Origin: Candidatus Omnitrophota bacterium
GTDB lineage: Bacteria > Omnitrophota > Omnitrophia > Omnitrophales > Aquincolibacteriaceae
Assembly (NCBI GenBank): GCA_022709525.1
Contig: JAKLIQ010000005.1
Coordinates: forward strand, 71,966-135,965
Length of the DNA: 64,000 bases
Reading direction: 5' to 3'
Every line of letters starts with the position of its first letter. Positions within the stretch are counted from its first letter, which is position 1. Made by a program: the position numbers and the translations under genes. Under the pieces are notes generated by a model. That model saw nothing but the letters and a program-made list of their open reading frames with translations, did not search any database and was not told the origin of the DNA. Positions 1-64,000 of this stretch are shown here, one piece after another.

Positions 1-3000
1 ACGTATTTTGCTTGTCGCCCATTTCCGAAAGCCGGATAATTGCGGGGATGGCTTGCGCCCCAAAACGCATGTAAGCCGACTTGCCAAGCGCCTCATTAAA
101 AGAACTCGCCACGCCAAGAACGTCCGTGATTTTCCCGGGAGAATCCGCCTCGGTAAGATACCCGGACTGAACTAGCGCCAAAGCCGCGGCAGCATTTACT
201 TCCCGGTTTTCAAGGTATTTGAGCAGGACGGGAATGGAGCGTTTATCTTTGAGATTGCCCAATGCCTCAATCGCTTGCTTTCGATCGGGCGACCAATAGG
301 TGGATTCCAGTTTCTTGACGAGGGCATCGAATGTTTCCGGGCGGGTCGCCTCAGCCACCTTCGGCGTAACCGCGCCGGAGCTGGAAGATACCCCCGAGCG
401 GCCTGTATTCTCACTCGCTTTGGGTTCTTCCTCGCGCGAAGCGGCGCTGGCCGAGTCCTGATACTTTGGAATATCTTTTTTCGGCGTTTCTTTCTTTTCT
501 TCTTTTTTGGACTGTCCCTGTACGGACTTTGGTTTACGCGCTTCTTCTTTGGATTGAGTCGTCGGGACGTGTTCTTCCGGGACCGATTGCGCCCAGGCCG
601 TACTCTGACTTCCCAAAGCCACTAAAAATGCGAAAGCGATCGAAAGAAGAAAAGACATCGTTTTTCCGCGAAACCACCTTCCCAACAAACCGCCTCCCGC
701 CCGGCTTTTTTCTTGACGGGTTCGCTCCATATAATAATCATGCAGCTTCTCAAGGTCGTGGACATAAGGTTTGCTTTTGTTTTTCTCGGTAAAATTTCTG
801 ACGGCAGCCGCTCTTTTTCCTTCCTTGATCTGGATAAGCGAAGCTAAAAACGATCCGAGCTCGGAAGGCATTTTGTGATCTTCCAGAAATCGGCCGATCG
901 AACGGATCCGCAGTTCCCGCTCGGAGGGAGAAGCGTGATCGGCTGCGCGCAAAAGGACATTGAAAGCGGCGAGGGAACCATTTTCTCGCAAAAGGTCGTC
1001 AAACACGGTCTGGACTTCCGAATCAAGCCCCTTCTCACTCAAAACTTCCTCCGCTTTTGCGACAAACTCGGCGGGAAATTTAACGGCCACCCTGCCAAGC
1101 GCATGCCTTAATAGTTCACTCATATCGGTAAGGTCTTTATCCAGCTTTGCGAGCTTTTCGGCGGCCCGCGCCTTGGATAGTTTTTCCTTCTCGTCAAGTT
1201 CCCTGGCTTTACGCTCATGTTCAAATTCCACCGCTAACTGTTTCGAAAACGGGACGACAAGTTCCGGTCCGAGGTCACGGCCGCGAATTGCTTTTTGCAT
1301 ATCCCGGACCCGGATGAGCGACATTTTGACATCAAGATCGCTGATTTTTCGGAGCATTTCCTGCGCTTCCTGATTTCCCGTAACGGCGATTTGCATCAAC
1401 TGATTGCGATCAATCAGGGCGTTGTTCACGGAGGCCCTATAGAGGTCGGAAAAGATCGAGATCGTTTCGGGAGTCAAAAGAAGAGCCGCCGCTTTCTGCC
1501 AGATAGGCAAACCAATTTCCGGCCTTTCCTCCGGCGCTAGCCCCTTGGTTTTTGCTTCTTTATAAGGACCTACCGCTTGTTCATAATCGTAGTCGCCATT
1601 TAGCAGAAGAAGGACATCCGCTGCGATTTTAACGCCTTTTAATGAGAGAAGAATTTCCGCAGCTTTCTGTCGTATCGGACCATGCCCGGCATGCATCAGA
1701 AATTCAAGATCAAGAGCGAAGGCCGGGGAATTTCTATCCTGATCCGTAAGCGTATTTGTCTGAAGTCTTTCTCGAAAAGCGCTGAGCTCGTCCCATTTAC
1801 GCTGGCGAGCGTCTTCCGCAGTTTCGCGTTTAAATTGGTTTTGGAGTTGTTCCCGAACATTCGCTTCAAGCTCGCGAATCAGACGCGCGTAGGGTGCGCC
1901 TAGCCGTTTGGCGGATTCATGAAGAATTCTGATCTTTTCAGCGTCCTCACGATTGCTTTTCAGATACGCTTCGAGTCGCTTACGCGCCTCCGTTTTCAGA
2001 TCATCAACCCGGCTTTTAACCGCGAACTTAAGCAGGCTTCTTAAGCCGGTTCTGTCCTCAGAAATTCCGTTCAAATCCACATCGTGATCGCCATAGCTGA
2101 TAATTTCATCGATCCAGTCTCCAAGACCTAGGCCGCGCATCAGCCAGTGTTCAGCATCGCGATGATGAAAAAATCTTAGTTTTTCGTAAAAGGGATAACC
2201 CCGCTCGCTCAGGAAACGTCCCATGAGACGGGCCGCTTCCTGCTGGACGTGCGGATTCCGGCTAACCACCAAATCATATAGCGCCGTACTGATTTCGTCG
2301 GACGCAAGCAATTCATTGGGGTTCTTGTCGTAGTGTTGAAGCGCTCTCATCATGGCTTCCGGTTGACCGTGCTGCAATACGGCAAGCCTCGGGTCAGGCT
2401 CTTGATCTAAGCGAACGCTTGTTGGTTCAACCCGATATTGCCACAGCCTTGCGAAACCGCGCCGGTAATTGAAAGAATCGATTTCGTCCGGGAATAAACT
2501 TAAAAACTCGAAATCAAGCGCCTCTTGCTTTTCCTGATAGGCATCCGGTCCGGATTCCGAAAGGGCTGGATCCCCCGAATAATTCTGGTCCCGAAACGGC
2601 TGAACCGCTCCCCGATAGGCGTCGTGATAAGTTCTCTGAAAATGGCCGGCCAAAGGATAAAAATTCGAAACAAAGCCTGCCCACACTTCCATGAAATGAT
2701 GATCCCCGGCATACAGAACGAGCCGTTTCACGGCTTCGTCCATAATTTGAGAAGCAACGTCCTGATCTGGAATCATGAAATCAGGACGAAGATTTTGTGG
2801 AAGTTCCATCCCGTCAGGGTGGGTGATACCGTTCCACGGAAGCTGGAAAGCTTCGAGAAAAAGAATCGGCTTCCCTTCCCGTCTTGCGACAAAAGCGTAG
2901 ATATTGCCAACCCAAGCGCCTCTGGAATTGATCACCCTGAAATTGAGAAAGTCCGGAGAAAGCAAGTGTTTCGTAAGGTATTGATTGAAAGGCGATTCGG

Positions 3001-6000
3001 GATGAACGGGCGGCATCGCGCCGAGAGCGCAGTTGGTGCAGTCGCCAGAAAGATAACCGCGGATGAGGTCTTCGGCATTTCCTTCGGAAAGAACTAAATT
3101 GTAGTTTTCTCCGGCCGCCGAGAAAGGAATCGAATTTCCGGACTCGTCAAAACCGGAATTAACTCCAAGCCTCTTCAGGAGATCTTTGAAACCGGCATAC
3201 TGCTTATCTCCCTCCAATCCTTTGGAAACGCTGCCATGCGTTTCAATCAATTCGATAACACGCGCAAACGGAGAATCGGGGCCGGCTTCTTTGAGGCGCG
3301 CTAGAAGCTGTGTTTCAATATCGCTTTTGGAAAGATGAAAAACGGCAGATAGGTGCTGCCAAAACCCGGGAGAAACTCGTTCCTGTAAAATCTTTTTGAG
3401 TTTCTCCTGCATGGTTTCGGCCGGAGGGGCACGTTCTCTCTGACGGGCCTTCTCGATTTTTTCTGTCGCTTCAAAAAATTCCGTCCGAATCTTTCCGACC
3501 GAGACGTTCAGATCTTCTTCGAACTGCTTAAGCTCCGGCTCAAGCGCCTGAAACCGGGCTTGAAACTCTTTTAATTTGATTTCCATTTCCTCGGCGCTTC
3601 CCGAAACCTGAGTAATCTCTTGAAGCAGCGAATCGAATTTTTGTTTGGCGCTCATGAGTTTCTGGTTGCGTTCGAGTTTCTTCGCCTCAGAGATTTTGCT
3701 TCTAATGTCTAAAATTCCTCTTTCGAGTTCGCGCTCGGGATGATGAAGCGCTTCAAGTAAGTCGGCGTATAAGGAAGTCATTTTTTCGAGCTCGGCTTGA
3801 ATCGCGGAAATCTCGCCTTCTTCGTTTGCGCCCGTAAGTTTTCGAAGTCTTTCGCTGAGGGCCTTAAAGGCGTTCTCAGCGGACGACATTTTTCGTTCTT
3901 TGTCCAGCCGGATCGTTTCCTTCTCTAATACTTTCGACCGCACTCTCTCGATATCATCACCGAGCGGATCAAAATCAAGGCCGGAAAAGCGCGTCTTTAG
4001 CGAAGAAAGTTCTTCTTCGAAACGATCGAGCCGGTCAAGATCGGTCAGGGTTTGAAGTGCTCCGAGAAAATCAGTTTCCTTTTGCGCAAGGTCCGCTTTT
4101 TTTCTTTTTTCATTTTTGTCTTGGGTTACCGAATCTTGCACCAGCCGAAGCGCTTCATGCGCTTCGTCTTTGAGACGCGCAAGTTCAGGGTTGGTCTCTG
4201 TCCCCGCTTCCGAATCAATTCGGAGAAGCGCATTTTCAAGTTCACGGAGCTTTTCTTCATCCTCTGCCATAGCTCGAAAACTCAATTTGCGGATAAATTC
4301 AAGATAGCGCGCTTTGTGAGCCGCTGCATGCGCCGTCCTGGATTGATTCTTAAGACTCTCAAGTTCCTCCTTAAGTTGTTGGGTGTCTCGCTGAAGCTCA
4401 TCGCGGGTTGCTTTAAACTGAGTGATTTCCTCGTGAAGCGCATTCTTTTGCTCTCCGAGCGATTTGAGAGCTTGCAGCAGTTCTTCTGTTTCTTTCTTAA
4501 TTTGATCCCGCACCTGTGTAAGAGACTTCAATTCCTCCTCAAGCAATCCAATCTCCTGAGCTAACCGGTTTTTTTGAAGTTCTAATACCTGAAGGTCTTG
4601 AGCGATATCTGTGATTTTTCCACGATCTTCGATCTCGCGTTCTGCTTTTCTTTTGAGTTCGAGCTTCTCCGCGAGCTCATTTTGGAGAGATCCAATACGC
4701 TCCTCATACTGCCGGACATCCTTTTGGGCCTGATCCGCTTTTGTTTTCACCTGCGCTTCAAGGGAAGCTATTTGATCTGTGAGGTCTTTCACCCTTGATT
4801 CGAGCGCTTCGACTTCCGTGTCGCGTCCGGCTTTGGTTTGAGCCAGCTCATCCAACTTTTTTTTGAGCGCATCGAACTCGGTTTGAAGCGTGGAATAGTC
4901 TATGGATTTGGCGGCAAAATCGGATTTGAGAAGCTCAAGCTTGGCGGAAATATCATCTCTTTGACGAGCGAGTTCCTGATTCGACGCGGCGATAGAATCA
5001 TGAAGCGTGCGCATGCCTTCCATTTCTTTTGTAAGCCGATCTTTCGCGGGCTCAAGGCTTCGAATAACTCCGATGAGTTCGCGGGCGCGGAGGCGAAGCC
5101 TCGAAAGAAGCGTTTTCATTTCCTCTGTCCTTTGCGTGAGCGCTTCCTCGTCTTTGCTGAATTTTGTTGCCGGCGGCTCCGGCGCCCGCGGAGCGACCGT
5201 CTCTTTCTCAGGCGCCTCTCTCACAGGAATGCCAACGTCAAGCGCTTGATCCGCTTCCTTACCCTTTTCGAGCAATTTATTCATTTTCTCAGCATCATCG
5301 GCAGGAAGAGTTTTGGTAAAGCCGGAATCAGGATGAAAATAATAAGCCCGTCTTCCGATAGGACTTTGCGTGCCGGGCTTGACATTCAAAAGACCAAGCG
5401 AAGTAAGATCTTTTCTTAAGGTCGGATCGCTCAAACCGTAATGGCCGTATCTTTCGTGATACGCATTAAGCTTTCCTGAACGCTCAAGAAGTTTACGGAA
5501 CGCTTTTAGCGAAAACACGGGGAATGCATTTTCGTTTTCCTGAATCACTTCCCGGATCGTTTCTTTTCTCAGGCGGATTCTTGTCCGCTCTGCGATACGA
5601 GAGGGTTCCAGGCTTGGAGTTTCGGATACTTTTTCTTGCTGAACAGCCGTCTCTTGAGCCGGTATTTCGCCAATCGGTTCGTGGGATTCGAGTTCCGCCG
5701 GCTGAGCGGGCATCCCCTCCAGGGAAGCGCCGGAAATTTGAGATTTTGCCGGTAATTCGGGCGTTTTTTGAGTCTCAGCTGCGGAACGCTCGGACGTTGG
5801 AAGCGACGCCTTTTCTTCAAACGCTGGAATTTTTTCCGCGAAAGGCACGCCCTCTTCAAGATGTTTCAGAATCGAACGCTCGAGCCCGCTTATTTCGTGC
5901 GTTAAATCGGAGAAAATGAAGTTTAACTCGGGAAAATTAAACTCCTCGAGCGTTTCCTGAATGCTGACGAAATACGAACTGATTCTTTGATGCAATGTTT

Positions 6001-8860
6001 CTTCAAGAGCCTCGGCTCTTTGGTTGATTTCGCTCGCCTTCTGCGTTAACGGGATATCCTCGATATCTTTTTTTGTCTTTTGCGCTTCGCGAAAAATCGA
6101 GCGGGCTATGTCATCGATTTGTCGTTTTGCTTCGTTAGCCTTTTGCTTAATCTTCTGATTAGCTGCGTCTTCGAGTTTAGACAACATCTGAGATTTGATC
6201 TGGGAAAGAGCCTGGTACTGCCGATTCAGATCGTCATAATAAGCCCGGAGATTTGCAGCCGTTTTAAAATCCTCGATTTCGGGAAGTACAGCTTCTAATT
6301 TCGGAGCCATACTTTCATCGAATGTTTTTTTGATTGCGGTTAGCTTCTCCCAAAGCGCGCGGGGTGAAAGCGTCAACGGCAAAGCATTCATCAGGTTCTC
6401 TTGTTCCTGGCCCATCCGGACGATTTCTTCTCGTAACGATTTAAGGCGTTCCTGTATCGCATCCACTTTGGCTTTGACCTTATTTTCTTTCGCATTCGCT
6501 ATAAATTTTCGGATGCCCTGCGCAAGCTCATTTCCAAGCGCCGCCGGTCCTGCCTCTGCGGCACGCGCTAACGGAGTTTGGAGAGGGTCTTGCTTTACAG
6601 GAAGCGGAACTTCTTTGGATCCCTTTTGAGGTTCAGCGCGATTTTCAGGAGCGGGAGCTTCAGTTTTTGGAATTTCTCCCGTGTTTTTCGGAAGCGCTCT
6701 TGCTTCCTCCGGTTTTTTAAGATCCGTCTCATGAACTTTTTCACCTGTTTTTTCGGGAAGCTCGGAAGCCGTTTCCGGCTGCGTGATCTGGGAAGTCTCA
6801 AGCACGAATTTTCCGTCTTGGACTTTGACAGTGCCGCCCTTCAGAAGCTTTAAATTCATACCCTGAATAATGCCATCCTCACTCATCACCAGTTTCCCGG
6901 ATCGATCTTGGAACTGAAAAAGTCCCTTTTCCTGGCTGTATTCGGCTTGCATGTCCGGAAATTTCATCGACACCCGTCCGTCCGTATGAAAGCTAATCGT
7001 AAATGAAGCGGGAAGTTCGAAGCGGAATCCGAGCAAAAGGAAAGTTTGTCGCGATTCCAGGGTAGCATGAAGACCTGTTTGTGTCTCAAATTCCACAGCG
7101 CCATATGCGCTTGAACCTTCTACCTTGGTTTTTTGCGGAGTGACTGCCTTAAAAGTTCCTTTCGCCTCATCGTTTTCAATCGTGGTGCCGTGCGCAAATG
7201 TTATCCAAATGCCGTCTTTACGCTCAATGCGCGGTCTTTTATCGTCGGCCCTGACTTCCGAACGGTTCACGATACCGAAATCACTGGCGAGCGAATAAGC
7301 CGTCTTCGGTTGAGGCGGCTGATTTCCTTGGGAAACAAATTGGTTCCACCTTTGCAACATTTGAGCCAACAAAGAAACCTGTTGTTTAGGGCTTGTTTGA
7401 ACTTCCTTTTGATCTTTTTTGCCAAGAAACCGATCGATATCGAGGAATGAAATCAGATCCCGAATCCGTGAATCGAGATAGGCTCTTTGAGCGCGTTCAA
7501 GCTCTTGTCTTAACGCGGGATAAATGGGAGACCCTAAAGTCGCGGGCATTCTAAGGGCGGACTTTAATTTCTCGCGGAGCATGCGTTCGTATTCTTTGCC
7601 GGCATTTTTCTCGATCGCGGGGATGGCAGGTGAAATAAGCGCTCGCGATATACCTTTCGCTTCGAAAAGCTCCCCTAAATGCTTCGAGTGAAATCCGCCC
7701 GTGATAAGAACCGCTTTCTTCGGGTGCTTTTCTCTTAGAATTCGCTCGATATTTTTAATGAACGCATGATCTCTTTTTCCGGCGAGATCGTAGAACTTAA
7801 GAAAAACGTCCTTTTCCTTCTCAAGAAACGCTGCTGCTTTCTCAAGATTCCCAAAGAAATGATTTCCGCTGATCGTTTCAAGCTCAGCGGCGAGTTTTCC
7901 CGCGTCATACGAAGCCGGATTATTCCGAATCCCTTCAAACTCATCCGAAGTAAGCTCGAGTGAAAAAAGTTTTCTGAGCAGTCGAATGGTTTCACTGATC
8001 TGAAAGAGCCGCTTCGCGGGAGCGTCCGTTAAGAATTCACTTCTGACTTTGTTTTCAATTTCAGTAAGTTCCCGAAAAAATTTGCTCTGGTCGAAGCCGG
8101 AAGGGGCAATTCCTTTTTCAGGATTGGAAAGTTTGTTCCATTCTGCGAAGGAGGCAGTTTCGATTTTCTTTTTCTCGGCTCTGGTTCTTAATTGAAACAG
8201 ATATTGGAGGAGATCACCTTCGCCATCCTGCCAGCGCTCACGCATCCTTTCAAGTTCACGGAACTCGGCGGGGTACAGTTTCGCCTGGAGTGTTCTGATC
8301 TGGCCTTCGATTTGCGAAAGATTCTTTAAAGCAGCTTCTTTTCTTCTTAAAGCTTTTAAATAAACTTCCGCATTTTCACGATAAAGCGCTTCATCCTCGA
8401 TTCCAACGAGTTCCAGTGCGTAATCGCTTGCAAGCTGAAGGTATTCTTCTCCCGCGATCTTGCCCTGCCTTAAAAACCTCTCGGCGACATTACTGCGGAC
8501 GCTTTTGGCTGCGACCTTTCGAAGGGCCGTTAAGCTGACAGTTCCAGACCCTCCTTCGACCAAAACAAGCGATATGTTTTCTTTCCGGATCAGCGTCTCA
8601 AGGATCCGAGCCAGATTCGCCTGCGCGTCATAAACCGCGTGAGCATCCTGAATGTGATAGATCCATGGGGTTTTACCGTTTCCCCGGATTTGGATCTCAT
8701 CGACGCGGCCGATTTCCTGGGAGAGATAAGAAAGCGGTGGAAGTGTTGCGCTGGGAAGTCTCATTGCTCCCTGATTGGCAAAACCGGCATCTTGCACAAC
8801 CATAGTAAAAACGAGCAAAACCGCAATGACTTTTGTCCACAGAGAGGTCAAAATCTTCAT
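1..8860 (-). CDS. Giant secreted or membrane-anchored coiled-coil and HEAT-repeat protein. It is partial: at least 2,953 aa lie in the window and the C-terminus lies beyond position 1.
   Basis: I translated the minus strand by hand from ATG at 8860..8858 (MKILTSLWTKVIAVLLVFTMVVQDAGFA, signal-peptide-like) and met no stop codon through position 1. It is absent from the supplied ORF track because no stop occurs in the window. There are long E/K/L/Q-rich heptad-like stretches. A second hydrophobic segment (TMSFLLSIAFAFLVALGS) lies near nt ~650. HEAT/PBS-lyase-like repeats (RSIPVLLKYLEN...AAALALVQSG) lie near nt 1-300. Confidence 0.7.
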   Translation of the reverse strand, partial: MKILTSLWTKVIAVLLVFTMVVQDAGFANQGAMRLPSATLPPLSYLSQEIGRVDEIQIRGNGKTPWIYHIQDAHAVYDAQANLARILETLIRKENISLVLVEGGSGTVSLTALRKVAAKSVRSNVAERFLRQGKIAGEEYLQLASDYALELVGIEDEALYRENAEVYLKALRRKEAALKNLSQIEGQIRTLQAKLYPAEFRELERMRERWQDGEGDLLQYLFQLRTRAEKKKIETASFAEWNKLSNPEKGIAPSGFDQSKFFRELTEIENKVRSEFLTDAPAKRLFQISETIRLLRKLFSLELTSDEFEGIRNNPASYDAGKLAAELETISGNHFFGNLEKAAAFLEKEKDVFLKFYDLAGKRDHAFIKNIERILREKHPKKAVLITGGFHSKHLGELFEAKGISRALISPAIPAIEKNAGKEYERMLREKLKSALRMPATLGSPIYPALRQELERAQRAYLDSRIRDLISFLDIDRFLGKKDQKEVQTSPKQQVSLLAQMLQRWNQFVSQGNQPPQPKTAYSLASDFGIVNRSEVRADDKRPRIERKDGIWITFAHGTTIENDEAKGTFKAVTPQKTKVEGSSAYGAVEFETQTGLHATLESRQTFLLLGFRFELPASFTISFHTDGRVSMKFPDMQAEYSQEKGLFQFQDRSGKLVMSEDGIIQGMNLKLLKGGTVKVQDGKFVLETSQITQPETASELPEKTGEKVHETDLKKPEEARALPKNTGEIPKTEAPAPENRAEPQKGSKEVPLPVKQDPLQTPLARAAEAGPAALGNELAQGIRKFIANAKENKVKAKVDAIQERLKSLREEIVRMGQEQENLMNALPLTLSPRALWEKLTAIKKTFDESMAPKLEAVLPEIEDFKTAANLRAYYDDLNRQYQALSQIKSQMLSKLEDAANQKIKQKANEAKRQIDDIARSIFREAQKTKKDIEDIPLTQKASEINQRAEALEETLHQRISSYFVSIQETLEEFNFPELNFIFSDLTHEISGLERSILKHLEEGVPFAEKIPAFEEKASLPTSERSAAETQKTPELPAKSQISGASLEGMPAQPAELESHEPIGEIPAQETAVQQEKVSETPSLEPSRIAERTRIRLRKETIREVIQENENAFPVFSLKAFRKLLERSGKLNAYHERYGHYGLSDPTLRKDLTSLGLLNVKPGTQSPIGRRAYYFHPDSGFTKTLPADDAEKMNKLLEKGKEADQALDVGIPVREAPEKETVAPRAPEPPATKFSKDEEALTQRTEEMKTLLSRLRLRARELIGVIRSLEPAKDRLTKEMEGMRTLHDSIAASNQELARQRDDISAKLELLKSDFAAKSIDYSTLQTEFDALKKKLDELAQTKAGRDTEVEALESRVKDLTDQIASLEAQVKTKADQAQKDVRQYEERIGSLQNELAEKLELKRKAEREIEDRGKITDIAQDLQVLELQKNRLAQEIGLLEEELKSLTQVRDQIKKETEELLQALKSLGEQKNALHEEITQFKATRDELQRDTQQLKEELESLKNQSRTAHAAAHKARYLEFIRKLSFRAMAEDEEKLRELENALLRIDSEAGTETNPELARLKDEAHEALRLVQDSVTQDKNEKRKKADLAQKETDFLGALQTLTDLDRLDRFEEELSSLKTRFSGLDFDPLGDDIERVRSKVLEKETIRLDKERKMSSAENAFKALSERLRKLTGANEEGEISAIQAELEKMTSLYADLLEALHHPERELERGILDIRSKISEAKKLERNQKLMSAKQKFDSLLQEITQVSGSAEEMEIKLKEFQARFQALEPELKQFEEDLNVSVGKIRTEFFEATEKIEKARQRERAPPAETMQEKLKKILQERVSPGFWQHLSAVFHLSKSDIETQLLARLKEAGPDSPFARVIELIETHGSVSKGLEGDKQYAGFKDLLKRLGVNSGFDESGNSIPFSAAGENYNLVLSEGNAEDLIRGYLSGDCTNCALGAMPPVHPESPFNQYLTKHLLSPDFLNFRVINSRGAWVGNIYAFVARREGKPILFLEAFQLPWNGITHPDGMELPQNLRPDFMIPDQDVASQIMDEAVKRLVLYAGDHHFMEVWAGFVSNFYPLAGHFQRTYHDAYRGAVQPFRDQNYSGDPALSESGPDAYQEKQEALDFEFLSLFPDEIDSFNYRRGFARLWQYRVEPTSVRLDQEPDPRLAVLQHGQPEAMMRALQHYDKNPNELLASDEISTALYDLVVSRNPHVQQEAARLMGRFLSERGYPFYEKLRFFHHRDAEHWLMRGLGLGDWIDEIISYGDHDVDLNGISEDRTGLRSLLKFAVKSRVDDLKTEARKRLEAYLKSNREDAEKIRILHESAKRLGAPYARLIRELEANVREQLQNQFKRETAEDARQRKWDELSAFRERLQTNTLTDQDRNSPAFALDLEFLMHAGHGPIRQKAAEILLSLKGVKIAADVLLLLNGDYDYEQAVGPYKEAKTKGLAPEERPEIGLPIWQKAAALLLTPETISIFSDLYRASVNNALIDRNQLMQIAVTGNQEAQEMLRKISDLDVKMSLIRVRDMQKAIRGRDLGPELVVPFSKQLAVEFEHERKARELDEKEKLSKARAAEKLAKLDKDLTDMSELLRHALGRVAVKFPAEFVAKAEEVLSEKGLDSEVQTVFDDLLRENGSLAAFNVLLRAADHASPSERELRIRSIGRFLEDHKMPSELGSFLASLIQIKEGKRAAAVRNFTEKNKSKPYVHDLEKLHDYYMERTRQEKSRAGGGLLGRWFRGKTMSFLLSIAFAFLVALGSQSTAWAQSVPEEHVPTTQSKEEARKPKSVQGQSKKEEKKETPKKDIPKYQDSASAASREEEPKASENTGRSGVSSSSGAVTPKVAEATRPETFDALVKKLESTYWSPDRKQAIEALGNLKDKRSIPVLLKYLENREVNAAAALALVQSGYLTEADSPGKITDVLGVASSFNEALGKSAYMRFGAQAIPAIIRLSEMGDKQNT

Positions 8861-9201
8861 GCGGACCTCCACACGGCTTCAAGGCATTTGATTTCTCTTG
8901 AAAGAGGAAAAAATGCGAAATGATCAGACACTTTGCTCTGAATTCGTGCCGAATCTTTTTTGGTTTTGAGGAACGCACGGGCATTCTGAATGTGGTAAAC
9001 AACGAAAGATCCGGCTTTAAAGACCGGGGAGAAAATTTTCTCGACTTGGCCAAACCCGAAAAAAGACGGATAGACGGACTGCTCGACCGACGAGCCAAGA
9101 GAAGCGGGATTGGCCCACAGGATATCGGGAGAAAACAAGCTAACGATCAAAAAGAAGGAGAGAAAACGAAAACGTGATCTCACCCAGCCAAAAGCATTCA
9201 C
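8857..9201 (-). CDS. Small secreted protein, paralogous to the N-terminal ~100 aa of the giant protein.
   Basis: 114-aa ORF with an N-terminal signal-like hydrophobic segment. SVYPSFFGFGQVEKIF...VVYHIQNARAF aligns with giant-protein LSYLSQEIGRVDEIQI...WIYHIQDAHAV. Its stop overlaps the giant-gene start in an ATGA arrangement. Confidence 0.5.
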   Translation of the reverse strand: MNAFGWVRSRFRFLSFFLIVSLFSPDILWANPASLGSSVEQSVYPSFFGFGQVEKIFSPVFKAGSFVVYHIQNARAFLKTKKDSARIQSKVSDHFAFFPLSREIKCLEAVWRSA

Positions 9202-9275
9202 AAAAAACCTGTGAGAAACGGAAGTTTGAATTGTCCGCTAAGCTTTTGGACCTAGACGGAACCTTCACGCTTCTA

Positions 9276-9329
9276 GCTGGGTGTTTATTTAGCTGGGTAT
9301 TTCTTTACTACGCTGGGTGTTTGCTGGGT
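9276..9329. repeat. Array of four direct GCTGGGT(G/A)TTT repeats, spaced 16, 20 and 11 bp, upstream of the giant-gene operon. Inverted copies (ACCCAGC) sit at 9182-9188 and 9639-9645.
   Basis: Seen directly: gctgggt at 9276, 9292, 9312 and 9323. The reverse-complement motif cgcacccagct at 9636-9646 recurs identically at 35398-35408. Confidence 0.6.
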
Positions 9330-9710
9330 TAACTTTAAAACTTTTTTTAAAAAATTTCCGTTTTTTTCAGAAACGAACAACCGAAATATAACCGCACATT
9401 TCTACGCCGTCAAGATTTTGATGCAAAATAATTTTTTTTCTAGCTTTTCCGGTGCTTTTAAAATCGCGAAACTCTCGGGCTAAAAAAGTTTATAAAGTCT
9501 CTGTCCTGGTTCAATATCAACCGCTTTCTTTCATATTCTTCTGCGATTTATAGCAATTTTTACCGACCCCGGCACTATTCAAACCCGTTTTGATCGGGTA
9601 TCTTTCTATTAGGAAGAAAAAACGGCTAGATGGCGCGCACCCAGCTAAGGACGCAACCACCAGGGTCTTCGGCCGGAAGACCTTTTCGCCGCCTTAATCT
9701 TCAAATCATT

Positions 9711-9953
9711 TCAAAGAATTTTCCGCTGTTTAAAAAATTTGGAGATTATTTCTTTTTCGTCAACGGAGAGTTTGAGCAATCCTTTTTCAACGAGGTCAAT
9801 ATCCTCGTACGAAATCCCCGTCTTTACCGCGAGCTCAATCAAGGTAACGCCCCGTTTTTTTCGCCGCTGTGTTAACAACTCGCCATAGTCCTTCGTTAAA
9901 TCTCTCCGGACCTTCCACTGCGGTGCTGATGCAAGCATTTCACATAAAGACAT
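9711..9953 (-). CDS. Small XRE-family helix-turn-helix regulator.
   Basis: 80-aa ORF. GVTLIELAVKTGISYEDIDLVEKG is a typical HTH_XRE helix pair. AT-rich context. Confidence 0.55.
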   Translation of the reverse strand: MSLCEMLASAPQWKVRRDLTKDYGELLTQRRKKRGVTLIELAVKTGISYEDIDLVEKGLLKLSVDEKEIISKFFKQRKIL

Positions 9954-9976
9954 TCCTTGCTCCTTTGGATCGAATT

Positions 9977-10438
9977 TTAAAGTTCTTCGGTGTTGGCTTG
10001 CTTTTCAACTTGAGTCCCGGTCTTTAAACTTTGATGGATTTCAAAAAAGCCTGGGACATTAAAAATCTTGCGTATTTTTAAAATAAGGTCTTTGGCTTTG
10101 CAACGCTCCTGTTCATCCCCCAAATCAAAATAACGCTTCAAAGAGCTTGCGAGCTCGACCCAGCAGACCAATGCCTCAGATGAAATCAGCGAGAGCCTCT
10201 GCACGAAAGATCCGCCCTTCTCAAAAATCGAAGCCAACACGATTTGTTTGATGGTTTTCAGTTCCGAAGGACAAACATCAAGAAGCTTTGAGATAAAATC
10301 CGTGGCTTGAAGAATACGGTCTATGCCGGGCGATGAAAAAACCCGGTCAACCCAATGGGCCCATTCCACGGCCTCTTCGTAAAGCAACGCTGATCCACGG
10401 AGTTTTTCGATCTCAACAACCATAAATCTCCCCGCCAA
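9977..10438 (-). CDS. Hypothetical protein.
   Basis: 153-aa ORF, 24 bp downstream of the next ORF in the same orientation. No recognisable motif. Confidence 0.4.
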   Translation of the reverse strand: MAGRFMVVEIEKLRGSALLYEEAVEWAHWVDRVFSSPGIDRILQATDFISKLLDVCPSELKTIKQIVLASIFEKGGSFVQRLSLISSEALVCWVELASSLKRYFDLGDEQERCKAKDLILKIRKIFNVPGFFEIHQSLKTGTQVEKQANTEEL

Positions 10439-10540
10439 GTTCCGCTTCTACCGCCGCTCTTATCCGTTTCGCGGAAAGTTTAAACCAGCGACAATATTTT
10501 TTGATTTTCCAACTCAAACCTTTTGATCCTTTTTGATGGC

Positions 10541-11038
10541 TCATTTTCGTACCTCCTCTATGGTGTTGTGTCCGGCGTTTCGACGGCCCAACTTGGTGAT
10601 TTCACCGCGATAACCCGTAAAGCTTGGAACGTAATTAAATTGGTACCCCATGCCTTGATACACCCGCGTGATCATCTCAAACGCTCTTTCGCAATGAGTT
10701 TTCGATACATAGGGATAAACCGTCATGTAACGCTTCAAATACCTGAAAGCATTCCGTGTGGATTTCGGCGCGGTTGTCGCGATAAAGTGATGCTCGATCT
10801 CATCGAGGAAGAACGCGCTTTTCATCATGCCGAAAGAGTCCCGAGGCTGGATATACTGCATTTTCATGAGAAGGAGCATCATTTTATTGTTAAACCAAGC
10901 GCGAACAACGTTGTCTAACTTATAGCAACAGCGTTCTTTTTCGATATTCTTTGATAAAAGCATATTACTCATTTCTGTATTATTTTTTTCATTTTTATGA
11001 TTGCTTGTTTCCGTTTCTTTATCCATCGTTTGGTTCAT
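10541..11038 (-). CDS. Hypothetical protein with a low-complexity N-terminus and a C-terminal R-x4-H (RRNAGH) HEPN-like motif.
   Basis: 165-aa ORF in an AT-rich region. The N/K/E-rich N-terminus and RRNAGHN near the C-terminus are reminiscent of the HEPN Rx4-6H motif. This is a weak inference. Confidence 0.35.
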   Translation of the reverse strand: MNQTMDKETETSNHKNEKNNTEMSNMLLSKNIEKERCCYKLDNVVRAWFNNKMMLLLMKMQYIQPRDSFGMMKSAFFLDEIEHHFIATTAPKSTRNAFRYLKRYMTVYPYVSKTHCERAFEMITRVYQGMGYQFNYVPSFTGYRGEITKLGRRNAGHNTIEEVRK

Positions 11039-11179
11039 CCTTCCCTCTTCTAAAACGAACTATGCCTGATATTTTTTCGTAAGTCAAATAACAGAGCCTA
11101 CTTATATATGATTTAATTCTGTTTGTTTTAAACGCTGTTTACGATTGCTCATTTCGGCATTCTGTGCTATCCTAAGGGT

Positions 11180-12553
11180 ATGTATACGTATCAGAGAATC
11201 TGGAAAGACTACAAAGCGGACTTCTATAAACGAAACCCCCGGTTTCCAAGGGAAAAATCCTTCTCAGTAGGCCGAGCCCTTTGGGCAATCAGTAGACAGA
11301 AGAGAATCAAGTTCCTTGAAATCGCTCAAAAAACGGGAATGCTTGAGGGAAGCATCCTCAGAATGAGCTCTTCTCACAAGCTGACGACTACCCCCGAAAG
11401 GGTTAAAGCTCTAACCGAAGCATTAGGCGTTGGCCTTGATGAATTCTTTCGTTCGGCTCGTGAAGAGTTTTTCGGGAATTTCTTCATCACCAAAGCGATC
11501 ATGCCGCCCGAAAAGGAAGTAAGGGAGTACGCAAGGCAGGGGCTTTTTCTTCAAAAACAATCGGTCCTGAAATACCCGGCTACCGATACGCCCGATTTTC
11601 AAGTGATCGTTTACTCTCCCCCAATCGAAAGTCTTGATGATTTTTTTTCGGCAACAATCCTGCTTTCACCGGGAAAGAGCATAAAGGACTGCTTGCTTCC
11701 AAGACCTGCGACAATTCATCTCCCCGTAATAAACGGAAATATCGAGATCAGATCGGAACATGAAACAAAAACGCTGCTCGCCGGACAAACAGCGCATTTT
11801 AATGGGGGCGTGAAACACTCGATTGTTAATCTTTCGAAAGATCGTACCGCAGAAATCCTGATTAGCTTTGCGCCAACCCTCATGCTTGCGCAGGAAATAA
11901 AAGATTCACCCTCCACAACATCAACCGAAAATCTCAACATATCACGCCTTGTGAAACAAACTCAAAGCTGGCTCTCACCGGCTCCAGAGATTTCGCTTCC
12001 TATAAGGGAAGTCGCGCTTTTCGCGGGATTTAAAACGAGGGATCTTGCTTTGCTATCACAAACAAAGCTCAGCAACTACCCTCTTGAGAAAATGGAACGG
12101 CTCGCCGAACTTCTTAAAGTTCCCATAGAAAAACTCTTTAAAGGCGATCCTTTCAACCAAAGACTTAATATTGAGATCACATCGGCTTCCGAACACGGCG
12201 CTTACGATTATCGGGCCCGGCATGGAATGACGTTTTATCCGTGGATTAAATTAGGTGCCGAAAAAAAAGAACTCTTTATAGGACAAGCAACATTCGATGC
12301 TCAATTCCTGCAACAAACCGCTATCGGTAACGAGCCGAGAGAAAAGATATGGAAGGGATTAAACCGTGGGTATCTGCTTGCCAAGGGGCTAAATGGGAAG
12401 CTTGGAGTACATGCGGGCGAGCGGCACAACTATACGAATATTGACCGGGAGGATACGGTGTATCTCGATATGAGCCTTGGATTTTCCGTCAGAAATTTCT
12501 CCGCTGCGGAACCGGCGAACTTCTTTCTGGTATCAAACGCTTCCCTGTTTTAA
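11180..12553 (+). CDS. Duplicated HTH(XRE)-cupin regulator.
   Basis: 457 aa. Two HTH-like segments (near residues ~40-90 and ~265-310), each followed by a beta-rich cupin-like region (e.g. IHLPVINGNIEIRSEHETKTLLAGQTAHFNGGVKHSIVN). It is the only long plus-strand gene in this block. Confidence 0.5.
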   Translation: MYTYQRIWKDYKADFYKRNPRFPREKSFSVGRALWAISRQKRIKFLEIAQKTGMLEGSILRMSSSHKLTTTPERVKALTEALGVGLDEFFRSAREEFFGNFFITKAIMPPEKEVREYARQGLFLQKQSVLKYPATDTPDFQVIVYSPPIESLDDFFSATILLSPGKSIKDCLLPRPATIHLPVINGNIEIRSEHETKTLLAGQTAHFNGGVKHSIVNLSKDRTAEILISFAPTLMLAQEIKDSPSTTSTENLNISRLVKQTQSWLSPAPEISLPIREVALFAGFKTRDLALLSQTKLSNYPLEKMERLAELLKVPIEKLFKGDPFNQRLNIEITSASEHGAYDYRARHGMTFYPWIKLGAEKKELFIGQATFDAQFLQQTAIGNEPREKIWKGLNRGYLLAKGLNGKLGVHAGERHNYTNIDREDTVYLDMSLGFSVRNFSAAEPANFFLVSNASLF

Positions 12554-13344
12554 ACCTGAATAAGGTTACCCCAGCGTCTTATCGCCGCAATAAAATCGTC
12601 GAGATTAACGGGCTTCGTTAAGACCTCACAAGCACCCACCCCGAGCAGACGATCTTTCTCATGGAAAAAGCTAGTAAGACCGGTAAATACCTTTATCGAG
12701 GAATAATCGGTGGATGCTTTCATTTTTTTGATAAGCGCATCCCCGTCCATTAGCTGCATTTTAAGATCCGTGCATAACACGTTCGGTTTGAAAAGTTTGG
12801 CGATTTTGAGGGCTTCTTCGGGAGAATGGGCGGGCTCCGCTTCCGCTCCTTCGGCTCTTGCGAGTTCCACGCTGAAATCGGCCACTTCAGGTTCATCATC
12901 TACGAAAAGAATGCGAAGATTGCTTTCGGGAACTTTCCGGTTTTTCAAACCCAAAAGGTCCTGTTTCGAGAGAGCCAATTCCTCCCCGATCATGGCTTCC
13001 AATTCGCGGTTCGTTTGGTATGCACTCGATTTTTCGACAACACGAACATTAAGGCTTTGGACCTGCTCGCGATAATTATTCAGATAACCCGTAACGACAA
13101 TAACGCGAATGTCCGGCATTATTTCCCGCATTTTAGTGATGACTTGGATACCGTTGATGCGGGGCATCTCAAGATCAATGCAGGCAACGCTTGGGCGATG
13201 AGCCTCGACAAGACGAATCGCTTCTTCCTGATTCGTGGTGCCCCAAGCGACAAAGCCGCGAACTTTAAGAGCCGATTGAAGGGCTCTTACGTTTATTATC
13301 TGATCATCCAAAATTAACGCGGAATAAATCTTTTCGTCAGCCAT
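12550..13344 (-). CDS. Response regulator with two tandem receiver (REC) domains and no output domain.
   Basis: 264 aa. ILDDQ...CIDLEMP...IVVTGY and ILFVDDEPEV...CTDLKM...TKP show two sets of receiver Asp/Lys signatures. It is a paralog of 18349..19137, sharing the nucleotide string atcaatgcaggcaacgcttgggcgatg. Confidence 0.8.
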   Translation of the reverse strand: MADEKIYSALILDDQIINVRALQSALKVRGFVAWGTTNQEEAIRLVEAHRPSVACIDLEMPRINGIQVITKMREIMPDIRVIVVTGYLNNYREQVQSLNVRVVEKSSAYQTNRELEAMIGEELALSKQDLLGLKNRKVPESNLRILFVDDEPEVADFSVELARAEGAEAEPAHSPEEALKIAKLFKPNVLCTDLKMQLMDGDALIKKMKASTDYSSIKVFTGLTSFFHEKDRLLGVGACEVLTKPVNLDDFIAAIRRWGNLIQV

Positions 13345-13348
13345 ACCG

Positions 13349-13846
13349 TTAGTTATCCTCCCACTGTTTATTTTTTAATTCTTCCTTAATCTCGCGAATA
13401 TCCTGAAGCAATTCTTCCGTTTCCGTGCGTTTAGCCTTTTCTTCGGCCTTACGGCGTTCGTAATCTTCCAGAAAACGAGCCCGAATTAGATCGTGAACGG
13501 CATTGCGGATTTGAACCATCCGAAAATTGGAAGAATTAAGAGTCGCGTGCGCTTCGCTTTCAAGAGCGGGTTTTGTGTGAATATTATTGGACTCCAAAAG
13601 CAAGAGAAGTTTTGGAGAAGGAACGATCTTGCGTTTTAAATCTAACAAGATTTCCGGGGAGAGATCCGGGTTATCGTCACCGTTTATGATAATAACATCG
13701 ACCTCTTCGCGTTTCCCGATTTCAACGGTTTCAGCAGCAGTCGCGGCCCGATAAACCAGATAGCCTTTCATGAACTTCGTAAAGATATTCTCGATACGAT
13801 TGCTAACCTCTCCCGTTTTATCAAACGTAAGAATTTTAAAAATCAT
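13349..13846 (-). CDS. Receiver-like domain protein with a coiled-coil C-terminal tail.
   Basis: 165 aa. DVIIINGDDNPD in a CheY-like fold context. K/E-rich C-terminus. Its start overlaps the upstream HK stop (ATGA). Confidence 0.5.
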   Translation of the reverse strand: MIFKILTFDKTGEVSNRIENIFTKFMKGYLVYRAATAAETVEIGKREEVDVIIINGDDNPDLSPEILLDLKRKIVPSPKLLLLLESNNIHTKPALESEAHATLNSSNFRMVQIRNAVHDLIRARFLEDYERRKAEEKAKRTETEELLQDIREIKEELKNKQWEDN

Positions 13847-16158
13847 TGCAGCTCTTCCTCGTCCTTCCAGATCGGAAGCTTGATGATAAACGTGGTGCCT
13901 TTGCCAACCTCGCTTTGAACCAAGATTTTCCCTTTATGCTGGCCTTCAATGATCGCTTTTACGTTATAAAGACCTTTTCCTTCCCCCTCAGAACCCTTGG
14001 TCGTAAATCCATAATCGAAAATCTTGGGAAGAACGTCAGGAGGAATTCCCTTCCCATTATCGGAAAATTCAACGCGAACCATGTCTTTATCATCAGGGTC
14101 AAGCATCGCACGAATTTCGATTTTCTTGGGAAAAATGCCGTCCATAGCATGAATGGAATTTTTGAAAAAGTTAATGAAAACGGCCTTTAAAAGTTCCGTG
14201 TGACCGCGAACCGAAGGAAGCTCGCGAGGAGCATCGACTTCAGGGGGATTCTCAAAACCTTGAGTTTTTACGCGATCTCCATACGTCCTGAGCATACCTA
14301 TCGTCACAATCCCTTTTAAAAAGGTTCTGATAGAAATGCGGCCCATTTTGGCGTATTTGCCCTTGCTGATCTCGGCCAAGGTGCGAGCCACATCATCAAT
14401 ATGCTGACTAGCCTGTTGAACGATGATAATGGCACCTAACGCTTCCTCAAGATTCTCAAAAAGCTCTCGCTTTTGACGAACAGGAACAGCATCGCCCGAC
14501 CTATACCATAGCTTCAAAGATTTACCGATATGGTCAAGTGCCGCTGCGACTTGATCGGCATTGTTGGTCAAACCATAGATGGAATTTTTGATTTCATGGT
14601 TAATACCGCCGGAAAGAGCAGAAACGGCGGCCTCCTCCTTCGCCTGAATGACTTCCGCTTGGGTTCTTTTCAATTCATCGTTCATTTGCTCAAGCTTTAT
14701 GTTTTGTTCGATGAGTTCGTCGTGCTTACGGGCATTTTCAAAAGCAATGGCGGATTCCAACGCAATCGTTTGAAAGAGGTTAATATCCTCCTCGTTATAA
14801 GTTTCATCGGATTTTTTTCCATCCAACACTAAAAGGCCCTGAAGCTTACCCTGATAAAAGCTGGGCACGATGAGATGTGCGCGAAGACGCTTCATGTCTT
14901 CCAACAGTTTTGGCAAATTATAAGAATACATGGCATTTTTCGCATACTTCGTTGCAGCTTCTTCTATCGACTGATATTCCAAATAGGTTTTTTTCTTCTC
15001 GGCTTTCAGATACAAAAGAATCGGCGAATCATATTCCAACTTCTTTATCTGATTAGTCATTTCTTCGGGACGGGATGCTTTTAAAATAAAATTGTTTTCG
15101 CCATTTTCGGGCATATAAATCGCGGCACCTTTGATCCTCGCCCTCAGTGTCAAGAAATGCACCACAAGGCGCAGTTGATGATTCAAACTGTTAATATCCG
15201 CTAAACCTTCACTGGCGATTTTTAATATTCTTCGATAATCAAATTTTTTCTGGAATAGATACTTGTCGGTGAGATTAAGAAGAAGCCGTTCCAATGGGCT
15301 AAAAATTAACGCCGTAGTTATAATCCCTAATAATAAAATAACAAAAGGAGAAGGAGCTCCAAAAACATTTCCTATAGCAACCTGAATTAGGGCAAAAGGA
15401 AAAGCAATTACAGAGACGGCGGCAGCTACTATTCCGGCAAACACTAAGGTCTTTTTTACAATAACTTCAACGTCAATAAATTGATAACGAATCACAGCGT
15501 AAAAAGTAACGCAAACAAAAAAGAAAACGCCCCAAATTCCATAAGGAAATGGAAATAGCTCGATATTATAAACTGGTAAAAAGCAACCAATCCCGCCAAG
15601 ATAACCTAAGGAATTGGCTATTATAAAAAATAATAATTTTTTCTTTTCACCGCCAATCCGCATTCTCGCTTCTAAAAACAATACGGAAAGCGTAAGCATA
15701 ACAAGCAGTACAAATAATGCCGTCCACAAATAAAACAAAGGTCCTGCATTGGGGAAAAAGTGGAAAGTGAATTTTGGAACAACATCCGATATAAATAATT
15801 GGGGTTTTATTAAAATAGAAGCTGATATTATTCCCGCTATAAAATAGGAAATTATTATTACACGCCGCAGCCATTGTTTTTTGCTGTTAATTAAAACGTA
15901 GGAAAAATGCAGAAAAGCAACGGGGATAAATACACCTATAAAATGGCATATCCTTGCTAGCTGATATGAAAGCTCGTGATCTGACACATAAGTGCATGCA
16001 AAAACAAAAAAACTCCAGTGCGCTATGCAGAAAGCATACCAAATAAAATGATGTGCCAACTTTCGATTAGGTGAGTTTCTAAAAACAAATATCGCAAATA
16101 CAAATGCTGTTACAGCAGTAACTAATGCGGATGTGAAATAGTGTTGAGCTGGCGTCAA
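13843..16158 (-). CDS. Multi-transmembrane sensor histidine kinase (N-terminal ~300-aa polytopic membrane domain, GAF-like region, HisKA, HATPase_c).
   Basis: 771 aa. Many hydrophobic helices at the N-terminus. H-box GGINHEIKNSIYGL. C-terminal G-boxes DNGKGIP and GSEGEGKGLYNVK...GKGTTF. The N-terminal membrane part is markedly AT-rich. Confidence 0.85.
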   Translation of the reverse strand: MTPAQHYFTSALVTAVTAFVFAIFVFRNSPNRKLAHHFIWYAFCIAHWSFFVFACTYVSDHELSYQLARICHFIGVFIPVAFLHFSYVLINSKKQWLRRVIIISYFIAGIISASILIKPQLFISDVVPKFTFHFFPNAGPLFYLWTALFVLLVMLTLSVLFLEARMRIGGEKKKLLFFIIANSLGYLGGIGCFLPVYNIELFPFPYGIWGVFFFVCVTFYAVIRYQFIDVEVIVKKTLVFAGIVAAAVSVIAFPFALIQVAIGNVFGAPSPFVILLLGIITTALIFSPLERLLLNLTDKYLFQKKFDYRRILKIASEGLADINSLNHQLRLVVHFLTLRARIKGAAIYMPENGENNFILKASRPEEMTNQIKKLEYDSPILLYLKAEKKKTYLEYQSIEEAATKYAKNAMYSYNLPKLLEDMKRLRAHLIVPSFYQGKLQGLLVLDGKKSDETYNEEDINLFQTIALESAIAFENARKHDELIEQNIKLEQMNDELKRTQAEVIQAKEEAAVSALSGGINHEIKNSIYGLTNNADQVAAALDHIGKSLKLWYRSGDAVPVRQKRELFENLEEALGAIIIVQQASQHIDDVARTLAEISKGKYAKMGRISIRTFLKGIVTIGMLRTYGDRVKTQGFENPPEVDAPRELPSVRGHTELLKAVFINFFKNSIHAMDGIFPKKIEIRAMLDPDDKDMVRVEFSDNGKGIPPDVLPKIFDYGFTTKGSEGEGKGLYNVKAIIEGQHKGKILVQSEVGKGTTFIIKLPIWKDEEELQ

Positions 16159-16162
16159 TTTC

Positions 16163-17152
16163 TTAATTCCTCGCGAAGCAATATTGCATAATTTTTAAAG
16201 GCTCATACTTTAAGTTAAGACTCGAAGATATAAACCCTGCACTCTCAAATATCTTCAAAAACTCTTGTTCGGTTCTATAAACCAACTCCCAGTCCCCTCC
16301 CCATTCCATGAAATGTCTTGCGGGGTTACTCCATTTATCCCGATAATTTGAAATGATCAATAAACCGTTAGGAACTAAAAGTTTTTTAAGATTGGCCACC
16401 AACCGAGTCGATATTTTTTCATCCAAGTAGTCAAAAAGTCCTGTGGAAAATATTAAATGATATTTTTCCGAAAAATACCCTTCAATGTTTTTAGTTAAAG
16501 CTAATTTAATAACATTTTTTTGAAGAAAACATATTTGTTTATTAAAAGTCTTTGTTTTCAGTTTGGACTTTGAATGTTCGATAGCATTTATATCGTGATC
16601 CAAGCAATCCATTAAAACATTCCCCCCTAATTCTTTTGCTTGGTCATAGAACTCGATAATATCAGTACATGGACCTGATGCCAGATCCAAAATTCGAATC
16701 TTGCGTTTTAAAGCATTCTCTTTAGAAAAATCCATTAAAAATTGCTTAAAGTCTTCTTTTCGATTTCTCGTTGCTACGGAAGCTGATGCTTTTAAAAAGT
16801 AGTTGTCCATACATCGTTCAATTCCAGTAGTGTTGGGGGAATTTTTATAAATCTCATCAATAATCATAAAATCGCCATGATACCCATACGGTTTATCAAT
16901 TACATGACGATTGTATTTTCCTAAGCGTATAAGGTCTCGGCAATGCTGGATGAACAAGTGCTTCATTTCATATACTTTACTTTCGTTTGATTCATTATTT
17001 TTCTCAAAATTCGAAAGCCAGTCAAAAACTTCATCAAGAATACTATCTATGTCTTTTTGAGCGTTTTGCCAACCATTAGGCTGAATTTCTAATTCTTTTT
17101 TAACTTTTTCTATTTTCCCTTTATACATCTGAATCATCTCGGAGATATTCAT
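16163..17152 (-). CDS. Class I SAM-dependent methyltransferase with a ~140-aa helical N-terminal domain.
   Basis: 329 aa. Motif I ILDLASGPCTD. Post-I acidic DCLDHD. Motif LIISNY. Not CheR-like (no AxSxGCSTGEE). Very AT-rich gene (~33% GC). Confidence 0.7.
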   Translation of the reverse strand: MNISEMIQMYKGKIEKVKKELEIQPNGWQNAQKDIDSILDEVFDWLSNFEKNNESNESKVYEMKHLFIQHCRDLIRLGKYNRHVIDKPYGYHGDFMIIDEIYKNSPNTTGIERCMDNYFLKASASVATRNRKEDFKQFLMDFSKENALKRKIRILDLASGPCTDIIEFYDQAKELGGNVLMDCLDHDINAIEHSKSKLKTKTFNKQICFLQKNVIKLALTKNIEGYFSEKYHLIFSTGLFDYLDEKISTRLVANLKKLLVPNGLLIISNYRDKWSNPARHFMEWGGDWELVYRTEQEFLKIFESAGFISSSLNLKYEPLKIMQYCFARN

Positions 17153-17156
17153 TAAA

Positions 17157-17552
17157 TTACTTCTTTCTTTTTTCTATGAGAGCATTTTTCACGGCCAAAA
17201 GAAGCTCTTGTATATCGAAAGGCTTCATAATATAGGCGTACGGCATAAGAGCTTTTGCTTCTTTTTCTTTTAGTTCATCTGCAAATCCAGTAATAAAAAT
17301 CGTTGGGATGTTTTCCATTTTTTTTCTTAAAAAGATTTCTCTTAATTTTAAGACGGTTTCAACCCCATCAAGTCCCGGCATTCTAATATCGGATATTATT
17401 AAATCGAAATTTTCTTCTTCCGCCATTTCACAGGCATCTTGTCCTTTCTTAGCAATAAAAACATCGTACCCGGTTTTTTCCAAAACCCTCGAAAAAGTTT
17501 TTGTTAATAATTCTTCATCATCAATCACAAGTATTTTTTTCTTGTCGTCCAT
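17157..17552 (-). CDS. Single-domain CheY-like response regulator.
   Basis: 131 aa. KKILVIDDEE...LIISDIRMPGLDG...IFITGF...IMKPF. AT-rich. Confidence 0.85.
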   Translation of the reverse strand: MDDKKKILVIDDEELLTKTFSRVLEKTGYDVFIAKKGQDACEMAEEENFDLIISDIRMPGLDGVETVLKLREIFLRKKMENIPTIFITGFADELKEKEAKALMPYAYIMKPFDIQELLLAVKNALIEKRKK

Positions 17553-17576
17553 TCTGGCATCTCTCCATTTATAAAA

Positions 17577-18272
17577 TTAACCGCCTTTTTTCGAATCTCC
17601 CGTTAGGGCTTCTTGAATTTTTTCCATTACCACCGTATCAAGATATTCTAAGTTCAACGGTTTTGTAATGTAATCACTTGCACCCAACTCCTTGGCTTTA
17701 TCAATAACAGGTTGATCCACAACCGCCGTAACCATAATGACCTTTATCTCAGGATTGTACTTTTTTATTTCCTGTAAAACCTGCACGCCATCACGCATCC
17801 CACCGCTTGACAGACGAACATCCAGAAGAACAATATTGGGATTGTATTCGCGTAGGATCTCAAGGGCTTTTTCGCCGGAATCGGCTGTGTAGGACTCATA
17901 ACCCTTGTCGCTAAAATAATCACCGAGAAATTCGATAATCTCGGCTTCATCATCAACACAAAGCAGCTTGATTTGTTTTACTTCTTTTTTACTTTTTTCT
18001 TCCATCGGTCGGTTCCCCATCTGTTGGATTTGAGATTCTGGTAAATTTTTTTGCAAAAACTTTACGACATCGCCGACCTTATGCATTCGTTCCACCGCTT
18101 CATCTGAAATCTCGCGGCCAAATGCTTCCTCAAGGGCGATTACGAGTTCTACTGTATCAAGACTCTCTGCCCCTAAGTCTTTTACAAATCGAGATTCTAA
18201 TTTCACTTCCTCGATTGGTAGTTTCAACAAATCGGCTACAATTCGTCGTACCTTTTCTGCAATGTCATCCAT
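17577..18272 (-). CDS. Fusion protein: N-terminal acyl carrier protein domain plus C-terminal receiver (REC) domain.
   Basis: 231 aa. Residues 1-77 ([30 protein letters not shown]) align near-identically with the E. coli AcpP core ([30 protein letters not shown]), including the phosphopantetheine Ser. Residues ~105-225 are a complete REC domain ([10 protein letters not shown]...VLLDVRL...MVTA...ITKP). Confidence 0.8.
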   Translation of the reverse strand: [231 protein letters not shown]

Positions 18273-18348
18273 TCCGGCCGAATGGTCCTTTCTTGCTCTT
18301 ATTCTTACTGCATAATACCCTTCTGTAGTGCTCTCTACGTGTTAAATT

Positions 18349-19137
18349 TTAGTTCTTCAAAAGCAAAGCCCAGCGCCGCATCGAGTTGATAATGGTCGTT
18401 AAATCAAAAGGTTTGCTCAAAACCTCATGAGCGCCAACCGAAAGAAAACGATGATGCGCATCTGGATCGCCAGTCATTCCAACAAAGATTTTAATCGAAG
18501 GATAACTGCCTAAGCGTATTTTTTTAATTAGTTCATCACCTTGCATTTGCGACATCGTTAAATCGGTACAAACAATGTCCGGCCTAAATGATGATATTTG
18601 AATTAGTGCCTCTCCGGGAGAATAGGCAACCTGAGCTTGAAATCCTTCTTCCTCGGCTATATGCTGCATAAAATCACAAATATCATCTTCCTCGCCCACG
18701 AACAATATGCGTGCTTTAAGATCAGGTTTTTCTCTGGTTTTTAAGGCATCAAATTCTTCTCGCGACAATTCAAGTTCCGCGCAAATGACCTTATCGAGTT
18801 CGTGCATTCCTCTTGAGTCTTTTTCAACAACACGAACCTTGAGAGCATCAACCTCCGCGTGATAAGTGTCTAAATACCCTGTAACTACAACCACACGAAT
18901 ATCCGGCATGATCTCTCGCATCTTTTTGATGACTTCGATACCATTCATCTGCGGCATATCCAGATCAATGCAGGCAACGCTTGGGCGATGGCTTTTCACA
19001 AATTCGATTGATGCAAGAGGGTCTTGAGTAGCAAAAGTCATAAACCCACGCCGTTTTAAGGCTTTCTGGAGAACGGCAAGAATTACGGCATCATCGTCCA
19101 CAAGTAGTGCGGAGTAAGCTATTTCTTTTTTATCCAT
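18349..19137 (-). CDS. Response regulator with two tandem receiver domains (paralog of 12550..13344).
   Basis: 262 aa. LLVDDDAVIL...CIDLDMP...VVVTGY and ILFVGEEDD...CTDLTM...SKP. Confidence 0.8.
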   Translation of the reverse strand: MDKKEIAYSALLVDDDAVILAVLQKALKRRGFMTFATQDPLASIEFVKSHRPSVACIDLDMPQMNGIEVIKKMREIMPDIRVVVVTGYLDTYHAEVDALKVRVVEKDSRGMHELDKVICAELELSREEFDALKTREKPDLKARILFVGEEDDICDFMQHIAEEEGFQAQVAYSPGEALIQISSFRPDIVCTDLTMSQMQGDELIKKIRLGSYPSIKIFVGMTGDPDAHHRFLSVGAHEVLSKPFDLTTIINSMRRWALLLKN

Positions 19138-19170
19138 TTACCGTATCCGGCTTTAATTGATGTTGATTTC

Positions 19171-19491
19171 TTATTTCAACCGCCAAAATGGCCCGATTTT
19201 CCATAAAACAAGAACGCTTGCAATGCATGCAATTATACCTATGACCAAAAGTATTGTAGTCACTTTTAATGCTATTTTGGGTAAACCTTTTTCAGTCTTT
19301 GGCTCCTTAGGTAAAAGAAATTCTGCGCCAATAAATAATGCTAAGAATATTAACGGAGCTGCTGCGTAACTCGGTGGGTAAAAGGTCAATGTAAGAATGA
19401 GAAATAGTGCCGCTAAGACAATCAACGAACGCACAATGATTTTCTCTATAGACATACTTCTCCCCCAAAATTGACCTTTTAAGCCTTTCAT
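19171..19491 (-). CDS. Small integral membrane protein (3 predicted TM helices).
   Basis: 106 aa with three hydrophobic stretches. It is the first gene of the minus-strand signalling operon, downstream of an AT-rich 380-bp spacer. Confidence 0.45.
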   Translation of the reverse strand: MKGLKGQFWGRSMSIEKIIVRSLIVLAALFLILTLTFYPPSYAAAPLIFLALFIGAEFLLPKEPKTEKGLPKIALKVTTILLVIGIIACIASVLVLWKIGPFWRLK

Positions 19492-19868
19492 TATTTATCG
19501 GAACTTTCGGCTCTATCTACAGTTAAATCCTCGCATCTATGCGGTTTCTTAATCTCACCGCCTCCTTTGATACCTAATCAAAAAGATCGCCGATCGTCTT
19601 AAGGAAAAATTTTGCAGTTTGCGGCTCATAGAAAACAAGGCGATCCACCCACTCCAGAAGACGAATTCTCGCGAAACCTTTTCAGCAATATGCAGCAAAA
19701 AATATGTTCTTTTTTTATTTTAAAATAAGAAAATTTTATAAGTAAGGCTTGCCATCGGCAAACGGGCAATGCTTCATAAAGTTACTCTTTGAAATTTTTG
19801 ACTTTCCCAGAGCTCCTAGAAAAATAAGAGAAAATTTATAAATTAAGAACACCTTGCACGGTTGATTA

Positions 19869-20489
19869 CTATTTTTTTCCTTGGAATTTACCCATAAAAA
19901 GAAGCTGTCGGATTCGTTCTTTCGACAGTCCCATCTGATACGCTACAGCTTGCAAGGTTCCTAATGTGGTATATAAATTCTTTGCTGAGCGAATTTTCTT
20001 TTTTGTTTCATTGGATATTTCTTTTCGATTTGAGCCGCCTCCAGCGGGCTGCTGACCAGAATAGTGCAGAGATCCTGTGTGGGCGATCAACTTCCATTCT
20101 CTAGTCGGCATCTTTGTGTAAATCTTACAAACCCGTCCTTTCCAGTGGAGGTCTTTCCCTGTTTTTTTATGCTGCCAAAGCGTGTCAATATCTACGACTG
20201 CATAAGCTCCGTCGCCTTCCTGGCTGATTTCAATTTTTATTGTATTTCTCCTATTATGAATTAAGTTGTAGCCGTCAAAGATATCCTGCCAGTTCTTTCG
20301 CCAACGCTTGTAATTAAAACGCCCTAATTCAAAAACCCAATGGACAGGATTGTGAGCATTTTGATGCGGAGGCCAAGGCCAAACCATATCTGGGTGAATA
20401 ATGGAAAGAAATAAATCGGGGTTTTTGGTATTCCATCCCCTTGTTTCGAGATCCACCATCGCTTGGATTTGAGCCTTAATGTTTTTCAT
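19869..20489 (-). CDS. Fusion of an NTF2-like/SnoaL-like (DUF4440-type) domain with a C-terminal sigma-70 region-4-like helix-turn-helix.
   Basis: 206 aa. The N-terminal 150 aa have a SnoaL/NTF2-like pattern. The C-terminal LYTTLGTLQAVAYQMGLSKERIRQLLFMG resembles the sigma-70 r4 TLEEVGKQFGVTRERIRQIE. The start overlaps the upstream gene by 4 bp. Confidence 0.5.
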   Translation of the reverse strand: MKNIKAQIQAMVDLETRGWNTKNPDLFLSIIHPDMVWPWPPHQNAHNPVHWVFELGRFNYKRWRKNWQDIFDGYNLIHNRRNTIKIEISQEGDGAYAVVDIDTLWQHKKTGKDLHWKGRVCKIYTKMPTREWKLIAHTGSLHYSGQQPAGGGSNRKEISNETKKKIRSAKNLYTTLGTLQAVAYQMGLSKERIRQLLFMGKFQGKK

Positions 20490-20992
20490 AATGATATTGT
20501 ATCGATTCCTTGCATTAATTCCTTCTCAAATTGGATACTCTTGTTCCCGCCTCTAGTTCTTCCGGCTTCCCAATCAGCAACCGCATCCAAACATACGCCT
20601 AGCTTTTGGGCCAGTTCCTTTTGGCTTAGGTCGAGACCAAGCCTTCTCTGTCTTAGGCGCCCCCCAAAAGTTTTTGGCTCAGCAGGGTAATCCTTATAAA
20701 TTAATGTGGGAGATACGGAGGCCAAATCCGGAAGTGTTTCTTTAAGCTTGCGGATTACGGAATAATCAGGTCTTAGCCCCCTCTTCTCCCAATGGATTAC
20801 TGAAGCTGGTGTTACCCTTACCTTGCGGGCCAATTCTTTAACCTGCCACCCTCTCTTCATACGTGCTAGCCGTATATGCTCCCCAAAGGTTTTGGGAGGA
20901 GGTAATTTTTCCCAAGCCTTTGGAATATTTATGCTTAGTGTATAGGTAAGAGCGTCCTCCGAAGAAAAGTTGTCGATAACTCCCACAGGCAT
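20486..20992 (-). CDS. Protein with two tandem XRE-type HTH domains.
   Basis: 168 aa. FGEHIRLARMKRGWQVKELARKVRVTPASVIHWEKRG and FGGRLRQRRLGLDLSQKELAQKLGVCLDAVADWEAG. Confidence 0.65.
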   Translation of the reverse strand: MPVGVIDNFSSEDALTYTLSINIPKAWEKLPPPKTFGEHIRLARMKRGWQVKELARKVRVTPASVIHWEKRGLRPDYSVIRKLKETLPDLASVSPTLIYKDYPAEPKTFGGRLRQRRLGLDLSQKELAQKLGVCLDAVADWEAGRTRGGNKSIQFEKELMQGIDTISL

Positions 20993-21471
20993 GTCCTTGC
21001 GGTTATCTCGGCGATACGCGCAAGACCTGCCGTTGTTCTTTAGGACAGATCCACAAGTACCGGTCTAAAATTTCGGGGCCGATCCTCGACAGGATCGATA
21101 TTCATATTGAAGTCCCGGCTCTTTCGTTCCAAACCCTTACAGGGCAAGAACCCGTGGAAGATTCGGCAACAATCCGTCAGAGAATTTGCGACTGCCGGAA
21201 AATACAGAGATCGCGCTATTCTAAAAGACCCTATAAAACAAATTCACAAATGTCCCCCAAGGATATCAAGGAGTTCGCAACGCCGGACCTCCAGGGCCGA
21301 AAACTCATTGAAATGGCGATGAAAGAACTTCATTTGTCAGCCCGGGCTTATTACAAGATCCTCAAGATCTCCCGAACGATCAGCGATCTCGCCGGTTGCG
21401 AGCAAATTCAAAGCGAACATATCGCAGAGGCGATTCAATATCGGAGCTTAGACAGGCAGTGGTATGGATGA
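20980..21471 (+). pseudogene. comM: 3' remnant (C-terminal ~164 aa) of a comM/yifB-family Mg-chelatase-like AAA+ ATPase gene. The N-terminal ATPase part is missing.
   Basis: The in-frame translation from the stop at 20977 reads ACPCGYLGDTRKTCRCSLGQIHKYRSKISGPILDRIDIHIEVP...EDSATIRQRI...LSARAYYKILKISRTISDLAGCEQIQSEHIAEAIQYRSLDR. This aligns with E. coli YifB ...CTPEQTLRYLNRLSGPFLDRFDLSLEIP...ESSATVKQRV...LSIRAWQRLLKVARTIADI...HLQEAVSYRAIDR. There is no upstream ATPase domain. The frame begins 12 bp from the divergent XRE gene start. Confidence 0.75.
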
Positions 21472-21575
21472 TGGTGGGTTGAAAAATAATCTTAAATGCG
21501 CAGCCCAGGGGCGGTTCTCAGCAATCTCAAGCCTTGACCATCGCTTGCGGGAAAACCGCCCCGAATGTCTCTCTG

Positions 21576-22259
21576 TTACTGAATCGCTACCTTCTGCGCA
21601 TCCTTCTGGCCCGGGGCTTTGGGCAGCGTGATGATCAAAACCCCATTTTTGTATTCCGCGACAATCTTTGATTCATCGACCAGCCCGGGCAAACTCAAGC
21701 TTCGCGCAAAAGAGCCATAGCTGCGTTCTTGCGCGTAATATCCGGTTTTTGGGTCTTGAGTCTCGTTCGCCGTCTGACGCACACCTTCAATCGTCAGGAT
21801 GTTCTCTTTCACGGTCAAATTAATTTTATCTTTCTCCAAACCCGGAAGATCGCTCTTGACGATATAAGCGTCTTTTGTCTCTTCAAGATCTACTGCCGGG
21901 GTAAAATCAAATCCAGCGCCTTGAGGCATATTCTGAAAAAGCGGCGAACCGAACATAAAGGCATGCTGCATCAGATTGCTCATGCGCCGACTCATCTGGT
22001 CGAAAGATTCCCATGGATCATCGTTGACCAAAAACTGAGAAAAAGCTCGTGGGGCTTGAGAGGCAGCGTTATGCGTTCTCGCATGCATGACAGATGCCGC
22101 GTTTTGACGCGCAAGAATTGATTCGTCCTGCCGTTTTTCAAGCGCTGTCTGCCGCCGGCCTTGTTGAACCAGTGTGACCGTCTGCAACAACACAACGATC
22201 GCGAGAATAGCAATGATAATATGTGTCCCTTTGATCTTTTTTTCCAATAGTTCGCTCAT
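21576..22259 (-). CDS. Membrane-anchored Hsp20/alpha-crystallin family small heat-shock protein.
   Basis: 227 aa. N-terminal TM helix (HIIIAILAIVVLLQTVTLV). C-terminal alpha-crystallin domain (AVDLEETKDAYIVKSDLPGLEKDKINLTV...GVLIITLPK). Confidence 0.8.
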   Translation of the reverse strand: MSELLEKKIKGTHIIIAILAIVVLLQTVTLVQQGRRQTALEKRQDESILARQNAASVMHARTHNAASQAPRAFSQFLVNDDPWESFDQMSRRMSNLMQHAFMFGSPLFQNMPQGAGFDFTPAVDLEETKDAYIVKSDLPGLEKDKINLTVKENILTIEGVRQTANETQDPKTGYYAQERSYGSFARSLSLPGLVDESKIVAEYKNGVLIITLPKAPGQKDAQKVAIQ

Positions 22260-22349
22260 AGGGGTTTCTCCTCTTTGGTAAAATGTCCTTATTTTCTATT
22301 GCAAGAACGCCCAACCCCGATCGGGCCCGGAGCAGGGCGTTTGCAATAT

Positions 22350-22805
22350 TTATTTTATATCGACTTTGATCTGTTTGGGTTTGGCTTTCTCGGATTTTGG
22401 AAGGGTCAATTCCAAGACGCCGTCTTTATAGCCGGCTACAACCTTGTCCGCGTCAACCTCAGCTGGCAATTCCACCGATCGCCGGAAACTTCCGTAGCGT
22501 CTTTCGGAATAGAAGTAACCTTTCCCTTTTTTACTCTCCTCTTCTTTGCGTTCTCCCTTGACCGTGAGCGTGTTTCCAACAACCGAGATGTCCAGGTCTT
22601 TGCGTTCCATTCCTGGGATGTCAAGATGGAGCAGGAACTGATTCTCGTCTTCCTTGACTTCAAGGCTTGGAAAAAATTCCCCAAAACTCGTCTCCGGGTT
22701 TCGGCGCAAAGACGAAGAAAATAAACGGTTCATGTCATCCTGCAGATCTGTGACAAGATCAAAGGGATCGATCCATCGATTCGTATGTTTCACAAGTGGG
22801 TTCAT
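22350..22805 (-). CDS. Hsp20 family small heat-shock protein.
   Basis: 151 aa. LEVKEDENQFLLHLDIPGMERKDLDISVVGNTLTVKGER...YGSFRRSVELP...GVLELTLPK. Confidence 0.85.
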   Translation of the reverse strand: MNPLVKHTNRWIDPFDLVTDLQDDMNRLFSSSLRRNPETSFGEFFPSLEVKEDENQFLLHLDIPGMERKDLDISVVGNTLTVKGERKEEESKKGKGYFYSERRYGSFRRSVELPAEVDADKVVAGYKDGVLELTLPKSEKAKPKQIKVDIK

Positions 22806-22884
22806 TTTGGCTCCTCCTTTTGTATGCGCTTAATGGTTTTTTTTTATTAACCCACTATGTGTTTTTCAATTTTCATGCCAAAAA

Positions 22885-22915
22885 ATCAATGCCACAACTT
22901 ATTGAAAATCAACAA
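22885..22915. promoter_or_regulatory. Perfect 9-bp inverted repeat CCACAACTT-N13-AAGTTGTGG, ~85 bp upstream of the hsp20 start. Candidate operator.
   Basis: Seen directly in the hsp20 5' region. It matches none of the heat-shock operator consensus sequences I tried (CIRCE, HAIR). Confidence 0.35.
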
Positions 22916-23326
22916 GTTGTGGATCGACGATTTTAAAAATCCTGTGCCGAATGTTTAAAAATGACACAGATTTCTGTGAAAATTTTTTACAGTGCCAAAA
23001 AAGATACCGGCGCGCTTCCGAAAGCTTATTCTCTTTTGGAAAGATATGCCGTGGGAGCTTGCTCATCGCTTCAGCCAGAGGCCATGATTTTCATTTATAA
23101 AAATGAAGATTTGAGAACTGGTAGTGCAGTTTTTAAAGCGACTTAATGCTTTATAGTATTTTTTAGAACTAAAAATATCTCCTCTAACTGCCCTTGTTTG
23201 CTTTTTTTCTATTCTCAAGATATACTTATTTTAGGGAAAGGGAAAATCCAGTCCACGAATGTCGTTCGCTCTTTGGAGATAATGGTTTTGGGATTTTGCC
23301 GCCCACTTATTTTAAGGGGGTAGGAT

Positions 23327-23779
23327 ATGCATACCGACACCGAGAACATGAAAGCAAAGGTTACCCAAAGAAAGGTTCGCTCCGTGGAAAAAGCTCCGGT
23401 GCAAAAGAAAAGGATCTTGATCATCGAAGACGAGTTCAGCGCGAGCAAGTTTTTAACCTTGCGTCTGAAAAGCCTTGGGTTTGAGGTCTCAGCCGCGTTC
23501 GACGGTATGACCGGCCTGAAGGAAGCGACCGAAACGATCCCCGACCTTGTCATCCTGGACCTGATGATCCCGAAACTCCCGGGAGAAGAGGTGTGCAAAA
23601 CGCTTCGGGAAAGTTTCGATGAAAAGATCGCGAAGATCCCCATCATCATGCTCACGGGCAAGGATTCCGTGGTCGACAAGGTCCTCGGGAAAGTCATCGG
23701 CGCGGACGCTTATTTGACCAAGCCCTATGATTTCAGCGACCTTCTTGTAGCGATCAAGAAAATACTTCCGGACTCTTAA
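23327..23779 (+). CDS. Single-domain response regulator receiver protein.
   Basis: 150 aa. KRILIIEDEF...LVILDLMIP...IIMLTGK...LTKPY. Confidence 0.85.
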   Translation: MHTDTENMKAKVTQRKVRSVEKAPVQKKRILIIEDEFSASKFLTLRLKSLGFEVSAAFDGMTGLKEATETIPDLVILDLMIPKLPGEEVCKTLRESFDEKIAKIPIIMLTGKDSVVDKVLGKVIGADAYLTKPYDFSDLLVAIKKILPDS

Positions 23780-23836
23780 ACGTTAAAAACGGAAACGTCC
23801 CGGGGCGGGGCCTCGGGACAAAAAGAGGGCAGGAAG

Positions 23837-25528
23837 ATGGAGCAGGAAAAGTTCATACAGCCCGGTTTGCGGGTTCTCCTCATTGAGGATGACCAGGAAT
23901 TCGCGGATGTTCTCAGCATGCGTCTGGATCAGGAGAAAAACCCCTCGTTCGAAGTAACCCGCCTTACGACCCTGAAGCAAGCCCTGGAAGCCCTCGGACA
24001 AAACTCCTGGGACCTCATCCTTTTGGACCTGATGCTCCCCGACTCTTCCGGGATCGAAACTTTCGCAAACGTTCACGCGAAGGCCCGCCACACTCCCGTC
24101 GTGATCGTAAGCGGCCTGGACAGCGACAGCCTCGCGATCGATGCCGTCCGGAAAGGCGCCGAGGATTACCTGGTCAAGGGCGAGATCGACTCCAGGCTGC
24201 TTCTTCGCGTCCTCCACCACGCCATTGACCGGCACCGCATCAAGGAAAAACTGGCCTCTGTTACCGGCCGCCTTCATGAGACCAATCGCCGCTTGGAAAA
24301 AATGGCCCTTCTGGACCCGTTGACCGAGCTTTATAACCGCCGAGGGCTCCAGCAGGTCCTCAAGCGCGAGATCCAGCTCATCGCCCGCGAAGGCGGCAAC
24401 CTCATGGTGCTGCTCCTGGATCTTGACGACCTGAAGAAGATCAACGATTCCCTGGGCCATCCCGTGGGCGATATTCTTTTGAAGGAAACGGCCAGGAAAA
24501 TACGCGATTCGGTGCGCGGCTCAGACCACGTCGCGAGGATCGGCGGAGATGAGTTCATTCTTCTCCTGCCAAAAACATCCGTCAAAGAAGGCCTCCAGCT
24601 GGCCGAGCGGCTTCGCTCCTCGATCGCCAATACCACGATCACCGTCTCCGAAAAAAGGACGATCAAGATCACGGCAAGCTTCGGGCTTGTTTCTGTCCCG
24701 GACCATGTGACTTCCGTGGACGAGCTTTTGGCGGTTTCGGACCCTTTTTTAAGGCAAAGCAAAAATGAAGGAAAAAACAAGGTCTCCTACCAGCATCCCG
24801 AAGAAACGCGGAACGGTCCGCGGCCGCCCGAAGCCGAACATGTGGCCGAGCTTTTACGGAACGGACGGGACTTCTTTGCTCTGAAACAACCGATCTTCCG
24901 CCTCGCCGACCAGACCGTCGTAGGCTACGAATTCCTCTCCCGCTTGAAAAATAGCGGTATCCATATGCCGGATGTTTTTTTCAGGATCGCGATGGAAAAT
25001 AACATCCTGACACTCGTGGATCATCACTGTTTCCGTTCTTGCGTCGCGGCCGCGGCAACGCTTCCGCCCAAGATCCGCCGCCACATCAACCTTTTCCCGA
25101 CAACGATCATCGCCCTGGCGACCGAAGAGCTTGTGGAGAAACTGGCAACGACCTGTCCCGCCGAGAACTACTGTTTTGAGATCAGCGAACAACAGATCCT
25201 GGGCGACCCGTCCCACTTAATCGGCCCCGTGGAACAATTCAGGCGCTATGGCATTTCGATCGCGATCGACGACGTGGGTTTCGGGAACACCTGCCTCGAG
25301 GGCCTGATCCTCCTTGAGCCCGACGTGATCAAACTCGATAAAAAATATGTCCGGGGGATCGCGCAGGATATCCACATCGAACGCTCGCTGCGGCGGACCC
25401 TCAAGGTCGCCGAAGACCTGAATGCCGAGGTCATCGCCGAAGGCATTGAAACGGAGGAGGATCTCGAGCGCCTTAAAGAGCTGGGGGTAAAGTACGGGCA
25501 AGGATTTTACCTCGGGATGCCCGCGTGA
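23837..25528 (+). CDS. Response regulator with REC, GGDEF and EAL domains (c-di-GMP turnover).
   Basis: 563 aa. REC (LRVLLIEDDQ...LILLDLMLP). GGDEF with an RxxD I-site (RGSDHVARIGGDEF). An EAL-type domain with E-F-L-S-R, DDVGFG, EGIETEE, KLDK and QGFYLG motifs. Confidence 0.85.
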   Translation: MEQEKFIQPGLRVLLIEDDQEFADVLSMRLDQEKNPSFEVTRLTTLKQALEALGQNSWDLILLDLMLPDSSGIETFANVHAKARHTPVVIVSGLDSDSLAIDAVRKGAEDYLVKGEIDSRLLLRVLHHAIDRHRIKEKLASVTGRLHETNRRLEKMALLDPLTELYNRRGLQQVLKREIQLIAREGGNLMVLLLDLDDLKKINDSLGHPVGDILLKETARKIRDSVRGSDHVARIGGDEFILLLPKTSVKEGLQLAERLRSSIANTTITVSEKRTIKITASFGLVSVPDHVTSVDELLAVSDPFLRQSKNEGKNKVSYQHPEETRNGPRPPEAEHVAELLRNGRDFFALKQPIFRLADQTVVGYEFLSRLKNSGIHMPDVFFRIAMENNILTLVDHHCFRSCVAAAATLPPKIRRHINLFPTTIIALATEELVEKLATTCPAENYCFEISEQQILGDPSHLIGPVEQFRRYGISIAIDDVGFGNTCLEGLILLEPDVIKLDKKYVRGIAQDIHIERSLRRTLKVAEDLNAEVIAEGIETEEDLERLKELGVKYGQGFYLGMPA

Positions 25529-27816
25529 CCGCTCACGAACCGGAAAAGACCCATAAAGCCCCGCCGAAGGCAAGGCGGGACCCTATCCTTTCTGCCACCA
25601 ATCTGAAATTTCTTTTTGCCTTCATCTTCCTTTGCTGCTCCGCGGTCGGGAACTTCCTTATCATGAACCACCAGATCCGTTACGCGTCGCGGGACGCGGC
25701 GATCACGGGCTTTATGGAAAGCCAGTACAGTCTTGTCCAGAAAACCGCTTACCTGGCGACTGCCTACGCGCAGTCGATCGATTTTGCGGACCGCAAAACG
25801 TTCCGCGCCAACATCCGGGACGAATCGCGGTTGATCCTTCTTTTCAACACGACCTCCAACGACATTATTTCCGAAAAAACCCACCTTCCGAGGGAGTTGA
25901 TCCCGACGCTCCGGCGGCTTTATTTTTACTCCTCCCCTCCCTTGAACCAGGAAGTGGACGAATATTTTTCCGCTTTAAAAAAATTCCTGATGGGCTCCCC
26001 GATCCGCGTTAGCTCCGACAATCCCTATCTTCTCGCCTTCCAGGCGAAGAACGCGAAACTTCTTAGTTTTTTCCGCGCCGCGATCAAGACATTCCAGAAA
26101 GAGAGCAGCGGAAAGATCACGATGCTCAAATACCTCGGAACAGGCCTTTTCTTTCTTAACATCTTCTGTCTTGCGATAATCGGTATGCTTGTCTTCCTCC
26201 CGACGCTCAAGCGGCTCGGGATCTATCTGCAGCAGTTGAAGAACATGAATGAGGCCCTCGAGGTCAAGGTGCGCGAAAGGACGGCCGAGCTGGAACATAA
26301 GACCCAGCAGCTCGTGCTCATCAACGAGGAACTGCGCGCCCATATCGACGAACGGATCCGGGCAGAAAAAGAGCTCCGCCAGACCAACACCTTCCTTGAT
26401 TCCATCATCGAAAATATCCCGAACATGATCTTCATGAAGGACGCCGAAGAGTTGAAATTTGTCCGTTTTAACCGTTCTGGTGAGGATTTGGTGGGCTATA
26501 AGCGGGAAGAGCTTCTCGGAAAAAACGATTACGCCTTTTTCCCAAAAGAAGAAGCTGATTTTTTTATCCAGCAGGACAAAAACGCTTTGGCGGGCAGAAC
26601 GACCATTGAGATCGCCGAAGAATCCATTCACACGAAGCAAAAAGGCGTCCGGATCCTGCATACCAAAAAGATCCCCGTCCTGGACCACGACGGAAAACCC
26701 GTTTACCTTCTTGGCATCTCCGAGGACATCACCGAGAAGATCCGTTCCGAACAACAACTGCGGGAACTTTCCATGGCGATGGAACACGCCCTGGACGGTA
26801 TCGCCCGTCTGGACGCGAACGAGAAATTCTTAAGCGTCAACAAATCCTACGCGGCCATGATGGGCTACACTCCCCAGGAAATGATGGGGTTGAATTTCAG
26901 CGCCACGGTCTGTCCCGAAGACGCGGACAAGGCCGAGGCCGCCTTCGAGATGATGAAAGAAACAGGCAAATCCGAGGTGGAGCTTAAGGTCTTCCAAAAA
27001 GATAGCTCCGTTTTTTACCAGTATGTGGTCATGGTGCGGACCCTGGATGCGGCCAAGAACTTTGACGGATTTTATTGTTTTTCCAAAGATATCACTGAGC
27101 GTAAATACCAGGAATCCATCGAGATCAAGGCAGACCTTATCCAGATGGTCTCCCACGAGCTCCGCACCCCGATCCATTCCGTGAAGGAAGGCCTGAGCAT
27201 CGTGCTGGAAGGCCTGACTGGCGAGATCACGGAAGAGCAGAGGGACGTCCTGAGCATTTCCAAACGTTGCATCGACCGGCTGGTGCGGCTCGTGAACGAC
27301 GTGCTCGCTTTCCATAAACTTGAGGCCGGGGTCATCGAGTTCAATATGGAGCCGGGAGATATCAACCAGCTTCTTGAGGAGGTGGGCGATACGATGCTGC
27401 CCCTCGCGGAAGATAAAAAACTTTCGATGAGGCTTGAGCTTGAAAAAAACCTGCCCCCGGTAACCTTTGACCGGGACAAGATCTTTCAGGTCCTTACGAA
27501 TTTCATCCAGAATGCCATCAAGTTCACCTCCCAGGGATCCATCACGCTTGTCTCGTCGCGGATCGATCATGGCGTGAAGATCTCGGTGCGGGATACGGGG
27601 GTGGGGATCCAGCAACAGGACCTTCCGAAACTTTTCAGGAAATTCGGCCAGCTTGAATCGGCCAAACTTCTCGCGCCGGGAGGCACGGGGCTGGGGCTTG
27701 CGATCTCAAAAAAACTTGTGGAGTGCCATCACGGAAAGATCGAGGTGGAATCGGAATATAAAAAGGGAAGCTCTTTTTCCTTTATCCTTCCTTTGGAGCA
27801 ACCAAAACCGGCTTGA
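25525..27816 (+). CDS. Membrane sensor histidine kinase (2 TM, coiled coil, two PAS domains, HisKA, HATPase_c).
   Basis: 763 aa. GTG start overlapping the upstream stop. H-box VSHELRTPIHSV. G-boxes RDTGVGI and GGTGLGLAISKKLVECHHGKIEVESEYKKGSSF. Confidence 0.85.
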   Translation: MTAHEPEKTHKAPPKARRDPILSATNLKFLFAFIFLCCSAVGNFLIMNHQIRYASRDAAITGFMESQYSLVQKTAYLATAYAQSIDFADRKTFRANIRDESRLILLFNTTSNDIISEKTHLPRELIPTLRRLYFYSSPPLNQEVDEYFSALKKFLMGSPIRVSSDNPYLLAFQAKNAKLLSFFRAAIKTFQKESSGKITMLKYLGTGLFFLNIFCLAIIGMLVFLPTLKRLGIYLQQLKNMNEALEVKVRERTAELEHKTQQLVLINEELRAHIDERIRAEKELRQTNTFLDSIIENIPNMIFMKDAEELKFVRFNRSGEDLVGYKREELLGKNDYAFFPKEEADFFIQQDKNALAGRTTIEIAEESIHTKQKGVRILHTKKIPVLDHDGKPVYLLGISEDITEKIRSEQQLRELSMAMEHALDGIARLDANEKFLSVNKSYAAMMGYTPQEMMGLNFSATVCPEDADKAEAAFEMMKETGKSEVELKVFQKDSSVFYQYVVMVRTLDAAKNFDGFYCFSKDITERKYQESIEIKADLIQMVSHELRTPIHSVKEGLSIVLEGLTGEITEEQRDVLSISKRCIDRLVRLVNDVLAFHKLEAGVIEFNMEPGDINQLLEEVGDTMLPLAEDKKLSMRLELEKNLPPVTFDRDKIFQVLTNFIQNAIKFTSQGSITLVSSRIDHGVKISVRDTGVGIQQQDLPKLFRKFGQLESAKLLAPGGTGLGLAISKKLVECHHGKIEVESEYKKGSSFSFILPLEQPKPA

Positions 27817-28224
27817 TCACGAGCGCCCGCCGCGGTCCTCCCCTTTTTCAAAAGCGTCGAGAATCAGCTTGATCTCCGGGGGCTGTCCTTCCTTCCAAAG
27901 CACCGAAATAACATCGAACGCAACCGGCGTTCCGGAAAGTTTTTTCTCTTTTAAATACCAAGAAGCGATCTTGAAGATCTTCTCCTGCTTAACGAGATTG
28001 ACGGCCTCTTGCGGCGCGCCGTAGTGATCGCTTGTGCGTGTTTTAACTTCGATAAAAGCGATCCTTCCGGCCCGCCTGGCGATCACGTCTATTTCGCCGA
28101 GCTTGCAGTGATAATTCTTTTCGACGAGGTCGTAGCCCTGTTTTTTAAGAAATTCCCAGGCAGCCGCTTCGCCGCGATCCCCGAGGGGTAAGCGGAACGG
28201 TCCGGGTTTTGGAATTAACTTCAT
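27817..28224 (-). CDS. yraN: YraN/UPF0102 family endonuclease.
   Basis: 135 aa. GEAAAWEFLKKQGYDLVEKNYHCKLGEIDVIARRAGRIAFIEVKTR. Confidence 0.8.
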   Translation of the reverse strand: MKLIPKPGPFRLPLGDRGEAAAWEFLKKQGYDLVEKNYHCKLGEIDVIARRAGRIAFIEVKTRTSDHYGAPQEAVNLVKQEKIFKIASWYLKEKKLSGTPVAFDVISVLWKEGQPPEIKLILDAFEKGEDRGGRS

Positions 28225-28886
28225 GCGTTCTTCCCGCTCAGGGCGGCTTCCCGGACCGGGGCAAAGCTATGGCGATGAACCGGCGACGGGCCGAATTCGC
28301 GAAGGGCGCTAAGATGCTCGGCGGTACCGTATCCTTTGTGGCGGTGGAAAGCGTAGGCCGGATAAAGTTCGTGTGTTTTGCGCATCCAGTGATCGCGGAA
28401 CACCTTGGCGACGATCGAGGCGGCGGCGATGCTCGCGGATTTCTGATCGCCGCGGATCACGCCCTTCTGCTCAAGAGCCAGATCGAGGCGTATGGGCCCG
28501 TCGATCAACAGGCGCGCCGGCGTGTGGGAAAGGTTCAGAACGGCTTTTTTCATGGCAAGCCGCGTCGCTTCGTAGATATTGAGTTCGTCGATCTGTTTTT
28601 CGTCGGCGGATCCGATGCCGACGATCCCGGAACGGGCGATCTGAAGATAAAGTTTTTCGCGCCGGGCGGCGCTTAATTTTTTGGAATCATTGATCCCGAC
28701 GAGTTCCTGGGGGGACACAAGAATGACCGCGGCCGCAACGACGGGGCCCGCCAAAGGGCCGCGACCGGCTTCATCCACTCCTGCAAGCCATCCGCCAACG
28801 GCCGAGGAGGCCTCTGCGCAATCGAAAGCCCACATCTTCTCAAAGCGGATCCTTTGGCGGGACGCTTTTTGAGAGACCTCCGTCAT
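28221..28886 (-). CDS. rnhB: Ribonuclease HII.
   Basis: 221 aa. GVDEAGRGPLAGPVVAAAVIL...DSKKL...AASIVAK. Confidence 0.9.
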   Translation of the reverse strand: MTEVSQKASRQRIRFEKMWAFDCAEASSAVGGWLAGVDEAGRGPLAGPVVAAAVILVSPQELVGINDSKKLSAARREKLYLQIARSGIVGIGSADEKQIDELNIYEATRLAMKKAVLNLSHTPARLLIDGPIRLDLALEQKGVIRGDQKSASIAAASIVAKVFRDHWMRKTHELYPAYAFHRHKGYGTAEHLSALREFGPSPVHRHSFAPVREAALSGKNA

Positions 28887-28904
28887 GGAGAACTCCTTAG
28901 CGGC

Positions 28905-29213
28905 TTATTGCTGCCTCAGGTAATAAAGCTTGGAACGGCGCGCTTTGCCTTTTCCGCTTACCGTGATCTTCTCGACCGTGGGTGAGTGGAGCGGGAAGAT
29001 CTTTTCGACCTTATCCCCGTAGCTTTCCTTCAGGACCGTAAAGCTGGCGCGAACGCCTTTTCCTTTTTTACGGATGCAGATCCCTTCAAAAAGCTGGGTG
29101 CGGGTCTTATCGCCTTCCTTCACGCGGATGTGCACCTTCAGGGTGTCTCCGACGCGGAATTCCGGCGTTTTTTTGGATGCAGCTTCTTTTTCGACAATGT
29201 CCATTTTGCTCAT
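28905..29213 (-). CDS. rplS: 50S ribosomal protein L19.
   Basis: 102 aa. FRVGDTLKVHIRVKEGDKTRTQLFEGICIRKKGKG...SPTVEKI. Confidence 0.92.
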   Translation of the reverse strand: MSKMDIVEKEAASKKTPEFRVGDTLKVHIRVKEGDKTRTQLFEGICIRKKGKGVRASFTVLKESYGDKVEKIFPLHSPTVEKITVSGKGKARRSKLYYLRQQ

Positions 29214-29221
29214 GGCTATTC

Positions 29222-29321
29222 CCCCGTTAGAGTTTCAACTTGTATGAAACTGTTTTTCTTGTTGAGTAGTTCATATTTAAAAAATAATTGCCCGTCTTGA
29301 GCCGTTCTAGCTCTAACGGGG
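29222..29321. repeat. ~100-bp element bounded by 11-12-bp terminal inverted repeats CCCCGTTAGAG / CTCTAACGGGG with an AT-rich interior (copy A).
   Basis: Seen directly. The same terminal inverted repeats bound a second ~110-bp element at 40187..40296. Interiors share GAACGG(G)C...TTAT next to one terminus but are in opposite orientation relative to the downstream gene. Copy A ends 9 bp upstream of the rplS ATG. Confidence 0.6.
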
Positions 29322-29334
29322 TAAATCCTTGAAA

Positions 29335-30006
29335 TTATTTCAAAAGGTCCGGCCGTTTCCGGCGCGTGGCTCGTTCCGCCTCATGATGGCGCCAAAGCGC
29401 CACTTGTTGATGATCTCCAGAGCAAAGCACCTCCGGAACTTTCCACCCCCGGTATTCCCGGGGCCTTGTGTAATGCGGGTGCTCCAGTTTCCCCGACTGA
29501 AAACTTTCATGCCGGACCGACTCTTTGTTCCCCAAAACCCCGGGGATCAGTCTCACGATCGACTCGATCAGGCAAAGGGCCGGGGCCTCGCCGCCCATCG
29601 TGATAAAATCGCCGACCGAAATCTCTTGATCGGCCAAATGATCTTTGACCCTTTGGTCGACGCCTTCATAATGCCCCGCGATCAAGACCAGGTGTTTTTT
29701 TCTCGCGAGCTTTGCGGCAAGCGTTTGGCTCATCGGCTCGCCCTGCGGGTCTAAAAGGATCACCCAGGCTTTTTTTCCGACCTCTTCAACGCATTCAAAG
29801 ATGGGTTCGGGTTTCATGACCATGCCCGCCCCGCCGCCAAACGGTTTATCGTCCGCCGTTTTATGCCGGTCATGCGTCCAACCGCGAAGATTGTGCGTCC
29901 GGATCCTTACAAGCCCTTTGGCCTGGGCTTTCTCCAGAAGCGACTCTTCCAGCGGACTCTTAAAAAAACCGGGGAAGAGCGTTACGATATCGATCGCAAG
30001 CGCCAT
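29335..30006 (-). CDS. trmD: tRNA (guanine37-N1)-methyltransferase.
   Basis: The listed ORF starts upstream and overlaps rpsP. Homology begins at the internal ATG 30006 (MALAIDIVTLFPGFF...). It carries the SPOUT-knot glycine-rich motif (DKPFGGGAGMVM). Confidence 0.88.
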   Translation of the reverse strand: MALAIDIVTLFPGFFKSPLEESLLEKAQAKGLVRIRTHNLRGWTHDRHKTADDKPFGGGAGMVMKPEPIFECVEEVGKKAWVILLDPQGEPMSQTLAAKLARKKHLVLIAGHYEGVDQRVKDHLADQEISVGDFITMGGEAPALCLIESIVRLIPGVLGNKESVRHESFQSGKLEHPHYTRPREYRGWKVPEVLCSGDHQQVALWRHHEAERATRRKRPDLLK

Positions 30007-30032
30007 AGGTTCTGACTTTCTTGAAAAAGAGA

Positions 30033-30290
30033 TCAGGCGCTCTTCTTGGCTTTTTTCTTCTGACGGCGCACCAGGCTTCTTAAGGCAACGCTCATTTGCG
30101 CGCCCTTTTTCACCCAGTAATCGAGACGATCCTGCTTGACGACAAAAATATCCTCTTTGGGAAGAGCGTCGTAATGGCCGATCTCCTCGATGAAACGTCC
30201 ATCCCGCGGCATTTTCGCGTCGCTGACAACGATGCGCCACTGAGGACGGTTCTTGCTACCGAAACGCTTCATTCTTATCTTGACTGCCAC
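30033..30290 (-). CDS. rpsP: 30S ribosomal protein S16.
   Basis: 85 aa. [22 protein letters not shown]. Confidence 0.92.
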
Positions 30291-30331
30291 ATTGCCTCCT
30301 TTGTGATCATTTCAAATTTAAGATTTGAATT

Positions 30332-31597
30332 TTATTCTTTTTCCCTGCGGATCGAAGCTCCGAGAGCGGTGAGTTTCTGTTCGAGATTCTCATACCCACG
30401 GTCTAAGTGGTAAACGCGCTGGACCTCGGTCGCTCCTTCGGCGACAAGTCCCGCGAGCACAAGCGCCGCGCTGGCCCTGAGATCGGAAGCCATGACCGGC
30501 GCTCCGCTCAATTTTTTCACGCCGTGCACGATCGCACTCGGCCCTTCCAAAAATATCTTCGCTCCCATGCGCCCAAGCTCCGGCACGTGCATAAAGCGGT
30601 TCGGATAGATCTTTTCCGTCAAGATGCTGATCCCCGGCGTAATGGTCGCGAGCGCCATGGCTTGCGCCTGAAGATCCGTCGGAAATGCCGGATACGGAAG
30701 CGTTGTGATGTCCACGGGCTTGAGCCGTCCATTTTTCCGCACCCTTACCGAATTTTTGAATTTATCGACCCGCACGCCCGCTTGGCCTAATTTATCGATC
30801 ACCGCGTTCAGATGGGCCGGTTCCATTTTTCGGACCAGGATGTCCCCGCCCGTGATCGCCGCGGCGTAAAGGAACGTCCCCGCTTCGATGCGGTCCGGGA
30901 TCACTTGGTACTCTGCCCCGCGCAGCTTCCGGACGCCTTCGACCTCAAGGCGAGGGGATCCTTCTCCCGCGATCTTGGCGCCCATTTTTTTTAAAAACCT
31001 TGCAAGGTCCACGACCTCGGGTTCGCAGGCGGCGTTCTCGATCACGGTCTTTCCCTGCGCCAGCGTCGCCGCCATCATGACGTTACCCGTGGCCAGCACC
31101 GAGGAGCCGTACCCGCCTCCAAGATAGATGTCTGTGCCGCGTAATTTTTTTCTCGCGCGGACCTTTACATACCCGTGCTGGATATTGATATCGGCATTAA
31201 GCGCTTCGAGCCCTTTGAGATGAAGATCGATGGGCCGAGGGCCGATCGCGCAGCCGCCCGGAAGCGATACCTCGGCTTCGCCGAAGCGCGCCAAAAGCGG
31301 CCCCAAGACACAAACCGAAGCGCGCATGGTTTTGACAAGCTTGTACGGCGCGAGCGGCCTTAAATTCTTCCCTGGCTTGATCTTAAGGCAGCCGTTTTCA
31401 AGAATGGCCTTCGCGCCAAGGGAGCGAAGAAGCTTGACCATCGTATGCACGTCCCAAAGCGACGGAACGTTCGAAATAACGGATTCTTCTTCGGTAAGAA
31501 GCGCGGCCGCCATGATCGGCAGGACCGCGTTCTTTGAACCGGAGATATCGACTTCTCCCCGGAGCCGGTTCCCGCCTTGAATAATGATCTTATCCAT
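30332..31597 (-). CDS. murA: UDP-N-acetylglucosamine 1-carboxyvinyltransferase.
   Basis: 421 aa. MDKIIIQGGNRLRGEVDISGSKNAVLPIMAAALL... Confidence 0.92.
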   Translation of the reverse strand: MDKIIIQGGNRLRGEVDISGSKNAVLPIMAAALLTEEESVISNVPSLWDVHTMVKLLRSLGAKAILENGCLKIKPGKNLRPLAPYKLVKTMRASVCVLGPLLARFGEAEVSLPGGCAIGPRPIDLHLKGLEALNADINIQHGYVKVRARKKLRGTDIYLGGGYGSSVLATGNVMMAATLAQGKTVIENAACEPEVVDLARFLKKMGAKIAGEGSPRLEVEGVRKLRGAEYQVIPDRIEAGTFLYAAAITGGDILVRKMEPAHLNAVIDKLGQAGVRVDKFKNSVRVRKNGRLKPVDITTLPYPAFPTDLQAQAMALATITPGISILTEKIYPNRFMHVPELGRMGAKIFLEGPSAIVHGVKKLSGAPVMASDLRASAALVLAGLVAEGATEVQRVYHLDRGYENLEQKLTALGASIRREKE

Positions 31598-31603
31598 AAA
31601 AAA

Positions 31604-32485
31604 TCAGTTTTTCCTTCGGGCCATCACGACCCGTTCGATCCCCAAATGGTCACGAAAACGCTGGATATTATCATAACCCGCTTCTTGAAACCACTTTGAA
31701 ACGGTCTCGGCCTGCCCCGCCCCCACTTCAAACCCTATAAGGCCGCCTGCCGTTAGGAGGTCTTTTGCTTGGGCAATGATCGCCCTGTAAAAATCCAGGC
31801 CGTCCTTCCCGCCGTCCAAAGCCATCCGGGGCTCATAGCGAAGCTCTTCCTGGGCCTCTTTCAGGTCTTTTTCCGAAAGATAAGGGGGATTGGAAACGAT
31901 CAAATCCCATTTTTTTGGATCAGTGAACGCCCTAAAAAGATCGCTTGGGACAATTTCTGCCCGGTTTTCCAGGCCGTAGCGTTTTAAATTTTCAAACGCC
32001 GCTTCAAGGGCGCCCCCGGAAATATCCGTCATGGTGGCCGTGGCATTGCCGCAGGCGCGCAGGATCGCGATGGCGATGGCGCCCGATCCGGTCCCGAGGT
32101 CCAGGAATGAAAATTTTTCTTTTTTCATTTCACCGATATTTTTTAAAACCTGCTCGACGAGGATCTCGGTCTCGGGACGAGGGATAAGGCACCGCTCGTC
32201 CACCAAAAGCGTTTCATGCCAAAAATCCGTTTCTTTCAAAAGATACGCGAGCGGGACGCGCTTCGTTCTTTTCTCAAGGATCTCCAGAAATCTGTTCCGG
32301 ATCCCCGAAGGGTCTGTTTCATGTTCTTTTAAAAAAAGTTCCGCGCGAGAACATCTCAAAAGCTTCATCATGACGCGTTCGCATTCTTCGCGGCCCTCTT
32401 CGATCCCTGCCCGCAAAAGTTCTCCTTGCCCCCACGCGAGCAACTCCAAAAGTTCTCCGTTCCGAACACTTTGAAGGCATTTCAT
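31604..32485 (-). CDS. prmC: Release factor glutamine N5-methyltransferase (HemK/PrmC).
   Basis: 293 aa. DLGTGSGAIAIA and the NPPY motif (IVSNPPYL). Its stop overlaps the prfA region (4-bp overlap). Confidence 0.88.
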   Translation of the reverse strand: MKCLQSVRNGELLELLAWGQGELLRAGIEEGREECERVMMKLLRCSRAELFLKEHETDPSGIRNRFLEILEKRTKRVPLAYLLKETDFWHETLLVDERCLIPRPETEILVEQVLKNIGEMKKEKFSFLDLGTGSGAIAIAILRACGNATATMTDISGGALEAAFENLKRYGLENRAEIVPSDLFRAFTDPKKWDLIVSNPPYLSEKDLKEAQEELRYEPRMALDGGKDGLDFYRAIIAQAKDLLTAGGLIGFEVGAGQAETVSKWFQEAGYDNIQRFRDHLGIERVVMARRKN

Positions 32486-33558
32486 AGCGCCGTAAGCCGC
32501 CTTTCTTTTTCGTCCTCGGCCAGCGCTTGAATGAGCGCATCCATTTGGCCGTCCAGAACTTGCGAAAGACTATGAAGCGTCAATCCGATTCGGTGATCGG
32601 TCACCCGGTTGTCGGGATAATTATAAGTTCTGATCTTTCCGGACCGGTCGCCCGAGCCCACCTGTTCTTTGCGGTTCTTGGCGATCTCGGCTTCCTGCCG
32701 CTCGCGGCGGAATTCATAGATCTTCGCGCGAAGGATACGCATGGCTTTCGCTTTGTTCTTTTGCTGCGACCTCTCATCCTGGCACGCGACGACAAACCCC
32801 GTCGGGATGTGCGTGATACGCACCGCCGATTCGGTCTTGTTCACATGCTGGCCGCCGGCACCGGAAGCGCGGTAAACATCGATCCGGAGATCGGTCGGGA
32901 TGATCTCGATCTCTTCTTCCGCGACTTCGGGCAGCACCGCGACCGTCACGGCGGAAGTGTGAATGCGCCCGCTTGCCTCGGTTTTGGGAACGCGTTGGAC
33001 GCGATGAATGCCGCTTTCGTATTTAAAACAGCTGTAAGCGTGTTCGCCGCTTACGCCAAAAATGATCTCTTTGAAGCCGCCGATCCCGGTGGGGTTCAGA
33101 TCCATAACTTCAACGCGCAAACCATGATCGCTGGCGTACATGCTGTACATGCGAAAAAGATCGGCCGCAAAAAGCGCCGCTTCTTCGCCGCCGGTGCCGG
33201 CGCGGATCTCGACGATCACATCCCTCGCCGCATCGGGTTCGGTATCCCGCAAAAAAAGGTCTTCCAGGCGGACCTCTCTTTGCCGCTGCTCTTCTTCGAG
33301 AGTTCTTAATTCCTCGTTAATGAGATTTTTCATGCCGTCGTCGCCATGGCTTTCGGTAAGGCCGTGCTTCAGTCCTTCAACCTCCTTCTCTATTTTCCTG
33401 TATTGCTCGAAGGTCTCGACGATCGGCCGGAGAAGCGACATTTCCTTACTGAGAGACTGGAACTTGTTCCGGTCCCGGACGGTCTCCGGGTTCGCGAGCA
33501 ATCCTTCGAGCTCGCGGAACCGGGCCTCGGTCTTTTCAAGTCTTTCGCGTATTCTCAT
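32482..33558 (-). CDS. prfA: Peptide chain release factor 1.
   Basis: 358 aa. [20 protein letters not shown] (GGQ motif). PST-type tripeptide region. Confidence 0.93.
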
Positions 33559-33878
33559 TTCCCCTGGGCTTTGACCTTGTCTTTAAGCGCCTGGAGTTTT
33601 TCGCGGCGGGCATCCTCGGAAAATTTGAGTTTGACCGGCATTTTCGGCGCGGCTTTGGTCGATTTTTTCGTGACCGCAACACGGTCCTGGAATTTCTTCT
33701 TGAAACGGTCGATGCGGCCGGCGGTGTCGAGGATCTTCTGCTTGCCAGTATAAAATGGGTGGCAAACCGAACAGATATCGACCTGGATCCGCGGAAGGAC
33801 GCTGCGCGTTTCCACGATATTGCCGCAAGCGCACTGGATGGTGCAGGGACCGTATTTAGGATGGATTTCTTTTTTCAT
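33555..33878 (-). CDS. rpmE: 50S ribosomal protein L31.
   Basis: 107 aa. MKKEIHPKY...CACG...[13 protein letters not shown], with a C-terminal K/A-rich extension. Confidence 0.9.
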
Positions 33879-33883
33879 GGGTC

Positions 33884-35323
33884 TTACTCCTTTACTTTAT
33901 TCATGCTGAGAAGAAAATCAGCGTTGGATTTGGTTTTCTTAAGGCGGTCCACCAGAAGCTCCATGGCTTCCGACGGATTGAGCTCGTTTAAGACTTTGCG
34001 GAGGATCCACACGCGGTTCAGTTCCTCGGCCGGGATCAAAAGATCTTCTTTACGCGTGTTGGATTTTTTCACGTCAATGGCCGGGTAGATCCTGCGCTGG
34101 AAGAGATTGCGGTCAAGCTGCAGCTCCATATTCCCCGTGCCTTTGAATTCTTCGAAGATGACCTCGTCCATGCGCGATCCCGTGTCCACGAGCGCGGTGG
34201 CGATGATCGTGATGCTGCCGCCCTCCTCGACGTTGCGGGCCGACCCGAAAAAGCGTTTCGGTTTGTGGAGCGCGTTGGAATCCACGCCGCCGGAGAGGAT
34301 CTTCCCGGAATGCGGCGCCACAGTGTTGTAGGCGCGCGCAAGACGTGTGATGCTGTCTAAAAGAATCACCACGTCGCGCTTGTGTTCGACAAGACGCTTG
34401 GCTTTCTCAAGCACGATCTCCGCGACTTGCACGTGACGATCGGCCGGCTCATCAAAGGTTGAAGCGATAACTTCGCCTTTGACGGAACGCTGCATGTCCG
34501 TCACCTCTTCGGGGCGCTCATCGATCAGAAGCACGATCAAATAAGCGTCCGGATGGTTCGTTGTGATGCTGTTGGCGAGTTTCTGCAAGAGGATCGTTTT
34601 ACCGCTGTAGGGAGGCGCCACGATCAACCCTCTTTGCCCGAAACCGATCGGCGTTAAAAGGTCCATGACCCGCATCGAAACTTCTTCCTGCGTCGTTTCA
34701 AGCTGGATCCGCTGGTCCGGATAAAGCGGCGTGAGATTGTCGAAGGCGATCTTGTCCTTCGCGCTGTCCGGCTCTTCAAAGTTGATCATTTCAACCTTGA
34801 GGAGCGCGAAATACCGCTCGCCTTCTTTCGGCGGACGGATAAGTCCTCCGACCACGTCGCCGGTCCGGAGGTTAAAGCGGCGGATCTGGCTCGGGCTGAC
34901 ATAGATGTCATCTGGCGAAGGAAGATAATTGTAGTTGGGCGAACGCAGGAACCCAAAACCATCCTCCAGGATCTCCAGGACGCCTTCACCGAACATGAGC
35001 CCCGATTGCTGGGCCTGCCCTTGAAGGATCTTGAAGATCAAGTCCTGGCGTTTCAAGCCCGCAACGTTCTCGATTTTGAACTTATGCGCCATTTTCTGAA
35101 GTTCGCTGATCTTCATTTTCTTCAGACTGGCCACATCCAGCGGTTTCTCGCCGGATTTCTGCTGTTGCAGGGCTTTTTCCAGGGCTTCGCCGTTCGCTGC
35201 GGCGTCTTCCTGCATGATGCGGGGCGGGCGCGGCTTTGCGACATTGCCATCTTCGGCACGACGGTGATGTCCGTGAGGTCTTTCTCTGGGTTCGCGCACT
35301 TCTCTAGTTTCTTTTGTTGTCAT
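33884..35323 (-). CDS. rho: Transcription termination factor Rho, with a ~60-aa basic N-terminal extension.
   Basis: 479 aa. From [14 protein letters not shown] onward it aligns with E. coli Rho throughout (GKTILLQ Walker A; [16 protein letters not shown]). The extra N-terminus is R/E/H-rich. Confidence 0.93.
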
Positions 35324-35346
35324 GATGGTTTGGCTCCTTTTTTAAT

Positions 35347-35500
35347 GAACGCATAACTTACGGTCGTTACGCCGTAAGTTATTTGCGTGAATTAAACCCC
35401 GCACCCAGCTCGCATGAGCCAAGAAGGGTTATTTAAATTACTAATTTTTCTGAAAGATGCTTTGTTCCCTTTGCCCCAGCCGCCAATTTGGGTGCGGGGT
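35347..35500. promoter_or_regulatory. Structured rho leader / coaE 3' region. Contains a 14-bp stem hairpin (CGCATAACTTACGG...CCGTAAGTTATTTGCG), a 10-bp inverted-repeat pair CCCCGCACCC...GGGTGCGGGG flanking an 84-bp AT-rich interior, and the motif CGCACCCAGCT.
   Basis: Seen directly. The architecture (GC-rich 10-bp terminal inverted repeats plus ~85-bp AT-rich core) resembles the CCCCGTTAGAG elements. Confidence 0.45.
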
Positions 35501-35536
35501 CAATTTGCCCAAACAACTTAGCATCGCTCTTGCTCG

Positions 35537-36145
35537 CTAAGTTGTGGATTTATTGAGGGAAACGAACTTGCTCCAAAGACGCTCGATCTCCCTTTGTGTT
35601 TGGTAAATAGATTTTGAATTATCGATAATAAAATCCGCTTTTCGGGCTTTTAAACTCTCTGCCATTTGGGCTCGTTCACGCGCCCGGACCTCTTGGGGCG
35701 GGAACCCGTCCTTTTTAAGACGCTTCAGTTTGATCGTGTTATTGCAGGTAACGGTCAAGACCTTGTCGCAGAGTTTTTCGAACCCCGTTTCAAAAAGAAG
35801 CGGAACCTCCACCAAGACCACCCTGCTCATGGACGCTTCGATCTTTTCTTTGATCCGCTCGTAGACATAAGGGTGGATGATCTTCTCGAGCTCTTTTCTT
35901 TTTCCGGGATCCGCAAAAACGATCTCCGCAACCTGTTCGCGGTCCATTTTTTTCCCCGAAGGATGAAGCGCCTCTTCAAAAAGTTGGGCGATCAGGTCAA
36001 AAACGGGGCTTCCTTTTTTCATCGCGTCATGGGCGATCTTGTCGGCATCGATCACGTCGGCCCCGAGGTTCTTAAAGCGCTGCGCGACGGAGCTTTTCCC
36101 GGCCCCGAAACCTCCCGTCAGGCCCACGATCAGTTTTTGTACCAT
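35537..36145 (-). CDS. coaE: Dephospho-CoA kinase.
   Basis: 202 aa. LIVGLTGGFGAGKSSVAQ. Confidence 0.9.
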   Translation of the reverse strand: MVQKLIVGLTGGFGAGKSSVAQRFKNLGADVIDADKIAHDAMKKGSPVFDLIAQLFEEALHPSGKKMDREQVAEIVFADPGKRKELEKIIHPYVYERIKEKIEASMSRVVLVEVPLLFETGFEKLCDKVLTVTCNNTIKLKRLKKDGFPPQEVRARERAQMAESLKARKADFIIDNSKSIYQTQREIERLWSKFVSLNKSTT

Positions 36146-38844
36146 GTGTCTCCCGAAAAAACATCCGCCTTAAGCGGCACCTTCAGTTTGTAAGCGCCTT
36201 CCATTTCTTCTCTGACGAGCCGGGTGAGCGCGTCGACTTCGGCGGCTGGAGCGTCGAACACAAGCTCATCATGCACCTGAATGATCATGAGACTCTGGCT
36301 CTTTTCTTTTTCGAGGCGGCTTTGGATCGCGATCATGGCGATCTTGATCAGGTCCGCCGCGGAGCCTTGAAGCGGCGCATTGATCGCGGCGCGCTCGGCG
36401 TATTGCCTTAACTGCACGTTTGAAGCGTGAATGTTCGGAAAATAGGACCGGCGGCCAAGGATCGTGGTCAAATACCCTTCCTTTTTGGCTTTCTCTTTCT
36501 GGCCGTCCAAGAATTCTTTGATCTTCGGATAGCGGGAAAAATAATTTTTAATGAACTCATCCGCCTCCGAGATCGACATATGAAGGTCCTGGGAAAGGCC
36601 GTAACTAGTCTTACCGTAAACAATACTGAAGTTGATGGTCTTGGCGGCATTCCGCATTTCGCGCGTCACGTCCTTTTCCTTGACGCCATAAAGCAGCGTG
36701 GCTGTATAGGCGTGAATGTCCCGGTCCTCTTCAAAAGCTTTTGTTAAATTCGGATCTTCCGAAAAATGGGCGAGGATCCTTAATTCGATCTGGGAATAGT
36801 CGGCCGAGAGGATCTTGCCTTTTCCTCTCCCTCTCGAACGAGGCACGAAAGCTTTGCGGATCAACCGGCCCATTTCTGTTTTGATAGGAATATTCTGTAG
36901 ATTGGGTTCCGAACTTGAAAGCCGTCCGGTATCTGTCGTTGTCTGGTTGAATGAAGTATGCACGCAATGGGTTTGGGGATTGACCATTTCCGGCAACGCG
37001 TCGAGATAAGTGGATTTGAGTTTCGCGCGCTCGCGATATTCAAGGATCTTCCGCGGCAACTCGTGAGAAAGCGCGAGTTTTTCAAGCACGCCCGCGTCCG
37101 TGGAATAGCCGGTCTTGATCTTTTTAAAAGCCGGCAGCTTTTTTTGAACGAAAAGAATGTCCGCGAGTTGTTTGGGAGAATCGAGATTGAATTCGGTGCC
37201 CGCGTCCGCGTAAATATCTTTGACAAGCGCCGCGATCTCCCCCGTGGCCTTTTCGGAAAGTTTTTTAAGGAACTCGAGGTCCAGCGCCACGCCGTTCATT
37301 TCAACCTTGGCAAGGACCCCCGAAAGCGGCAGCTCTGTTTTTTTATAAAGTTCCGTCAGCCCGAACTCTTTAAGCTTGGCCTCGAGGATCGGCACAAGCC
37401 GCAGGACACAGTCGGCGTCCTCGCAGGCATAGGCGGTGATCGTTTCGAGGGGCACAACGTCCATGGTGATGCTTTTTTTGCCGCTTCCGATGAGACTTTC
37501 GGTCGGGATCTTTTTCACATCCAGATATTCCAGCGAAATGTCGTCCAGATTGTGGTTTCTTTTAACAGGATCGATCAAATAGCTTGCGATCATGGTATCG
37601 AACGCGACGCCGGCGAGCCGGATCCCGTGGCGGGCCATGACGATCTCGTCATATTTGATGTTCTGACCGTATTTAGCTATTTTTTCATCTTCCAGAACGG
37701 ACTTTAAAGCTTTCAGGACGTCTTTTTCAGAGAGGCCGGGTCCCTGGTGCAAAGAAGAGGACACGGGAACATAATAAGCTGTAAGGGGCTCCCAGCAAAA
37801 ACTCATGCCGACAAGGGCCGCTCTCATCGGATCGGAAGAGGTCGTCTCGGTGTCAAAGCTGAATGCTTTTATTTTTTTCAATTTTTCGGCAAGAATTTGA
37901 AGTTCTTCTGAGGCCGTAACGGCTTTATAGTTCCGTTTTTCCGCCCCTTTTTCTCCCTGCGGCGCAGAGCTTTTAAGAAGCCCGCGGAATTCATAACGCT
38001 TGAAAAATTCCGTTAAAGCCGCGTTGTCTGGTTCGGTAACGCGGATTTTGTCCCAGTCGATCTCGAGGGAAACGTCCGTATCGATCGTGGCGAGTTTTTG
38101 AGACAATTGAAGTTCTTCCATGTTTTCCTGGATCTTTTGTCTTTGCTTTTCCGATGAAAGCTTCTCGAGGCCCTTAAGAAGCCCTTCTACGGAACCGAAT
38201 TCCTGCATGAGCTTGATGGCCGTTTTTTCTCCAATCCCCGGCACCCCTGGAATGTTGTCGGAAGCGTCGCCCATGAGCGCGAGGATATCCACAACCTTGT
38301 CGGGGCCGAGGCCGCCAAAGCGTTCCCGAACCGCCGCGGCATCGTAGACCTTGTTCTCTTTGTGCGGCTGGAGGATCTTGACCTTCTCGTCAACCAGCTG
38401 GAAGGCGTCCTTGTCACCCGTGATGATAAAGACCCGGTAGCCTTCTTGCTTGCCCCGGAGCGCCAAGGTCCCGATCACGTCATCGGCCTCATAGCCGGCC
38501 TTTTCAAAGACCGCGAGTTTGGAGATCCGGCAGAACTCCTTGATGGGTTCGATCTGGCTCACCAGCTCCTCGGGCATGGGCTTGCGGTGCGCCTTGTATT
38601 CCTTGTACTGCTCGTGACGAAAGGTCGGCTCCCTCCGGTCAAAACACACCGCCGCGTGGTCCGGCTTCTGTTCTTCCATAAGCTTGCGGAGCATGGTCAC
38701 GAAACCATAGATCGCGTTGGTCGGCTCCCCCTTGGAATTCGTCAAGCCCGGGATCGCGTAGAAGGCCCGGTAACAAAGAGAGTGGCCGTCGATCAGGAAA
38801 AGTTTTCCCTCTCGGGGGTTTCTTTCCGGGGTCCGTTTGGCCAT
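36130..38844 (-). CDS. polA: DNA polymerase I.
   Basis: 904 aa. 5'-3' exonuclease N-terminus, 3'-5' exonuclease domain and pol domain (RRSAKTINFSIVYG, QVHDELVF). Confidence 0.93.
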   Translation of the reverse strand: MAKRTPERNPREGKLFLIDGHSLCYRAFYAIPGLTNSKGEPTNAIYGFVTMLRKLMEEQKPDHAAVCFDRREPTFRHEQYKEYKAHRKPMPEELVSQIEPIKEFCRISKLAVFEKAGYEADDVIGTLALRGKQEGYRVFIITGDKDAFQLVDEKVKILQPHKENKVYDAAAVRERFGGLGPDKVVDILALMGDASDNIPGVPGIGEKTAIKLMQEFGSVEGLLKGLEKLSSEKQRQKIQENMEELQLSQKLATIDTDVSLEIDWDKIRVTEPDNAALTEFFKRYEFRGLLKSSAPQGEKGAEKRNYKAVTASEELQILAEKLKKIKAFSFDTETTSSDPMRAALVGMSFCWEPLTAYYVPVSSSLHQGPGLSEKDVLKALKSVLEDEKIAKYGQNIKYDEIVMARHGIRLAGVAFDTMIASYLIDPVKRNHNLDDISLEYLDVKKIPTESLIGSGKKSITMDVVPLETITAYACEDADCVLRLVPILEAKLKEFGLTELYKKTELPLSGVLAKVEMNGVALDLEFLKKLSEKATGEIAALVKDIYADAGTEFNLDSPKQLADILFVQKKLPAFKKIKTGYSTDAGVLEKLALSHELPRKILEYRERAKLKSTYLDALPEMVNPQTHCVHTSFNQTTTDTGRLSSSEPNLQNIPIKTEMGRLIRKAFVPRSRGRGKGKILSADYSQIELRILAHFSEDPNLTKAFEEDRDIHAYTATLLYGVKEKDVTREMRNAAKTINFSIVYGKTSYGLSQDLHMSISEADEFIKNYFSRYPKIKEFLDGQKEKAKKEGYLTTILGRRSYFPNIHASNVQLRQYAERAAINAPLQGSAADLIKIAMIAIQSRLEKEKSQSLMIIQVHDELVFDAPAAEVDALTRLVREEMEGAYKLKVPLKADVFSGDTWYKN

Positions 38845-39089
38845 TTTGGGATTTAACTCGAAGTTTCCTGATTGATCTGTATTGGGAGCTGATCTTTTCG
38901 CTCCGAATTCGTTTTAAAATAACGCGGAAAACAAAAGCGGCTCTTAAAGCGCTGGGATTATGTTTGAATTGGATCTCGTTTGCGTGGAATTATTCCCGGG
39001 CCTGGCTTATACCCGCCGGGCCGCCTCCCCTGCTTGAAGGCGGGCATAGAATACCCAACCCCCCAGGCGGGGTCAAGTTTTATTTGGGT

Positions 39090-40172
39090 CTATCTTCTTC
39101 CTCTGGCCGGCGCCTGGATCTTCGAAAGCTGAACGCTCAGTTCGTGGGCATCCACGGCGAACTCAAGCGCTGCGTCATAGCCGATCACGCCTTGGGAATA
39201 GAGTTGTTTTAAGTAATCGTCGAGCATGATCATTCCGAAACGCGACCCCGTCTGCAACTCCGAAAGAATCTGATAAGTTTTGCCTTCCCGGATAAGGTTG
39301 CGGATGGCCGGCGTCGCGAACATGATCTCGAACGCGGCAACGCGCCCTTTCCCGTCCAGTCGCGGGACCAAGACCTGGGAAATGACAGCGACGATCGTCG
39401 CGGCGAGCTGGACCCGGACAAGCGGCTGTTGGTGGGAGGGAAAAACATCGATGATGCGATCGACCGTTCGTGCGGCACCCGTCGTGTGAAGCGTGGAAAA
39501 GACCAAATGGCCCGTTTCCGCGGCGCGGATCGCCGATTCCATGGTCGGAAGATCGCGCATTTCCCCGATCAGGATGACATCCGGGTCCTGCCTTAAGGAT
39601 TTTACGATCGCTTCGGAAAAACTCGGTACGTCCTCGCCCACTTCGCGCTGGGTCACAATGCCTTTTTTATGCGGGTGGACGAATTCAATGGGGTCTTCCG
39701 CCGTAATGAGGTGCTTCGGAAAGGTTTCGTTGATGTAATTGAGCATGGTGGCGAGCGTCGTCGTCTTACCGGAACCGGTGGGGCCGGTCACAAGTACGAG
39801 ACCGCGCGGAAGGTTCAGAGTTTCGATGATCTGCGGCGGCAGGCCGATGTCCTGGAAGGTATAGAACCGGGACGGCAGAAGGCGCAACACCATGGAATAA
39901 TGACCTTGTTGCTTAAAACAGGAAACGCGGAATCTGGCTTTTTCCTTAAATGAAAAACCAAAGTCGATACCGCCGACTTCCTCGATCTTCTTACGCTGGA
40001 CTTCCGTCGTGATCTCCTTCGCCAGCGCCTCTGTATCTTGAGGCACCAAAGGCCTTGAGCCGACCGAGACCAGGCTCCCGACCATGCGGTAGGTCACGGG
40101 CCTTCCCACGGTCAGATGAATGTCCGAAGCTTCTTTTTCAACCGCGCCCAACAAAATATCTTCGATAGCCAT
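39090..40172 (-). CDS. pilT: Type IV pilus retraction ATPase PilT.
   Basis: 360 aa. Walker A GPTGSGKTTT. The AIRNLIREGK motif typical of PilT/PilU. Confidence 0.9.
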   Translation of the reverse strand: MAIEDILLGAVEKEASDIHLTVGRPVTYRMVGSLVSVGSRPLVPQDTEALAKEITTEVQRKKIEEVGGIDFGFSFKEKARFRVSCFKQQGHYSMVLRLLPSRFYTFQDIGLPPQIIETLNLPRGLVLVTGPTGSGKTTTLATMLNYINETFPKHLITAEDPIEFVHPHKKGIVTQREVGEDVPSFSEAIVKSLRQDPDVILIGEMRDLPTMESAIRAAETGHLVFSTLHTTGAARTVDRIIDVFPSHQQPLVRVQLAATIVAVISQVLVPRLDGKGRVAAFEIMFATPAIRNLIREGKTYQILSELQTGSRFGMIMLDDYLKQLYSQGVIGYDAALEFAVDAHELSVQLSKIQAPARGRR

Positions 40173-40186
40173 AGAGAGCTCCTTTG

Positions 40187-40296
40187 CCCCGTTAGAGATG
40201 AACGGGCTTATAATACTTTAAACATACGCCATTAACTAAGCACCCGTTTAAAATTAATTCGATACAAAAATATAAACGATTTTATCTCTAACGGGG
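40187..40296. repeat. ~110-bp element bounded by terminal inverted repeats CCCCGTTAGAG / CTCTAACGGGG (copy B), ending 15 bp upstream of the pilT ATG.
   Basis: Seen directly. Same termini as 29222..29321. Confidence 0.6.
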
Positions 40297-40361
40297 TGAA
40301 AATAAGTTCCTGATCCTAAAACGTTTCTTCCCCCTATTTTCGGCTTTTTAAAGCAAAAACC

Positions 40362-40868
40362 TTAGAAAACCAGTCGCGTGATCCCCCATAGAGCCATAGA
40401 AATAAATCCTGCCAAAAGACAAAGAAGCGGCCATCCTTTCATGGATGAGGGAACCCTCGAAAGAAGCAACTGGTACCGGAGCCCTAAAAAGCAGACCTGG
40501 AAAAATGCGATTCCCAAGCTTATCGCCCAAACCCATGAAAGCGAGGTTAAAAAACCTTCCTGCCTTAAAAGAACCGCAAAGACCGTTACGGCGACACAGA
40601 GGAAAAAAAGATCCGTCTTTTTTTGATAACGGGCAAGAAGGTAGCTCGCGGCCCCGATCCCCAGGAACGCGTACTCGCGGGCAAGGGCTTGGGCCTTCCC
40701 GACCGACGTCCATACGATCCAGAGCGCGACAAGCAGCGCCGTCGTTAAAAAAAAGTCTACGGCTTCGCGCCAAACGCGCCTCAGTCCTTCTTTGGGGTCC
40801 TGCAGAGGCGCGGGTTTTGCGCCCCGCACCGCCAGCAAGAAACCGAACGCGATGATCAAAAAATACAC
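40362..40868 (-). CDS. Hypothetical integral membrane protein (4-5 TM).
   Basis: 168-aa hydrophobic ORF at the 3' end of the bio-rnf operon. No GLCP-type RnfA/E motif. Confidence 0.4.
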   Translation of the reverse strand: MYFLIIAFGFLLAVRGAKPAPLQDPKEGLRRVWREAVDFFLTTALLVALWIVWTSVGKAQALAREYAFLGIGAASYLLARYQKKTDLFFLCVAVTVFAVLLRQEGFLTSLSWVWAISLGIAFFQVCFLGLRYQLLLSRVPSSMKGWPLLCLLAGFISMALWGITRLVF

Positions 40869-40869
40869 G

Positions 40870-41397
40870 TTATCCTCTTTTCTGGTAGGGCTGGTTCTTC
40901 CATAAAAAAGCGATCGCGGCGATCACAAGCAGCGTGCCCGCCGGCTGTTCGAAGATCCCGAGGCCGAGGTCTTTGGCGGCAACATCCTTTACCAAAGCTA
41001 AAAGCGCCGTAAAACCCGCGAAGCCGATCCCCGCCGCGATCCGTTCAAAAGCATAGCGCGGGATCTTTTTTGAAAAAATACGCACGGGGTCCGTGCTTGC
41101 GCGATCGTCAAAAAAAGGTGAGGGGGTCAGAAAAAAAACGCTCAGGATCCAAAAAGGCGGCAGTTTCGTTACCGCCCAAACCGCCTGCCCCCAAACGATC
41201 AGCCAAAGAAAAAAAGCGTGTTTGAGGACCGGCCGGAAGAAAAACCGGCGGGTCAGCCAGAAAAAAAGGACGCTCCCCCAGAAGAACAGAACGATCCAGG
41301 CCGCGGCCACGCAGCTTCTAAAAAAACCGTATGGGTAGACCATCAACGGCAGGTAGGCCAAAAGGACTCGTGAAAAGAACCGTTCGGGCAGTTTCAT
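40870..41397 (-). CDS. Hypothetical integral membrane protein (4-5 TM).
   Basis: 175-aa hydrophobic ORF. It starts 2 bp after the previous gene's end. Confidence 0.4.
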   Translation of the reverse strand: MKLPERFFSRVLLAYLPLMVYPYGFFRSCVAAAWIVLFFWGSVLFFWLTRRFFFRPVLKHAFFLWLIVWGQAVWAVTKLPPFWILSVFFLTPSPFFDDRASTDPVRIFSKKIPRYAFERIAAGIGFAGFTALLALVKDVAAKDLGLGIFEQPAGTLLVIAAIAFLWKNQPYQKRG

Positions 41398-41512
41398 TGT
41401 TTTGAAGTCCTTATTTCAGCGCCTTAAAAGTTCGGCCACATAGAGAATGCCGGCGAGAAGGCATAGAAAGAAGATCAGGAAGAGGCCTTTCAGCGCCGCA
41501 ATGGCTGCTTTT

Positions 41513-42376
41513 TTAATGTTCATAGGGATAAGTCGCTTGGATCAGGTTCTTTGCCCTGTAAGGAGCCGGCTTAAAGCCCGCGTCGAGCCAGGGCGTTAGA
41601 AGATTCATGAAAAGAACGGCGTATCCGGCGCTTGCGATCGAAAAGCCGCCGGGATCAAGCCGGGAACTTAAAAGCGCCGCGCCGAGAACAAAAAACGCCG
41701 CGCCTTTTTTTGTCAGCGGCATGCCGGAAGGATCGGCCAAAAGAAAAAAGGCGGTAAAGAGAACACCGCTAAAAAACATGAGGGGCGTTGCTTCCCCTCC
41801 GAATAGCGCTTCACAGAAAAAACATGCCGCCATAAAAAGAAGCGGTGTTTCCCACCGGCCCTGCTTTGAATCAAAAAAAATGCCTGCGCTGAGAAGCAAA
41901 GCGGCAAACGTCCAGACGCTACTCTCCCCGGCAAAAAGCGCCGGCTCGACCATGACCCCCGGAAAACAGATCTGTAAAAAGACCCTTGAAAGCAAGAGAG
42001 GATGGAACGGGCAGGCGCCTGTTCCGCCAAAAAGTTCCCTGGCCCCCACGACCGCCAGGAACATCCCGAGCACAACAAGCTCCGAGGGGCATCGCGAAGG
42101 CAGAAGGAGCGAAAAAACCGAGGCCATGAAAACAATTTCGCCTGTTTGAAGCCTTTCTTTTTTTCCGAAGATTTTCGCCGAAAGAAAGTCGAACGCGACT
42201 CCGCTTACCAGAGAGATCAGAAGCGTCCGCAAAACCTCCGCGTGTCCGGTCAAGCAAGCCGCCAGGAACAAAGGTATGAGCGCGAGCGTTTGCCTCCCAT
42301 AGCGCCGGGAGAGACTGTTTTGGGAATGGATGTAAGGAGAAATTGTTTGTCCGGAAGAAGTTTTTAGATCAACCAT
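41513..42376 (-). CDS. rnfD: RnfD/NqrB-family membrane subunit (short form).
   Basis: 287 aa. [36 protein letters not shown] aligns with E. coli RsxD [39 protein letters not shown] vs [25 protein letters not shown] vs FFILTDPVTASTT. Confidence 0.7.
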   Translation of the reverse strand: [287 protein letters not shown]

Positions 42377-43655
42377 GGGCCGCCACCTGCCTCATATGGC
42401 CTTTGGCCAAATGGATCAGCTCCAGCATCGGACGGTTGGAAGGGCAAATATAGGCGCAGTTGCCGCATTCGATGCAATCCGCGGCATCCCACGCCCCGGC
42501 GATCCCGAATTCTTTTTGTTCCGCCGCGAGCGTGATCGTCGCCGGCGAAAGCGAGACCGGGCAATGATCCACGCAAAGACCGCACCGGATGCACGGCTCT
42601 TCTTTACCTTTTTTGACGACCTCTTTGGGTAATGCCAAAATGGCGCTTGTGCCCGCTGTCACGAAGGATTCTCCGGTTTTTTTCTCCGCCCCGGCCATGG
42701 GGCCGCCCATCAGGACTTTTTCCGGTTCGCGCATGACGCCTTTGCACGCGCGGATCGCGTCCTGAAAAGAAACGCCTAAAGGAAGCCACAGGCTGCGCGG
42801 TTCCACCACACATTCGCCGCCGACGGTTACGACCCTTTCATAAAAAGGTTTTTGGAGCGCAACGGCTTCATAGGCCGCGAACGCCGTGGATGCCGGAAAA
42901 ACCACCGCCTCGTCTTCCTTCCCACGGGACCACGCCTGAAGCAATGTGCTTTCGAGGCCTTGCGGGTAGATCGCCGGCACGGTCCGGACTTCGGCTTGTT
43001 CCCATTTTAAAAAATAGATCTTACTTTTGATAAGTTCGATCGTTTCAAGATTGGTGTCTTCGAACGCGAAAACGATCCTTGCCGCGCCACAGGCCTTTCT
43101 GAGGATCTCCGCACCTCGAAGAACCTCGACGGGATGAGACATGATGAGGACCTGCTCACAGGTAAGGTAGGGCTCGGGTTCGCAACCATTGATGATAACG
43201 CTTCGCGCGCTGACGTGACGCTGGATCTTCACATGAACGGGTTCTTCTCCGGGGTTGGTCATCACAAGCCCCGAATTGCGGAAGATCTTAAGAAGTTCTT
43301 CGGAATCGATCCCCTCCCACCCTTTGCGCGGGTCCGGAGCCGGAACCGTTTTAGGTTCTCCCTGCCGCCGGATCCCGATGGCGGAAATCTCGCGGTTGCG
43401 ACCGTTTTCGAGTATGCCGGTCTTCTCGACAACGCCCGCGATACCGGCATGAACGCTCACGCCTTTGGGTCCCTCCGGCTTCGCGATCATTTGCCCGGCC
43501 TGAACGGCGTCTCCCGCCCGGACACAGGGCAAGGAGGCCAGAGAAAGGGGGATGCTTATTTTTTCGGGAGGCAAGGGACGCTTGAGGTTCCAGTTCAGGA
43601 GGCTGGCCTCTTTTTTTCTTTCGAGACGAACGCCGGTCGGTTTGCGTATTTGCAA
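42369..43655 (-). CDS. rnfC: RnfC/NqrA-like subunit with two C-terminal 4Fe-4S ferredoxin motifs.
   Basis: The in-frame region downstream of the bioD stop aligns with E. coli RsxC: ASLLNWNLKRPLPPEKIS vs NKIWDFNGGIHPPEMKT. VIINGCEPEPYLTCEQVLI vs LIINAAECEPYITADDRLM. CIRCGLCVDHCPV and CIECGNCAYICPSNRP vs CIRCSACADACPA and CIECGACAWVCPSNIP. The listed 713-aa ORF's first ~280 codons overlap bioD in another frame and are spurious. The start is probably TTG 43655 (preceded by AAGGAA), overlapping the bioD 3' end. Confidence 0.7.
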   Translation of the reverse strand: MQIRKPTGVRLERKKEASLLNWNLKRPLPPEKISIPLSLASLPCVRAGDAVQAGQMIAKPEGPKGVSVHAGIAGVVEKTGILENGRNREISAIGIRRQGEPKTVPAPDPRKGWEGIDSEELLKIFRNSGLVMTNPGEEPVHVKIQRHVSARSVIINGCEPEPYLTCEQVLIMSHPVEVLRGAEILRKACGAARIVFAFEDTNLETIELIKSKIYFLKWEQAEVRTVPAIYPQGLESTLLQAWSRGKEDEAVVFPASTAFAAYEAVALQKPFYERVVTVGGECVVEPRSLWLPLGVSFQDAIRACKGVMREPEKVLMGGPMAGAEKKTGESFVTAGTSAILALPKEVVKKGKEEPCIRCGLCVDHCPVSLSPATITLAAEQKEFGIAGAWDAADCIECGNCAYICPSNRPMLELIHLAKGHMRQVAAHG

Positions 43656-43672
43656 AGGCGTTTCCTTTCGGA

Positions 43673-44518
<846 letters not shown>

Positions 44519-45868
44519 TTATTTTTTCGTGGTTTCTTCGATTGATTCATAAGTAATTTCCAGCAGTTTATTCAGCTCCCGTTCACTCATCGCTAAAGGC
44601 GGCATCAGCACGATCACGGGGCCCAAGGGCCGCAGAATCGCTCCTTTTTTTCTCGCCCGCTCGATCACGCGAACACCGATTTTTTCTTCGGGCTTAAAAG
44701 ATCCTTTCGTCTTTTTGTCGCGCACAAGCTCGATCCCGACCATGGTCCCGCACTGCCGGATATCGCCGACCGATTTCAGCCGATGAAAATCCTTCAGGCG
44801 GTCCCGCATCAGCCGGATCTTCGGCTGAAGTTTTTCCAGCGTTCTGTCTTTACGGAAAAGATCGATTGTCGCGTTCGCGGCAGCACAGGCTAACGGGTTC
44901 GCGGTATAAGTGTGGCCGTGAAAAAATGTTTTAAATTCTTCGTGACGGCCCAGGAACGCTTCGTAGACCTCTTCGGTCGTCAGCGTCGCGGCGAGCGGCA
45001 AATAACCGCCCGTCATGCCTTTGGCGACCGCCATGATATCCGGCGTTACGTTCTCATGGTCTGCCGCAAACATCTTTCCCGTGCGGCCGAACCCTGTCGC
45101 GACCTCATCAAAGATCAGAAGGATATTATACTTTCGGGTCAATTCCCTGGCACGGGAAATGTATTCGGCGGGCTGGTCGATCATGCCGGCGGCGCCTTGC
45201 ATGAGGGGCTCCATCACGAGCGCGGCGATCTCTTCGTGATGTTCGCGCAAAACTTTTTCCATGGCTTCGAGCGATTCTTTTTTGACTTTTCCCGGGTCGT
45301 CGCCCGTAGGCCATCGGTAGCGGTAAGGCGACGGCATCTCAAAAGTGTCAAAAAGAAGCGGTTTATAGATCTGATGAAAAAGGTCGACCCCGCCGACGCT
45401 CACGGAGCCCAGCGTGTCGCCGTGATAAGCGTTCGTGAGTTTGGCGAAACGCTTTTTTTTCGTATTGCCCCGCTGCTGCCAGTACTGGAACGCCATTTTA
45501 AGCGCGACCTCAACGGCTTCGGAGCCGGAATCGGAATAAAAAACGCGAGCGAGTCCCTTAGGCGAGATCTGAATGAGTTTTTCCGCAAGCTCAATGGCGG
45601 CGGGATGGGTCAAGCCGAGGAAAGTCGTGTGCGCGATCTTTCCGAGCTGCTTTTTGACGGCCCGGTCGATCGCTTTCACGCGGTGCCCGAACACATTGCA
45701 CCAAAGCGACGACACGCCGTCCAGATATTTCCGGCCGGTCGTATCATAAAGGTAAGAGCCCTTCCCTTTTTCGATGACCAGGACTTCTTCGGATTGCCAG
45801 TCACGCATCTGCGTGAAAGGATGCCAGATATATTTCTTATCTTTGGAGATGAGTTTTTTTGCGTCCAT
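44519..45868 (-). CDS. bioA: Adenosylmethionine-8-amino-7-oxononanoate aminotransferase.
   Basis: 449 aa. Class III aminotransferase signatures, LIFDEVATGFGRTG. Confidence 0.9.
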   Translation of the reverse strand: MDAKKLISKDKKYIWHPFTQMRDWQSEEVLVIEKGKGSYLYDTTGRKYLDGVSSLWCNVFGHRVKAIDRAVKKQLGKIAHTTFLGLTHPAAIELAEKLIQISPKGLARVFYSDSGSEAVEVALKMAFQYWQQRGNTKKKRFAKLTNAYHGDTLGSVSVGGVDLFHQIYKPLLFDTFEMPSPYRYRWPTGDDPGKVKKESLEAMEKVLREHHEEIAALVMEPLMQGAAGMIDQPAEYISRARELTRKYNILLIFDEVATGFGRTGKMFAADHENVTPDIMAVAKGMTGGYLPLAATLTTEEVYEAFLGRHEEFKTFFHGHTYTANPLACAAANATIDLFRKDRTLEKLQPKIRLMRDRLKDFHRLKSVGDIRQCGTMVGIELVRDKKTKGSFKPEEKIGVRVIERARKKGAILRPLGPVIVLMPPLAMSERELNKLLEITYESIEETTKK

Positions 45869-45871
45869 TCC

Positions 45872-47053
45872 TTAGCTTTTTTCCATTTTTATTTTTTTGA
45901 ACGCCGCAAAAAGACCTTGGATGTCTTTTTCCGTATGCGCGGCGGAGACGGTGATGCGGAGGCGGGCTTTGCCTCTAGGAACGGTCGGATAGCGAATGGC
46001 GGGAATAAAAATCCCCAGGGCGAGCAGTTTTTCGAACGCTTCCATCGCTTTTTTTTCGTCGCCAAGGATCACGGGCAGAACCGCGGATTCGGGCTCCGCG
46101 AGCCGGAACCCGAGCTTCGTAAGCCTTTGATGGACTTCGCGGATATTCGCCCAGAGTTTTTTAACAAGCGCCGGCTCTTCTTCGATCACGCAGAAAGCTT
46201 CGTGTGCGGATTCGCAAAGGACGGGCGGGAGGGCCGTTGCAAAAAGGAACGGCCGGGCAAAATTGGTCAAATAGCCGATCAGGTCTTTATCTGCCGCCAC
46301 GAACCCGCCGAGCCCCCCAATGGCTTTGGAAAGCGTTCCCATGATGATGTCGATGCTTTTTGAAAAAAGAGTGGTGGCTCCGGAACCATTTTTGCCGAAT
46401 ACACCTGTGCCGTGCGCATCGTCCACGATGAGAAACGCGCCGTATTTTTTTTTAAGGCGCGCCAGCTCTTTAAGGTCTGCCCGATCGCCGTCCATCCCGA
46501 AAACGTTTTCCGTGACAAGAAGTTTCCGCCGCGCCGTGCATTTTTTCAGGAGCTCTTCGCATTTTTCATAATTTTTGTGAGGAAAAACGCGGATCTCGGC
46601 CCCGGAAAGCCTCGCCCCGTCGATCAGTGAGGCGTGGCAGAGTTTGTCCATGATAATGACGTCCCCTTTTCCGGCAAAAACCGTCAAAATGCCGAGATTG
46701 GCAAGAAATCCCGCCGCAAACACAAGCGCGCTTTCCTTTTGTTTGAAGGCCGCGATCTTTTTTTCGAGCTTCGCGTGCGCGTCCGTAGTTCCGGCGATCA
46801 GCCGCGCGGAACGCGCGCCGACCCCGTAGCGGTCAATCGCTTGATGGGCCGCCGCGAGGACGCGCGGGTGGCGGCTTAAGCCGAGATAATCGTTCCCGCA
46901 AAAAAGAAGGAGCTCTCGCCCTTCGAAGGACGCGCGCGTGCCGCGATGGTTCTCAAGGACGCGGAGTTTCCGGTAGAGGTTTTTTTTCTGAAGCTCTTTG
47001 AGTTCTTTTTGATATTCGCTTTTCATGTCCTTCCCCCTCACCCCTGTACACAC
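45872..47053 (-). CDS. bioF: 8-amino-7-oxononanoate synthase.
   Basis: 393 aa. Class II aminotransferase (GTLSKAIGGLGG PLP-Lys region). Confidence 0.88.
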   Translation of the reverse strand: MCTGVRGKDMKSEYQKELKELQKKNLYRKLRVLENHRGTRASFEGRELLLFCGNDYLGLSRHPRVLAAAHQAIDRYGVGARSARLIAGTTDAHAKLEKKIAAFKQKESALVFAAGFLANLGILTVFAGKGDVIIMDKLCHASLIDGARLSGAEIRVFPHKNYEKCEELLKKCTARRKLLVTENVFGMDGDRADLKELARLKKKYGAFLIVDDAHGTGVFGKNGSGATTLFSKSIDIIMGTLSKAIGGLGGFVAADKDLIGYLTNFARPFLFATALPPVLCESAHEAFCVIEEEPALVKKLWANIREVHQRLTKLGFRLAEPESAVLPVILGDEKKAMEAFEKLLALGIFIPAIRYPTVPRGKARLRITVSAAHTEKDIQGLFAAFKKIKMEKS

Positions 47054-47068
47054 CGGGTGTGTACAGGG

Positions 47069-48274
47069 TTAAATCTTTCGTAAAAGAACCGCGGCGACTT
47101 GGCCGCCGAATCCCATGGAAACCTTGATCGCGTTCCCGATCGTGGCGGACCGTGCTTTTCCCGGCGTATAGTCAAGATCGCATGCCGGTTCTTTTTCCTC
47201 GAGCCCTACGGTCGGCGGGATAAAGCCCTCTTTTATGCCCAGAAGCGTCGCGATGATCTCGACCGCGCCGGTCGCGCCGAGCACATGCCCTGTCGCGCCT
47301 TTGGTTGAACTCATGGGGATCTTATAAGCGTCTTGGCCAAGCGCCTCTTTCAGTTCCAGCGTTTCATAAAGATCGCCGTGTTTCGTCCCGGTCCCGTGAA
47401 GGTTGATATAGTCGATCTCTTTAGCGGTAAGCCCTGTTTTTTCCATTAAAAGTTTCAGCGTGGAAGAGAGGGCGTGCTCCTCGAAGTCAAAATGGATCGG
47501 CTGTTTACTGTCCTGCCCGTAGGCGGCCTCGCTGATCTCGCCATAAATCCTCGCCCCGCGCGCCTTCGCGCTTTCCAGCGTTTCAAGAAAGACCACGCCG
47601 GCGCCTTCGCCGATAAGGAATCCGTCGCGGCGCTTATCGAACGGGCGGAGGTCCCGGGACGCAAGCGCCTTCATATTTTGATAACCGCCCAGCATAAGAG
47701 GCGTCATAGAGGCATCGGTCGCCCCGGCAAGGCAATATTCGGCTTGACCTTCCGAGACCATGCGGAACCCTTGAATGATAGCCACTGTCCCTGTCGCGCA
47801 CGCCGCCACATAACATTTAGCGGGCCCCTGGATCTTCAGGCGACGCGCGATCCACTGATCGGCAAAATTCGGCACCGCGCTTGTATACATCCGGGCGCCT
47901 AAAATGGCGCTTGGGTTTTTCAACAGGCGGCCCTTGAAACGGTCGAGACTGTGAACGCCGCCTTTGCTTGAACTCACGGAGAGTGAAATACTGTAAGGAT
48001 CCGCGGCCGAAAGATCAAAGCGGGCATCCGTAACGGCCTGTTCCGCGGCGGCCACGGCATATTGGATGAAAGGGTCAAGAAGGTGCGTCTTGTAAGCTCT
48101 CGGGTCAAATTTTTTGAGAGGAAAGATCGGGGGAAACTCGTAACCCCCCACGATGGAATGCTCTTCTTTTTCTTTGCCACAAATGCCGGCTTTGAGATTT
48201 TGAGAAAATTCGGCGACCGTATTTCCAATCGAGGAAAGGATCCCAATACCCGTCACTACCACCCGTCGTTTCAT
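47069..48274 (-). CDS. Beta-ketoacyl-ACP synthase (FabF/FabB-like) embedded in the bio operon.
   Basis: 401 aa. VVTGIGILSS. Active-site region CYVAACATGTVAI. HGTGT. Confidence 0.85.
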   Translation of the reverse strand: MKRRVVVTGIGILSSIGNTVAEFSQNLKAGICGKEKEEHSIVGGYEFPPIFPLKKFDPRAYKTHLLDPFIQYAVAAAEQAVTDARFDLSAADPYSISLSVSSSKGGVHSLDRFKGRLLKNPSAILGARMYTSAVPNFADQWIARRLKIQGPAKCYVAACATGTVAIIQGFRMVSEGQAEYCLAGATDASMTPLMLGGYQNMKALASRDLRPFDKRRDGFLIGEGAGVVFLETLESAKARGARIYGEISEAAYGQDSKQPIHFDFEEHALSSTLKLLMEKTGLTAKEIDYINLHGTGTKHGDLYETLELKEALGQDAYKIPMSSTKGATGHVLGATGAVEIIATLLGIKEGFIPPTVGLEEKEPACDLDYTPGKARSATIGNAIKVSMGFGGQVAAVLLRKI

Positions 48275-48319
48275 TTTTTTGATAGCCCCTCCAGGATGCG
48301 AACAGAGAGGGATTTTACC

Positions 48320-49048
48320 CTAGAAAAGCCGGGATTCAAAATGAAAGACTTGTCCGGTGACCTGGCGCATCCGGTCGGAGGAAAGAAAAACGAGGAAATC
48401 CGCGACTTCCGAGGGATCCGAAAAAGCCTTGAGCGGACTGATCGCAAGATTCTTTTGTAAAATCTCTTCGGGCACCTTTTCCGTAATGGAAGAACGCATA
48501 AATCCCGGGTTCACGGCGTTCACGAGGATCTTTTTGCGGCCCAATTCTTTAGCGAGCGTTTTGGTCATGGCGATCAAGCCGCCCTTGGCCGCGGCATAGT
48601 TCGCGGCTCCGGCGAGCCCGTTCAGGCCCGCAATGCTGACGATATGAAAGACTTTGCTGGGCGCGCTCCGGAGCAATAAAGGAAGCAGCCGCTTGGTAAG
48701 GTAGAAGGGGGCTTTCAGATCGACTTTAAGGACTTTGTCCCACTGCTCTTCGGACATTCTTTCGATCAAAGCGTCGGCGGTCGCAACGGCATTGTGGATC
48801 AGGACATCCAACCGGCCGGTTTTTTTCTCCACTCCCGCCGCAAACTCTTCGATGGCCCGCGTATCGGCAAGATCTAAAACAGATCCTTCGCTGCCGGCCG
48901 CTTCGAGTTCTCGCGCTTTTTCGGCGGATTTGAGATAAGTAAAAAGAACGCGCGCGCCGGCTGAAATAGCTTTCCGCACAAAGGCCTGTCCGAGGACTCC
49001 GGTGCCGCCCGTGATTAAAATGGTTTTATCTTTAAGAGTTGTTTCCAA
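48320..49048 (-). CDS. 3-oxoacyl-ACP reductase-like SDR (FabG-like) embedded in the bio operon.
   Basis: 242 aa. TGGTGVLG Rossmann motif. NAV...S..Y...K catalytic pattern. Confidence 0.85.
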   Translation of the reverse strand: METTLKDKTILITGGTGVLGQAFVRKAISAGARVLFTYLKSAEKARELEAAGSEGSVLDLADTRAIEEFAAGVEKKTGRLDVLIHNAVATADALIERMSEEQWDKVLKVDLKAPFYLTKRLLPLLLRSAPSKVFHIVSIAGLNGLAGAANYAAAKGGLIAMTKTLAKELGRKKILVNAVNPGFMRSSITEKVPEEILQKNLAISPLKAFSDPSEVADFLVFLSSDRMRQVTGQVFHFESRLF

Positions 49049-49051
49049 GGA

Positions 49052-50074
49052 TTACCGGGCAGGACCGCAAACGCTGTCTGCGGCGGGAGTTGCGGCTTCG
49101 ACGGAAAAACCGGCATTCCGGAGCATGCCCAAGTCTTCCCGGACCGGATTGCCGGTCGTGGTGAGATAGCCCCCCACCACAAATCCGTTCACGCCGCCGC
49201 GAAGCGCTTTTTCCTGGAAATAAACTCCGAGATTAAGCTCCCTGCCGCCCGCGAGTTTGATATTGACGCGGGGATGGATCAAGCGGAAGATCGCGATCGT
49301 TTTCACGATCTCGGCGGGATCGACGGGCGGCCGGTCTTCAAGCGGTGTTCCCGGGCGCGGGTTCAAGATGTTGATAGGAAGACAGCGCGGGCTAAAGGGT
49401 TTGAGCTCGAACGCGAGCCTGATGCGGTCTTCGCGCGTCTCCCCCATTCCGAAAATACCGCCCGAACAGACCTCAACGTCATTTTCATTTAAAAATTTGA
49501 GCGTTTCCATGCGTTCATCATAAGTGTGTGTGGAAACGATCTCCGGATAGAATTCCCGCGAACACTGCAGATTATGGTTAAAGCGCCGCATGCCCGCGCC
49601 CCGGAGCTTTCGGATCTGTTCGGCCGTCAGATTCCCCAGCGATCCGTCCAAGCGAAGATTTGTTTTTTCGCTTAAAAGGCGGAAGGTGGCGAGGACCTGC
49701 TCAAATTCGGAATGATCCAGGGTTTCGCCGCTTGTCACGACACAAAAGCTTTTGACGCCGGCCGCTTCGCTTTGCCGCGCGGCTTCCAGAACTTCTTCGG
49801 GCTTCATGAGCGGGTAGCGTTTGACGCCGGTTTTATAGTGGGAAGATTGGGAACAAAAACCGCAGTCCTCGGAACAAAGATAACTTTTTGCGTTCACGAG
49901 CGAGCAAAGGTCCGGCTGTGAGGGGCAGAATTTTTGGGTCACTGCGTGAGCGGCTTCCAAGAGAAGGTCTGTCGTGGGAATATCTTCGATGGAGGCCAAG
50001 CGGAGGGCCTCGTCGTAGGTGATCTCTCCCCCCGAAAGGACCCTGGACTGCAGCGCTTGGATGAGTTTTTTCAT
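49052..50074 (-). CDS. bioB: Biotin synthase (radical SAM).
   Basis: 340 aa. CSEDCGFCSQS (CxxxCxxC). Aligns along its length with E. coli BioB (CSGGI.G.GET). Confidence 0.9.
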   Translation of the reverse strand: MKKLIQALQSRVLSGGEITYDEALRLASIEDIPTTDLLLEAAHAVTQKFCPSQPDLCSLVNAKSYLCSEDCGFCSQSSHYKTGVKRYPLMKPEEVLEAARQSEAAGVKSFCVVTSGETLDHSEFEQVLATFRLLSEKTNLRLDGSLGNLTAEQIRKLRGAGMRRFNHNLQCSREFYPEIVSTHTYDERMETLKFLNENDVEVCSGGIFGMGETREDRIRLAFELKPFSPRCLPINILNPRPGTPLEDRPPVDPAEIVKTIAIFRLIHPRVNIKLAGGRELNLGVYFQEKALRGGVNGFVVGGYLTTTGNPVREDLGMLRNAGFSVEAATPAADSVCGPAR

Positions 50075-50098
50075 GTCCGGACCCGGCTGCCGGAACTG

Positions 50099-51352
50099 CT
50101 AGGCCTGCGCGAAGACCTCGCGGGCGACGATGCCGACGACGCCGAGCGCCACGGCGTTCTCGCCAAAGGCCGACGGGATGATCTTCACCTGGGTGGCGGC
50201 CTCTTCGACCGACCATTCCTTGACCGTGTTCTTGATGGAGTCAAGGAGCGGCGCGCCGCAGTCTTCCACGCCGCCGCCGATCACGACCACTTCGGGATTA
50301 AGAAGATTTACGATAAAAGCGATCTTCTTGCCAAGATCTTGGCCGGCCTGCTCAACCACTTTCAGGGTTAAAGGGTCTTTTTCTTTGACGCCGCGGACGA
50401 TCTCTTTGAAGGTGATCTTGTTCAGGTCGCCTTTGACGAAATCCTTAATGGCGGAAGTCTCGCCTTTTTCGATCCTCTCGCGAGCGTGCCGCACGGTGCC
50501 GATCTCCATTTCCCAACGGCCGAGCTGGTTCTCGATTTTGAAGGCATAATCCTTGGTGGCGCGCGGGCTCATGATCCCGAGCTCTCCCGCGGCTCCGTTC
50601 GCCCCGCGGTAGATCTCCTCATTAATGAGAATGCCGCAGCCGACGCCTGAGAACATATAGACCATGTTCCGTACGTCACGGTCAAGGCCAAGCCATTTTT
50701 CGCCGAGCACCGCCGCGTTCGCGTCATTTTCAACGATCGTGGGGATGTTGAGACGTTTTTCAAAAGTGTCTTTAATGGAAGAGCAGACTGAAATATCCTT
50801 ATCGCCCAAGCTCTGCGGCCAACGGATCGTGCGGCCGCGCTCGTCGATGATGCCCGGAACGCCGACGCCCACGCCGACGATCTTGGATTTGTCGATCTCC
50901 GCTTTTTCGATGATCTCCGCCGCAAGGTCGACCATTTGCAAAATGACTTTTTCGGAATTTTCGGGGGCCCTTTCGCGCTTGATCTCGCTGATCACGTTGA
51001 TCTCAAGATCCACTAAGACCGCGACCATGCTCATCATGTTCAACCCGACGCCCACGATATAGCCGGCCTTCGGGTTGAGCTCCACGAGCACGGGTTTCCG
51101 GCCACCGGTGGATTCGTCCAGCTCACCTTCGATCACAAGGCCTTTTTTGATGTAATGGCTGACGTAGTTCGAGACCGTCACAATGTTCAATTCGGTCAGT
51201 TTGGAAATATCCGTCCTGGAGATAGGGCCGTTTTTCCGGATCACTTCAAGAATGGCGAGGTTTTTTCTCTCCTTGTCGGTCAGGGTTCGGTCTTTGAGCA
51301 TCTGTTTAATGATCATGAGATTGGAACTCCTTTCAGGAACGGTTTCTGTCAT
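50099..51352 (-). CDS. ROK-family transcriptional regulator (NagC/Mlc-like).
   Basis: 417 aa. N-terminal winged HTH. ROK sugar-kinase-like core with a glycine-rich GVGVGVPGIID. Confidence 0.8.
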   Translation of the reverse strand: MTETVPERSSNLMIIKQMLKDRTLTDKERKNLAILEVIRKNGPISRTDISKLTELNIVTVSNYVSHYIKKGLVIEGELDESTGGRKPVLVELNPKAGYIVGVGLNMMSMVAVLVDLEINVISEIKRERAPENSEKVILQMVDLAAEIIEKAEIDKSKIVGVGVGVPGIIDERGRTIRWPQSLGDKDISVCSSIKDTFEKRLNIPTIVENDANAAVLGEKWLGLDRDVRNMVYMFSGVGCGILINEEIYRGANGAAGELGIMSPRATKDYAFKIENQLGRWEMEIGTVRHARERIEKGETSAIKDFVKGDLNKITFKEIVRGVKEKDPLTLKVVEQAGQDLGKKIAFIVNLLNPEVVVIGGGVEDCGAPLLDSIKNTVKEWSVEEAATQVKIIPSAFGENAVALGVVGIVAREVFAQA

Positions 51353-51514
51353 AACTTCTTTCGTTAACGCTATATAAGTAGCTCAAGAGCCACTCATTTT
51401 AACTCCAACATATGCTTTGTCAAAGCATTAATTGAGTGCCGCCTGCGCGCTCATTTTTGCGCGCTTTTTAAGCATCTTAACTTATTTCAATGAAACAAGT
51501 TAGGTTATTTCTGG

Positions 51515-53602
51515 TTAAAAGAAACTTTCCTTCCCGAGCAGCTCTTTGGCCTTTTCGCCGACAGGGTCTTTGTGAAAATAGTCCTGGATCACACCTTTTT
51601 TAAGATAATTCGCGATCGGAATAAGGACCATCCCCTGATCCAGCGCCAAATATTGAGGGTTTACCTTCTGGCTCGGAAAAGTGATTGTGTCATAAAAACC
51701 GTACTCGCCATAGATGCTGAATTGAAGAAATGCGCGAATGTTGGCAATAGCGTCTTTCGGCAGGGTTTCCAACGCGAGAAAGCTTACGTGCGGCGTGATC
51801 ACGCCGCGGTCGGGATACCCTTTGACGCCGAGCCGCTTGATGCCATATTCGCCGTACTGCCATTTCCGGCCGTCCGTGGTGGCGGAAGGCGAGATGCCCC
51901 AAACCGGATATTTCTTTTCCCGCAACGCGTAATCCCGGTGAAGCTCCGTCACGATCCGGTTGTTGAGCCCGAGGTTTCTGGGGGCAAATTTTTTCTCGTG
52001 AACCACCATGGTCGGCATCAGGAACTCAAAAAGCGACCCGCCCCAGCTTGGCACGAATTTTTCTTTGCCGTCCTTATAATAGCCCTGAAAATAACTGACC
52101 CGGTCGCGCTGGACCATTTTCCCCTGAGGTTTTTGCGTCTGCCAGTTCCAGGCCGCCGGAGCCGTGCGATAAAGATACCACCAGTGATCTTTGGGAAGAT
52201 CGCCCTTGCCGATCCCGCAAAGGCTCATGGCCCGCGCCTCGGTGGCGAGCATGCCGTAATGGTAAGGGGTCATGGATTGGCGTTCTATGTCATAACCGAT
52301 CACAAGATGGTTGTTCTCCGGATCAAGGAATTCCTGGAAATGCATGGCGTCAAGAAGGGCAGTGGCGTCCTTGGCGATCTCTCCCTGGAAGGCCTGGCGG
52401 ACCACTACAAGAGAAATGGCGAGCCAGCCGTTATCGATGCTTGAGACAAATTGCCGGCTCACATTAAGCTGCGTTGTTTCATAAAAATTATAGAAAAACC
52501 CTTTCCAGGTCTTTAGCTTTTTCAGGGTCCGCAAAACGTCCTGAACGCGTTCCTCGGCTTCCGAGAAAGTGATAAGCTCCAGTTCGCGCGCCGCGACCGT
52601 GCCCATAAGGTCCATAGCGATATTGGTGGGCGAGGTGTACGCCGCGGCCAGAGGAAAATCCCCGACCTTGATGTGGTCGACCACGAGATGTTTTTTCTTA
52701 TCCCGCGCATCTTCAAAGTAACGCCACGTATCCTTGGCGATCCCGAGCAGGAATTCTTTTTCCCTTTTTGTCGCCAAGAGTTCCTTGCGCCGGGGTTCGT
52801 CAAATACGGTTTTAGGAAATCCCATCAGGTTATCCTCCACGCTCTCAAACCCCACTTCAGGGTGGCCGAAAAACGCGACCTCATCCAGGCCCAGTTTCCC
52901 CGCCATGTTGGTGTTCCGGGCAAGAATGTTGAAAGAAAGATAGTTCAGCTGGTTTAGATCGATGCCCGCGAAGGTCGAAAGCGGAAGCGTGGCATCATTC
53001 CAATCCGGTTTTTCGACGCAGGATTCCGTTATGTCTTTTTCAACCGTTTTCCCCGCCCAATCAGTCAAAGAGACCCGGATGCGGCCGCTGAAAGGCGTCG
53101 CAGAATCCACTTTGCATTTGAAAACAAGATAGCGCGCCGCGCTGATATCAAGGCGTTCCAGCGGGGCGCGGAACGAACCCTGGTCTTTGCTCCGGAGGTT
53201 GTACCTCGCCCAAAGCGAGGATCCGGACCTGACGCCGCGGCCGTCCTCTTTTTTAAGGTCAAGCCGGATTTTCTTTTCCTGCCCTTCCGCGACGAACCAG
53301 TTACCGCCGAGCTTGTTCTTAAGTTCCCCCGAATTGAAGTCGTCCACTACCTTGAATTGAGTGGAAGTTTGAAGGGATTTGCTGGGGGGCATGTTCTTGT
53401 AGACGTTCCCGATATCAAGCTCTTCTTTTTCCTCAGCGGGGCCGATCTGCTGCACGTAGGTTTCTGAGGGTCGAGAACGGGTTTCTTTGGAAGCGGCGTG
53501 AACCGTAAGAACAAAAGCAAAAAGCGGGAAAAGGGAAACGGAGAAGAAAGCGGCCTTCAGGATCTTTTTCGAACCCGACGGCCGCTTCCTTGAAAGGATC
53601 AT
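51515..53602 (-). CDS. Secreted DUF3131 / GH144-like (alpha/alpha)6 glycoside hydrolase family protein.
   Basis: 695 aa. Signal peptide. Overall pattern recalled as similar to endo-beta-1,2-glucanase-type DUF3131 proteins. Adjacent to the GH94 gene. Family assignment is from memory only. Confidence 0.5.
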   Translation of the reverse strand: MILSRKRPSGSKKILKAAFFSVSLFPLFAFVLTVHAASKETRSRPSETYVQQIGPAEEKEELDIGNVYKNMPPSKSLQTSTQFKVVDDFNSGELKNKLGGNWFVAEGQEKKIRLDLKKEDGRGVRSGSSLWARYNLRSKDQGSFRAPLERLDISAARYLVFKCKVDSATPFSGRIRVSLTDWAGKTVEKDITESCVEKPDWNDATLPLSTFAGIDLNQLNYLSFNILARNTNMAGKLGLDEVAFFGHPEVGFESVEDNLMGFPKTVFDEPRRKELLATKREKEFLLGIAKDTWRYFEDARDKKKHLVVDHIKVGDFPLAAAYTSPTNIAMDLMGTVAARELELITFSEAEERVQDVLRTLKKLKTWKGFFYNFYETTQLNVSRQFVSSIDNGWLAISLVVVRQAFQGEIAKDATALLDAMHFQEFLDPENNHLVIGYDIERQSMTPYHYGMLATEARAMSLCGIGKGDLPKDHWWYLYRTAPAAWNWQTQKPQGKMVQRDRVSYFQGYYKDGKEKFVPSWGGSLFEFLMPTMVVHEKKFAPRNLGLNNRIVTELHRDYALREKKYPVWGISPSATTDGRKWQYGEYGIKRLGVKGYPDRGVITPHVSFLALETLPKDAIANIRAFLQFSIYGEYGFYDTITFPSQKVNPQYLALDQGMVLIPIANYLKKGVIQDYFHKDPVGEKAKELLGKESFF

Positions 53603-53610
53603 AGCTTCGT

Positions 53611-56070
53611 CTACCCCAAAATGACTTCGACCCGGTGGATTCCGCTATCCCGGAAGTCGGGAATGAGATTTTCTTTTTGTTTCTTCCCGTCCACAAAAAC
53701 GCTTCGGACGCCCTGCCCCGTCTGACCGGGATTTTTGACTTCAATGAGATACGTCGCTCCGCGGAAAAGCCGTTTTATTTTAAATCCCGCCCATTTTTTC
53801 GGGATCACGGGATCGACCAAGAGCCCTTTGGCCGTCGGCCGGATGCCGAGAAGCCAGTTCATCACGACGACAGCATACCACGCCGCCGAACCGGTGTACC
53901 AGGTCCAGCCGCCGCGGCCGTTGTTGGGAGAATCCGGACCGTCTACGTTCCCCGGCGTCACATAGGGTTCGCTGTAATAGATGTCCGGCTCGGTGCCGCG
54001 AAGCGCGGGATTGAAACTTTTATAGACCTGATAGGCCTTGTCGCCGTCGCGCATCATGGTCTCCGCCTGAACGGCCCAAGTACCCGCGTGCGTGTAAAGG
54101 CCGCCGTTCTCGCGGACCGAAGGCGCATAGCGCGTGATGTAGCCGATCGTCGCGTCGGTCTTGTTATAGCCCGGCGTTAAAAGAAGCGGGCCGTATTTTT
54201 TATAGAGCCATTTCGCGGCCGAATCCATGGCGACCCGCGCTCTTTTTTCATCGGCCACGCCCGTGATCACCGCCCAGGTCTGGCAGTTGAGGAAGATCTT
54301 ACCCGTTTCGCATTTTTTGCTGCCAAGCGGCCTTCCGTCATCACGCGTCGCCCCGAGATACCACTCCCCGTCCCATCCGTGCTCATTAAGGGCGCGTTTC
54401 ATCGCTTCCGCGCGTTTGAGATATTCCGCGGCTTTTGTTTTATCGCCGCGTTTTTCCATGATGGGCGCGATACGGTTAAGGATCCCGTAAAGAAAGTGCC
54501 CGAGCCATATCGATTCGCCTTTCCATTTAATGCCGACATGGCTTAAACCATCGTTCCAATCGCATTCTCCCATCAAGGGCAGACCGCGCGGCGAAAATCT
54601 TGTAAACGCTTTATCGATCGACCGGAGAAGATGGTCATAAAGCGTGCCGGAGGTGACCTCTTTGGTCTTCGGGTCCGGAAGAAATTTTACTTTTGTGTCC
54701 AGGATCGCTTCGTCGGCTGTTTCATCGAGATAATTCAGTGTGATGAAATCAAGCCACAAAAGATCGTCGGAACAGTTCGTAATGGCCCCGGTGTTCGTGC
54801 CGTGATGCCACCAGTGATAGACGGTCCCGTCGGGGAACTGTTGCTCGGCGTGCATGAGGATCTGCTTTTTGGCAAGTTCCGGGCGCGTCGCGAAAAAGAT
54901 CTGGCAGTCCTGGAGCTGGTCGCGGAATCCGTAGCCGCCGCTCGATTGGTAGTAGGCGCACTTGGCCCAAATACGCGCCGAGATGGCCTGGTACTTCATC
55001 CAAATATTGGTCATGAAGTTAAGGGCTTCGTCCGGCGTTTCGACTTCCGAAGCGTGGATAAAAGAGTCCCAGAGCGCTTTGACGCGGTGCAATTCCTGGT
55101 CGACCGACTTGGGATGAGAATATTTCTGAATGATCCGTTCCGCTTCTTCGCGATTGCGCGTCGACCCGAGCGTAAAGACAACGGTTTTGGATTCTTTGGG
55201 TCCCAATTCAACATCGACTTGAAGGCTTGCTGCGGCATCGCCCCATTTGCCTTCCGAATTGCGGCATTTGCCTTCCACGACCGCGGCAGGCGCGTGGGTT
55301 TCGCCGTACCGGCCTAAAAAAGATTCTTTGTCGCCGTCATAAGCGACGGGTTTGGGGCTTGCCGCATGAAACCCCTGGAGCGGTTTCTCGGCCATGCCGG
55401 TCGAGATAAAACCGGGCACGAGCGGCGCCCGCTTCAGGCCGTGAATGCAGCCGTTCTTCCGGTCGATCCATGTTTCAATGAACGTTTTATGGAACTCGCG
55501 GTGCGTGTCCGACCAGTTGCCGAGGCACCAATCAAAGTAAGTAAAAACGCTGAGACGGCGTTTTTTCCCCGACTCGTTCGTTAAAACGACTTTCCAGACT
55601 TCGACCGGGTCTTCCACGTCGACAAAGACCGTTTTTTCGAAGCGGATCCCATGGAGCTTGCTGGTCAAAACCGAGTAGCCCTGCCCATGACGAACCTCGA
55701 AAAAATCATATCTCGGCATGCAGGGTTTCCAGGTACCGGACCAATAATCGCCGTTGTCCCGGTCGCGGACATAGATGTATTTCCCCCAATTGTCCCGGAT
55801 GAGGTCCTGGTCCCAGCGCGTAACCCGTGAGAGGTTGGAATTGTCGCGCCATGAAAATCCCGATCCCGTCTGGGTTTCGATCATGCCGTAATCCCCGTTG
55901 GAGATCACATTCACCCAGGGCCGCGGCGTATCGGGGCGCGTGATCACATATTCGCGCCCGTCGGCCGTGAAATAACCGTACTTGGAAGCGAATTTTTTTT
56001 CGGCGGGAATCCCCGCTTTCCCTCGAACTGTTATTTTTACCTTTTCTTTAGTTTTTGTTTTTTTGGGCAT
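53611..56070 (-). CDS. GH94-family glycoside phosphorylase (cellobiose/cellodextrin/beta-1,2-oligoglucan phosphorylase-like).
   Basis: 819 aa. GGYGFRDQLQDCQ, ENGGLYTHAGTWAV and GRGGWTWYTGSAAW are characteristic of GH94 catalytic domains. Confidence 0.8.
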   Translation of the reverse strand: MPKKTKTKEKVKITVRGKAGIPAEKKFASKYGYFTADGREYVITRPDTPRPWVNVISNGDYGMIETQTGSGFSWRDNSNLSRVTRWDQDLIRDNWGKYIYVRDRDNGDYWSGTWKPCMPRYDFFEVRHGQGYSVLTSKLHGIRFEKTVFVDVEDPVEVWKVVLTNESGKKRRLSVFTYFDWCLGNWSDTHREFHKTFIETWIDRKNGCIHGLKRAPLVPGFISTGMAEKPLQGFHAASPKPVAYDGDKESFLGRYGETHAPAAVVEGKCRNSEGKWGDAAASLQVDVELGPKESKTVVFTLGSTRNREEAERIIQKYSHPKSVDQELHRVKALWDSFIHASEVETPDEALNFMTNIWMKYQAISARIWAKCAYYQSSGGYGFRDQLQDCQIFFATRPELAKKQILMHAEQQFPDGTVYHWWHHGTNTGAITNCSDDLLWLDFITLNYLDETADEAILDTKVKFLPDPKTKEVTSGTLYDHLLRSIDKAFTRFSPRGLPLMGECDWNDGLSHVGIKWKGESIWLGHFLYGILNRIAPIMEKRGDKTKAAEYLKRAEAMKRALNEHGWDGEWYLGATRDDGRPLGSKKCETGKIFLNCQTWAVITGVADEKRARVAMDSAAKWLYKKYGPLLLTPGYNKTDATIGYITRYAPSVRENGGLYTHAGTWAVQAETMMRDGDKAYQVYKSFNPALRGTEPDIYYSEPYVTPGNVDGPDSPNNGRGGWTWYTGSAAWYAVVVMNWLLGIRPTAKGLLVDPVIPKKWAGFKIKRLFRGATYLIEVKNPGQTGQGVRSVFVDGKKQKENLIPDFRDSGIHRVEVILG

Positions 56071-56111
56071 AAAAACAGCTGCTCCTTTTTCCTTATTTAG
56101 AAATATGCCGG

Positions 56112-57497
56112 TTATTCGGGTGACTGCAGTTCGGCGTTCACTTCAGGGACAAGCTCGCGCGCGGCTTCGACCGCCGTTTTCTTGCCGCTAAAAATGAGGT
56201 CGAGTTTCGGGCGGATGTATTTTTCTTCGATCTCCCGCCACTTCGGGTGGAACGGGCTGAACACAGCGTACTGGACCGCTTCGTTCAGCATTTTTTTGTT
56301 CTGCGGCACAGAAGTGTCCTGCGCAAAGGCGTCGCTTTGGGCGACGGCGATACGCGCCGGTTGCGCGAGGCCTTTTTTCGCGAATTGTTCCTGTCCTTCC
56401 GGCCCCGTCAGGGCCTTGATCACTTCCCAGGCTTCTTTTTTGTGTTTGGAGGACTTCAGGATGGCGTATCCCGTTCCCCCGGTGCCGAAAGCGCGGACCC
56501 CCTTGTCATTTTTCGGGAACATCGCGACGTCCCAATCAAAATCATAATTGCGGAACTGCGGAGTTTCCCAAATGCCCGAGAGGAACATCGCGATACGGCC
56601 GTTGGCGAACATGCGGTCGGCGCCCATGCCGAAATTGGTGAAAGCCGAAGGTGTCGGCATCGCTTCGTAAAGATTGCTCAGGTCCGAGTAGAATTGGATC
56701 CCCATCACCGAGCGATCTTCTCCTAAAAGCGTTTTGGTGGGGTGCTTGACGCTGTCGACAAGCGCTCCGCCGTTGCCGTAAACAAAGTTCTGCCACGCCC
56801 ACGTGTAAAAACCATACTGCGTGACGCGTCCGGTTTCGTCTTTTTTGGTGAGTTCGCGGGCGGCGCGGAGCATGTCGCTCCAGGTCCAGTCGTCGGTGGG
56901 ATACGGAATGCCCGCTGCGTCGAACACCTTCTTGTTATAGAAAACACAGGCAAAAGGCGCGATATCGCGCGGAATGGCGAGAAGCTTTCCTTCATAAGTA
57001 AAGCGATCGATGATTTGCGGGAAAAAATCGTTTTTATTAAACCCGGTGGTATCCGCTGCGGCGTATGGCGAAAGGTCCTCGAGAACCCCTTTGACTGCGA
57101 AAGTCACGAAGTAATCGACTTCGGTGGCGATGATGTCGGGAGCGGCGCCGCCGGCAATACGTGTTAAAACCTTGCTGATGTAACCTGTATAGGGGGTATG
57201 CTCAAAAACAATCTTGATCTCGGGGTGCTGCTGCCGCCAAGGGGCAAGCGCTTCCGTAATGATAGCGATCTCTTCCGGCGTTCCCCAGAAGCTCACTTTG
57301 ACTTCGGTCACGCCTTTATCGCCCGTATCCAGCGAGGAACCGCAACCGGCCAAAATAAAGATTGTTAAAAGGATGGAAAAACTTTTCGCCAAAAAACATT
57401 TCGGCATCATACGGAAATCCTTTCGGTTGAAAGGTCTTTGTCGGTTTTGCGAGGAATTGCTTCTAGTAATGATAACGGCAGAGCGCAAAAGCGACAA
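56112..57497 (-). CDS. ABC transporter sugar-binding lipoprotein (family 1 SBP).
   Basis: 461 aa. Lipobox LTIFILAGCGS. Typical extracellular solute-binding fold pattern. No permease genes adjacent. Confidence 0.75.
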   Translation of the reverse strand: MSLLRSAVIITRSNSSQNRQRPFNRKDFRMMPKCFLAKSFSILLTIFILAGCGSSLDTGDKGVTEVKVSFWGTPEEIAIITEALAPWRQQHPEIKIVFEHTPYTGYISKVLTRIAGGAAPDIIATEVDYFVTFAVKGVLEDLSPYAAADTTGFNKNDFFPQIIDRFTYEGKLLAIPRDIAPFACVFYNKKVFDAAGIPYPTDDWTWSDMLRAARELTKKDETGRVTQYGFYTWAWQNFVYGNGGALVDSVKHPTKTLLGEDRSVMGIQFYSDLSNLYEAMPTPSAFTNFGMGADRMFANGRIAMFLSGIWETPQFRNYDFDWDVAMFPKNDKGVRAFGTGGTGYAILKSSKHKKEAWEVIKALTGPEGQEQFAKKGLAQPARIAVAQSDAFAQDTSVPQNKKMLNEAVQYAVFSPFHPKWREIEEKYIRPKLDLIFSGKKTAVEAARELVPEVNAELQSPE

Positions 57498-57569
57498 ACC
57501 GGCAAATTATAGCATGTTAGATAGGACTTCTGTAAAGACCCTTTTCTTCGTGGCCCGCGAGCACCGGCC

Positions 57570-58514
57570 TTAATTCTTAGGAAGCCCTATTTTTTGGAGC
57601 ACGCGATCAAGGTCGTCGAGCGAAAAATATTGGATCTCGATGCGCCCTTCTTTTTGGTTTTTGCGCGGGTAAAGCTTCGCCTGGGTCCCGAGAAAATGCG
57701 TCAGCCGCGTTTCAAGGTCGACGATCTCGGCGCTCAAATGCCGCGCTGTTTTTGCCTTCCGTTTGTGCGCGTTGCTCCGGTTCACGATCGCTTCGACCTG
57801 GCGGACCGAGAGGTTTTCTTCGACGATTCGTTTGGCCATGTGGCGCTGGTGTTCCGGAGTTAAAAGCCCTAAAAGCGCGCGGGCGTGGCCGGCTGAAAGA
57901 CGTCCTTCAATCAGGTATTGTTTGATCTCGGAGGGTAGGCGCAAAAGTCTTAAAGTGTTGGCGACCGTCGCGCGGTTCTTCCCCACCCGTTTGGCGACCT
58001 CTTCCTGGGAGATCGCCCTTTCTTCCGCGAGGCGTTGGTAGGCCTCCGCTTCTTCGATGGGATTCAAGTCCTCGCGTTGGATGTTCTCGATAAGCGCCCA
58101 TTCAAGAAAATCTTCGTTAGCAACATCCTTAATGATGGCCGGCACTTCCTGCAGCCCGCAAAGCGTTGCCGCGCGAAATCGCCGCTCGCCGCAAACCAGT
58201 TCGTAGTTCCCGTCCTTTTTTTGTTTCACGATCACCGGCTGAAGGACGCCCTTTTCCCGTATGGAATCAGCAAGCTCTTCGATGGTCTCGGTGTTGAAAG
58301 TTTTGCGCGGCTGGTTCGCGTTCGAAGAGATCCGAGATATGGGGATCAGCTGGAATGCCGCTGTTTTTGAAAAAACCGTCGTTTTTTGCGCGGCCTTTTC
58401 GGGTTCGACGGTTACGGTGGCGGCCGGCATTTCCTGGAGAGTTGCGGCAGCCATTTGGTCTTTGTAGCTGTCCGGGATCAGGGCGCTTAATCCTTTGCCG
58501 AGTGCTTTTTTCAT
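57570..58514 (-). CDS. parB: Chromosome partitioning protein ParB.
   Basis: 314 aa. QPVIVKQKKDGNYELVCGERRFRAA (ParB box). Confidence 0.92.
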   Translation of the reverse strand: MKKALGKGLSALIPDSYKDQMAAATLQEMPAATVTVEPEKAAQKTTVFSKTAAFQLIPISRISSNANQPRKTFNTETIEELADSIREKGVLQPVIVKQKKDGNYELVCGERRFRAATLCGLQEVPAIIKDVANEDFLEWALIENIQREDLNPIEEAEAYQRLAEERAISQEEVAKRVGKNRATVANTLRLLRLPSEIKQYLIEGRLSAGHARALLGLLTPEHQRHMAKRIVEENLSVRQVEAIVNRSNAHKRKAKTARHLSAEIVDLETRLTHFLGTQAKLYPRKNQKEGRIEIQYFSLDDLDRVLQKIGLPKN

Positions 58515-58547
58515 GGTATGGCTCCTTTTAAAAAATAGATTGCTGTC

Positions 58548-59441
58548 TTAGGTGTTGGACGGGGTTGTCTGCGCTTGCTCGCCTGCCGGCGCCGGTTCGG
58601 AATTTTGCGCCGTGGTCGTTTGAGTGTCTAAATTAGCGACGGTTTCCTGCCTGGAAAGATTTTGCCGGTCCTCATCGGAACCGAAGCGCGATAAAAACTC
58701 GCGCCCCAATTCGACATAGGCTTGGGCCCCACGGTTATGCGGGTCATAAAGAACAGCGGGCTTGCCAAAACTCGGGGCTTCTGAAAGCTTTACGGACCTC
58801 GGGATCACGGTTTGGAACGCTTTGTCTTTAAAATAATTCCGGACCTCCTCGATCACCTGCTGCGTCAGGTTGGTCCGGAAATCGGCCATGGTAAGAATGA
58901 CGCCGCCAAGCTCCAGATTTGAACTCAGATTTTTTTTGACAAGTTGATAGGTATTGAGGAGTTGCCCGAGCCCTTCTAGAGCGTAATATTCGCACTGAAG
59001 AGGTATAACAACGTAACTACTTGAAGTTAAAGCGTTTATGCTTATAAGCCCTAGCGATGGCGGACAGTCTAAAAAGATATAATCAAATTCAACGGATATT
59101 TTTTCCAGTTGCTCACGAAGAACAAATTCTCTTTTTTCCTGGCTAATCAGATGCATTTCCGCCCCGGCCAAATGCGCGTTGGACGGTATGGCCCATAGAT
59201 TCTCTATAGTTGTTTTCTTAATAATTGTCTTAGGATCAGTGTTTTCCACAAGAAGTTGATAAGCTGTGGATTCATTTTCATTCTTTTCTATCCCAAGTCC
59301 GCTTGTAGCATTGCCTTGCGAATCGAGATCTATTAACAAAACTTTCTTTCCTAAGTTTGCTATAACAGTGGCTATATTGATAACGGATGTTGTTTTTCCA
59401 ACGCCGCCTTTTTGATTGAAAAATGAGAATATTTTACCCAT
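58548..59441 (-). CDS. parA: Chromosome partitioning ATPase ParA/Soj with a ~50-aa disordered C-terminal tail.
   Basis: The canonical N-terminus MGKIFSFFNQKGGVGKTT starts at ATG 59441. The listed longer ORF start (59477) runs through the parS site. Confidence 0.9.
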   Translation of the reverse strand: MGKIFSFFNQKGGVGKTTSVINIATVIANLGKKVLLIDLDSQGNATSGLGIEKNENESTAYQLLVENTDPKTIIKKTTIENLWAIPSNAHLAGAEMHLISQEKREFVLREQLEKISVEFDYIFLDCPPSLGLISINALTSSSYVVIPLQCEYYALEGLGQLLNTYQLVKKNLSSNLELGGVILTMADFRTNLTQQVIEEVRNYFKDKAFQTVIPRSVKLSEAPSFGKPAVLYDPHNRGAQAYVELGREFLSRFGSDEDRQNLSRQETVANLDTQTTTAQNSEPAPAGEQAQTTPSNT

Positions 59442-59453
59442 GGATCCTCCGAA

Positions 59454-59469
59454 TGTTTCACGTGAAACG
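59454..59469. promoter_or_regulatory. parS site (TGTTTCACGTGAAACG, 15/16 match to consensus).
   Basis: Seen directly, 13 bp upstream of parA. Consensus tGTTNCACGTGAAACa. Confidence 0.85.
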
Positions 59470-59674
59470 TTTGTCATATGAAATCAGTGATTCTTTCTAT
59501 ATCATTTTATCGTCAAACGTTTTTGATAGTTTACTTATTTTTTCTGCTATGGCAAGCATGTTCTTTTGTTCGAGTTTACCCGCTAAGAACGAATTTTTCT
59601 TTTTGGAAACGCCTGGATTGGTTCTTCGGCTTTTTGATCATGTTTTAGTTTTAAATTTAAAGGGATTGGTAACA

Positions 59675-59690
59675 TGTTTCACGTGAAACA
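59675..59690. promoter_or_regulatory. parS site (TGTTTCACGTGAAACA, 16/16 match to consensus).
   Basis: Seen directly in the parA-mnmG spacer. Confidence 0.9.
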
Positions 59691-59805
59691 ATACACAATT
59701 TTGACGTAACCACATACGGTGATAGATATAAAATAATAGGCGTTTTAAGGAAAGGAGGATCTTTTATCGTGAGGTGGGCCATGAAAAAGAAACGCCAGCC
59801 CTTGG

Positions 59806-61638
59806 TCAGCGTGCCTGGTCTTTTCTGGCGTTTTTCTCGATATGGACGGCGATCAAGGAAAGGTCGCAGGAGGAAATTCCCGGGATTCTTGCGGCATGGC
59901 CGATCGATTCGGGTTGGATTTTTTTGAGCTTTTCTTTTGCTTCACGGCCGATGCCTGTGATCTCGTCATAGTTCGTACCAGCGGGGATCTTCTTTTTTTC
60001 GAGTCTGGAAAATTTTTTTACTTCGCTTCGCTGCTGGGCGATGTAGCCCTCGTATTTAATTTCTGTCTCAACGCGATGGGCTTCTTCATCCGAAAGACAG
60101 CTTGAGTGTAAATTATTATTTATCAATGACTTATAGCTCTGTTCAGGACGCTTTAAATATTGATACAGCGTGTCACCGTGAAACCTTTTTGTTTTTAAAG
60201 TTTCAAGGTCTTTCCGGATCCGGTCCATGCGCTCATTAAATGCCGCGAAGGTTTTTTCATCGATCAAGTTAAATTGATGGCCGTAAAACATGAGCCGTTC
60301 GTCGGCGTTGTCCTGCCGCAACAAAAGCCGGAACTCGGCGCGCGAGGTAAACATCCGGTAGGGCTCGTTGGTTCCGCAGGTAACCAGGTCGTCGATCAAA
60401 ACTGCGGTATAAGCTTCCGTCCGGTCAAGAACGAATTCGCTTTCACCGCAAAGCTTGCGGACCACATTAAGGCCGGCCATAAGCCCCTGAGCCGCGGCTT
60501 CTTCGTAGCCGGAGGTGCAGTTGATCTGCCCCGCAAAGAACAGGTTCCGGATCTTTTTGCTTTCAAGAGAGTGCTTTAGTTGGGTCGGCGGCGCGGCATC
60601 GTATTCGATTGCGTAGCCGAATTTCAGGATCTCGGCGCTCTCAAGCCCGCGGATCTTATGAAGCGCCGCGTCCTGGACGTCTTTGGGGAGCGAAGTGGGG
60701 AAGCCGTTCACGTAGATCTCGTTTGTGTCGCGTCCTTCGGGCTCCAGGTAGATTTGGTGGCTTTTTTTGTCCGGGAATTTTACAACCTTGTCTTCGACGG
60801 AAGGACAGTAGCGGGGGCCGATCCCGGTGATCCTGCCGGCGTAAAGCGGGGACCGCTGAAGATTCGCCCGGATGATCTCATGGACTTTTTCGTTCGTGTG
60901 GGTCAGGTAGCAAGAAAGTTGTTCGACTTTGAGATTTTTCGTCCGGTATGAAAAAGGAGAAGGGGGGTTATCTCCTTTTTGTTCCTCAAGGATTTCCCAC
61001 CGAATGCTTTTTTGATCTAAACGCGGCGGCGTTCCTGTTTTAAATCGAACCAGCTCGACCCCGTGCTGCCGAAGCGAATCGGAAAGCCCGACGGCCGGAG
61101 GCTCGTCGCGCCGCCCGCCCGGAAAATGTTCTTCGCCGACATGGATCAATCCTTGAAGAAAAGTGCCTGTGGTCAGGATCACGTGTTCACTTAAAAAAGT
61201 TTCGCCCTCTTTGGTGCGAACGCCGTAACAGGCGTTGTCTTTAACGAGGATCTCTGTGGCCTGGCCTCGCCGGAGTGTCAGATTTTTTTCCGCCTCCAGC
61301 GCATGTTTCATGTAAAGCTCGTATTGTTGTTTGTCGGCTTGCGCCCGCGGCGCCCACACGGCGGGGCCTTTGGATTTGTTAAGCATGCGGAACTGGATCC
61401 CGGTCGCGTCGGTCGCAAGGCCCATTTCGCCCCCGAGCGCGTCGATCTCCCGGACGATGTGGCCTTTAGCCAGTCCGCCGATCGCGGGATTGCACGACAT
61501 GCGGGCGATGGCGCTCGTATCCATGGTGATGACAAGGACGGGGAATCCGTTCCTTGCGACGGCGAGGGAAGCTTCCACGCCAGCGTGTCCGGCGCCTACG
61601 ACAATCGCTGCATATTTAGAACTTGAAGATAAAGACAT
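59806..61638 (-). CDS. mnmG: tRNA uridine-5-carboxymethylaminomethyl modification enzyme MnmG (GidA).
   Basis: 610 aa. FAD-binding motif AAIVVGAGHAGVEA and typical MnmG length. Confidence 0.93.
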   Translation of the reverse strand: MSLSSSSKYAAIVVGAGHAGVEASLAVARNGFPVLVITMDTSAIARMSCNPAIGGLAKGHIVREIDALGGEMGLATDATGIQFRMLNKSKGPAVWAPRAQADKQQYELYMKHALEAEKNLTLRRGQATEILVKDNACYGVRTKEGETFLSEHVILTTGTFLQGLIHVGEEHFPGGRRDEPPAVGLSDSLRQHGVELVRFKTGTPPRLDQKSIRWEILEEQKGDNPPSPFSYRTKNLKVEQLSCYLTHTNEKVHEIIRANLQRSPLYAGRITGIGPRYCPSVEDKVVKFPDKKSHQIYLEPEGRDTNEIYVNGFPTSLPKDVQDAALHKIRGLESAEILKFGYAIEYDAAPPTQLKHSLESKKIRNLFFAGQINCTSGYEEAAAQGLMAGLNVVRKLCGESEFVLDRTEAYTAVLIDDLVTCGTNEPYRMFTSRAEFRLLLRQDNADERLMFYGHQFNLIDEKTFAAFNERMDRIRKDLETLKTKRFHGDTLYQYLKRPEQSYKSLINNNLHSSCLSDEEAHRVETEIKYEGYIAQQRSEVKKFSRLEKKKIPAGTNYDEITGIGREAKEKLKKIQPESIGHAARIPGISSCDLSLIAVHIEKNARKDQAR

Positions 61639-61659
61639 TCTCTTTTAGGGGGTTTTCCT

Positions 61660-61740
61660 GCGCGTTTGCTGCGGGACTTGGGACTGGTCCCTCGGGACTC
61701 GTTTTGGTTTTTACGAGGCCCGAACCGCGAGAGACGAGTC
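61660..61740. repeat. GGGACT / GAGTCCC palindromic repeat cluster in the mnmG-yidC spacer.
   Basis: gcgggacttgggactggtccctcgggactcg...cgagtccctg. Related to the cluster at 44425..44505. Confidence 0.5.
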
Positions 61741-61747
61741 CCTGTCT

Positions 61748-63385
61748 TTATTGGTCTTCGTGGTGCAGAACGATTACGATGCGGTTAATAAAAACCTGCT
61801 GGATAATCGAAAAAAAGTTCTGCAGTGTCCAGTAAAGTGTCAGCCCTGAAGGCATGTTATAACAAAAGATGCCGAAAGCGAGAGGCATGATGTTCATCAT
61901 CATTTTTTGTTCCGGGTTCGAGCCGGGCTGGGACGGCATGAGTTTTTGGTACCAAACCTGAGACGCAGCCATTAGAAGCGGAAGAAGGTTGAAAGAGTTA
62001 AAAGTGCCGACGAGGGGAAGGTTCCAGCTAAAAGGAAGCATGAACATTCTGTCCGGAGCGGAGAGATCGGTGATCCAGCCAATAAAAGGTGCCCCATGAA
62101 GCTCGACGGCTTGGGTTAATAGTTGGTACATAGCAATAAAAATGGGGGCCTGGATGATCATCGGCAAGCAACCCATCATGGGGTTAACCTTGTTCCGCCG
62201 GTAGAGCGCCATCAGTTCTTGTTGGGATTTCGCGGGATCTTTTTTGTGGTGCTCCTGGATCGCCTTCATTTTGGGCGCGAGAGCTTGCATTTTCCTCATA
62301 TTGGCGTACATGGCGTGCGAAGGATATGCAAAGATGAGTTTGACCAAAAGCGTTAGAAGTACTATTGCCCACCCAAAATTATGCGTATACCGATAGAAAA
62401 ATCTCAGAGCCGAAAAAAGCATCCCTCGAAATATTCCAAAAAATCCTCGCGAAAAAATCTCTTCGAACCCGGCGCCGAAACTTTTTAGTTCTTCATAGCG
62501 CTGCGGCCCGGCATAGACCAAAAAGCTGCGTTCGCCCTCGTCTCCCGATGAAACAGTGAGGGGCGCGATCGTCATTTCGCCCCAAAGGGCTTTTTCATCG
62601 GCGCGGGCCGTCCCTTCCAGGATCTTCCCGGCGGGCTTCACAAGCAACGCGAAATATTTTTTAATGAAACCGGCCCAAACGGTCTTTTCGGGAAAGAAAA
62701 ACCCTTTCTTCTTGATGTGCGCCAGGTCTTTAGTCTGGAGTTTATCCGCGTAAACGGCGGCGTCATAATAGCCGTAGTTTTTCTCGAACCCTTTTTCATA
62801 GTTCATGCCGTAATTGAGCGTGAGAGGGAAGTGCTTTTCTTTTTCGGAAAGGTTCTTGACCCGGACGACCAGATCGACTACGGGCTGTTTTTTATGGACC
62901 GTATAAGTCTTGGTGACCCGGTATGCTCCCGGCAGCTCGTAAACAAATTCGACAACCTCGTCTTCGCCGCCGCGCCGGACCATTTTAAAAATGGTCTCCG
63001 CGAGATCCGCTTTTTCGTGCAGAACGCTTAACCCAAAAATGCCCGACTCGTTCGCCTCTCCCGAAAAAAAGTCTGTTTTGGTAAGTTCTTCGCGCCCTTT
63101 TTCTCCCAGAAAAGAAAGGTTCGTGATCGTTCCTCCCAGCGTGGAAAATTCGATCTTATAAAAATCGTTTTCGAGGAGTGCCACGGCCGGCGCGGGGGCC
63201 TTTCCTAAAGCGGGTATTTCGGTGGCGGTAACAACCGGAGCGGATGAGACGGGAAGAGGCCCGGGGGCTGTTACTTCAACCGTTTTTTTCTGATAGGCCT
63301 GCGGGTAGAACCATTTTACGAGAAAGGGATAAAAGATCAGGACAAGCATTGAAAGGACGACCGCTTTTACTGTGTTTTTGTCCAT
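61748..63385 (-). CDS. yidC: Membrane protein insertase YidC.
   Basis: 545 aa. N-terminal TM, periplasmic domain, conserved C-terminal 5-TM core. Confidence 0.9.
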   Translation of the reverse strand: MDKNTVKAVVLSMLVLIFYPFLVKWFYPQAYQKKTVEVTAPGPLPVSSAPVVTATEIPALGKAPAPAVALLENDFYKIEFSTLGGTITNLSFLGEKGREELTKTDFFSGEANESGIFGLSVLHEKADLAETIFKMVRRGGEDEVVEFVYELPGAYRVTKTYTVHKKQPVVDLVVRVKNLSEKEKHFPLTLNYGMNYEKGFEKNYGYYDAAVYADKLQTKDLAHIKKKGFFFPEKTVWAGFIKKYFALLVKPAGKILEGTARADEKALWGEMTIAPLTVSSGDEGERSFLVYAGPQRYEELKSFGAGFEEIFSRGFFGIFRGMLFSALRFFYRYTHNFGWAIVLLTLLVKLIFAYPSHAMYANMRKMQALAPKMKAIQEHHKKDPAKSQQELMALYRRNKVNPMMGCLPMIIQAPIFIAMYQLLTQAVELHGAPFIGWITDLSAPDRMFMLPFSWNLPLVGTFNSFNLLPLLMAASQVWYQKLMPSQPGSNPEQKMMMNIMPLAFGIFCYNMPSGLTLYWTLQNFFSIIQQVFINRIVIVLHHEDQ

Positions 63386-63394
63386 AAACTCTCC

Positions 63395-63610
63395 TTACGG
63401 GACCGGGTCAAATCCGCCCGGATGGAATGGATGGCATTTGCAAAGTCGTTTTAGCATGAGCAACAGGCCGCGAAAGACCCCTTTTTGTTTTAGCGCTTCC
63501 TCGGCGTAAATGGAACAGCTTGGGCTAAAACGGCAGCAAGGCCCGAAAAGCGGCGCGAACACGGCGCGGTAACAACGGACCAAAAAGATCAAAACCTGCT
63601 TCATGCCCAA
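63395..63610 (-). CDS. yidD: Membrane protein insertion efficiency factor YidD.
   Basis: 71 aa. LIRCYRAVFAPLFGPCCRFSPSCSIYAEEAL. Confidence 0.9.
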   Translation of the reverse strand: MGMKQVLIFLVRCYRAVFAPLFGPCCRFSPSCSIYAEEALKQKGVFRGLLLMLKRLCKCHPFHPGGFDPVP

Positions 63611-63978
63611 ATCCCCGCTTTTTTAAAAAGTCCGACGAGCTCTTGTTCCATCGCTTCGTACGAGGGCTGCTTTACTTGCGGCCGCGCCTTGATGAGGCAA
63701 AGCGCCTCTTGGCGGAGGTCTTTCTGGTGTTTTTGAAAGATCTCGCGGATACGGCGTTTCCATAAGTTCCGCCCGACCGCCTTGGAGTCTGTTTTCCGAC
63801 CCACGACGATCCCCACCATCGGCTTTGGTTTCGCCGGCGCGCGCCCTAGATCCTCGGCGCGGCAGGCCCATAGGTAAAAAAAGCTGCCCCGGACAAAACG
63901 TCCTTTCTCGGAAAGGAGCTTGAAGGTTGTTTGCCGGCGGATCCTCTGGTCGGATCCGAGCCGTTTTGTGGGTTCCAA
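63601..63978 (-). CDS. rnpA: Ribonuclease P protein component.
   Basis: 125 aa. Basic protein. Position immediately upstream of yidD-yidC. Confidence 0.85.
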   Translation of the reverse strand: MEPTKRLGSDQRIRRQTTFKLLSEKGRFVRGSFFYLWACRAEDLGRAPAKPKPMVGIVVGRKTDSKAVGRNLWKRRIREIFQKHQKDLRQEALCLIKARPQVKQPSYEAMEQELVGLFKKAGIWA

Positions 63979-64000
63979 CTTTTTATACTTGGGTCAGTTT

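Follow-up and report, generated by a model that had tools for sequence, protein, structure and literature searches.

Does the left end of the 64,000-nucleotide stretch of Candidatus Omnitrophota DNA analyzed here (the window) encode the beginning of one genuine giant protein and, if so, what could this protein do? Giant genes are a defining trait of Omnitrophota, yet their function is opaque, and most of their sequence is unannotated according to published surveys. The present locus offers a comparatively small, non-repetitive and tractable giant, in which a fold can be assigned to most of the modules. The explanation that we prefer, and in which we have considerable confidence, is a genuine modular frame that would encode a trans-membrane device and is preceded by a decayed 114-aa open reading frame (ORF) and operator-type repeats.

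Extent and integrity of the reading frame

The minus strand is open from an ATG at position 8860 to base 1 (1–8860), and re-translation reproduced the 2,953 codons without a stop that the first-pass annotation had reported for this very long gene, which continues past base 1. Over the same interval, many stops interrupt another frame of the minus strand. A strong Shine-Dalgarno region (8863–8877, minus strand) places GGAGG 5 nt before the ATG. The frame is indeed missing from the mechanical ORF list; the omission stems from the convention of the tool, which skips ORFs reaching the window end, and not from any property of the gene. The YidC, MnmG, PolA and GH94 proteins and a 457-aa hypothetical protein encoded in the window exactly match proteins of a 'Candidatus Omnitrophota bacterium' MAG, and the named homologs are all from Omnitrophota. 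We conclude that the frame is genuine and very long, that it codes for a protein of Candidatus Omnitrophota, and that region 1–8860 of the minus strand represents its 5′ part.

The leftward extension that had been called for at first pass was obtained via identical DNA elsewhere. Six contigs, which come from five assemblies (JGI, Logan and ENA, produced by different pipelines), carry the locus with 100% identity; the window part makes up the first third of a frame of 8,308 codons, annotated by JGI as one product of 8,308 residues (24.9 kb). The extension came from the contigs of P0067, a 3,448-aa product recovered by exhaustive search of representatives; the word-indexed homology search misses even this identical protein, so that its negatives are weak. 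On contig L013, 6,782 codons are readable, with exactly one stop, and the domain content beyond the window is given here for residues up to 6,782 of 8,308, the final 1,526 codons lying outside the reading. The earlier worry about assembly collapse in the coiled-coil region proved unfounded: neither DNA tandem repeats nor internal protein repeats are present, the six contigs are identical, and a collapsed assembly is ruled out, given that there are no collapsible repeats.

The single stop, an in-frame TAA, is codon 3449 of the frame and lies outside the window. It is identical in both ENA assemblies, where the junction was read directly, and divides the frame into products of 3,448 and 4,835 aa (10.3 kb and 14.5 kb). 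A stop codon of the kind that the first-pass annotation would have taken as grounds for rejection is thus found in two assemblies, but the two pieces are not ordinary-sized. Reassignment of TAA is ruled out because this codon terminates 17 of 31 ordinary genes and is the commonest stop in the genome. Taken at face value, the normal stop points to two genes: a 3,448-aa protein, running from the signal peptide through the TIKI-like domain, the coiled coil, the GNAT-like module and the TM helix to the first HEAT repeats, that ends at a genuine TAA, and a 4,835-aa HEAT/AAA_5/VWA frame that is either a re-initiated cytoplasmic partner or a silenced remnant, with the '8,308-aa' product being a strain variant or the annotation of another allele. 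The storage of P0067 as a complete product on two contigs is consistent with this reading, which we consider tenable although somewhat improbable, for several reasons. After the TAA, the frame goes on seamlessly in the same HEAT register and stays free of stops for at least 3,333 further codons; neither an ATG nor a ribosome-binding site is visible there, and the gene caller started at an internal TTG; the length of the JGI product is the exact sum across the junction (8,308 = 3,448 + 25 + 4,835); in many relatives, the TIKI-like domain described below stands at the head of an uninterrupted ORF of more than 3,700 aa; and the two ENA assemblies may lack independence from each other or from the JGI samples. 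We favor a single frame, which a candidate nonsense/sense polymorphism would split between its exported and ATPase halves. Where the TAA is present, the 4,835 codons after it may go untranslated, and the polymorphism provides a handle on the single-polypeptide question.

Modules of the product

The order of modules is established by sequence comparison and fold prediction as follows: a signal segment, a TIKI-like domain, a beta- and Pro-rich part, a coiled coil, a GNAT-fold module, a helical region, one transmembrane (TM) helix, a charged linker, HEAT repeats, five AAA_5 modules with a TM cluster, and VWA. All coordinates in this section are on the minus strand. The signal, TM and coiled-coil calls derive from hydropathy and periodicity, with no dedicated predictor. 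The N-terminal signal peptide proposed at first pass corresponds to a hydrophobic, signal-like segment of aa 1–29 (MKILTSLWTKVIAVLLVFTMVVQDAGFA-NQ, with GFA-NQ at its end; 8774–8860), which could be a Sec-type signal peptide or a signal anchor; equivalents exist in homologs, and the segment of P0069 is almost identical.

Residues ~45–440 (7541–8728) form a domain that resembles hydrolases of the TIKI / erythromycin-esterase / ChaN / TraB superfamily, a group consisting of TIKI1/2, TraB/PrgY/GumN, ChaN, EreA-C, Bcr135/136, HopBA1, RRSP and PMT C2. As in the superfamily, the predicted fold is alpha/beta, with a central parallel beta-sheet and flanking helices, and the top five Foldseek matches are to EreC/Bcr135. 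The conserved set comprises D72-x-H74, E102, R363 and H391. In the alignment of 37 family sequences, D72-x-H74, E102 and H391, each located after a predicted strand, show conservation of 90% or more, up to invariance, and R363, 28 residues before H391, is invariant. Superfamily members have a 2His/2Glu catalytic set at the ends of core strands and, in RRSP, a basic residue (R4001) close to the active site. The counterparts in RRSP (MARTX) are E3900-x-H3902 and E3930, with the same +28 spacing as between H74 and E102, and R4001, 29 residues before H4030; the +28 spacing of H85 and E113 in Bcr135 is mirrored as well. Like RRSP, the domain would be one module within a very large multidomain exported protein (export is predicted); unlike in the RRSP set, Asp takes the place of Glu as the first acidic residue. 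The domain differs from the solved superfamily members, with which it shares 10–14% identity, by large helical decorations. For the domain in the window protein, there were no Pfam or NCBIfam matches and no PDB sequence matches; among the family members, sub-threshold similarity to PF04187 was detected in 8 of 37 (best E 2.9e-4) and to PF01963 in one. Because no curated family model reaches threshold, we file the domain as an apparent distant member of the superfamily, outside every named family.

The TIKI-like family includes at least 453 loci, mostly in Omnitrophota, and its members lie at the head of very long genes or beside them. Among the 79 species-representative loci, 24 carry the domain at the start of an ORF of 1,000 aa or more; of the 44 genes that stand alone, 25 lie within 10 kb of an ORF of 1,500 aa or more, on the same strand in all cases (hand count from the table). 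The standalone members contain a ~95-aa insert that is missing from the fused ones. The possibility that the genes downstream of standalone homologs encode the missing rest of the window protein is ruled out because only aa ~40–440 are common. Relatives with the same module order are present in other genomes; one of these, P0069, has the full architecture and is 59.5% identical over aa 1–495. The TIKI-like head most likely functions as a protease or esterase, whose targets may be the long protein and its neighbors, in maturation, or else envelope or host-surface substrates. Two observations suggest this role: members of the family are either fused to very long proteins at the N-terminus or encoded beside them on the same strand, and C39 and S8 peptidases occupy the equivalent position in other Omnitrophota giants. 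This unannotated family of TIKI-superfamily hydrolase-like proteins, encoded at or near very long genes, is thus a candidate processing or maturation enzyme.

The TIKI-like domain is followed by a region that is beta-rich by composition, with the fold unassigned (aa ~530–700; 6761–7273), and that, together with the following helical part, is common to P0077 (BLASTP, query residues 503–1066). Next to it is a Pro/Glu/Lys-rich linker (aa ~700–790, 12% Pro; 6491–6760). The long heptad-like tracts noted at first pass were recovered as a heptad-periodic, Pro- and Gly-poor tract of ~570 residues (aa ~1233–1806; 3443–5164), a predicted coiled coil; SMC/Rad50-type coiled-coil matches cover aa ~1190–1560.

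The second enzyme-like module (aa ~1845–2085; 2606–3328), for which no Pfam model exists, is denoted here the DCT module after its invariant Asp-Cys-Thr. Its invariant residues are G1935, S1938, D1940-C1941-T1942, W1983-x-G-N-x-Y, Q2006 and F-x-S-N2066, and its predicted strands and helices come in the order of the GNAT fold (beta1-alpha1-alpha2-beta2-beta3-beta4-alpha3-beta5-alpha4-beta6), with the invariant residues surrounding the canonical GNAT beta4/beta5 cleft. Exhaustive search with aa 1820–2400 yielded 26 relatives, compared to none in the word-indexed search, and the Pfam GNAT models matched none of the 19 DCT-module members. In GNATs, the acyl-CoA pyrophosphate-binding loop Q/R-x-x-G-x-G/A is located at the beta4-alpha3 junction. 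This loop is not evident in the DCT module, where the consensus after the invariant Gln is Q-L-P followed by a variable-length insert, without a conserved Gly motif. Also unlike GNATs, the module has the invariant Asp-Cys-Thr in the alpha1-alpha2 loop and occurs one to three times per multi-kiloresidue protein, after a helical or coiled-coil segment. The predicted likeness to GNATs is at the fold level only. Although the module recurs and is marked by its Asp-Cys-Thr, it is so far without any family model.

Downstream of the DCT module lies a mostly helical region (aa ~2160–2730; 671–2383), with relatives detected only within the same gene; no relative was found when the genome contigs were searched with aa 2400–2750. 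The internal TM-like helix previously placed near nt 650 is the second strong hydrophobic segment of the protein (aa ~2735–2757; 590–658), itself signal-peptide-like, with RWFRGK before and AWA-Q after it. It is followed by a low-complexity Lys/Glu/Ser-rich linker (aa ~2758–2835; 356–589).

The HEAT-like repeats noted at the window edge start in the window (aa 2836–2953; 1–355) with a HEAT_2 match at aa 2846–2901 (E 1.3e-8) that continues past it (E 1.3e-39), the array extending to aa ~4050, about 1,200 residues; homology search with residues 3000–3448 matched only generic HEAT proteins. Beyond the array, five AAA_5 stretches (E 3e-120), together with AAA_lid_7 and bpMoxR, were identified up to residue 6,782, with a probable four-helix TM cluster (aa 5469–5653) between AAA_5 modules 2 and 3, and the 4,835-aa product has a precomputed VWA domain match, recorded without a position. 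The tandem AAA_5 modules, midasin-type lids and VWA/MIDAS-type domain are those of midasin (Rea1/MDN1) and MoxR-VWA systems. Unlike in midasin, AAA_5 modules are found here behind a signal peptide, a presumably exported region, a TM helix and a HEAT array, and the TM cluster splits the AAA series after module 2. The single ring of the midasin type has six modules, and five are seen here up to residue 6,782 of 8,308.

Topology and possible mode of action

Hydropathy analysis locates the membrane-related segments at aa 1–29, at aa ~2735–2757 and in the TM cluster at aa 5469–5653. In the topology that we propose, the N-terminal signal would export residues ~30–2734 across the inner membrane, and the TM helix at ~2735–2757 would bring the chain back into the cytoplasm, the proposed site of the HEAT scaffold and of the ATP-dependent AAA_5/VWA part. 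Because ATPases need ATP, the HEAT/AAA_5 half, to judge from its domain content, is most likely cytoplasmic and the protein membrane-spanning. The outcome would be an envelope-anchored device, in which an extracytoplasmic coiled-coil stalk carries two enzyme-like heads and a scaffold and motor operate in the cytoplasm. The charges around the TM helix (RWFRGK on the N-terminal side) run counter to this topology, being better suited to the opposite orientation, and an extracytoplasmic GNAT-fold enzyme is awkward because GNATs normally need cytoplasmic acyl-CoA.

The initial description of the product as a secreted coiled-coil/HEAT protein captures the signal, the coiled coil, the TM helix and the HEAT repeats but misses the TIKI-like, GNAT-fold and AAA_5 modules. 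In its strongest form, this description amounts to a passive secreted surface fiber or adhesin, with the coiled coil and HEAT repeats functioning as a coat or in attachment, and the globular parts being structural. The signal-like N-terminus and the long coiled coil would fit such a protein, as do the HEAT repeats of Archaeovorins, predicted to be extracellular (West-Roberts 2023), and the adhesin roles discussed for giant ORFs, defined by a threshold of >20 kb (Seymour 2023, PMC10066038). A passive fiber nevertheless appears unlikely, considering that the catalytic-type residues of the TIKI-like domain vary in no more than 10% of the family sequences, if at all, that the GNAT-like module has its invariant D-C-T and other cleft residues, and that the HEAT array is contiguous with ATP-dependent AAA_5 modules; furthermore, a reading of 6,782 residues revealed none of the adhesin-type domains (discoidin, laminin_G, dockerin, TSP3). 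An artefactual origin of the gene in assembly or annotation, through a chimeric contig, a collapsed one, or sequencing errors that join ordinary neighboring genes, is hardly credible: giant ORFs from metagenomes are often doubted, the gene was missing from the mechanical ORF list, and one in-frame stop differs between assemblies, but that absence is a tool convention, the DNA is identical across pipelines and devoid of collapsible repeats, relatives of the same order exist in other genomes, and chance cannot give 2,953 open codons.

The membrane-spanning product favored here belongs to a known class, the very long, membrane-anchored, modular proteins of Omnitrophota. The attribution of giant proteins to some uncultivated lineages at first pass is borne out, as Omnitrophota are well documented for long proteins with signal peptides or TM helices (Seymour 2023; West-Roberts 2023; Nielsen & Lui 2026); in the long-protein catalog of Nielsen & Lui 2026, 94% have a signal peptide and/or TM helices. 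Domains characteristic of the giants are HEAT_2 and AAA_5, which rank among the most frequent, TPR, glycosyltransferases, SecA_DEAD, and C39 or S8 at the N-terminus. Like these giants, the product is a multi-kiloresidue single frame with a signal peptide, sparse TM helices, HEAT_2 and AAA_5, a mosaic of modules held piecemeal in common with other long proteins, and a hydrolase-type domain next to the N-terminal signal, where others have C39 or S8 peptidases. Glycosyltransferase, TPR, C39, S8, dockerin and TSP3 domains are absent from the 6,782 residues read, and SecA_DEAD is not among the matches listed, which represent 25 of 48 P-loop-type families. Unlike the giants, the gene has one in-frame TAA in some assemblies. 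Against the >20 kb of Seymour 2023, it measures 24.9 kb as annotated by JGI but 10.3 kb and 14.5 kb with the TAA, and with or without this stop it falls under the cut-offs of >90 kb, or 30 kaa (West-Roberts 2023), and >=10,000 aa (Nielsen & Lui 2026); the type protein of the Archaeovorins, from Velamenicoccus archaeovorus LiM, has 39,678 aa. The TIKI-like N-terminal domain is another difference, being unmentioned in West-Roberts 2023 and Nielsen & Lui 2026. Omnitrophota giants are usually accompanied, within about 20 ORFs, by genes for type II secretion and type IV pili or for glycoside hydrolases. On the one flank available, the 55 kb to the right of the gene, neither pilus genes nor genes for type II secretion were detected. 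A cluster of GH94 phosphorylase, ROK and sugar-ABC genes lies ~42 kb from the long gene.

If this is merely another long Omnitrophota gene, current understanding is unchanged. A far-reaching alternative, of which we are doubtful when its four parts are taken jointly, is that the product represents an undescribed trans-envelope mechanoenzyme. In the cytoplasm, a midasin-like AAA+ ring would combine with MIDAS/VWA and a HEAT scaffold; a membrane helix would couple the ring to an ~85-nm coiled-coil stalk outside the cytoplasm, with a TIKI-type protease/esterase and a CoA-independent GNAT-fold enzyme at its tip; ATP hydrolysis inside would drive or gate enzymatic attack on the surface of a host or prey; and the TIKI-like family (at least 453 loci) would serve Omnitrophota giants as their dedicated maturation protease, a role proposed for the C39/S8 peptidases in other giants.

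The region upstream of the gene

The 114-aa ORF reported directly upstream of the long gene, with an ATGA overlap, is present (8857–9201, minus strand) and has a GTG start. Its description as a paralog of the long protein is tenable as far as weak similarity goes: BLASTP against the long protein aligns one 20-aa block (E 0.003), and hhalign against the family profile aligns 71 collinear columns (probability 69%, E 4.5e-5). The ORF, however, copies the 5′ end in degenerate and truncated form: it consists of the signal peptide and the first strands, and it lacks a Shine-Dalgarno sequence. The catalytic D-x-H is replaced by N-x-R, and the ORF ends before the Glu. One of the three gene callers, that of JGI, predicted it; ENA and Logan took an 85-aa ORF on the opposite strand. 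Its translation is doubtful, and the ORF probably arose when part of the long gene's 5′ end was duplicated, and has since decayed.

Farther upstream, the four direct repeats noted at first pass are all in place, with GCTGGGT at 9276, 9292, 9312 and 9323 on the plus strand. On the gene strand, they read ACCCAGC (9276–9329, minus strand), with start-to-start spacings of 11, 20 and 16 nt and the extended consensus AAAYACCCAGC in three copies. The cluster is unique in the window and non-random, as any comparable heptamer cluster appeared in 2 of 300 composition-matched simulations. Inverted copies exist as well, at 9182–9188, within the 5′ end of the 114-aa ORF and opposite to the array (plus strand), and at 9639–9645; at distances of 88 and 310 nt, however, 'flanked' was a generous term. 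In the other loci examined upstream of relatives, the motif is unclustered, and it is absent upstream of P0071. The leader gave no sign of a known RNA element or of a structured RNA, with no Rfam match and a folding z of −1.1. Most simply, the repeats would be protein-binding, operator-type sites specific to this locus. A sigma-70-like promoter candidate (9385–9413, minus strand; TTGACG, a 17-nt spacer and TATATT), proposed solely from its consensus match (10 of 12 positions), would put them roughly between +50 and +100 in the transcript. Upstream of this candidate, a terminator-like hairpin with a T-run (9615–9645, minus strand) follows an 80-aa HTH-like gene and contains the heptamer copy at 9639–9645.

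A long open frame and its in-frame TAA

On the minus strand, window positions 8860 to 1 can be translated from an ATG, with GGAGG 5 nt ahead of it, through 2,953 codons without a stop, as the first-pass annotation had stated, and stops occur throughout another frame of the same strand. The gene is missing from the ORF list solely because the lister leaves out ORFs that run off a source end. By hydropathy, the 2,953 residues include two strongly hydrophobic segments, namely, a signal-peptide-like segment (aa 1-29, ending in GFA-NQ) and a transmembrane (TM) helix (aa ~2735-2757, nt 590-658), in agreement with the signal peptide and the TM-like helix near nt 650 noted previously. The reported heptad-like tracts correspond to a Pro/Gly-poor tract with heptad periodicity (aa 1233-1806), which draws the SMC/Rad50 cross-matches usual for coiled coils, and the HEAT-like repeats at the window edge are recognized as HEAT_2 (aa 2846-2901). 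The original observation is confirmed.

Identical DNA, found via a neighboring 165-aa gene, is present in the JGI contig 3300009838|Ga0116153_10000303 (0 mismatches to window 541-21038), where the long gene is annotated with an 8,308-residue product. An exhaustive HMMER search with aa 1840-2740 retrieved P0067, a 3,448-aa protein whose residues 1-2,953 are identical to the window protein; both ENA contigs encoding it (L013 and L014) match the window at 100% identity along 9.6 kb. A word-indexed homology search missed P0067 although it is in the searched collection and identical to the query; negatives from that search are weak, and a region with 26 HMMER relatives also drew no match there.

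On L013 and L014, a TAA in the HEAT array, ~1.5 kb past window base 1 (L013 11158-11160, codon 3449 of the full frame), ends the gene after residue 3448, and a 4,835-aa gene in the same frame is called 72 nt further on, from an arbitrary internal TTG with no ribosome-binding site. HEAT-like character persists past the TAA (...GPLLSQI-TAA-EKKLDLIAGAKLLAAIGDPSASRPLLEG...), which is the single stop in the 6,782 codons that these contigs cover from the ATG onward. Given that 3,448 + 25 + 4,835 = 8,308, the JGI product corresponds to this frame minus the TAA. This codon is a genuine stop here because it terminates 17 of the 31 ordinary genes of the window. We conclude that the assemblies share a single frame of 8,308 codons and differ in whether one position holds a nonsense or a sense codon: codon 3449 was read as TAA in the two ENA assemblies and, judging from the product length, the TAA is evidently absent from the JGI contig. 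The difference stems either from a natural nonsense polymorphism or from assembly. Leftward extension does not split the frame into ordinary-sized genes: the one stop found is beyond the window, and the pieces on either side of it have 3,448 and 4,835 aa. Assembly collapse, a concern for the coiled-coil region, was addressed as well. There are no DNA tandem repeats in window 1-8860 and no internal protein repeats in the part of the protein encoded there, and the sequence is the same at every base in six contigs from five assemblies, so that a collapsed or chimeric assembly is very unlikely.

Past window base 1, HEAT_2 is strong (E 1.3e-39 and 1e-64), and the frame encodes five AAA_5 modules with midasin-type lids (residues ~4515-4691, 4877-5010, 5774-5943, 6147-6335, and 6519-6699); a VWA domain is among those recorded for the 4,835-aa product. 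Strong hydrophobic segments cluster at aa 5469-5653 (L013 ~17218-17772), in three stretches, one of 42 residues, probably comprising four helices in all; this cluster lies between AAA_5 modules 2 and 3, an odd site for membrane helices in an AAA+ array. HEAT_2 and AAA_5 are within the 20 most frequent domains of the 'Archaeovorin' giants (West-Roberts 2023). Omnitrophota are documented to carry giant ORFs, which exceed 20 kb in most genomes of several classes (PMC10066038), with proteins of up to 85,804 aa (West-Roberts 2023) and 147,155 aa, and with signal peptides or TM helices in 94% of one catalogue (Nielsen & Lui 2026). The long gene is a smaller member of this class; what is new here is the assignment of folds, a family of TIKI-like heads linked to long genes, the predicted GNAT-fold module, and the apparent in-frame TAA polymorphism.

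A mosaic protein with a TIKI-like head

The N-terminal region (aa ~40-440) matches ~36 standalone hypothetical proteins of ~500-550 aa with no Pfam domain, all of those bearing a name being from Omnitrophota. Motifs that are invariant or nearly so across the family alignment are HIQDAH, VEGG, GKIxGEEYL, GxE, an Arg, and ITGGFH. AF2 models the domain well (pLDDT 81.5, core mostly >90), and the best five Foldseek matches are EreC/Bcr135 (probability 0.69-0.99), with marginal E-values and low global TM-scores. Sub-threshold matches to PF04187 ('Tiki superfamily, ChaN') and TraB_PrgY_gumN occur in 8 and 1 of the 37 family members, respectively. The TIKI/erythromycin-esterase superfamily is defined by a parallel-sheet core, a 2His/2Glu set, and a conserved basic residue, in RRSP E3900-x-H3902, E3930, H4030, and R4001, with an H85/E113 pair among the Bcr135 counterparts (PMC6254334). 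The conserved residues here are D72-x-H74, E102, R363, and H391, and a predicted strand precedes each conserved acidic or His residue. The H74-E102 spacing of 28 residues is the same in RRSP and Bcr135; R363 and H391 are 28 residues apart, compared with 29 in RRSP. Because fold and sequence evidence concur and a catalytic-type set is conserved, this domain appears to be a distant, probably active superfamily member. It is not placed in any named family, given that no curated family model scored above threshold and a PDB sequence search gave no match.

The central part of the protein harbors a module with an invariant Asp-Cys-Thr (DCT module, aa ~1845-2085). The word-indexed search with aa 1820-2400 found no relatives; the exhaustive search retrieved 26 proteins with matches to aa ~1855-2160. 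The module is present in 1-3 copies per long protein (2.5-7.6 kaa) and in single copy in ~400-600-aa proteins lacking a hydrophobic N-terminus. In the predicted structure, the invariant residues fall in the alpha1-alpha2 loop, at the end of beta4, and just past beta5, and so would surround the classical GNAT cleft; the usual CoA pyrophosphate loop is not recognizable. On the strength of the model, we call this a GNAT-fold module.

The coiled coil and the DCT module are shared with P0069 and P0075, the HEAT region with P0070 and P0075, and a beta-rich/helical block (q503-1066) with P0077. By these sequence matches, the long protein is a mosaic of blocks shared piecemeal with other long proteins, as described for this class of Omnitrophota proteins. 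P0077 (3,365 aa; Candidatus Abzuiibacterium crystallinum, UniRef100_A0A2H0LSX1) carries both this block and the DCT module; P0106 (3,373 aa), a near-identical cluster member, is named 'Peptidase M28 domain-containing protein' by one source, suggesting that other hydrolases also occur in such mosaics.

The ATP requirement of AAA+ modules would place the C-terminal half in the cytoplasm, together with the contiguous HEAT array. The N-terminal signal would export residues ~30-2734, with the single TM helix at ~2735-2757 running from outside to inside. The product would then be an envelope-anchored protein with an extracytoplasmic coiled-coil stalk of ~570 residues (~85 nm long at 0.148 nm per residue, if unbroken) that would bear the TIKI-like hydrolase and the GNAT-fold module and be tied to the cytoplasmic HEAT/AAA_5/VWA part. 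Two features sit badly with this model: positive charges are on the N-side of the TM helix, and the GNAT fold, which normally depends on cytoplasmic acyl-CoA, would be in the exported part.

Linkage of the TIKI-like family to long genes

Among the first six loci examined, three contain a standalone TIKI-like gene within a same-strand array of giant or very long genes; the upstream neighbors encode at least 17,569, 21,322, and 7,199 aa, and the downstream ones 1,019-1,870-aa FBPase-containing proteins followed by more multi-kiloresidue glycolytic-enzyme fusions. In two others, the standalone gene is followed by a gene for a 1,071-aa or 2,846-aa protein. A profile scan of species-representative genomes detected at least 453 loci, overwhelmingly from Omnitrophota, of which 79 were fetched. 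The domain heads an ORF of at least 1,000 aa in 24 of these, many exceeding 3,700 aa and still open at the locus edge, and is standalone in 44. Another ORF of at least 1,500 aa lies within 10 kb in 31 of the 79, on the same strand every time; by hand count from the locus table, 25 of the 44 standalone genes have such an ORF within this distance. P0069 (6,509 aa; 59.5% identity to the window protein over aa 1-495), P0068, and P0071 begin with the same domain and, like the window copy, lack a ~95-aa insert.

This fused-or-adjacent pattern resembles that of the C39/S8 peptidases adjoining signal peptides of other giants (West-Roberts 2023) and, by analogy, the TIKI-like domain would most likely function in maturation/processing or in attack on envelope or host substrates. 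Neither giant-gene paper (West-Roberts 2023; Nielsen & Lui 2026) mentions a TIKI/TraB/ChaN-type domain, and no paper in the literature collection searched ties these terms to Omnitrophota.

An FBPase_3 gene directly follows the standalone gene in L006 (11586-16421), L009 (11593-17205), and L011 (11642-14701), with long glycolytic fusions (PPDK; GPI-TIM-PGK-enolase) beyond. At two unrelated loci, a PilZ-domain gene (110-114 aa; L006/L007 9478-9810, L011 5856-6200) lies between the TIKI-like gene and a giant of at least 7,199 to at least 17,569 aa, a hint that c-di-GMP may control such arrays. The window contains a REC-GGDEF-EAL gene (23837-25528), and a REC-GGDEF-HD gene is directly upstream of P0071 in L012. 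The true start of P0071 itself (3,701 aa, MFA6599522.1) probably lies 55 codons upstream of the annotated one (L012 5836-6003); an in-frame GTG after GAAGGAA would give a signal-peptide-like N-terminus.

The upstream region and chromosomal surroundings

Directly upstream, the 114-aa ORF described in the first-pass annotation (8857-9201, minus strand) is present with its ATGA overlap with the long gene; it starts with GTG. Its proposed paralogy to the N-terminus of the giant is weakly supported: profile comparison aligns its residues 12-89 collinearly with family positions 20-90 (probability 69%, E 4.5e-5), but D-x-H is replaced by N-x-R, the ORF stops short of the family's Glu, and there is no Shine-Dalgarno sequence. 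JGI calls this ORF, the ENA and Logan callers took one on the opposite strand, and no counterpart precedes P0071. Its sequence fits best with a partial duplication of the long gene's 5' end that has since decayed.

The four GCTGGGT direct repeats (9276, 9292, 9312, and 9323, plus strand; ACCCAGC on the gene strand) and two inverted copies (9182 and 9639) noted initially are all present. Along the gene strand, an 80-aa HTH-like gene is followed by a terminator-like hairpin that includes one inverted copy, a sigma-70-like promoter candidate (9413-9385, minus strand; 10/12 consensus match), the four repeats at about +50 to +100 from it, and the 114-aa ORF. The 64-kb window contains no other cluster of this kind, and a comparable one, allowing any heptamer, arose in 2 of 300 composition-matched simulations. 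The leader has no Rfam match and folds no better than shuffled sequence, and the heptamer is not clustered near relatives. The simplest reading is that the repeats are putative locus-specific protein-binding sites.

A stretch of lower GC content just upstream of this gene (window 9700-23000; 35-46% vs 51-56% elsewhere) encodes several receiver-domain response regulators, a HisKA_7TM histidine kinase, a methyltransferase, and small HTH-like genes, and may be a regulatory island that was acquired. On the window side of the long gene, type II secretion and pilus genes are absent. The rest of the window is ordinary chromosome, with Rho, PolA, a MurA-type enzyme, biotin genes, a GH94/ROK/sugar-ABC cluster, and two-component systems; YidC, MnmG, PolA, the GH94 phosphorylase, and one hypothetical protein are exact matches to 'Candidatus Omnitrophota bacterium' MAG proteins, carried on contigs of up to 146.5 kb. 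About 42 kb separate the ROK regulator, GH94 (cellobiose-phosphorylase-type), and sugar-ABC genes (50099-57497) from the long gene. The same trio occurs in a different genome (L008 5886-9922), directly upstream of the standalone TIKI-like gene that precedes the gene for the 2,846-aa protein. At the right end of the window, MnmG (GidA) adjoins YidC (59806-63385), an adjacency typical of origin-proximal regions.

What the first reader, a model, noticed from the sequence alone, without database searches (positions are those of the whole stretch)
12550..19491. Eight-gene signalling operon bracketed by paralogous tandem-REC proteins, with an AT-rich methyltransferase/CheY insert
Minus-strand genes are packed with 0-76 bp gaps or overlaps, in this transcription order: small membrane protein, tandem-REC, ACP-REC, CheY, SAM-methyltransferase, multi-TM GAF histidine kinase, REC-like coiled-coil protein, second tandem-REC (nucleotide-level paralog of the first). 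The methyltransferase, the CheY gene and the kinase's membrane domain are ~33-38% GC against a ~55% background. That suggests a horizontally acquired module grafted into the operon. A methyltransferase plus many receivers but no MCP or CheA/CheR/CheB signatures hints at a non-chemotaxis methylation-linked phosphorelay.
Basis: partly seen in the sequence, partly recalled or inferred. Interest (0 to 1): 0.55.

Follow-up and report, generated by a model that had tools for sequence, protein, structure and literature searches.

The report
Swappable enzyme-and-sensor cassette in signalling operon
In an uncultivated Omnitrophota bacterium, a signalling operon carries an AT-rich block (a small receiver gene, a small-molecule methyltransferase and the membrane half of a sensor kinase) that close relatives have swapped for other versions, a pattern otherwise seen in bacterial cell-to-cell signalling systems that exist as incompatible "dialects".

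Summary
The eight minus-strand genes are real and tightly packed, and the GC dip is real and extends to synonymous sites. The window is a Candidatus Omnitrophota metagenome contig.

The core order REC, then methyltransferase (MT), then 7TM-GAF histidine kinase is conserved across about 60 Omnitrophota species genomes: the kinase directly follows the MT in 53/58 loci.

The AT-rich segment (CheY, MT, kinase residues 1-291; window ~17,600-15,285) is a recombination cassette. The nearest relatives are 81-95% identical on both sides, with no similarity inside. One carries a non-orthologous MT plus a reductase and an unrelated 7TM domain in the same slot.

Across 33 loci, MT identity co-varies with the kinase's 7TM half (Mantel r 0.65, p 0.0002) but not with its catalytic half (r 0.02).

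The MT has a small-molecule methyltransferase fold. Some homologues carry an automated PhcB label (the Ralstonia quorum-sensing synthase).

Best reading: a synthase/receptor pair for a self-made, probably lipid-like, methylated signal, with receiver-only proteins feeding back on synthesis. The idea that the MT methylates the receivers is not. All functional steps are inferred.

The parts
19171..19455 (-). Small membrane protein, 94 aa, three hydrophobic segments. The ORF can be extended to 19491 (106 aa). Part of the left backbone.
   Evidence: It is 93.6% identical in L089, with 21 synonymous vs 6 non-synonymous codon changes and nucleotide differences of 5/3/23 by codon position. No homologue was detected in syntenic L007/L015 or in the first 714 bp of L090. 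Gene callers chose the 94-aa version in L002 and L089.
18349..19137 (-). Tandem-receiver protein REC2a, 262 aa. The N-terminal REC is catalytically intact; the C-terminal REC has G/E in place of the acidic pair. Left backbone.
   Evidence: Pfam Response_reg, 2 stretches, E 6.6e-36. Residue mapping against E. coli CheY. 95.4% identical in L089 and 84% in L090.
17577..18272 (-). ACP-REC fusion, 231 aa: an AcpP-type acyl carrier domain (Ser in 'ESLD' conserved) followed by an intact receiver. It is a recent fusion of two neighbouring genes. Left backbone.
   Evidence: TIGR00517 83.5 bits vs cut-off 70.45. PP-binding + Response_reg. Fused only in L089 (94%) and L090 (83%); the ACP is a separate 79-aa gene in L007 and is found just upstream of a REC in L013, L016 and L036.
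17157..17552 (-). CheY-like single receiver, 131 aa, with D12 D13 D57 T87 K109 all present. It ends 4 bp before the MT start. Part of the cassette.
   Evidence: A single REC lies within 200 bp upstream of the MT in 41/53 Omnitrophota loci. Only 38% identical to the REC at this position in L089. GC3 0.311.
16163..17152 (-). Class I SAM-dependent methyltransferase, 329 aa: N-terminal helical domain (1-145) plus Rossmann MT domain. Small-molecule type. Part of the cassette.
   Evidence: Methyltransf_31/20/23. AF2 model pLDDT 92.5. Foldseek neighbours 3ocj, SgvM, SibL, DnrK, FPP-MT, Coq5 and a PKS C-MT domain. JGI names four homologues as the 3-hydroxypalmitic acid methyl ester biosynthesis protein. 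GC3 0.324.
15285..16158 (-). 7TM input domain of the histidine kinase (residues 1-291). Part of the cassette.
   Evidence: HisKA_7TM 44.8 bits vs cut-off 28.6. About 7-8 hydrophobic segments. 24% identity to P0242 here, against 86-89% in the rest of the protein. The DNA similarity to L092 stops at 15,284. GC3 0.293.
13843..15284 (-). Cytoplasmic GAF - DHp (H-box GGINHEIKNS) - ATPase part of the same kinase (residues 292-771). Right backbone.
   Evidence: GAF and HATPase_c. H-box read directly from the sequence. 80.8% DNA identity to L092 over window 15284-12331. GC3 0.44-0.47.
13349..13846 (-). Pseudo-receiver with a C-terminal coiled coil, 165 aa. Asn replaces the phospho-acceptor Asp. Right backbone.
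   Evidence: hhalign against a REC profile: probability 94.6%, E 6.5e-8, residues 3-58. Residue mapping. 80% identical in L092 and 39% in L007. In 33/46 loci a REC lies within 1 kb after the kinase.
12550..13344 (-). Tandem-receiver protein REC2b, 264 aa, paralogue of REC2a. Right backbone.
   Evidence: 49% aa identity to REC2a, E 4e-87. 87% identical in L092. A tandem REC lies within 2.5 kb downstream of the kinase in 13/46 loci.
15285..17600 (.). The exchangeable AT-rich cassette as a whole (CheY + MT + kinase 7TM domain): 34.1% GC against 41.3% (left backbone) and 44.1% (right backbone).
   Evidence: Left breakpoint from L089 (junction read). Right breakpoint from L092. GC values. Breakpoints at the same places in L011/L041, L012/L041 and L010/L041.
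11180..12553 (+). Convergent 457-aa neighbour whose 3' end overlaps REC2b by 4 bp. Weak cupin hit; two XRE-like helix-turn-helix stretches seen by eye. It travels with the backbone and is a possible DNA-binding partner (speculative).
   Evidence: Cupin_2 E 1e-4, below the Pfam cut-off. 60% identical at the syntenic position in L007 and 92% over the C-terminal 73 aa in L092.
13172..13200 (-). 29-nt exact repeat shared with 18962-18990, encoding HRPSVACIDL (the phospho-acceptor region) in both tandem-REC genes. Probably a short gene-conversion tract.
   Evidence: (0/20000 shuffles reach a run of 29). No exact copy in any relative's locus.

Best explanation
The operon is a conserved signalling backbone into which a replaceable 2.3-kb cassette is set.

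Backbone: small membrane protein, tandem-REC, ACP-REC, then the GAF-DHp-ATPase part of the kinase, pseudo-receiver, tandem-REC.
Cassette: a CheY-like receiver, a small-molecule SAM methyltransferase, and the 7TM input domain of the kinase.

Proposed mechanism:
1. The methyltransferase makes a methylated, probably lipid-like, small molecule. A fatty-acid-derived methyl ester, as made by PhcB, is the leading guess.
2. The 7TM domain that is inherited together with that enzyme detects the molecule in the membrane.
3. The kinase autophosphorylates on the H-box histidine and passes phosphate to the receiver-only proteins.
4. None of the receivers has a DNA-binding domain. The main output is therefore proposed to be post-translational. 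The receiver encoded 4 bp upstream of the MT would control the MT (autoinduction or feedback). ACP-REC and the tandem receivers would act as further targets or phosphate sinks, for example control of acyl supply.
5. Different cassette versions in near relatives would then be different signal/receptor 'dialects', comparable to quorum-sensing pherotypes.

SHOWN: the genes, domains and catalytic residues; conservation of REC-MT-7TM kinase across Omnitrophota; the breakpoints; MT/7TM co-variation; the small-molecule MT fold.
INFERRED: co-transcription, the product, the ligand, the direction of feedback, and any cell-to-cell function.
For: 1. Linkage. The kinase follows the MT within 200 bp in 53/58 Omnitrophota loci, and a single REC precedes it in 41/53. 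The triad also occurs alone in an unrelated chromosomal context (L008).

2. Cassette breakpoints in the window's own lineage.
- L089: 94-95% aa identity for the three upstream genes, then 38% for the next REC, followed by a ketoacyl-synthase start. DNA identity drops from ~90% to random at ~17,600.
- L092: 80.8% DNA identity over window 15284-12331 and nothing upstream. It carries a different MT (26% identity over 149 aa), an SDR/NAD_binding_4 reductase and a 7TM domain only 24% identical.

3. The same pattern elsewhere. L011 and L041 are 85-90% identical in DNA over ~20 kb, except from just upstream of the REC gene to near the end of the 7TM domain. Inside the kinase protein, identity is about 25% up to alignment column 240 and 90-100% from column 321.

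4. Co-variation (Mantel, 33 loci). MT~7TM r 0.65, p 0.0002. MT~catalytic domain r 0.02, p 0.42. 7TM~catalytic domain of the same protein r 0.12, p 0.07.

5. Composition. GC3 of MT, upstream REC and 7TM is 9-11 points below flanking genes in 40 loci (p 5e-7 to 2e-5). The catalytic half is at +3, not significant.

6. Enzyme type. The AF2 model (pLDDT 92.5) matches only small-molecule methyltransferases. The best plasmid hit by E-value is an MT domain inside a type I PKS.

7. Lipid context. An AcpP-type ACP with a conserved Ser lies within 8 kb on the same strand in 5/60 loci. L036 adds REC-KAS, REC-thioesterase, REC-HMG-CoA reductase and an ICMT/PEMT-type MT between the MT and the 7TM kinase.

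8. Regulatory input to the MT. Family members occur as PilZ-MT or cNMP-binding-MT fusions. They are followed by a 7TM domain (L095), a MASE8-PAS hybrid kinase (L093) or a MASE8 cyclase (L097).

9. Precedents.
- In Ralstonia, the MT PhcB makes the signal and the kinase PhcS senses it. The receiver-only PhcQ is needed for signal production but not for transduction, and PhcB/PhcS sequences split strains by signal type (PMC8578825; PMC6989110).
- In the ComQXPA census, the membrane N-terminal domain of ComP, predicted to interact with ComX, is much more variable than its conserved cytoplasmic domain. In B. subtilis the locus polymorphism corresponds to pherotypes (PMC4008528).
Against: - No chemistry or expression data exist; the product and the ligand are unknown.
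- A direct alignment with Ralstonia PhcB could not be made. The PhcB link rests on automated JGI names and on matching size and architecture.
- Sensor input domains generally evolve faster than catalytic domains, so part of the discordance is expected. The sharp breakpoints and the non-orthologous enzyme content are not expected on that basis.
- The ACP is present in only 5/60 loci, so acyl-ACP use may be clade-specific or a relic.
- No transporter, peptide or DNA-binding regulator is present, so a population-level (extracellular) role is not demonstrated. The loop could be purely autocrine or homeostatic.
- Omnitrophota are thought to be mostly tiny and host-associated (my own knowledge), which makes classical density sensing less obvious.
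Confidence: 0.5

Rival explanations
1. Membrane-lipid homeostasis loop. The MT, together with the ACP/KAS/reductase/ICMT-type enzymes seen in relatives, modifies a membrane lipid. The 7TM domain senses the state of the bilayer, and the receivers tune the enzymes by negative feedback. No intercellular signal is involved.
For: Lipid-type accessory genes sit in or near the cassette slot: KAS, thioesterase, HMG-CoA reductase and ICMT/PEMT in L036; a KAS start in L089; a reductase in L092. The ACP is AcpP-type. The sensor is in the membrane, with no large periplasmic domain indicated by the hydrophobic-segment layout. The operon has no DNA-binding output and no exporter.
Against: A housekeeping homeostat should be conserved, not replaced by unrelated versions between genomes that are 81-95% identical on either side. 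Several MAGs carry two modules (L036+L045, L012+L062, L030+L048). One module sits next to an integrase/RepA/toxin-antitoxin island. Strong enzyme/sensor co-variation that is decoupled from the kinase core points to specificity pairing rather than a general bilayer property.
Confidence: 0.2
2. Self-sensing of a lipid-like antimicrobial or effector. The cassette enzymes make a weapon or host-directed compound. The matched 7TM kinase detects it to drive production or self-protection, and cassette diversity comes from an arms race rather than from communication.
For: The same structural and co-variation evidence as the main explanation. The variable biosynthetic content of the cassette slot resembles small natural-product clusters. 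Omnitrophota are proposed to be host-dependent or predatory (my own knowledge), and giant putative surface proteins lie next to the operon.
Against: No immunity, efflux or ABC transporter gene lies in or beside the operon. The compact cassette has a single enzyme, which is little for a toxin pathway.
Confidence: 0.12
3. One reading: the MT methylates a protein of the pathway (a receiver or the kinase), giving a methylation-modulated phosphotransfer system analogous to chemotaxis adaptation.
For: The MT is tightly packed with many receivers. Sub-threshold CheR-domain matches occur in two distant family members (P0448 and P0470, E 4e-4 and 6.5e-3, below the cut-off).
Against: There is no CheR, CheB, MCP, CheA or CheW signature. 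All of the best 50 structural neighbours listed are small-molecule methyltransferases. MT identity tracks the transmembrane input domain and not the catalytic domain. In L092 the slot holds a different MT family plus a reductase, which fits a metabolite pathway better than a protein modifier.
Confidence: 0.08
4. No functional unit. The genes are merely adjacent, and the GC dip reflects membrane-protein or low-expression codon bias.
For: The sigma-70-type promoter and terminator scans give no clear boundaries. Part of the dip lies in a membrane domain.
Against: The dip is as strong in the soluble MT and CheY and at synonymous sites. The gene order is conserved in about 60 species. Spacings of -4 to 4 bp suggest translational coupling. 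Sharp recombination breakpoints coincide with the GC steps.
Confidence: 0.03

Closest known systems
[quoted passage not shown]
   Same: A SAM-dependent methyltransferase gene lies directly upstream of a sensor histidine kinase gene, in one operon with receiver proteins that lack DNA-binding domains. A receiver-only protein (PhcQ) controls signal production rather than transduction. PhcB and PhcS sequences group strains by signal type (PMC8578825; PMC6989110). JGI's pipeline gives four Omnitrophota homologues, and a ~470-aa relative, the PhcB product name.
   Different: The receiver precedes the MT instead of following the kinase. The kinase has a HisKA_7TM + GAF input. There is no PhcR-type receiver-kinase protein. 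The operon has extra tandem receivers, a pseudo-receiver and an ACP. The MT is 329 aa with no N-terminal extension, whereas phcB is up to ~470 codons with residue 22 outside the MT domain. The phylum is different. Homology to PhcB was not tested directly.
ComQXPA pherotype polymorphism in Bacillus subtilis and relatives
   Same: The variable part includes the sensor kinase's N-terminal membrane domain, while the kinase's cytoplasmic domain stays conserved (PMC4008528). comQ is also highly polymorphic (PMC4408185). That the polymorphic block covers the signal-processing gene and the sensor domain together is my own knowledge (Tran et al. 2000, Tortosa et al. 2001, not read here).
   Different: The signal there is a ribosomal peptide modified by an isoprenyl transferase, and the response regulator ComA binds DNA. 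Here there is no room for a peptide gene in the cassette, the enzyme is a methyltransferase, and the receivers have no output domain.
Staphylococcal agr specificity groups (agrB-agrD-agrC hypervariable region); my own knowledge, not checked here
   Same: A hypervariable segment covers the signal-processing gene, the signal gene and the sensor half of the kinase AgrC, with conserved flanks, giving mutually interfering groups.
   Different: It is a peptide thiolactone signal with a DNA-binding AgrA. Here the system is enzyme-only and probably lipid-like.
CqsA/CqsS (Vibrio) and LqsA/LqsS (Legionella) alpha-hydroxyketone systems; my own knowledge, not checked here
   Same: An autoinducer synthase gene sits next to a multi-pass membrane sensor kinase that binds a hydrophobic, fatty-acid-derived ligand within the membrane domain.
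   Different: The synthase there is a PLP-dependent acyl-CoA transferase, not a methyltransferase, and the kinases are hybrid or feed an HPt relay.
Chemotaxis-type methylation (CheR/CheB with MCP and CheA)
   Same: A methyltransferase is encoded together with CheY-like receivers.
   Different: There is no CheR fold or signature, and no MCP, CheA, CheW or CheB.

Membership tests
Phc-type quorum sensing (PhcB/PhcS/PhcR/PhcQ) | The signal synthase is a homologue of the PhcB methyltransferase | tested here: inconclusive
   JGI names four family members (P0010, P0022, P0105, P0106) and the ~470-aa relative P0411 as the '3-hydroxypalmitic acid methyl ester biosynthesis protein'. The ~470-aa class matches the MT profile at about 1e-47 over its full length, and phcB is at most ~470 codons. 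No Ralstonia sequence could be obtained, so no direct alignment was made.
Phc-type quorum sensing (PhcB/PhcS/PhcR/PhcQ) | The methyltransferase gene is adjacent to, and co-oriented with, a membrane sensor histidine kinase gene | tested here: met
   4-bp gap in the window. 53/58 Omnitrophota loci.
Phc-type quorum sensing (PhcB/PhcS/PhcR/PhcQ) | Receiver proteins without a DNA-binding domain lie in the same operon | tested here: met
   All receivers in the operon lack output domains, apart from the ACP fusion.
Phc-type quorum sensing (PhcB/PhcS/PhcR/PhcQ) | A PhcR-type protein (receiver plus kinase domain) | tested here: not met
   No such architecture among the eight proteins.
Phc-type quorum sensing (PhcB/PhcS/PhcR/PhcQ) | The product is a 3-hydroxy fatty acid methyl ester that activates the kinase | not testable with these tools
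   Needs expression of the MT and mass spectrometry.
Phc-type quorum sensing (PhcB/PhcS/PhcR/PhcQ) | A LysR-type master regulator (PhcA) as the downstream output | not tested
   The window was not systematically scanned for LysR regulators. None lies beside the operon.
Polymorphic (pherotype-type) two-component quorum-sensing loci (ComQXPA, Agr) | The variable block spans the signal-making gene and the kinase's membrane input domain, and the kinase's cytoplasmic part is conserved | tested here: met
   Window vs L092 and L089. L011/L012/L010 vs L041. Mantel tests.
Polymorphic (pherotype-type) two-component quorum-sensing loci (ComQXPA, Agr) | A ribosomally made peptide pheromone gene lies in the block | tested here: not met
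   The 4-bp gaps between CheY, MT and the kinase leave no room for one. The ORF list at min_aa 60 shows no further same-strand gene within 17552-15285 other than a shadow ORF inside the kinase gene. Shorter ORFs were not listed.
Polymorphic (pherotype-type) two-component quorum-sensing loci (ComQXPA, Agr) | A DNA-binding response regulator (ComA/AgrA type) | tested here: not met
   No DNA-binding domain in any operon protein.
Polymorphic (pherotype-type) two-component quorum-sensing loci (ComQXPA, Agr) | Signal/receptor specificity differs between variants | not testable with these tools
   Needs cross-activation assays.
Chemotaxis-type methylation system | A CheR-family methyltransferase | tested here: not met
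   No CheR hit in Pfam or NCBIfam for the MT. The fold neighbours are small-molecule MTs.
Chemotaxis-type methylation system | MCP, CheA, CheW and CheB present | tested here: not met
   None among the operon proteins or the immediate neighbours scanned.
His-Asp-His-Asp phosphorelay | An HPt domain or a hybrid kinase with its own receiver | tested here: not met
   No HPt hit, and the kinase has no REC domain. The system looks like one kinase with several single-step receiver targets.
AcpP-type acyl carrier protein (the N-terminal domain of ACP-REC) | Passes the curated equivalog model and keeps the phosphopantetheine-attachment serine | tested here: met
   TIGR00517 83.5 vs 70.45 bits; NF002148 86.4 vs 71 bits. 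The Ser aligns with E. coli AcpP Ser36 in all intact copies (E. coli sequence from memory).
HisKA_7TM sensor histidine kinases (PF16927) | 7TM N-terminal region above the Pfam cut-off, together with an H-box and HATPase_c | tested here: met
   PF16927 44.8 vs 28.6 bits; HATPase_c E 2.4e-22. H-box GGINHEIKNS. No ligand is known for this domain family in the two papers found.

The most novel reading that the evidence does not exclude
Omnitrophota carry a phylum-wide, previously undescribed family of small-molecule signalling systems. A PhcB-like methyltransferase, sometimes joined by ACP/KAS/reductase/thioesterase enzymes that are themselves fused to receiver domains, makes a lipid-like signal. 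The matching 7TM input domain of a histidine kinase detects it. Enzyme and sensor domain are exchanged together as low-GC cassettes, so that close relatives speak different 'dialects'. The output is post-translational feedback on the biosynthetic enzymes, not transcription. This would be the first communication or kin-recognition system proposed for this ultra-small, largely host-dependent phylum.
Probability: 0.35. Interest if true: 0.8.

Novelty: new variant of a known kind. Interest (0 to 1): 0.62.

Why it matters
If the reading is right, several things follow.
- It gives a concrete, testable candidate for chemical signalling, or self/non-self discrimination, in Omnitrophota, a widespread uncultivated phylum whose cell biology is almost unknown.
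- It extends the Phc-type logic (a methyltransferase synthase paired with a membrane sensor kinase) far beyond Betaproteobacteria.
- It shows that pherotype-style cassette exchange, known from the peptide systems ComQXPA and Agr, can also operate on an enzyme/7TM-sensor pair.
- The HisKA_7TM input domain has no known ligand. The co-inherited enzyme points to where to look.
- Receiver, PilZ or cNMP-binding domains recur on or next to this MT family, and receiver domains are fused to KAS, thioesterase, HMG-CoA reductase and ACP. This suggests a broader, little-studied mode of direct post-translational control of lipid-type biosynthesis by two-component and second-messenger signalling.

Tried and rejected
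1. Direct comparison with Ralstonia PhcB was not possible.
- No PhcB sequence was available.
- The genome scan kept only the best 80 of 189 relatives, none of them Ralstonia.
- tblastn against plasmids found only distant class I MTs.
- The AFDB fold library was unavailable.
- Two cluster look-ups of the ~470-aa class returned no Burkholderiales names.
- Literature searches for PF12147/Methyltransf_20 and for PhcB with PilZ gave nothing useful.

2. Rfam scan of the whole window: no hits.

3. Promoter and terminator scans. Promoter-like sites were not above the shuffled expectation (16 vs 21). Terminator-like sites were 19 vs 10.5, with none convincing between the genes. The only suggestive sites are a promoter-like match at 19519-19490 and weak terminator-like hairpins at 19763-19747 and 19650-19638, all upstream of the first gene.

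4. My initial conclusion that the low GC argued against any graft, because it is family-wide, was revised once the breakpoints were found.

5. Idea that the ACP implies a KAS in this operon: rejected. The only KAS in the window (47069-48274) lies in a biotin-synthesis cluster.

6. Sequence-only PDB searches with the MT or its profile gave nothing informative. The best profile hit was a spurious capsid-protein match.

7. Two quorum-sensing survey papers contain no mention of PhcB, PhcS or, in the one checked for it, Omnitrophota.

8. L090 and L092 come from the same sample but share no 21-mers and do not overlap, so they could not be joined.

Full report
WHAT IS THERE

The window is a metagenome contig. 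It matches JGI sample 3300009838, contig Ga0116153_10000303, about 69 kb. NCBI names the same proteins 'Candidatus Omnitrophota bacterium'.

Eight minus-strand ORFs run from 19,491 (more likely 19,455) to 12,550, with spacings of 33, 76, 24, 4, 4, -4 and 4 bp. Pfam and NCBIfam give, in transcription order:
- a small protein with three hydrophobic segments;
- a tandem-receiver protein (REC2a);
- an ACP-receiver fusion, whose ACP half passes the curated AcpP model TIGR00517 (83.5 vs 70.45 bits);
- a CheY-like receiver;
- a class I SAM methyltransferase (MT);
- a HisKA_7TM-GAF-HATPase_c histidine kinase;
- a 165-aa protein with no Pfam hit;
- a second tandem-receiver protein (REC2b).

Receiver domains were aligned to E. 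coli CheY (sequence from memory). CheY, the receiver of ACP-REC and the N-terminal receivers of both tandem proteins keep D12, D13, D57, T87 and K109. The C-terminal receiver of REC2a has lost the acidic pair.

The 165-aa protein is a pseudo-receiver. Its first 58 residues match a receiver profile (hhalign probability 94.6%, E 6.5e-8), it has Asn at the phospho-acceptor position, and a coiled coil follows.

The kinase has an H-box (GGINHEIKNS) and about 7-8 hydrophobic segments in residues 1-290. No HPt domain, hybrid kinase, MCP, CheA, CheR or CheB is present.

The small membrane ORF is a real gene. Against a 94%-identical relative it shows 21 synonymous and 6 non-synonymous codon changes, with differences concentrated at third positions (5/3/23). 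The conserved form is 94 aa.

REC2a and REC2b are 49% identical in protein (E 4e-87) but only 58% in DNA and 42% at third positions. They are old paralogues.

COMPOSITION

MT is 32.9% GC, CheY 33.3% and the kinase's membrane part 36.6%. The window averages 50.3%, the 8-24 kb neighbourhood about 45%, and 24-57 kb about 54%.

The depression is at synonymous sites as well. GC3 is 0.31, 0.32 and 0.29 for CheY, MT and the 7TM part. It is 0.44-0.49 for the rest of the kinase, the pseudo-receiver and REC2b, 0.39 for REC2a and ACP-REC, and 0.63 +/- 0.06 for 19 genes at 30-63 kb. Membrane-protein or amino-acid bias therefore cannot explain it.

CONSERVATION

The MT has hundreds of homologues, almost all from Omnitrophota. 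A scan of one genome per species with an MT-family alignment found 189 relatives. Of the 80 kept, 60 are the Omnitrophota-type loci (36-69% identity). The other 20 are distant relatives (27-38%) in other phyla.

I annotated all loci with HMMs built from this window's own domains. In the Omnitrophota loci:
- a 7TM kinase starts within 200 bp downstream of the MT in 53/58 loci;
- a single receiver gene ends within 200 bp upstream in 41/53;
- a receiver follows the kinase within 1 kb in 33/46;
- a tandem receiver follows within 2.5 kb in 13/46;
- an ACP lies within 8 kb on the same strand in 5/60.

The distant non-Omnitrophota relatives have no directly adjacent kinase.

In L008 the REC-MT-kinase triad stands alone among unrelated housekeeping genes. 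L007 (MT 52% identical) is syntenic with almost the whole operon, including the convergent 457-aa neighbour and a giant gene beyond it. There the ACP is a separate 79-aa gene just upstream of a receiver gene. The ACP-REC fusion is therefore recent. It is found only in relatives at 94% and 83% identity.

THE AT-RICH BLOCK IS AN EXCHANGEABLE CASSETTE

Three lines of evidence support this.

(i) The window's own lineage. L089 is 93.6%, 95.4% and 93.8% identical in the small membrane protein, REC2a and ACP-REC. Its next gene is a receiver only 38% identical to CheY, and the contig then begins a beta-ketoacyl synthase (PF00109, 26 vs 20.8 bits). DNA identity falls from about 90% to random at about 17,600, within the last codons of ACP-REC.

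On the other side, window 15,284-12,331 aligns as one block to L092 at 80.8% DNA identity. At protein level the pseudo-receiver is 80% identical, REC2b 87% and the convergent gene 92%. Upstream of 15,284, which is kinase residue ~291, nothing aligns. The kinase proteins are 86-89% identical in the GAF, DHp and ATPase parts but 24% in residues 1-240. L092 carries, in the same slot, an SDR/NAD_binding_4-type reductase and a different methyltransferase (26% identity over 149 aa; Methyltransf_2-like).

The opposite discordance also exists. P0253 is 68% identical in the 7TM part but only 28-35% in the cytoplasmic part.

(ii) Other lineages. L011 and L041 are 85-90% identical in DNA over about 20 kb. 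The exception is a block that runs from just upstream of the receiver gene, through the MT, to about 190 bp before the end of the 7TM domain. Inside the kinase, identity is about 25% up to alignment column 240 and 90-100% from column 321. GC steps from 0.34-0.40 to 0.55-0.57 at about the same point. L012/L041 and L010/L041 resume similarity at the same place.

(iii) Family-wide statistics. In 33 loci, MT identity co-varies with the 7TM domain (Mantel r 0.65, p 0.0002) but not with the kinase catalytic domain (r 0.02, p 0.42). The two halves of the same kinase are nearly uncorrelated (r 0.12, p 0.07).

In 40 loci, GC3 of MT, the upstream receiver and the 7TM domain is 10.9, 9.5 and 8.9 points below flanking genes (p 5e-7 to 2e-5). 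The catalytic part is at +2.9 (not significant). MT GC3 still tracks the host (r 0.55).

The cassette in this window is therefore about 17,600-15,285. It is 34.1% GC, against 41.3% and 44.1% for the left and right backbone.

Independent assemblies from other samples reproduce the arrangement. L003 spans the left junction and the whole kinase gene, and L002 spans the left junction. This argues against chimeric assembly.

WHAT THE ENZYME IS

The AF2 model is confident (pLDDT 92.5). It shows an N-terminal helical domain followed by a Rossmann methyltransferase domain.

All of the best 50 PDB neighbours are small-molecule or natural-product methyltransferases: the uncharacterised Bordetella protein 3ocj, SgvM, SibL, DnrK, FPP methyltransferases, Coq5 and a PKS C-methyltransferase domain. 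None is a protein methyltransferase. The best plasmid hit by E-value is an MT domain inside a type I PKS.

JGI's pipeline names four family members 'extracellular factor (EF) 3-hydroxypalmitic acid methyl ester biosynthesis protein', which is the PhcB product name.

An exhaustive profile search shows a large superfamily: 5,586 clusters at E <= 1e-3 and 1,028 at E <= 1e-30. A recurrent class of ~465-485 aa carries an N-terminal PilZ domain (8 of 15 scanned) or a cNMP-binding domain (one case) in front of the same MT. One of them also bears the PhcB name.

Published mutation coordinates imply that phcB is at most ~470 codons long, with residue 22 outside the MT domain (PMC6989110). That fits this class. 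I could not obtain a Ralstonia sequence, so homology to PhcB remains untested.

CONTEXT THAT POINTS TO A LIPID-LIKE PRODUCT AND TO DIRECT CONTROL OF ENZYMES

- The ACP keeps its phosphopantetheine-attachment serine in every intact copy.
- In L036 the slot between the MT and the 7TM kinase is filled with REC-HMG-CoA reductase, REC-thioesterase, ACP, REC-ketoacyl synthase and an ICMT/PEMT-type membrane methyltransferase fused to a class I MT.
- L089 starts a ketoacyl synthase after its receiver. L092 has a reductase, and the gene before it ends in '...VPRFIPHW', which from memory looks ICMT-like; this was not tested.
- In the tight family, PilZ-MT fusions replace the separate upstream receiver and are still followed by a 7TM domain (L095).
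- More distant members are followed by a MASE8-PAS hybrid kinase or by a MASE8 nucleotide cyclase.

The recurring design is a methyltransferase carrying, or preceded by, a signal-receiving domain, and followed by a multi-pass membrane sensor that produces the matching kind of signal.

MOST LIKELY MECHANISM

The MT makes a methylated, probably fatty-acid-derived, small molecule. The co-inherited 7TM domain detects it. The kinase then phosphorylates the receiver-only proteins. The receiver just upstream of the MT feeds back on the MT. The other receivers, including ACP-REC, are further targets or sinks. Cassette variants would be different signal/receptor pairs.

The closest precedents are these.
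- The Ralstonia Phc system. PhcB is the synthase and PhcS the sensor. The bare receiver PhcQ is needed for signal production but not for transduction. PhcB/PhcS sequences split strains by signal type.
- ComQXPA pherotype polymorphism. The membrane input domain of ComP is highly variable while its cytoplasmic domain is conserved.

Shown: architecture, conservation, breakpoints, co-variation and enzyme class. Inferred: product, ligand, feedback, co-transcription and any population-level role. I put this at about 0.5.

The main rival is a membrane-lipid homeostasis loop (0.2). It explains the lipid genes but not the allelic replacement between near relatives, the duplicate modules in single MAGs, or the mobile-element neighbourhood in L095. 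A self-sensed antimicrobial or effector is a variant of the main idea (0.12).

NOVELTY

I found no paper linking Omnitrophota to such a system, none describing a ligand for HisKA_7TM, and none mentioning PF12147.

The logic is known from Phc, ComQXPA and Agr. The components and their combination are not: a methyltransferase plus 7TM-GAF kinase cassette, receiver-only outputs, and receiver-fused lipid enzymes. I therefore rate it a new variant of a known kind.

Noticed in passing
window 1-8860, minus strand: A giant ORF with no stop codon over 8.86 kb in one frame. It is the start of a gene that JGI calls at 8,308 aa and that runs off the window. The syntenic relative L007 has a gene of more than 5,000 aa at the same position (weak HEAT_2 hit). 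Giant putative surface proteins are a reported trait of Omnitrophota (my own knowledge).
   Followed up: partly
window 13172-13200 and 18962-18990, minus strand: A 29-nt exact repeat shared by the two tandem-REC paralogues, which are otherwise 58% identical in DNA (0/20000 shuffles reach this run). It encodes the phospho-acceptor region. No exact copy occurs in any relative's locus, so it is probably a recent short gene-conversion tract. The two copies are direct repeats that bracket most of the operon.
   Followed up: partly
window 11180-12553, plus strand: A convergent 457-aa gene overlaps the 3' end of REC2b by 4 bp. It has a weak cupin hit and two XRE-like helix-turn-helix stretches seen by eye. 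It is conserved next to the module in L007 (60%) and L092 (92% over the C-terminal 73 aa), so it travels with the backbone. It might be the missing DNA-binding partner.
   Followed up: partly
window 44519-50074, minus strand: A biotin-synthesis-like cluster with a dedicated ketoacyl synthase and short-chain reductase: BioB-like radical SAM (49052-50074), SDR (48320-49048), KAS (47069-48274), BioF-like (45872-47053) and BioA-like (44519-45868). No ACP other than the one fused to REC was detected anywhere in the window.
   Followed up: partly
window 23327-27816, plus strand: A second signalling cluster: a single receiver (23327-23779), a REC-GGDEF-EAL protein (23837-25528) and a multi-PAS histidine kinase (25525-27816). 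GC3 is 0.69-0.72 for the latter two genes, much higher than in the operon studied.
   Followed up: no
window 21576-22805, minus strand: Two adjacent HSP20-family small heat-shock genes (21576-22259 and 22350-22805), and a short Mg_chelatase_C fragment ORF nearby on the plus strand (about 21250-21471 by the JGI gene call).
   Followed up: no
L036:9600-20979: An expanded module in which biosynthetic enzymes are fused to receiver domains: REC-HMG-CoA reductase (530 aa), REC-thioesterase (308 aa) and REC-ketoacyl synthase (563 aa). It also has an ACP and an ICMT/PEMT + class I MT fusion (544 aa), all lying between the PhcB-like MT and a 7TM kinase.
   Followed up: partly
L095:2406-8043: A PilZ-MT fusion of the tight family, followed by a 7TM domain, lies directly beside an integrase, RepA_C, an HTH_17 excisionase-like gene and a BrnT/CopG toxin-antitoxin pair. 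This is a possible vehicle for horizontal spread of the module.
   Followed up: no
L006/L011, L041, L051, L053 (upstream of the REC-MT-kinase triad): Arrays of one to three additional HisKA_7TM kinases without a GAF domain sit just upstream of the triad in several genomes. They might be extra receptors. Several MAGs carry two complete modules (L036+L045, L012+L062, L030+L048).
   Followed up: no
L014:1678-2320: A group II intron maturase-domain ORF (GIIM, E 4e-17) lies immediately upstream of an ACP gene whose N-terminal part is replaced. This suggests that an intron insertion disrupted the ACP in that genome.
   Followed up: no
L097:6001-8875 and L096:6001-7443: Distant members of the MT family are followed by a MASE8-adenylate/guanylate cyclase gene (2-bp gap), or are fused to a cNMP-binding domain. 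The same enzyme family appears to be wired to cyclic-nucleotide signalling in other phyla.
   Followed up: no

Follow-up and report, generated by a model that had tools for sequence, protein, structure and literature searches.

Several response regulators, among them CheB, PleD, and RpfG, have enzymatic outputs. The assembly of fatty acids and polyketides in bacteria is regulated by transcription factors, by feedback from acyl-acyl carrier protein (acyl-ACP), and, in mycobacteria, by Ser/Thr kinases. The attachment of receiver (REC) domains to standard metabolic enzymes is an established general principle (PMC5847659). In the DSF system of Xanthomonas, the receiver domain of RpfC binds directly to RpfF, the DSF synthase, which uses acyl-ACP substrates (as summarized in PMC4504480 from its references 24 and 25). 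The phcBSRQ operon of Ralstonia encodes a lipid-methylating enzyme, which yields a fatty-acid methyl ester signal, together with a kinase and receivers that lack DNA-binding domains (PMC8578825).

Here we describe a bifunctional protein of a Candidatus Omnitrophota bacterium that consists of an AcpP-like acyl carrier, a flexible linker, and a Spo0F/CheY-like receiver. As in the described REC proteins with enzymatic or metabolic outputs (PMC5847659), the receiver is covalently tied to an effector that does not bind DNA, an arrangement that would place metabolism under a kinase; unlike in those proteins, the partner is a noncatalytic carrier and lies N terminal to the REC. The ACP-REC protein extends the known principle of a REC attached to a metabolic protein to a carrier protein. 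Its operon resembles the DSF system (RpfC, RpfG, and RpfF) in that a membrane kinase and receivers are coupled to acyl-ACP-linked chemistry, a resemblance in logic only, and a distantly related locus, L019, pairs a 7TM kinase, a ketosynthase (KS), and a methyltransferase with REC-HD-GYP-type regulators like RpfG. The operon differs from the DSF system in that its kinase is not a hybrid kinase and the lipid-handling part is the ACP itself; no RpfF-type crotonase/ECH domain was found by Pfam in any operon protein. With the Phc system it shares a SAM methyltransferase, a sensor kinase, and DNA-binding-free receivers in one operon, a likeness in operon logic only, whereas phcBSRQ contains no ACP or KS gene and its kinase has a different architecture.

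Results

An acyl carrier and a receiver are encoded in one reading frame

The window, by which we mean the whole 64,000-nucleotide stretch of DNA that was analyzed, contains the fusion gene and the operon features listed in Table 1. When the fusion protein was compared with Pfam at the gathering scores, PP-binding matched residues 6 to 73 (E value of 7e-12; 45.9 bits versus a cutoff of 20.8) and Response_reg matched residues 104 to 213 (87.8 bits versus a cutoff of 30.2). The N-terminal half also exceeded the cutoff of NCBIfam TIGR00517 (acyl_carrier), which is an equivalog-level model with a cutoff of 70.45 bits, identifying the domain as an AcpP-type ACP rather than a generic carrier domain. 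AlphaFold2, run with a 95-sequence alignment, predicted a helical ACP bundle (residues 2 to 76), a disordered linker (82 to 98), and a (beta-alpha)5 REC (102 to 224), with a pTM of 0.56 and no confident or fixed interface or packing between ACP and REC. As modeled, ACP-REC is two independently folded domains on a flexible tether. Searches of the PDB by sequence and by fold yielded matches that each span a single half of the protein, the best of them being ACPs of fatty acid synthesis (FAS) and Spo0F.

Table 1. Features of the ACP-REC operon and fusion gene (positions within the window)
Feature	Position	Strand	Evidence or remark
Gene 1, small membrane protein, 2 to 3 hydrophobic segments	19171..19491	minus	Probable first operon gene; no Pfam family
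Gene 2, REC-REC, 262 aa	18349..19137	minus	Pfam, two REC stretches
Shine-Dalgarno-like sequence AAGAAAGGA	18286..18294	minus	Upstream of ACP ATG; conserved in 3/3 fused genes
Gene 3, ACP-REC fusion, 231 aa	17577..18272	minus	Intact ORF, ATG start; both domains above curated cutoffs (Pfam, NCBIfam); between REC-REC 262 aa and REC131
AcpP-type acyl carrier domain, aa 1 to 77	18042..18272	minus	TIGR00517, 83.5 bits; Ser37 codon 18162-18164
Linker, aa 78 to 101	17970..18041	minus	Junction comparison with split genes of L001, L003, and L173
Former REC start ATG (M90)	18003-18005		Preceded by RBS-like GGGGAA
REC domain, aa 102 to 224	17601..17969	minus	Pfam Response_reg, E value of 7e-25; D151 codon 17820-17822
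Gene 4, REC131, single-domain REC, 131 aa	17157..17552	minus	Pfam; full D-D-D-T-K set
Gene 5, class I SAM-dependent methyltransferase (MT329), 329 aa	16163..17152	minus	Pfam Methyltransf_31/20/23
Gene 6, sensor histidine kinase, 771 aa	13843..16158	minus	Pfam HisKA_7TM membrane domain, GAF, HATPase_c
Gene 7, pseudo-receiver plus coiled coil, 165 aa	13349..13846	minus	hhalign versus REC profile, probability of 96.3%
Gene 8, REC-REC, 264 aa	12550..13344	minus	Pfam; last operon gene

The ACP domain is 55 to 62% identical to housekeeping bacterial AcpPs. Its Ser37 aligns with Ser36 of AcpP, the phosphopantetheine Ser, and the HMM match supports this alignment. Ser37, within an E-S-L motif, is invariant among six aligned ACPs of the conserved gene cluster described below. 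The modeled helices (residues 2 to 15, 41 to 51, 57 to 62, and 66 to 76; pLDDT of 72 to 89) form a four-helix bundle. The domain thus has the (D/E)-S-L Ser, the acidic recognition helix II, and the four-helix fold of AcpP (TIGR00517; PF00550), and the recognition helix together with the level of identity implies compatibility with AcpS and the FAS enzymes. It differs from AcpP in carrying E-S-L where the housekeeping form has D-S-L, in a helix III-IV signature common only to cluster ACPs, and in being joined to a receiver in a two-component operon, whereas the housekeeping form is a free protein of ∼78 aa encoded in a fab operon. The neighbors of the window ACP are two-component genes and a methyltransferase gene in place of the fab genes that would surround a free-standing ∼78-aa ACP. 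Its fusion to a REC amid two-component genes marks it as an AcpP-like domain and not as the housekeeping AcpP itself. No second, housekeeping ACP occurs within the window, and no PPTase domain was found among the window ORFs scanned with Pfam, which are a part of all window ORFs.

In the receiver, residues D107/D108, D151, T182, and K204 align with D12/D13, D57, T87, and K109 of CheY and are invariant among 11 orthologs. The REC model (pLDDT of ∼90) had Spo0F as its best Foldseek match (TM of 0.94; rmsd of 1.2), and Spo0F was also the best solved match by sequence in the PDB. Like the Spo0F/CheY-type single-domain receivers (PF00072), the domain combines a full D-D-D-T-K set with the (beta-alpha)5 fold, and its orthologs in sister lineages are free single-domain RECs of 136 to 144 aa. 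Unlike those receivers, it bears an N-terminal ACP and a three-residue insertion in the beta3-alpha3 loop (relative to MPNMDG). No Hpt or Spo0B-like partner was recognized in the window operon.

Judged by their residues and folds, both domains appear fully competent. The profile matches and aligned residues bear out the original prediction, made from the sequence alone, that the N-terminal 77 aa are an ACP with a phosphopantetheine Ser and that a complete REC with its conserved residues follows on the same polypeptide. One detail is corrected: the motif around the Ser, given as D-S-L, is E-S-L in 3/3 fused genes.

The fusion is real and arose from adjacent genes

A frameshift might have joined two separate genes artificially, or the ACP might be a decaying remnant in front of a normal REC gene. 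Such an explanation would agree with the NCBI PGAP annotation of contig DAOOSW010000002.1 (GCA_035389965.1, a Candidatus Omnitrophota MAG), in which the sole product given for this locus is a 142-aa response regulator that begins at M90 and the 343 nt upstream, which encode the ACP, carry no annotation. However, fused genes with the same neighbors were found in L007 (SRR27710297; 94% aa identity) and in L008/L009 (SRR30949866/65; 83% aa identity). With dS values of 0.45 to 0.94 among the fused genes, the continuous frame is preserved, and it is identical in three independent assemblies that have many synonymous differences. Both halves are under strong purifying selection (dN/dS of ∼0.1), with values of 0.04 to 0.12 for the ACP and 0.065 to 0.074 for the REC; the linker has values of 0.15 to 0.47. 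The ACP part moreover retains Ser37, scores above the cutoff of the AcpP equivalog model, is folded confidently by AlphaFold2, and starts from a conserved RBS and ATG of its own. The same frame in diverged genes from other samples, combined with the low dN/dS of the ACP, excludes a frameshift, an assembly artifact, or a decaying remnant; we rejected this explanation, which we regard as having a negligible chance of being correct. The original claim of a single-polypeptide fusion stands, with neither a frameshift nor a stop between the domains.

Because no stop codon separates the domains, translation from Met1 must give the fusion protein, and internal initiation at Met90 may additionally supply free REC. 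Public annotation here omits the ACP domain entirely, and automated start-site choice can conceal such fusions.

The nearest nonfused homologs of the REC are free proteins of 136 to 144 aa with 55 to 66% identity, and in L001/L002, L003/L004, and L173 a separate ACP gene (∼79 to 83 aa) lies directly upstream of the REC gene. At the L001/L002 junction, the ACP stop overlaps the REC start by 4 nt (ATGA); at the L003/L004 junction, the genes are separated by a 14-nt spacer, TAAaggaaatccgaccgATG; and at the L173 junction, there is a 13-nt gap as called, with an overlapping ATG being more probable. Comparison with these junctions shows that the linker derives from what were once the 3' end of the ACP gene, the spacer between the genes, and the 5' end of the REC gene. 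Its sequence, ...SQIQQ(M/T)GNRPMEE..., runs colinearly with the N terminus of the L001 REC (MTGSQPME), as it does with the L003 region that spans spacer, RBS, and start. At Met90, each of the three fused genes retains CCGACCG-ATG, preceded by GGGGAA or AGGAAA. Within the linker, residues 82 to 98 have an AlphaFold2 pLDDT below 50. From the colinear linker, the persisting RBS and ATG, and the split genes of sister lineages, we infer stop loss by a small indel: on this gene comparison, the fusion is a young, lineage-specific joining of two adjacent, translationally coupled genes (ACP and then REC), in which the inter-gene stop codon was removed in one shallow Omnitrophota clade.

The covalent link could be functionally neutral, with the domains working as they do in the split systems and initiation at M90 still giving free REC. 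A neutral link would fit with the confinement of the fusion to one shallow clade with at least 83% identity, with sister lineages that manage with separate genes, with a linker that is long, disordered, and less constrained than the domains, and with conservation of the former RBS-like sequence and ATG in every fused gene. However, the frame has been held over a dS of ∼0.9 with no reversion, a distant protein (P0124, described below) also has an ACP covalently linked to a REC, and REC-KS fusions recur in the cluster, a repetition that argues for an advantage of proximity. We consider neutrality unlikely. It concerns the added value of the covalent link only and is compatible with the ACP-REC partnership itself.

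The ACP-REC architecture is very rare

When 1.84 billion representatives were searched exhaustively with phmmer, P0124 was the only protein among the best 150 matches that aligned over both domains; those 150 were mostly multi-REC proteins. A search of 5.8 billion proteins returned only P0001 and P0002, which are close relatives, with the ACP-REC architecture. A profile search with the ACP only found free ACPs only, the longer matches being over-extended start calls, and a search with the ACP-REC segment of P0124 found no further fusions. When GTDB genomes and metagenomes were scanned with a profile of the REC orthologs, there were no new ACP-REC loci among the matches listed, which contained only distant RECs of at most 53% identity; L019 was the sole informative by-product. 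The architecture, which had been flagged as unfamiliar, is very rare by these counts (P0124 and two close relatives). Across other genomes, the same ACP-REC architecture is present in L007 and L008/L009, and another arrangement is present in P0124.

A full-text literature search found no ACP-REC fusion, no REC-KS fusion, and no cluster of this kind. The census papers on response regulators that were consulted mention no ACP or PP-binding output and no REC-KS fusion, and none of the literature searched describes a two-component receiver that directly controls a ketosynthase or a carrier protein.

The fusion gene is part of a tight two-component operon

As originally proposed, the fusion gene sits in a tight two-component operon that encodes a histidine kinase and RECs and whose genes lie −4 to 76 nt apart. 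Its proteins contain six REC domains in total, plus one pseudo-receiver, and the ACP is the sole non-REC domain joined to any of these RECs. Pfam found no DNA-binding domain on any operon protein and no ketosynthase, acyltransferase, thioesterase, or PPTase in the window operon.

The small membrane protein, which is encoded by the probable first gene, has conserved counterparts ahead of the cluster in L001 (95 aa) and L007 (94 aa). In the 262-aa REC-REC protein, which is 66 to 76% identical to its L001 ortholog, the conserved Lys is missing from the N-terminal REC and the acid pocket of the C-terminal REC is degenerate (G-E-D-V-K). The 264-aa REC-REC protein (67% identical to its L001 ortholog) has a C-terminal REC with the full D-D-D-T-K set. 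REC131 groups by BLAST with REC126 of L003, with REC121 of L005, whose gene adjoins a KS gene, and with the REC part of the REC-KS fusion in L001; by this similarity, it belongs to the REC subfamily of the KS-linked RECs of relatives.

The methyltransferase MT329 has an ortholog in L003 (389 bits) and a more distant one, encoded beside KS genes, in L019 (66 bits). Searched by sequence, the PDB gave a generic SAM-methyltransferase match only (E value of 0.004), and the single-sequence AlphaFold2 model (pLDDT of 42) was too low in confidence for use. The sensor kinase has hydrophobic segments and an H-box with His521 (GGINHEIKN), and its orthologs were found in every cluster variant. The pseudo-receiver has Asn at the phospho-acceptor position and no Pfam match, and it is encoded directly downstream of the kinase also in L001, L003, L005, L173, and L174.

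Screening with PADLOC for a known anti-phage defense system gave only weak generic REC or methyltransferase-domain matches of at most 35 bits, and this assignment was rejected. No RNA family was found by Rfam across the whole window, and promoter and terminator scans detected sites no more frequently than in shuffled sequence.

Relatives carry a cluster with a constant core and variable enzymes

Eight lineages, all recovered from metagenomes or MAGs, share the cluster, with a constant core and varying enzymes; an ACP is present in 8/8 lineages seen. In the window, L007, and L008, ACP and REC are fused, and in the window these are followed by a REC and a methyltransferase (the L007 and L008 contigs stop before that point). 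L003 encodes ACP, REC, REC, and methyltransferase as separate genes. ACP and REC are accompanied by a REC-KS fusion in L001, along with an ICMT-type methyltransferase, and in L173, along with an SRPBCC protein. L005 and L174 encode REC, REC, KS, ACP, and a hot-dog thioesterase. A minimal type II FAS/PKS module (KS plus ACP) is not present in the window operon, which lacks a KS; KSs are present in the relatives.

In L010-L012, the cluster encodes a kinase of the same kind and, next to it, P0124, a single 499-aa protein with the arrangement REC-pseudoREC-ACP-REC. The window protein and P0124 share ∼35% identity, and the ACP-linked REC of P0124 is nearest to the window REC subfamily. The two linkers are unrelated, and P0124 therefore probably arose by a separate fusion.

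The REC-fused ketosynthases are FabF-like and keep the acyl-accepting Cys, and in both L001 and L173 the first catalytic His is replaced by Tyr (EAYGNAT; Cys-Tyr-His). Owing to this replacement, they may perform no condensation at all. The free-standing cluster KSs of L005 and L174 keep Cys-His-His. The methyltransferases of the different cluster variants are not orthologous, which suggests that there is perhaps no single common product. L019, a more distant PVC-group MAG, links a 7TM kinase and two REC-HD-GYP-type regulators of the window REC subfamily to a homolog of the window methyltransferase, a KS, and a KS-like partner. The repeated independent fusions within one cluster (ACP-REC, REC-KS, and REC-pseudoREC-ACP-REC) provide Rosetta-stone-type evidence that the receivers physically partner with ACP and KS.

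Discussion

The fusion, set in an operon with a lipid-type enzyme and without any DNA-binding output, suggests that this system acts directly on lipid-building proteins and not on genes. We tentatively propose, with somewhat less than even confidence, that a phosphorelay under the 7TM-GAF kinase targets proteins directly, namely, a dedicated AcpP paralog and its partner enzymes, leading to a small fatty-acid-derived product. According to this proposal, the housekeeping AcpS would phosphopantetheinylate the ACP at Ser37, and the ACP would then hold an acyl intermediate. The kinase, through His521, would phosphorylate the attached REC at D151, either directly or via other RECs; its role as the actual phosphodonor is suggested by the shared operon. 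The phosphorylation state would gate the carrier or recruit the Ser37-bound acyl group to partner enzymes, for example, by REC-REC pairing. Candidate partners are the methyltransferase in the window and the KS, thioesterase, or SRPBCC proteins in relatives. The outcome would be protein-level control of a small fatty-acid-derived product, such as a methyl ester, another lipid signal, or a membrane-lipid modification, and the fusion would merely hard-wire an ACP-REC partnership already present in the split versions. In this scheme, we infer that the Ser is phosphopantetheinylated and that phosphotransfer takes place, as well as which way control runs and what is made. Several observations speak against the proposal. 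The window operon lacks a KS, an acyltransferase, a thioesterase, and a PPTase that would indicate what the ACP carries and where it delivers its cargo; the REC-fused KSs of relatives may not condense; the methyltransferases of the cluster variants are not orthologous; the model shows no confident contact between ACP and REC; and with the internal RBS and ATG conserved, free REC may still be produced and the fusion could be neutral.

Control could also run in the opposite direction, with the ACP serving as a sensor input. Its apo, holo, or acyl state, equilibrated via FabD and FAS, would then modulate phosphorylation or dephosphorylation of the tethered REC, and the phosphorelay would merge the status of fatty acid synthesis with the signal that the 7TM kinase detects at the membrane. 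SpoT of E. coli, which senses acyl-ACP, is a precedent. The ACP is near-housekeeping (55 to 62% identical to AcpPs) and should be loaded by the general FAS enzymes; it lies N terminal to the REC, the usual place of input domains; the window operon is without a condensing or releasing enzyme; and the REC-fused KS of relatives, with its Cys kept and its first His lost, could be a reader of acyl-ACP and not a synthase. Against these points, the type II variants L005 and L174 carry a biosynthetic set (Cys-His-His KS, ACP, and hot-dog thioesterase), the presence of a methyltransferase in the operon points to the making of a product, and our literature search found no ACP-regulated REC phosphorylation. 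We judge sensing by the ACP, and with it the merging of the two signals, to be unlikely. The original prediction had offered both a carrier under phosphorylation control and acyl loading as a signal input; the gene context favors the former.

If receivers do physically partner with ACP and KS, the consequences would reach beyond the window protein. The wider cluster would then constitute a new class of output in two-component signaling and would point to an unknown lipid-derived product or signal in the Omnitrophota, a phylum on which there is almost no experimental biology. It is possible, though doubtful, that the cluster represents an undescribed class of two-component systems with FAS-type proteins in place of transcription factors as outputs. 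Its receivers, fused or translationally coupled to an ACP and to ketosynthases, would let the phosphorelay directly switch acyl-chain chemistry on a dedicated carrier, with a product that is perhaps a lipid signal sensed by the system's own 7TM kinase in a self-contained autoinducer loop.

The fusion gene is truncated in public annotation

The counterpart of the ACP-REC fusion gene at NCBI lies in DAOOSW010000002.1 (GCA_035389965.1), where the public gene call comprises only a 142-aa response regulator that starts at internal Met90; the ACP domain lies in frame (343 nt) and carries no annotation there. Elsewhere in the same two-component operon, the conserved pseudo-receiver protein matched no Pfam family. 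Its gene is always found immediately 3′ of the kinase gene, which it overlaps.

Coordinates of the features discussed, in the window or in the loci named
Feature	Location	Strand	Description
ACP-REC fusion gene	window 17577-18272	-	231 aa
Pseudo-receiver with C-terminal coiled coil	window 13349-13846	-	165 aa, conserved; Asn at phospho-acceptor position
REC-ketosynthase (KS) fusions	L001 8514-10202; L173 4927-6618		562-563 aa; FabF-like KS
P0124	L010 6807-8306; also in L011 and L012		REC-pseudoREC-ACP-REC, 499 aa
Lipid-enzyme and kinase locus	L019 1-11062		PVC group MAG Gpa_23, JAAEQR010000072.1
Giant open frame	window 2-8878	-	at least 2,959 aa, continuing beyond window start
Signaling pair	window 23837-27816	+	REC-GGDEF-EAL, then PAS-PAS-HisKA-HATPase kinase
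Biotin-type operon	window 44519-50074	-	FAS-type genes embedded

Related fusions and gene associations

In two related clusters with separate ACP and REC genes (L001 and L173), REC is fused to a ketosynthase whose active-site Cys and second His are intact, while the first catalytic His is replaced by Tyr (EAYGNAT). Free-standing ketosynthases of sister clusters, unlike these REC-fused ones, retain Cys-His-His. A second, distant ACP-REC fusion is P0124, whose gene lies beside those for a HisKA_7TM-GAF kinase, a PP-loop protein resembling QueC, and an NAD-binding-like protein of 539 aa. The more distant locus L019 encodes a CLF-like KS fragment, a Cys-His-His KS, a homolog of the window methyltransferase, and an unannotated 197-aa open reading frame, followed by a HisKA_7TM kinase and, farther downstream, two REC-HD-GYP-type regulators. 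L019 is a related association of lipid enzymes and a kinase, with c-di-GMP-type output.

Other loci in the window

The product of the giant open frame has a signal peptide-like N terminus (MKILTSLWTKVIAVLLVFTMVVQDAGFA) and is probably a secreted or surface protein. The signaling pair is separate from the fusion operon. The biotin-type operon encodes a BioB-like radical SAM protein with a BATS domain, BioF-like and BioA-like aminotransferases, a FabG-like SDR, and a 401-aa FabF/B-type ketosynthase with Cys-His-His; it may be a dedicated route for pimelate-arm synthesis.

Base composition and mobility of the cluster

The operon core (window 15000-20000) is clearly AT-richer than its surroundings, with a GC content of 0.34 to 0.43 versus 0.44 to 0.52 in the flanks. 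Just upstream of the related clusters lie five tandem tyrosine-recombinase genes (L005, likewise with separate ACP and REC genes) and a DNA methylase and helicase pair (L001). The cluster may be located in variable or mobile regions.
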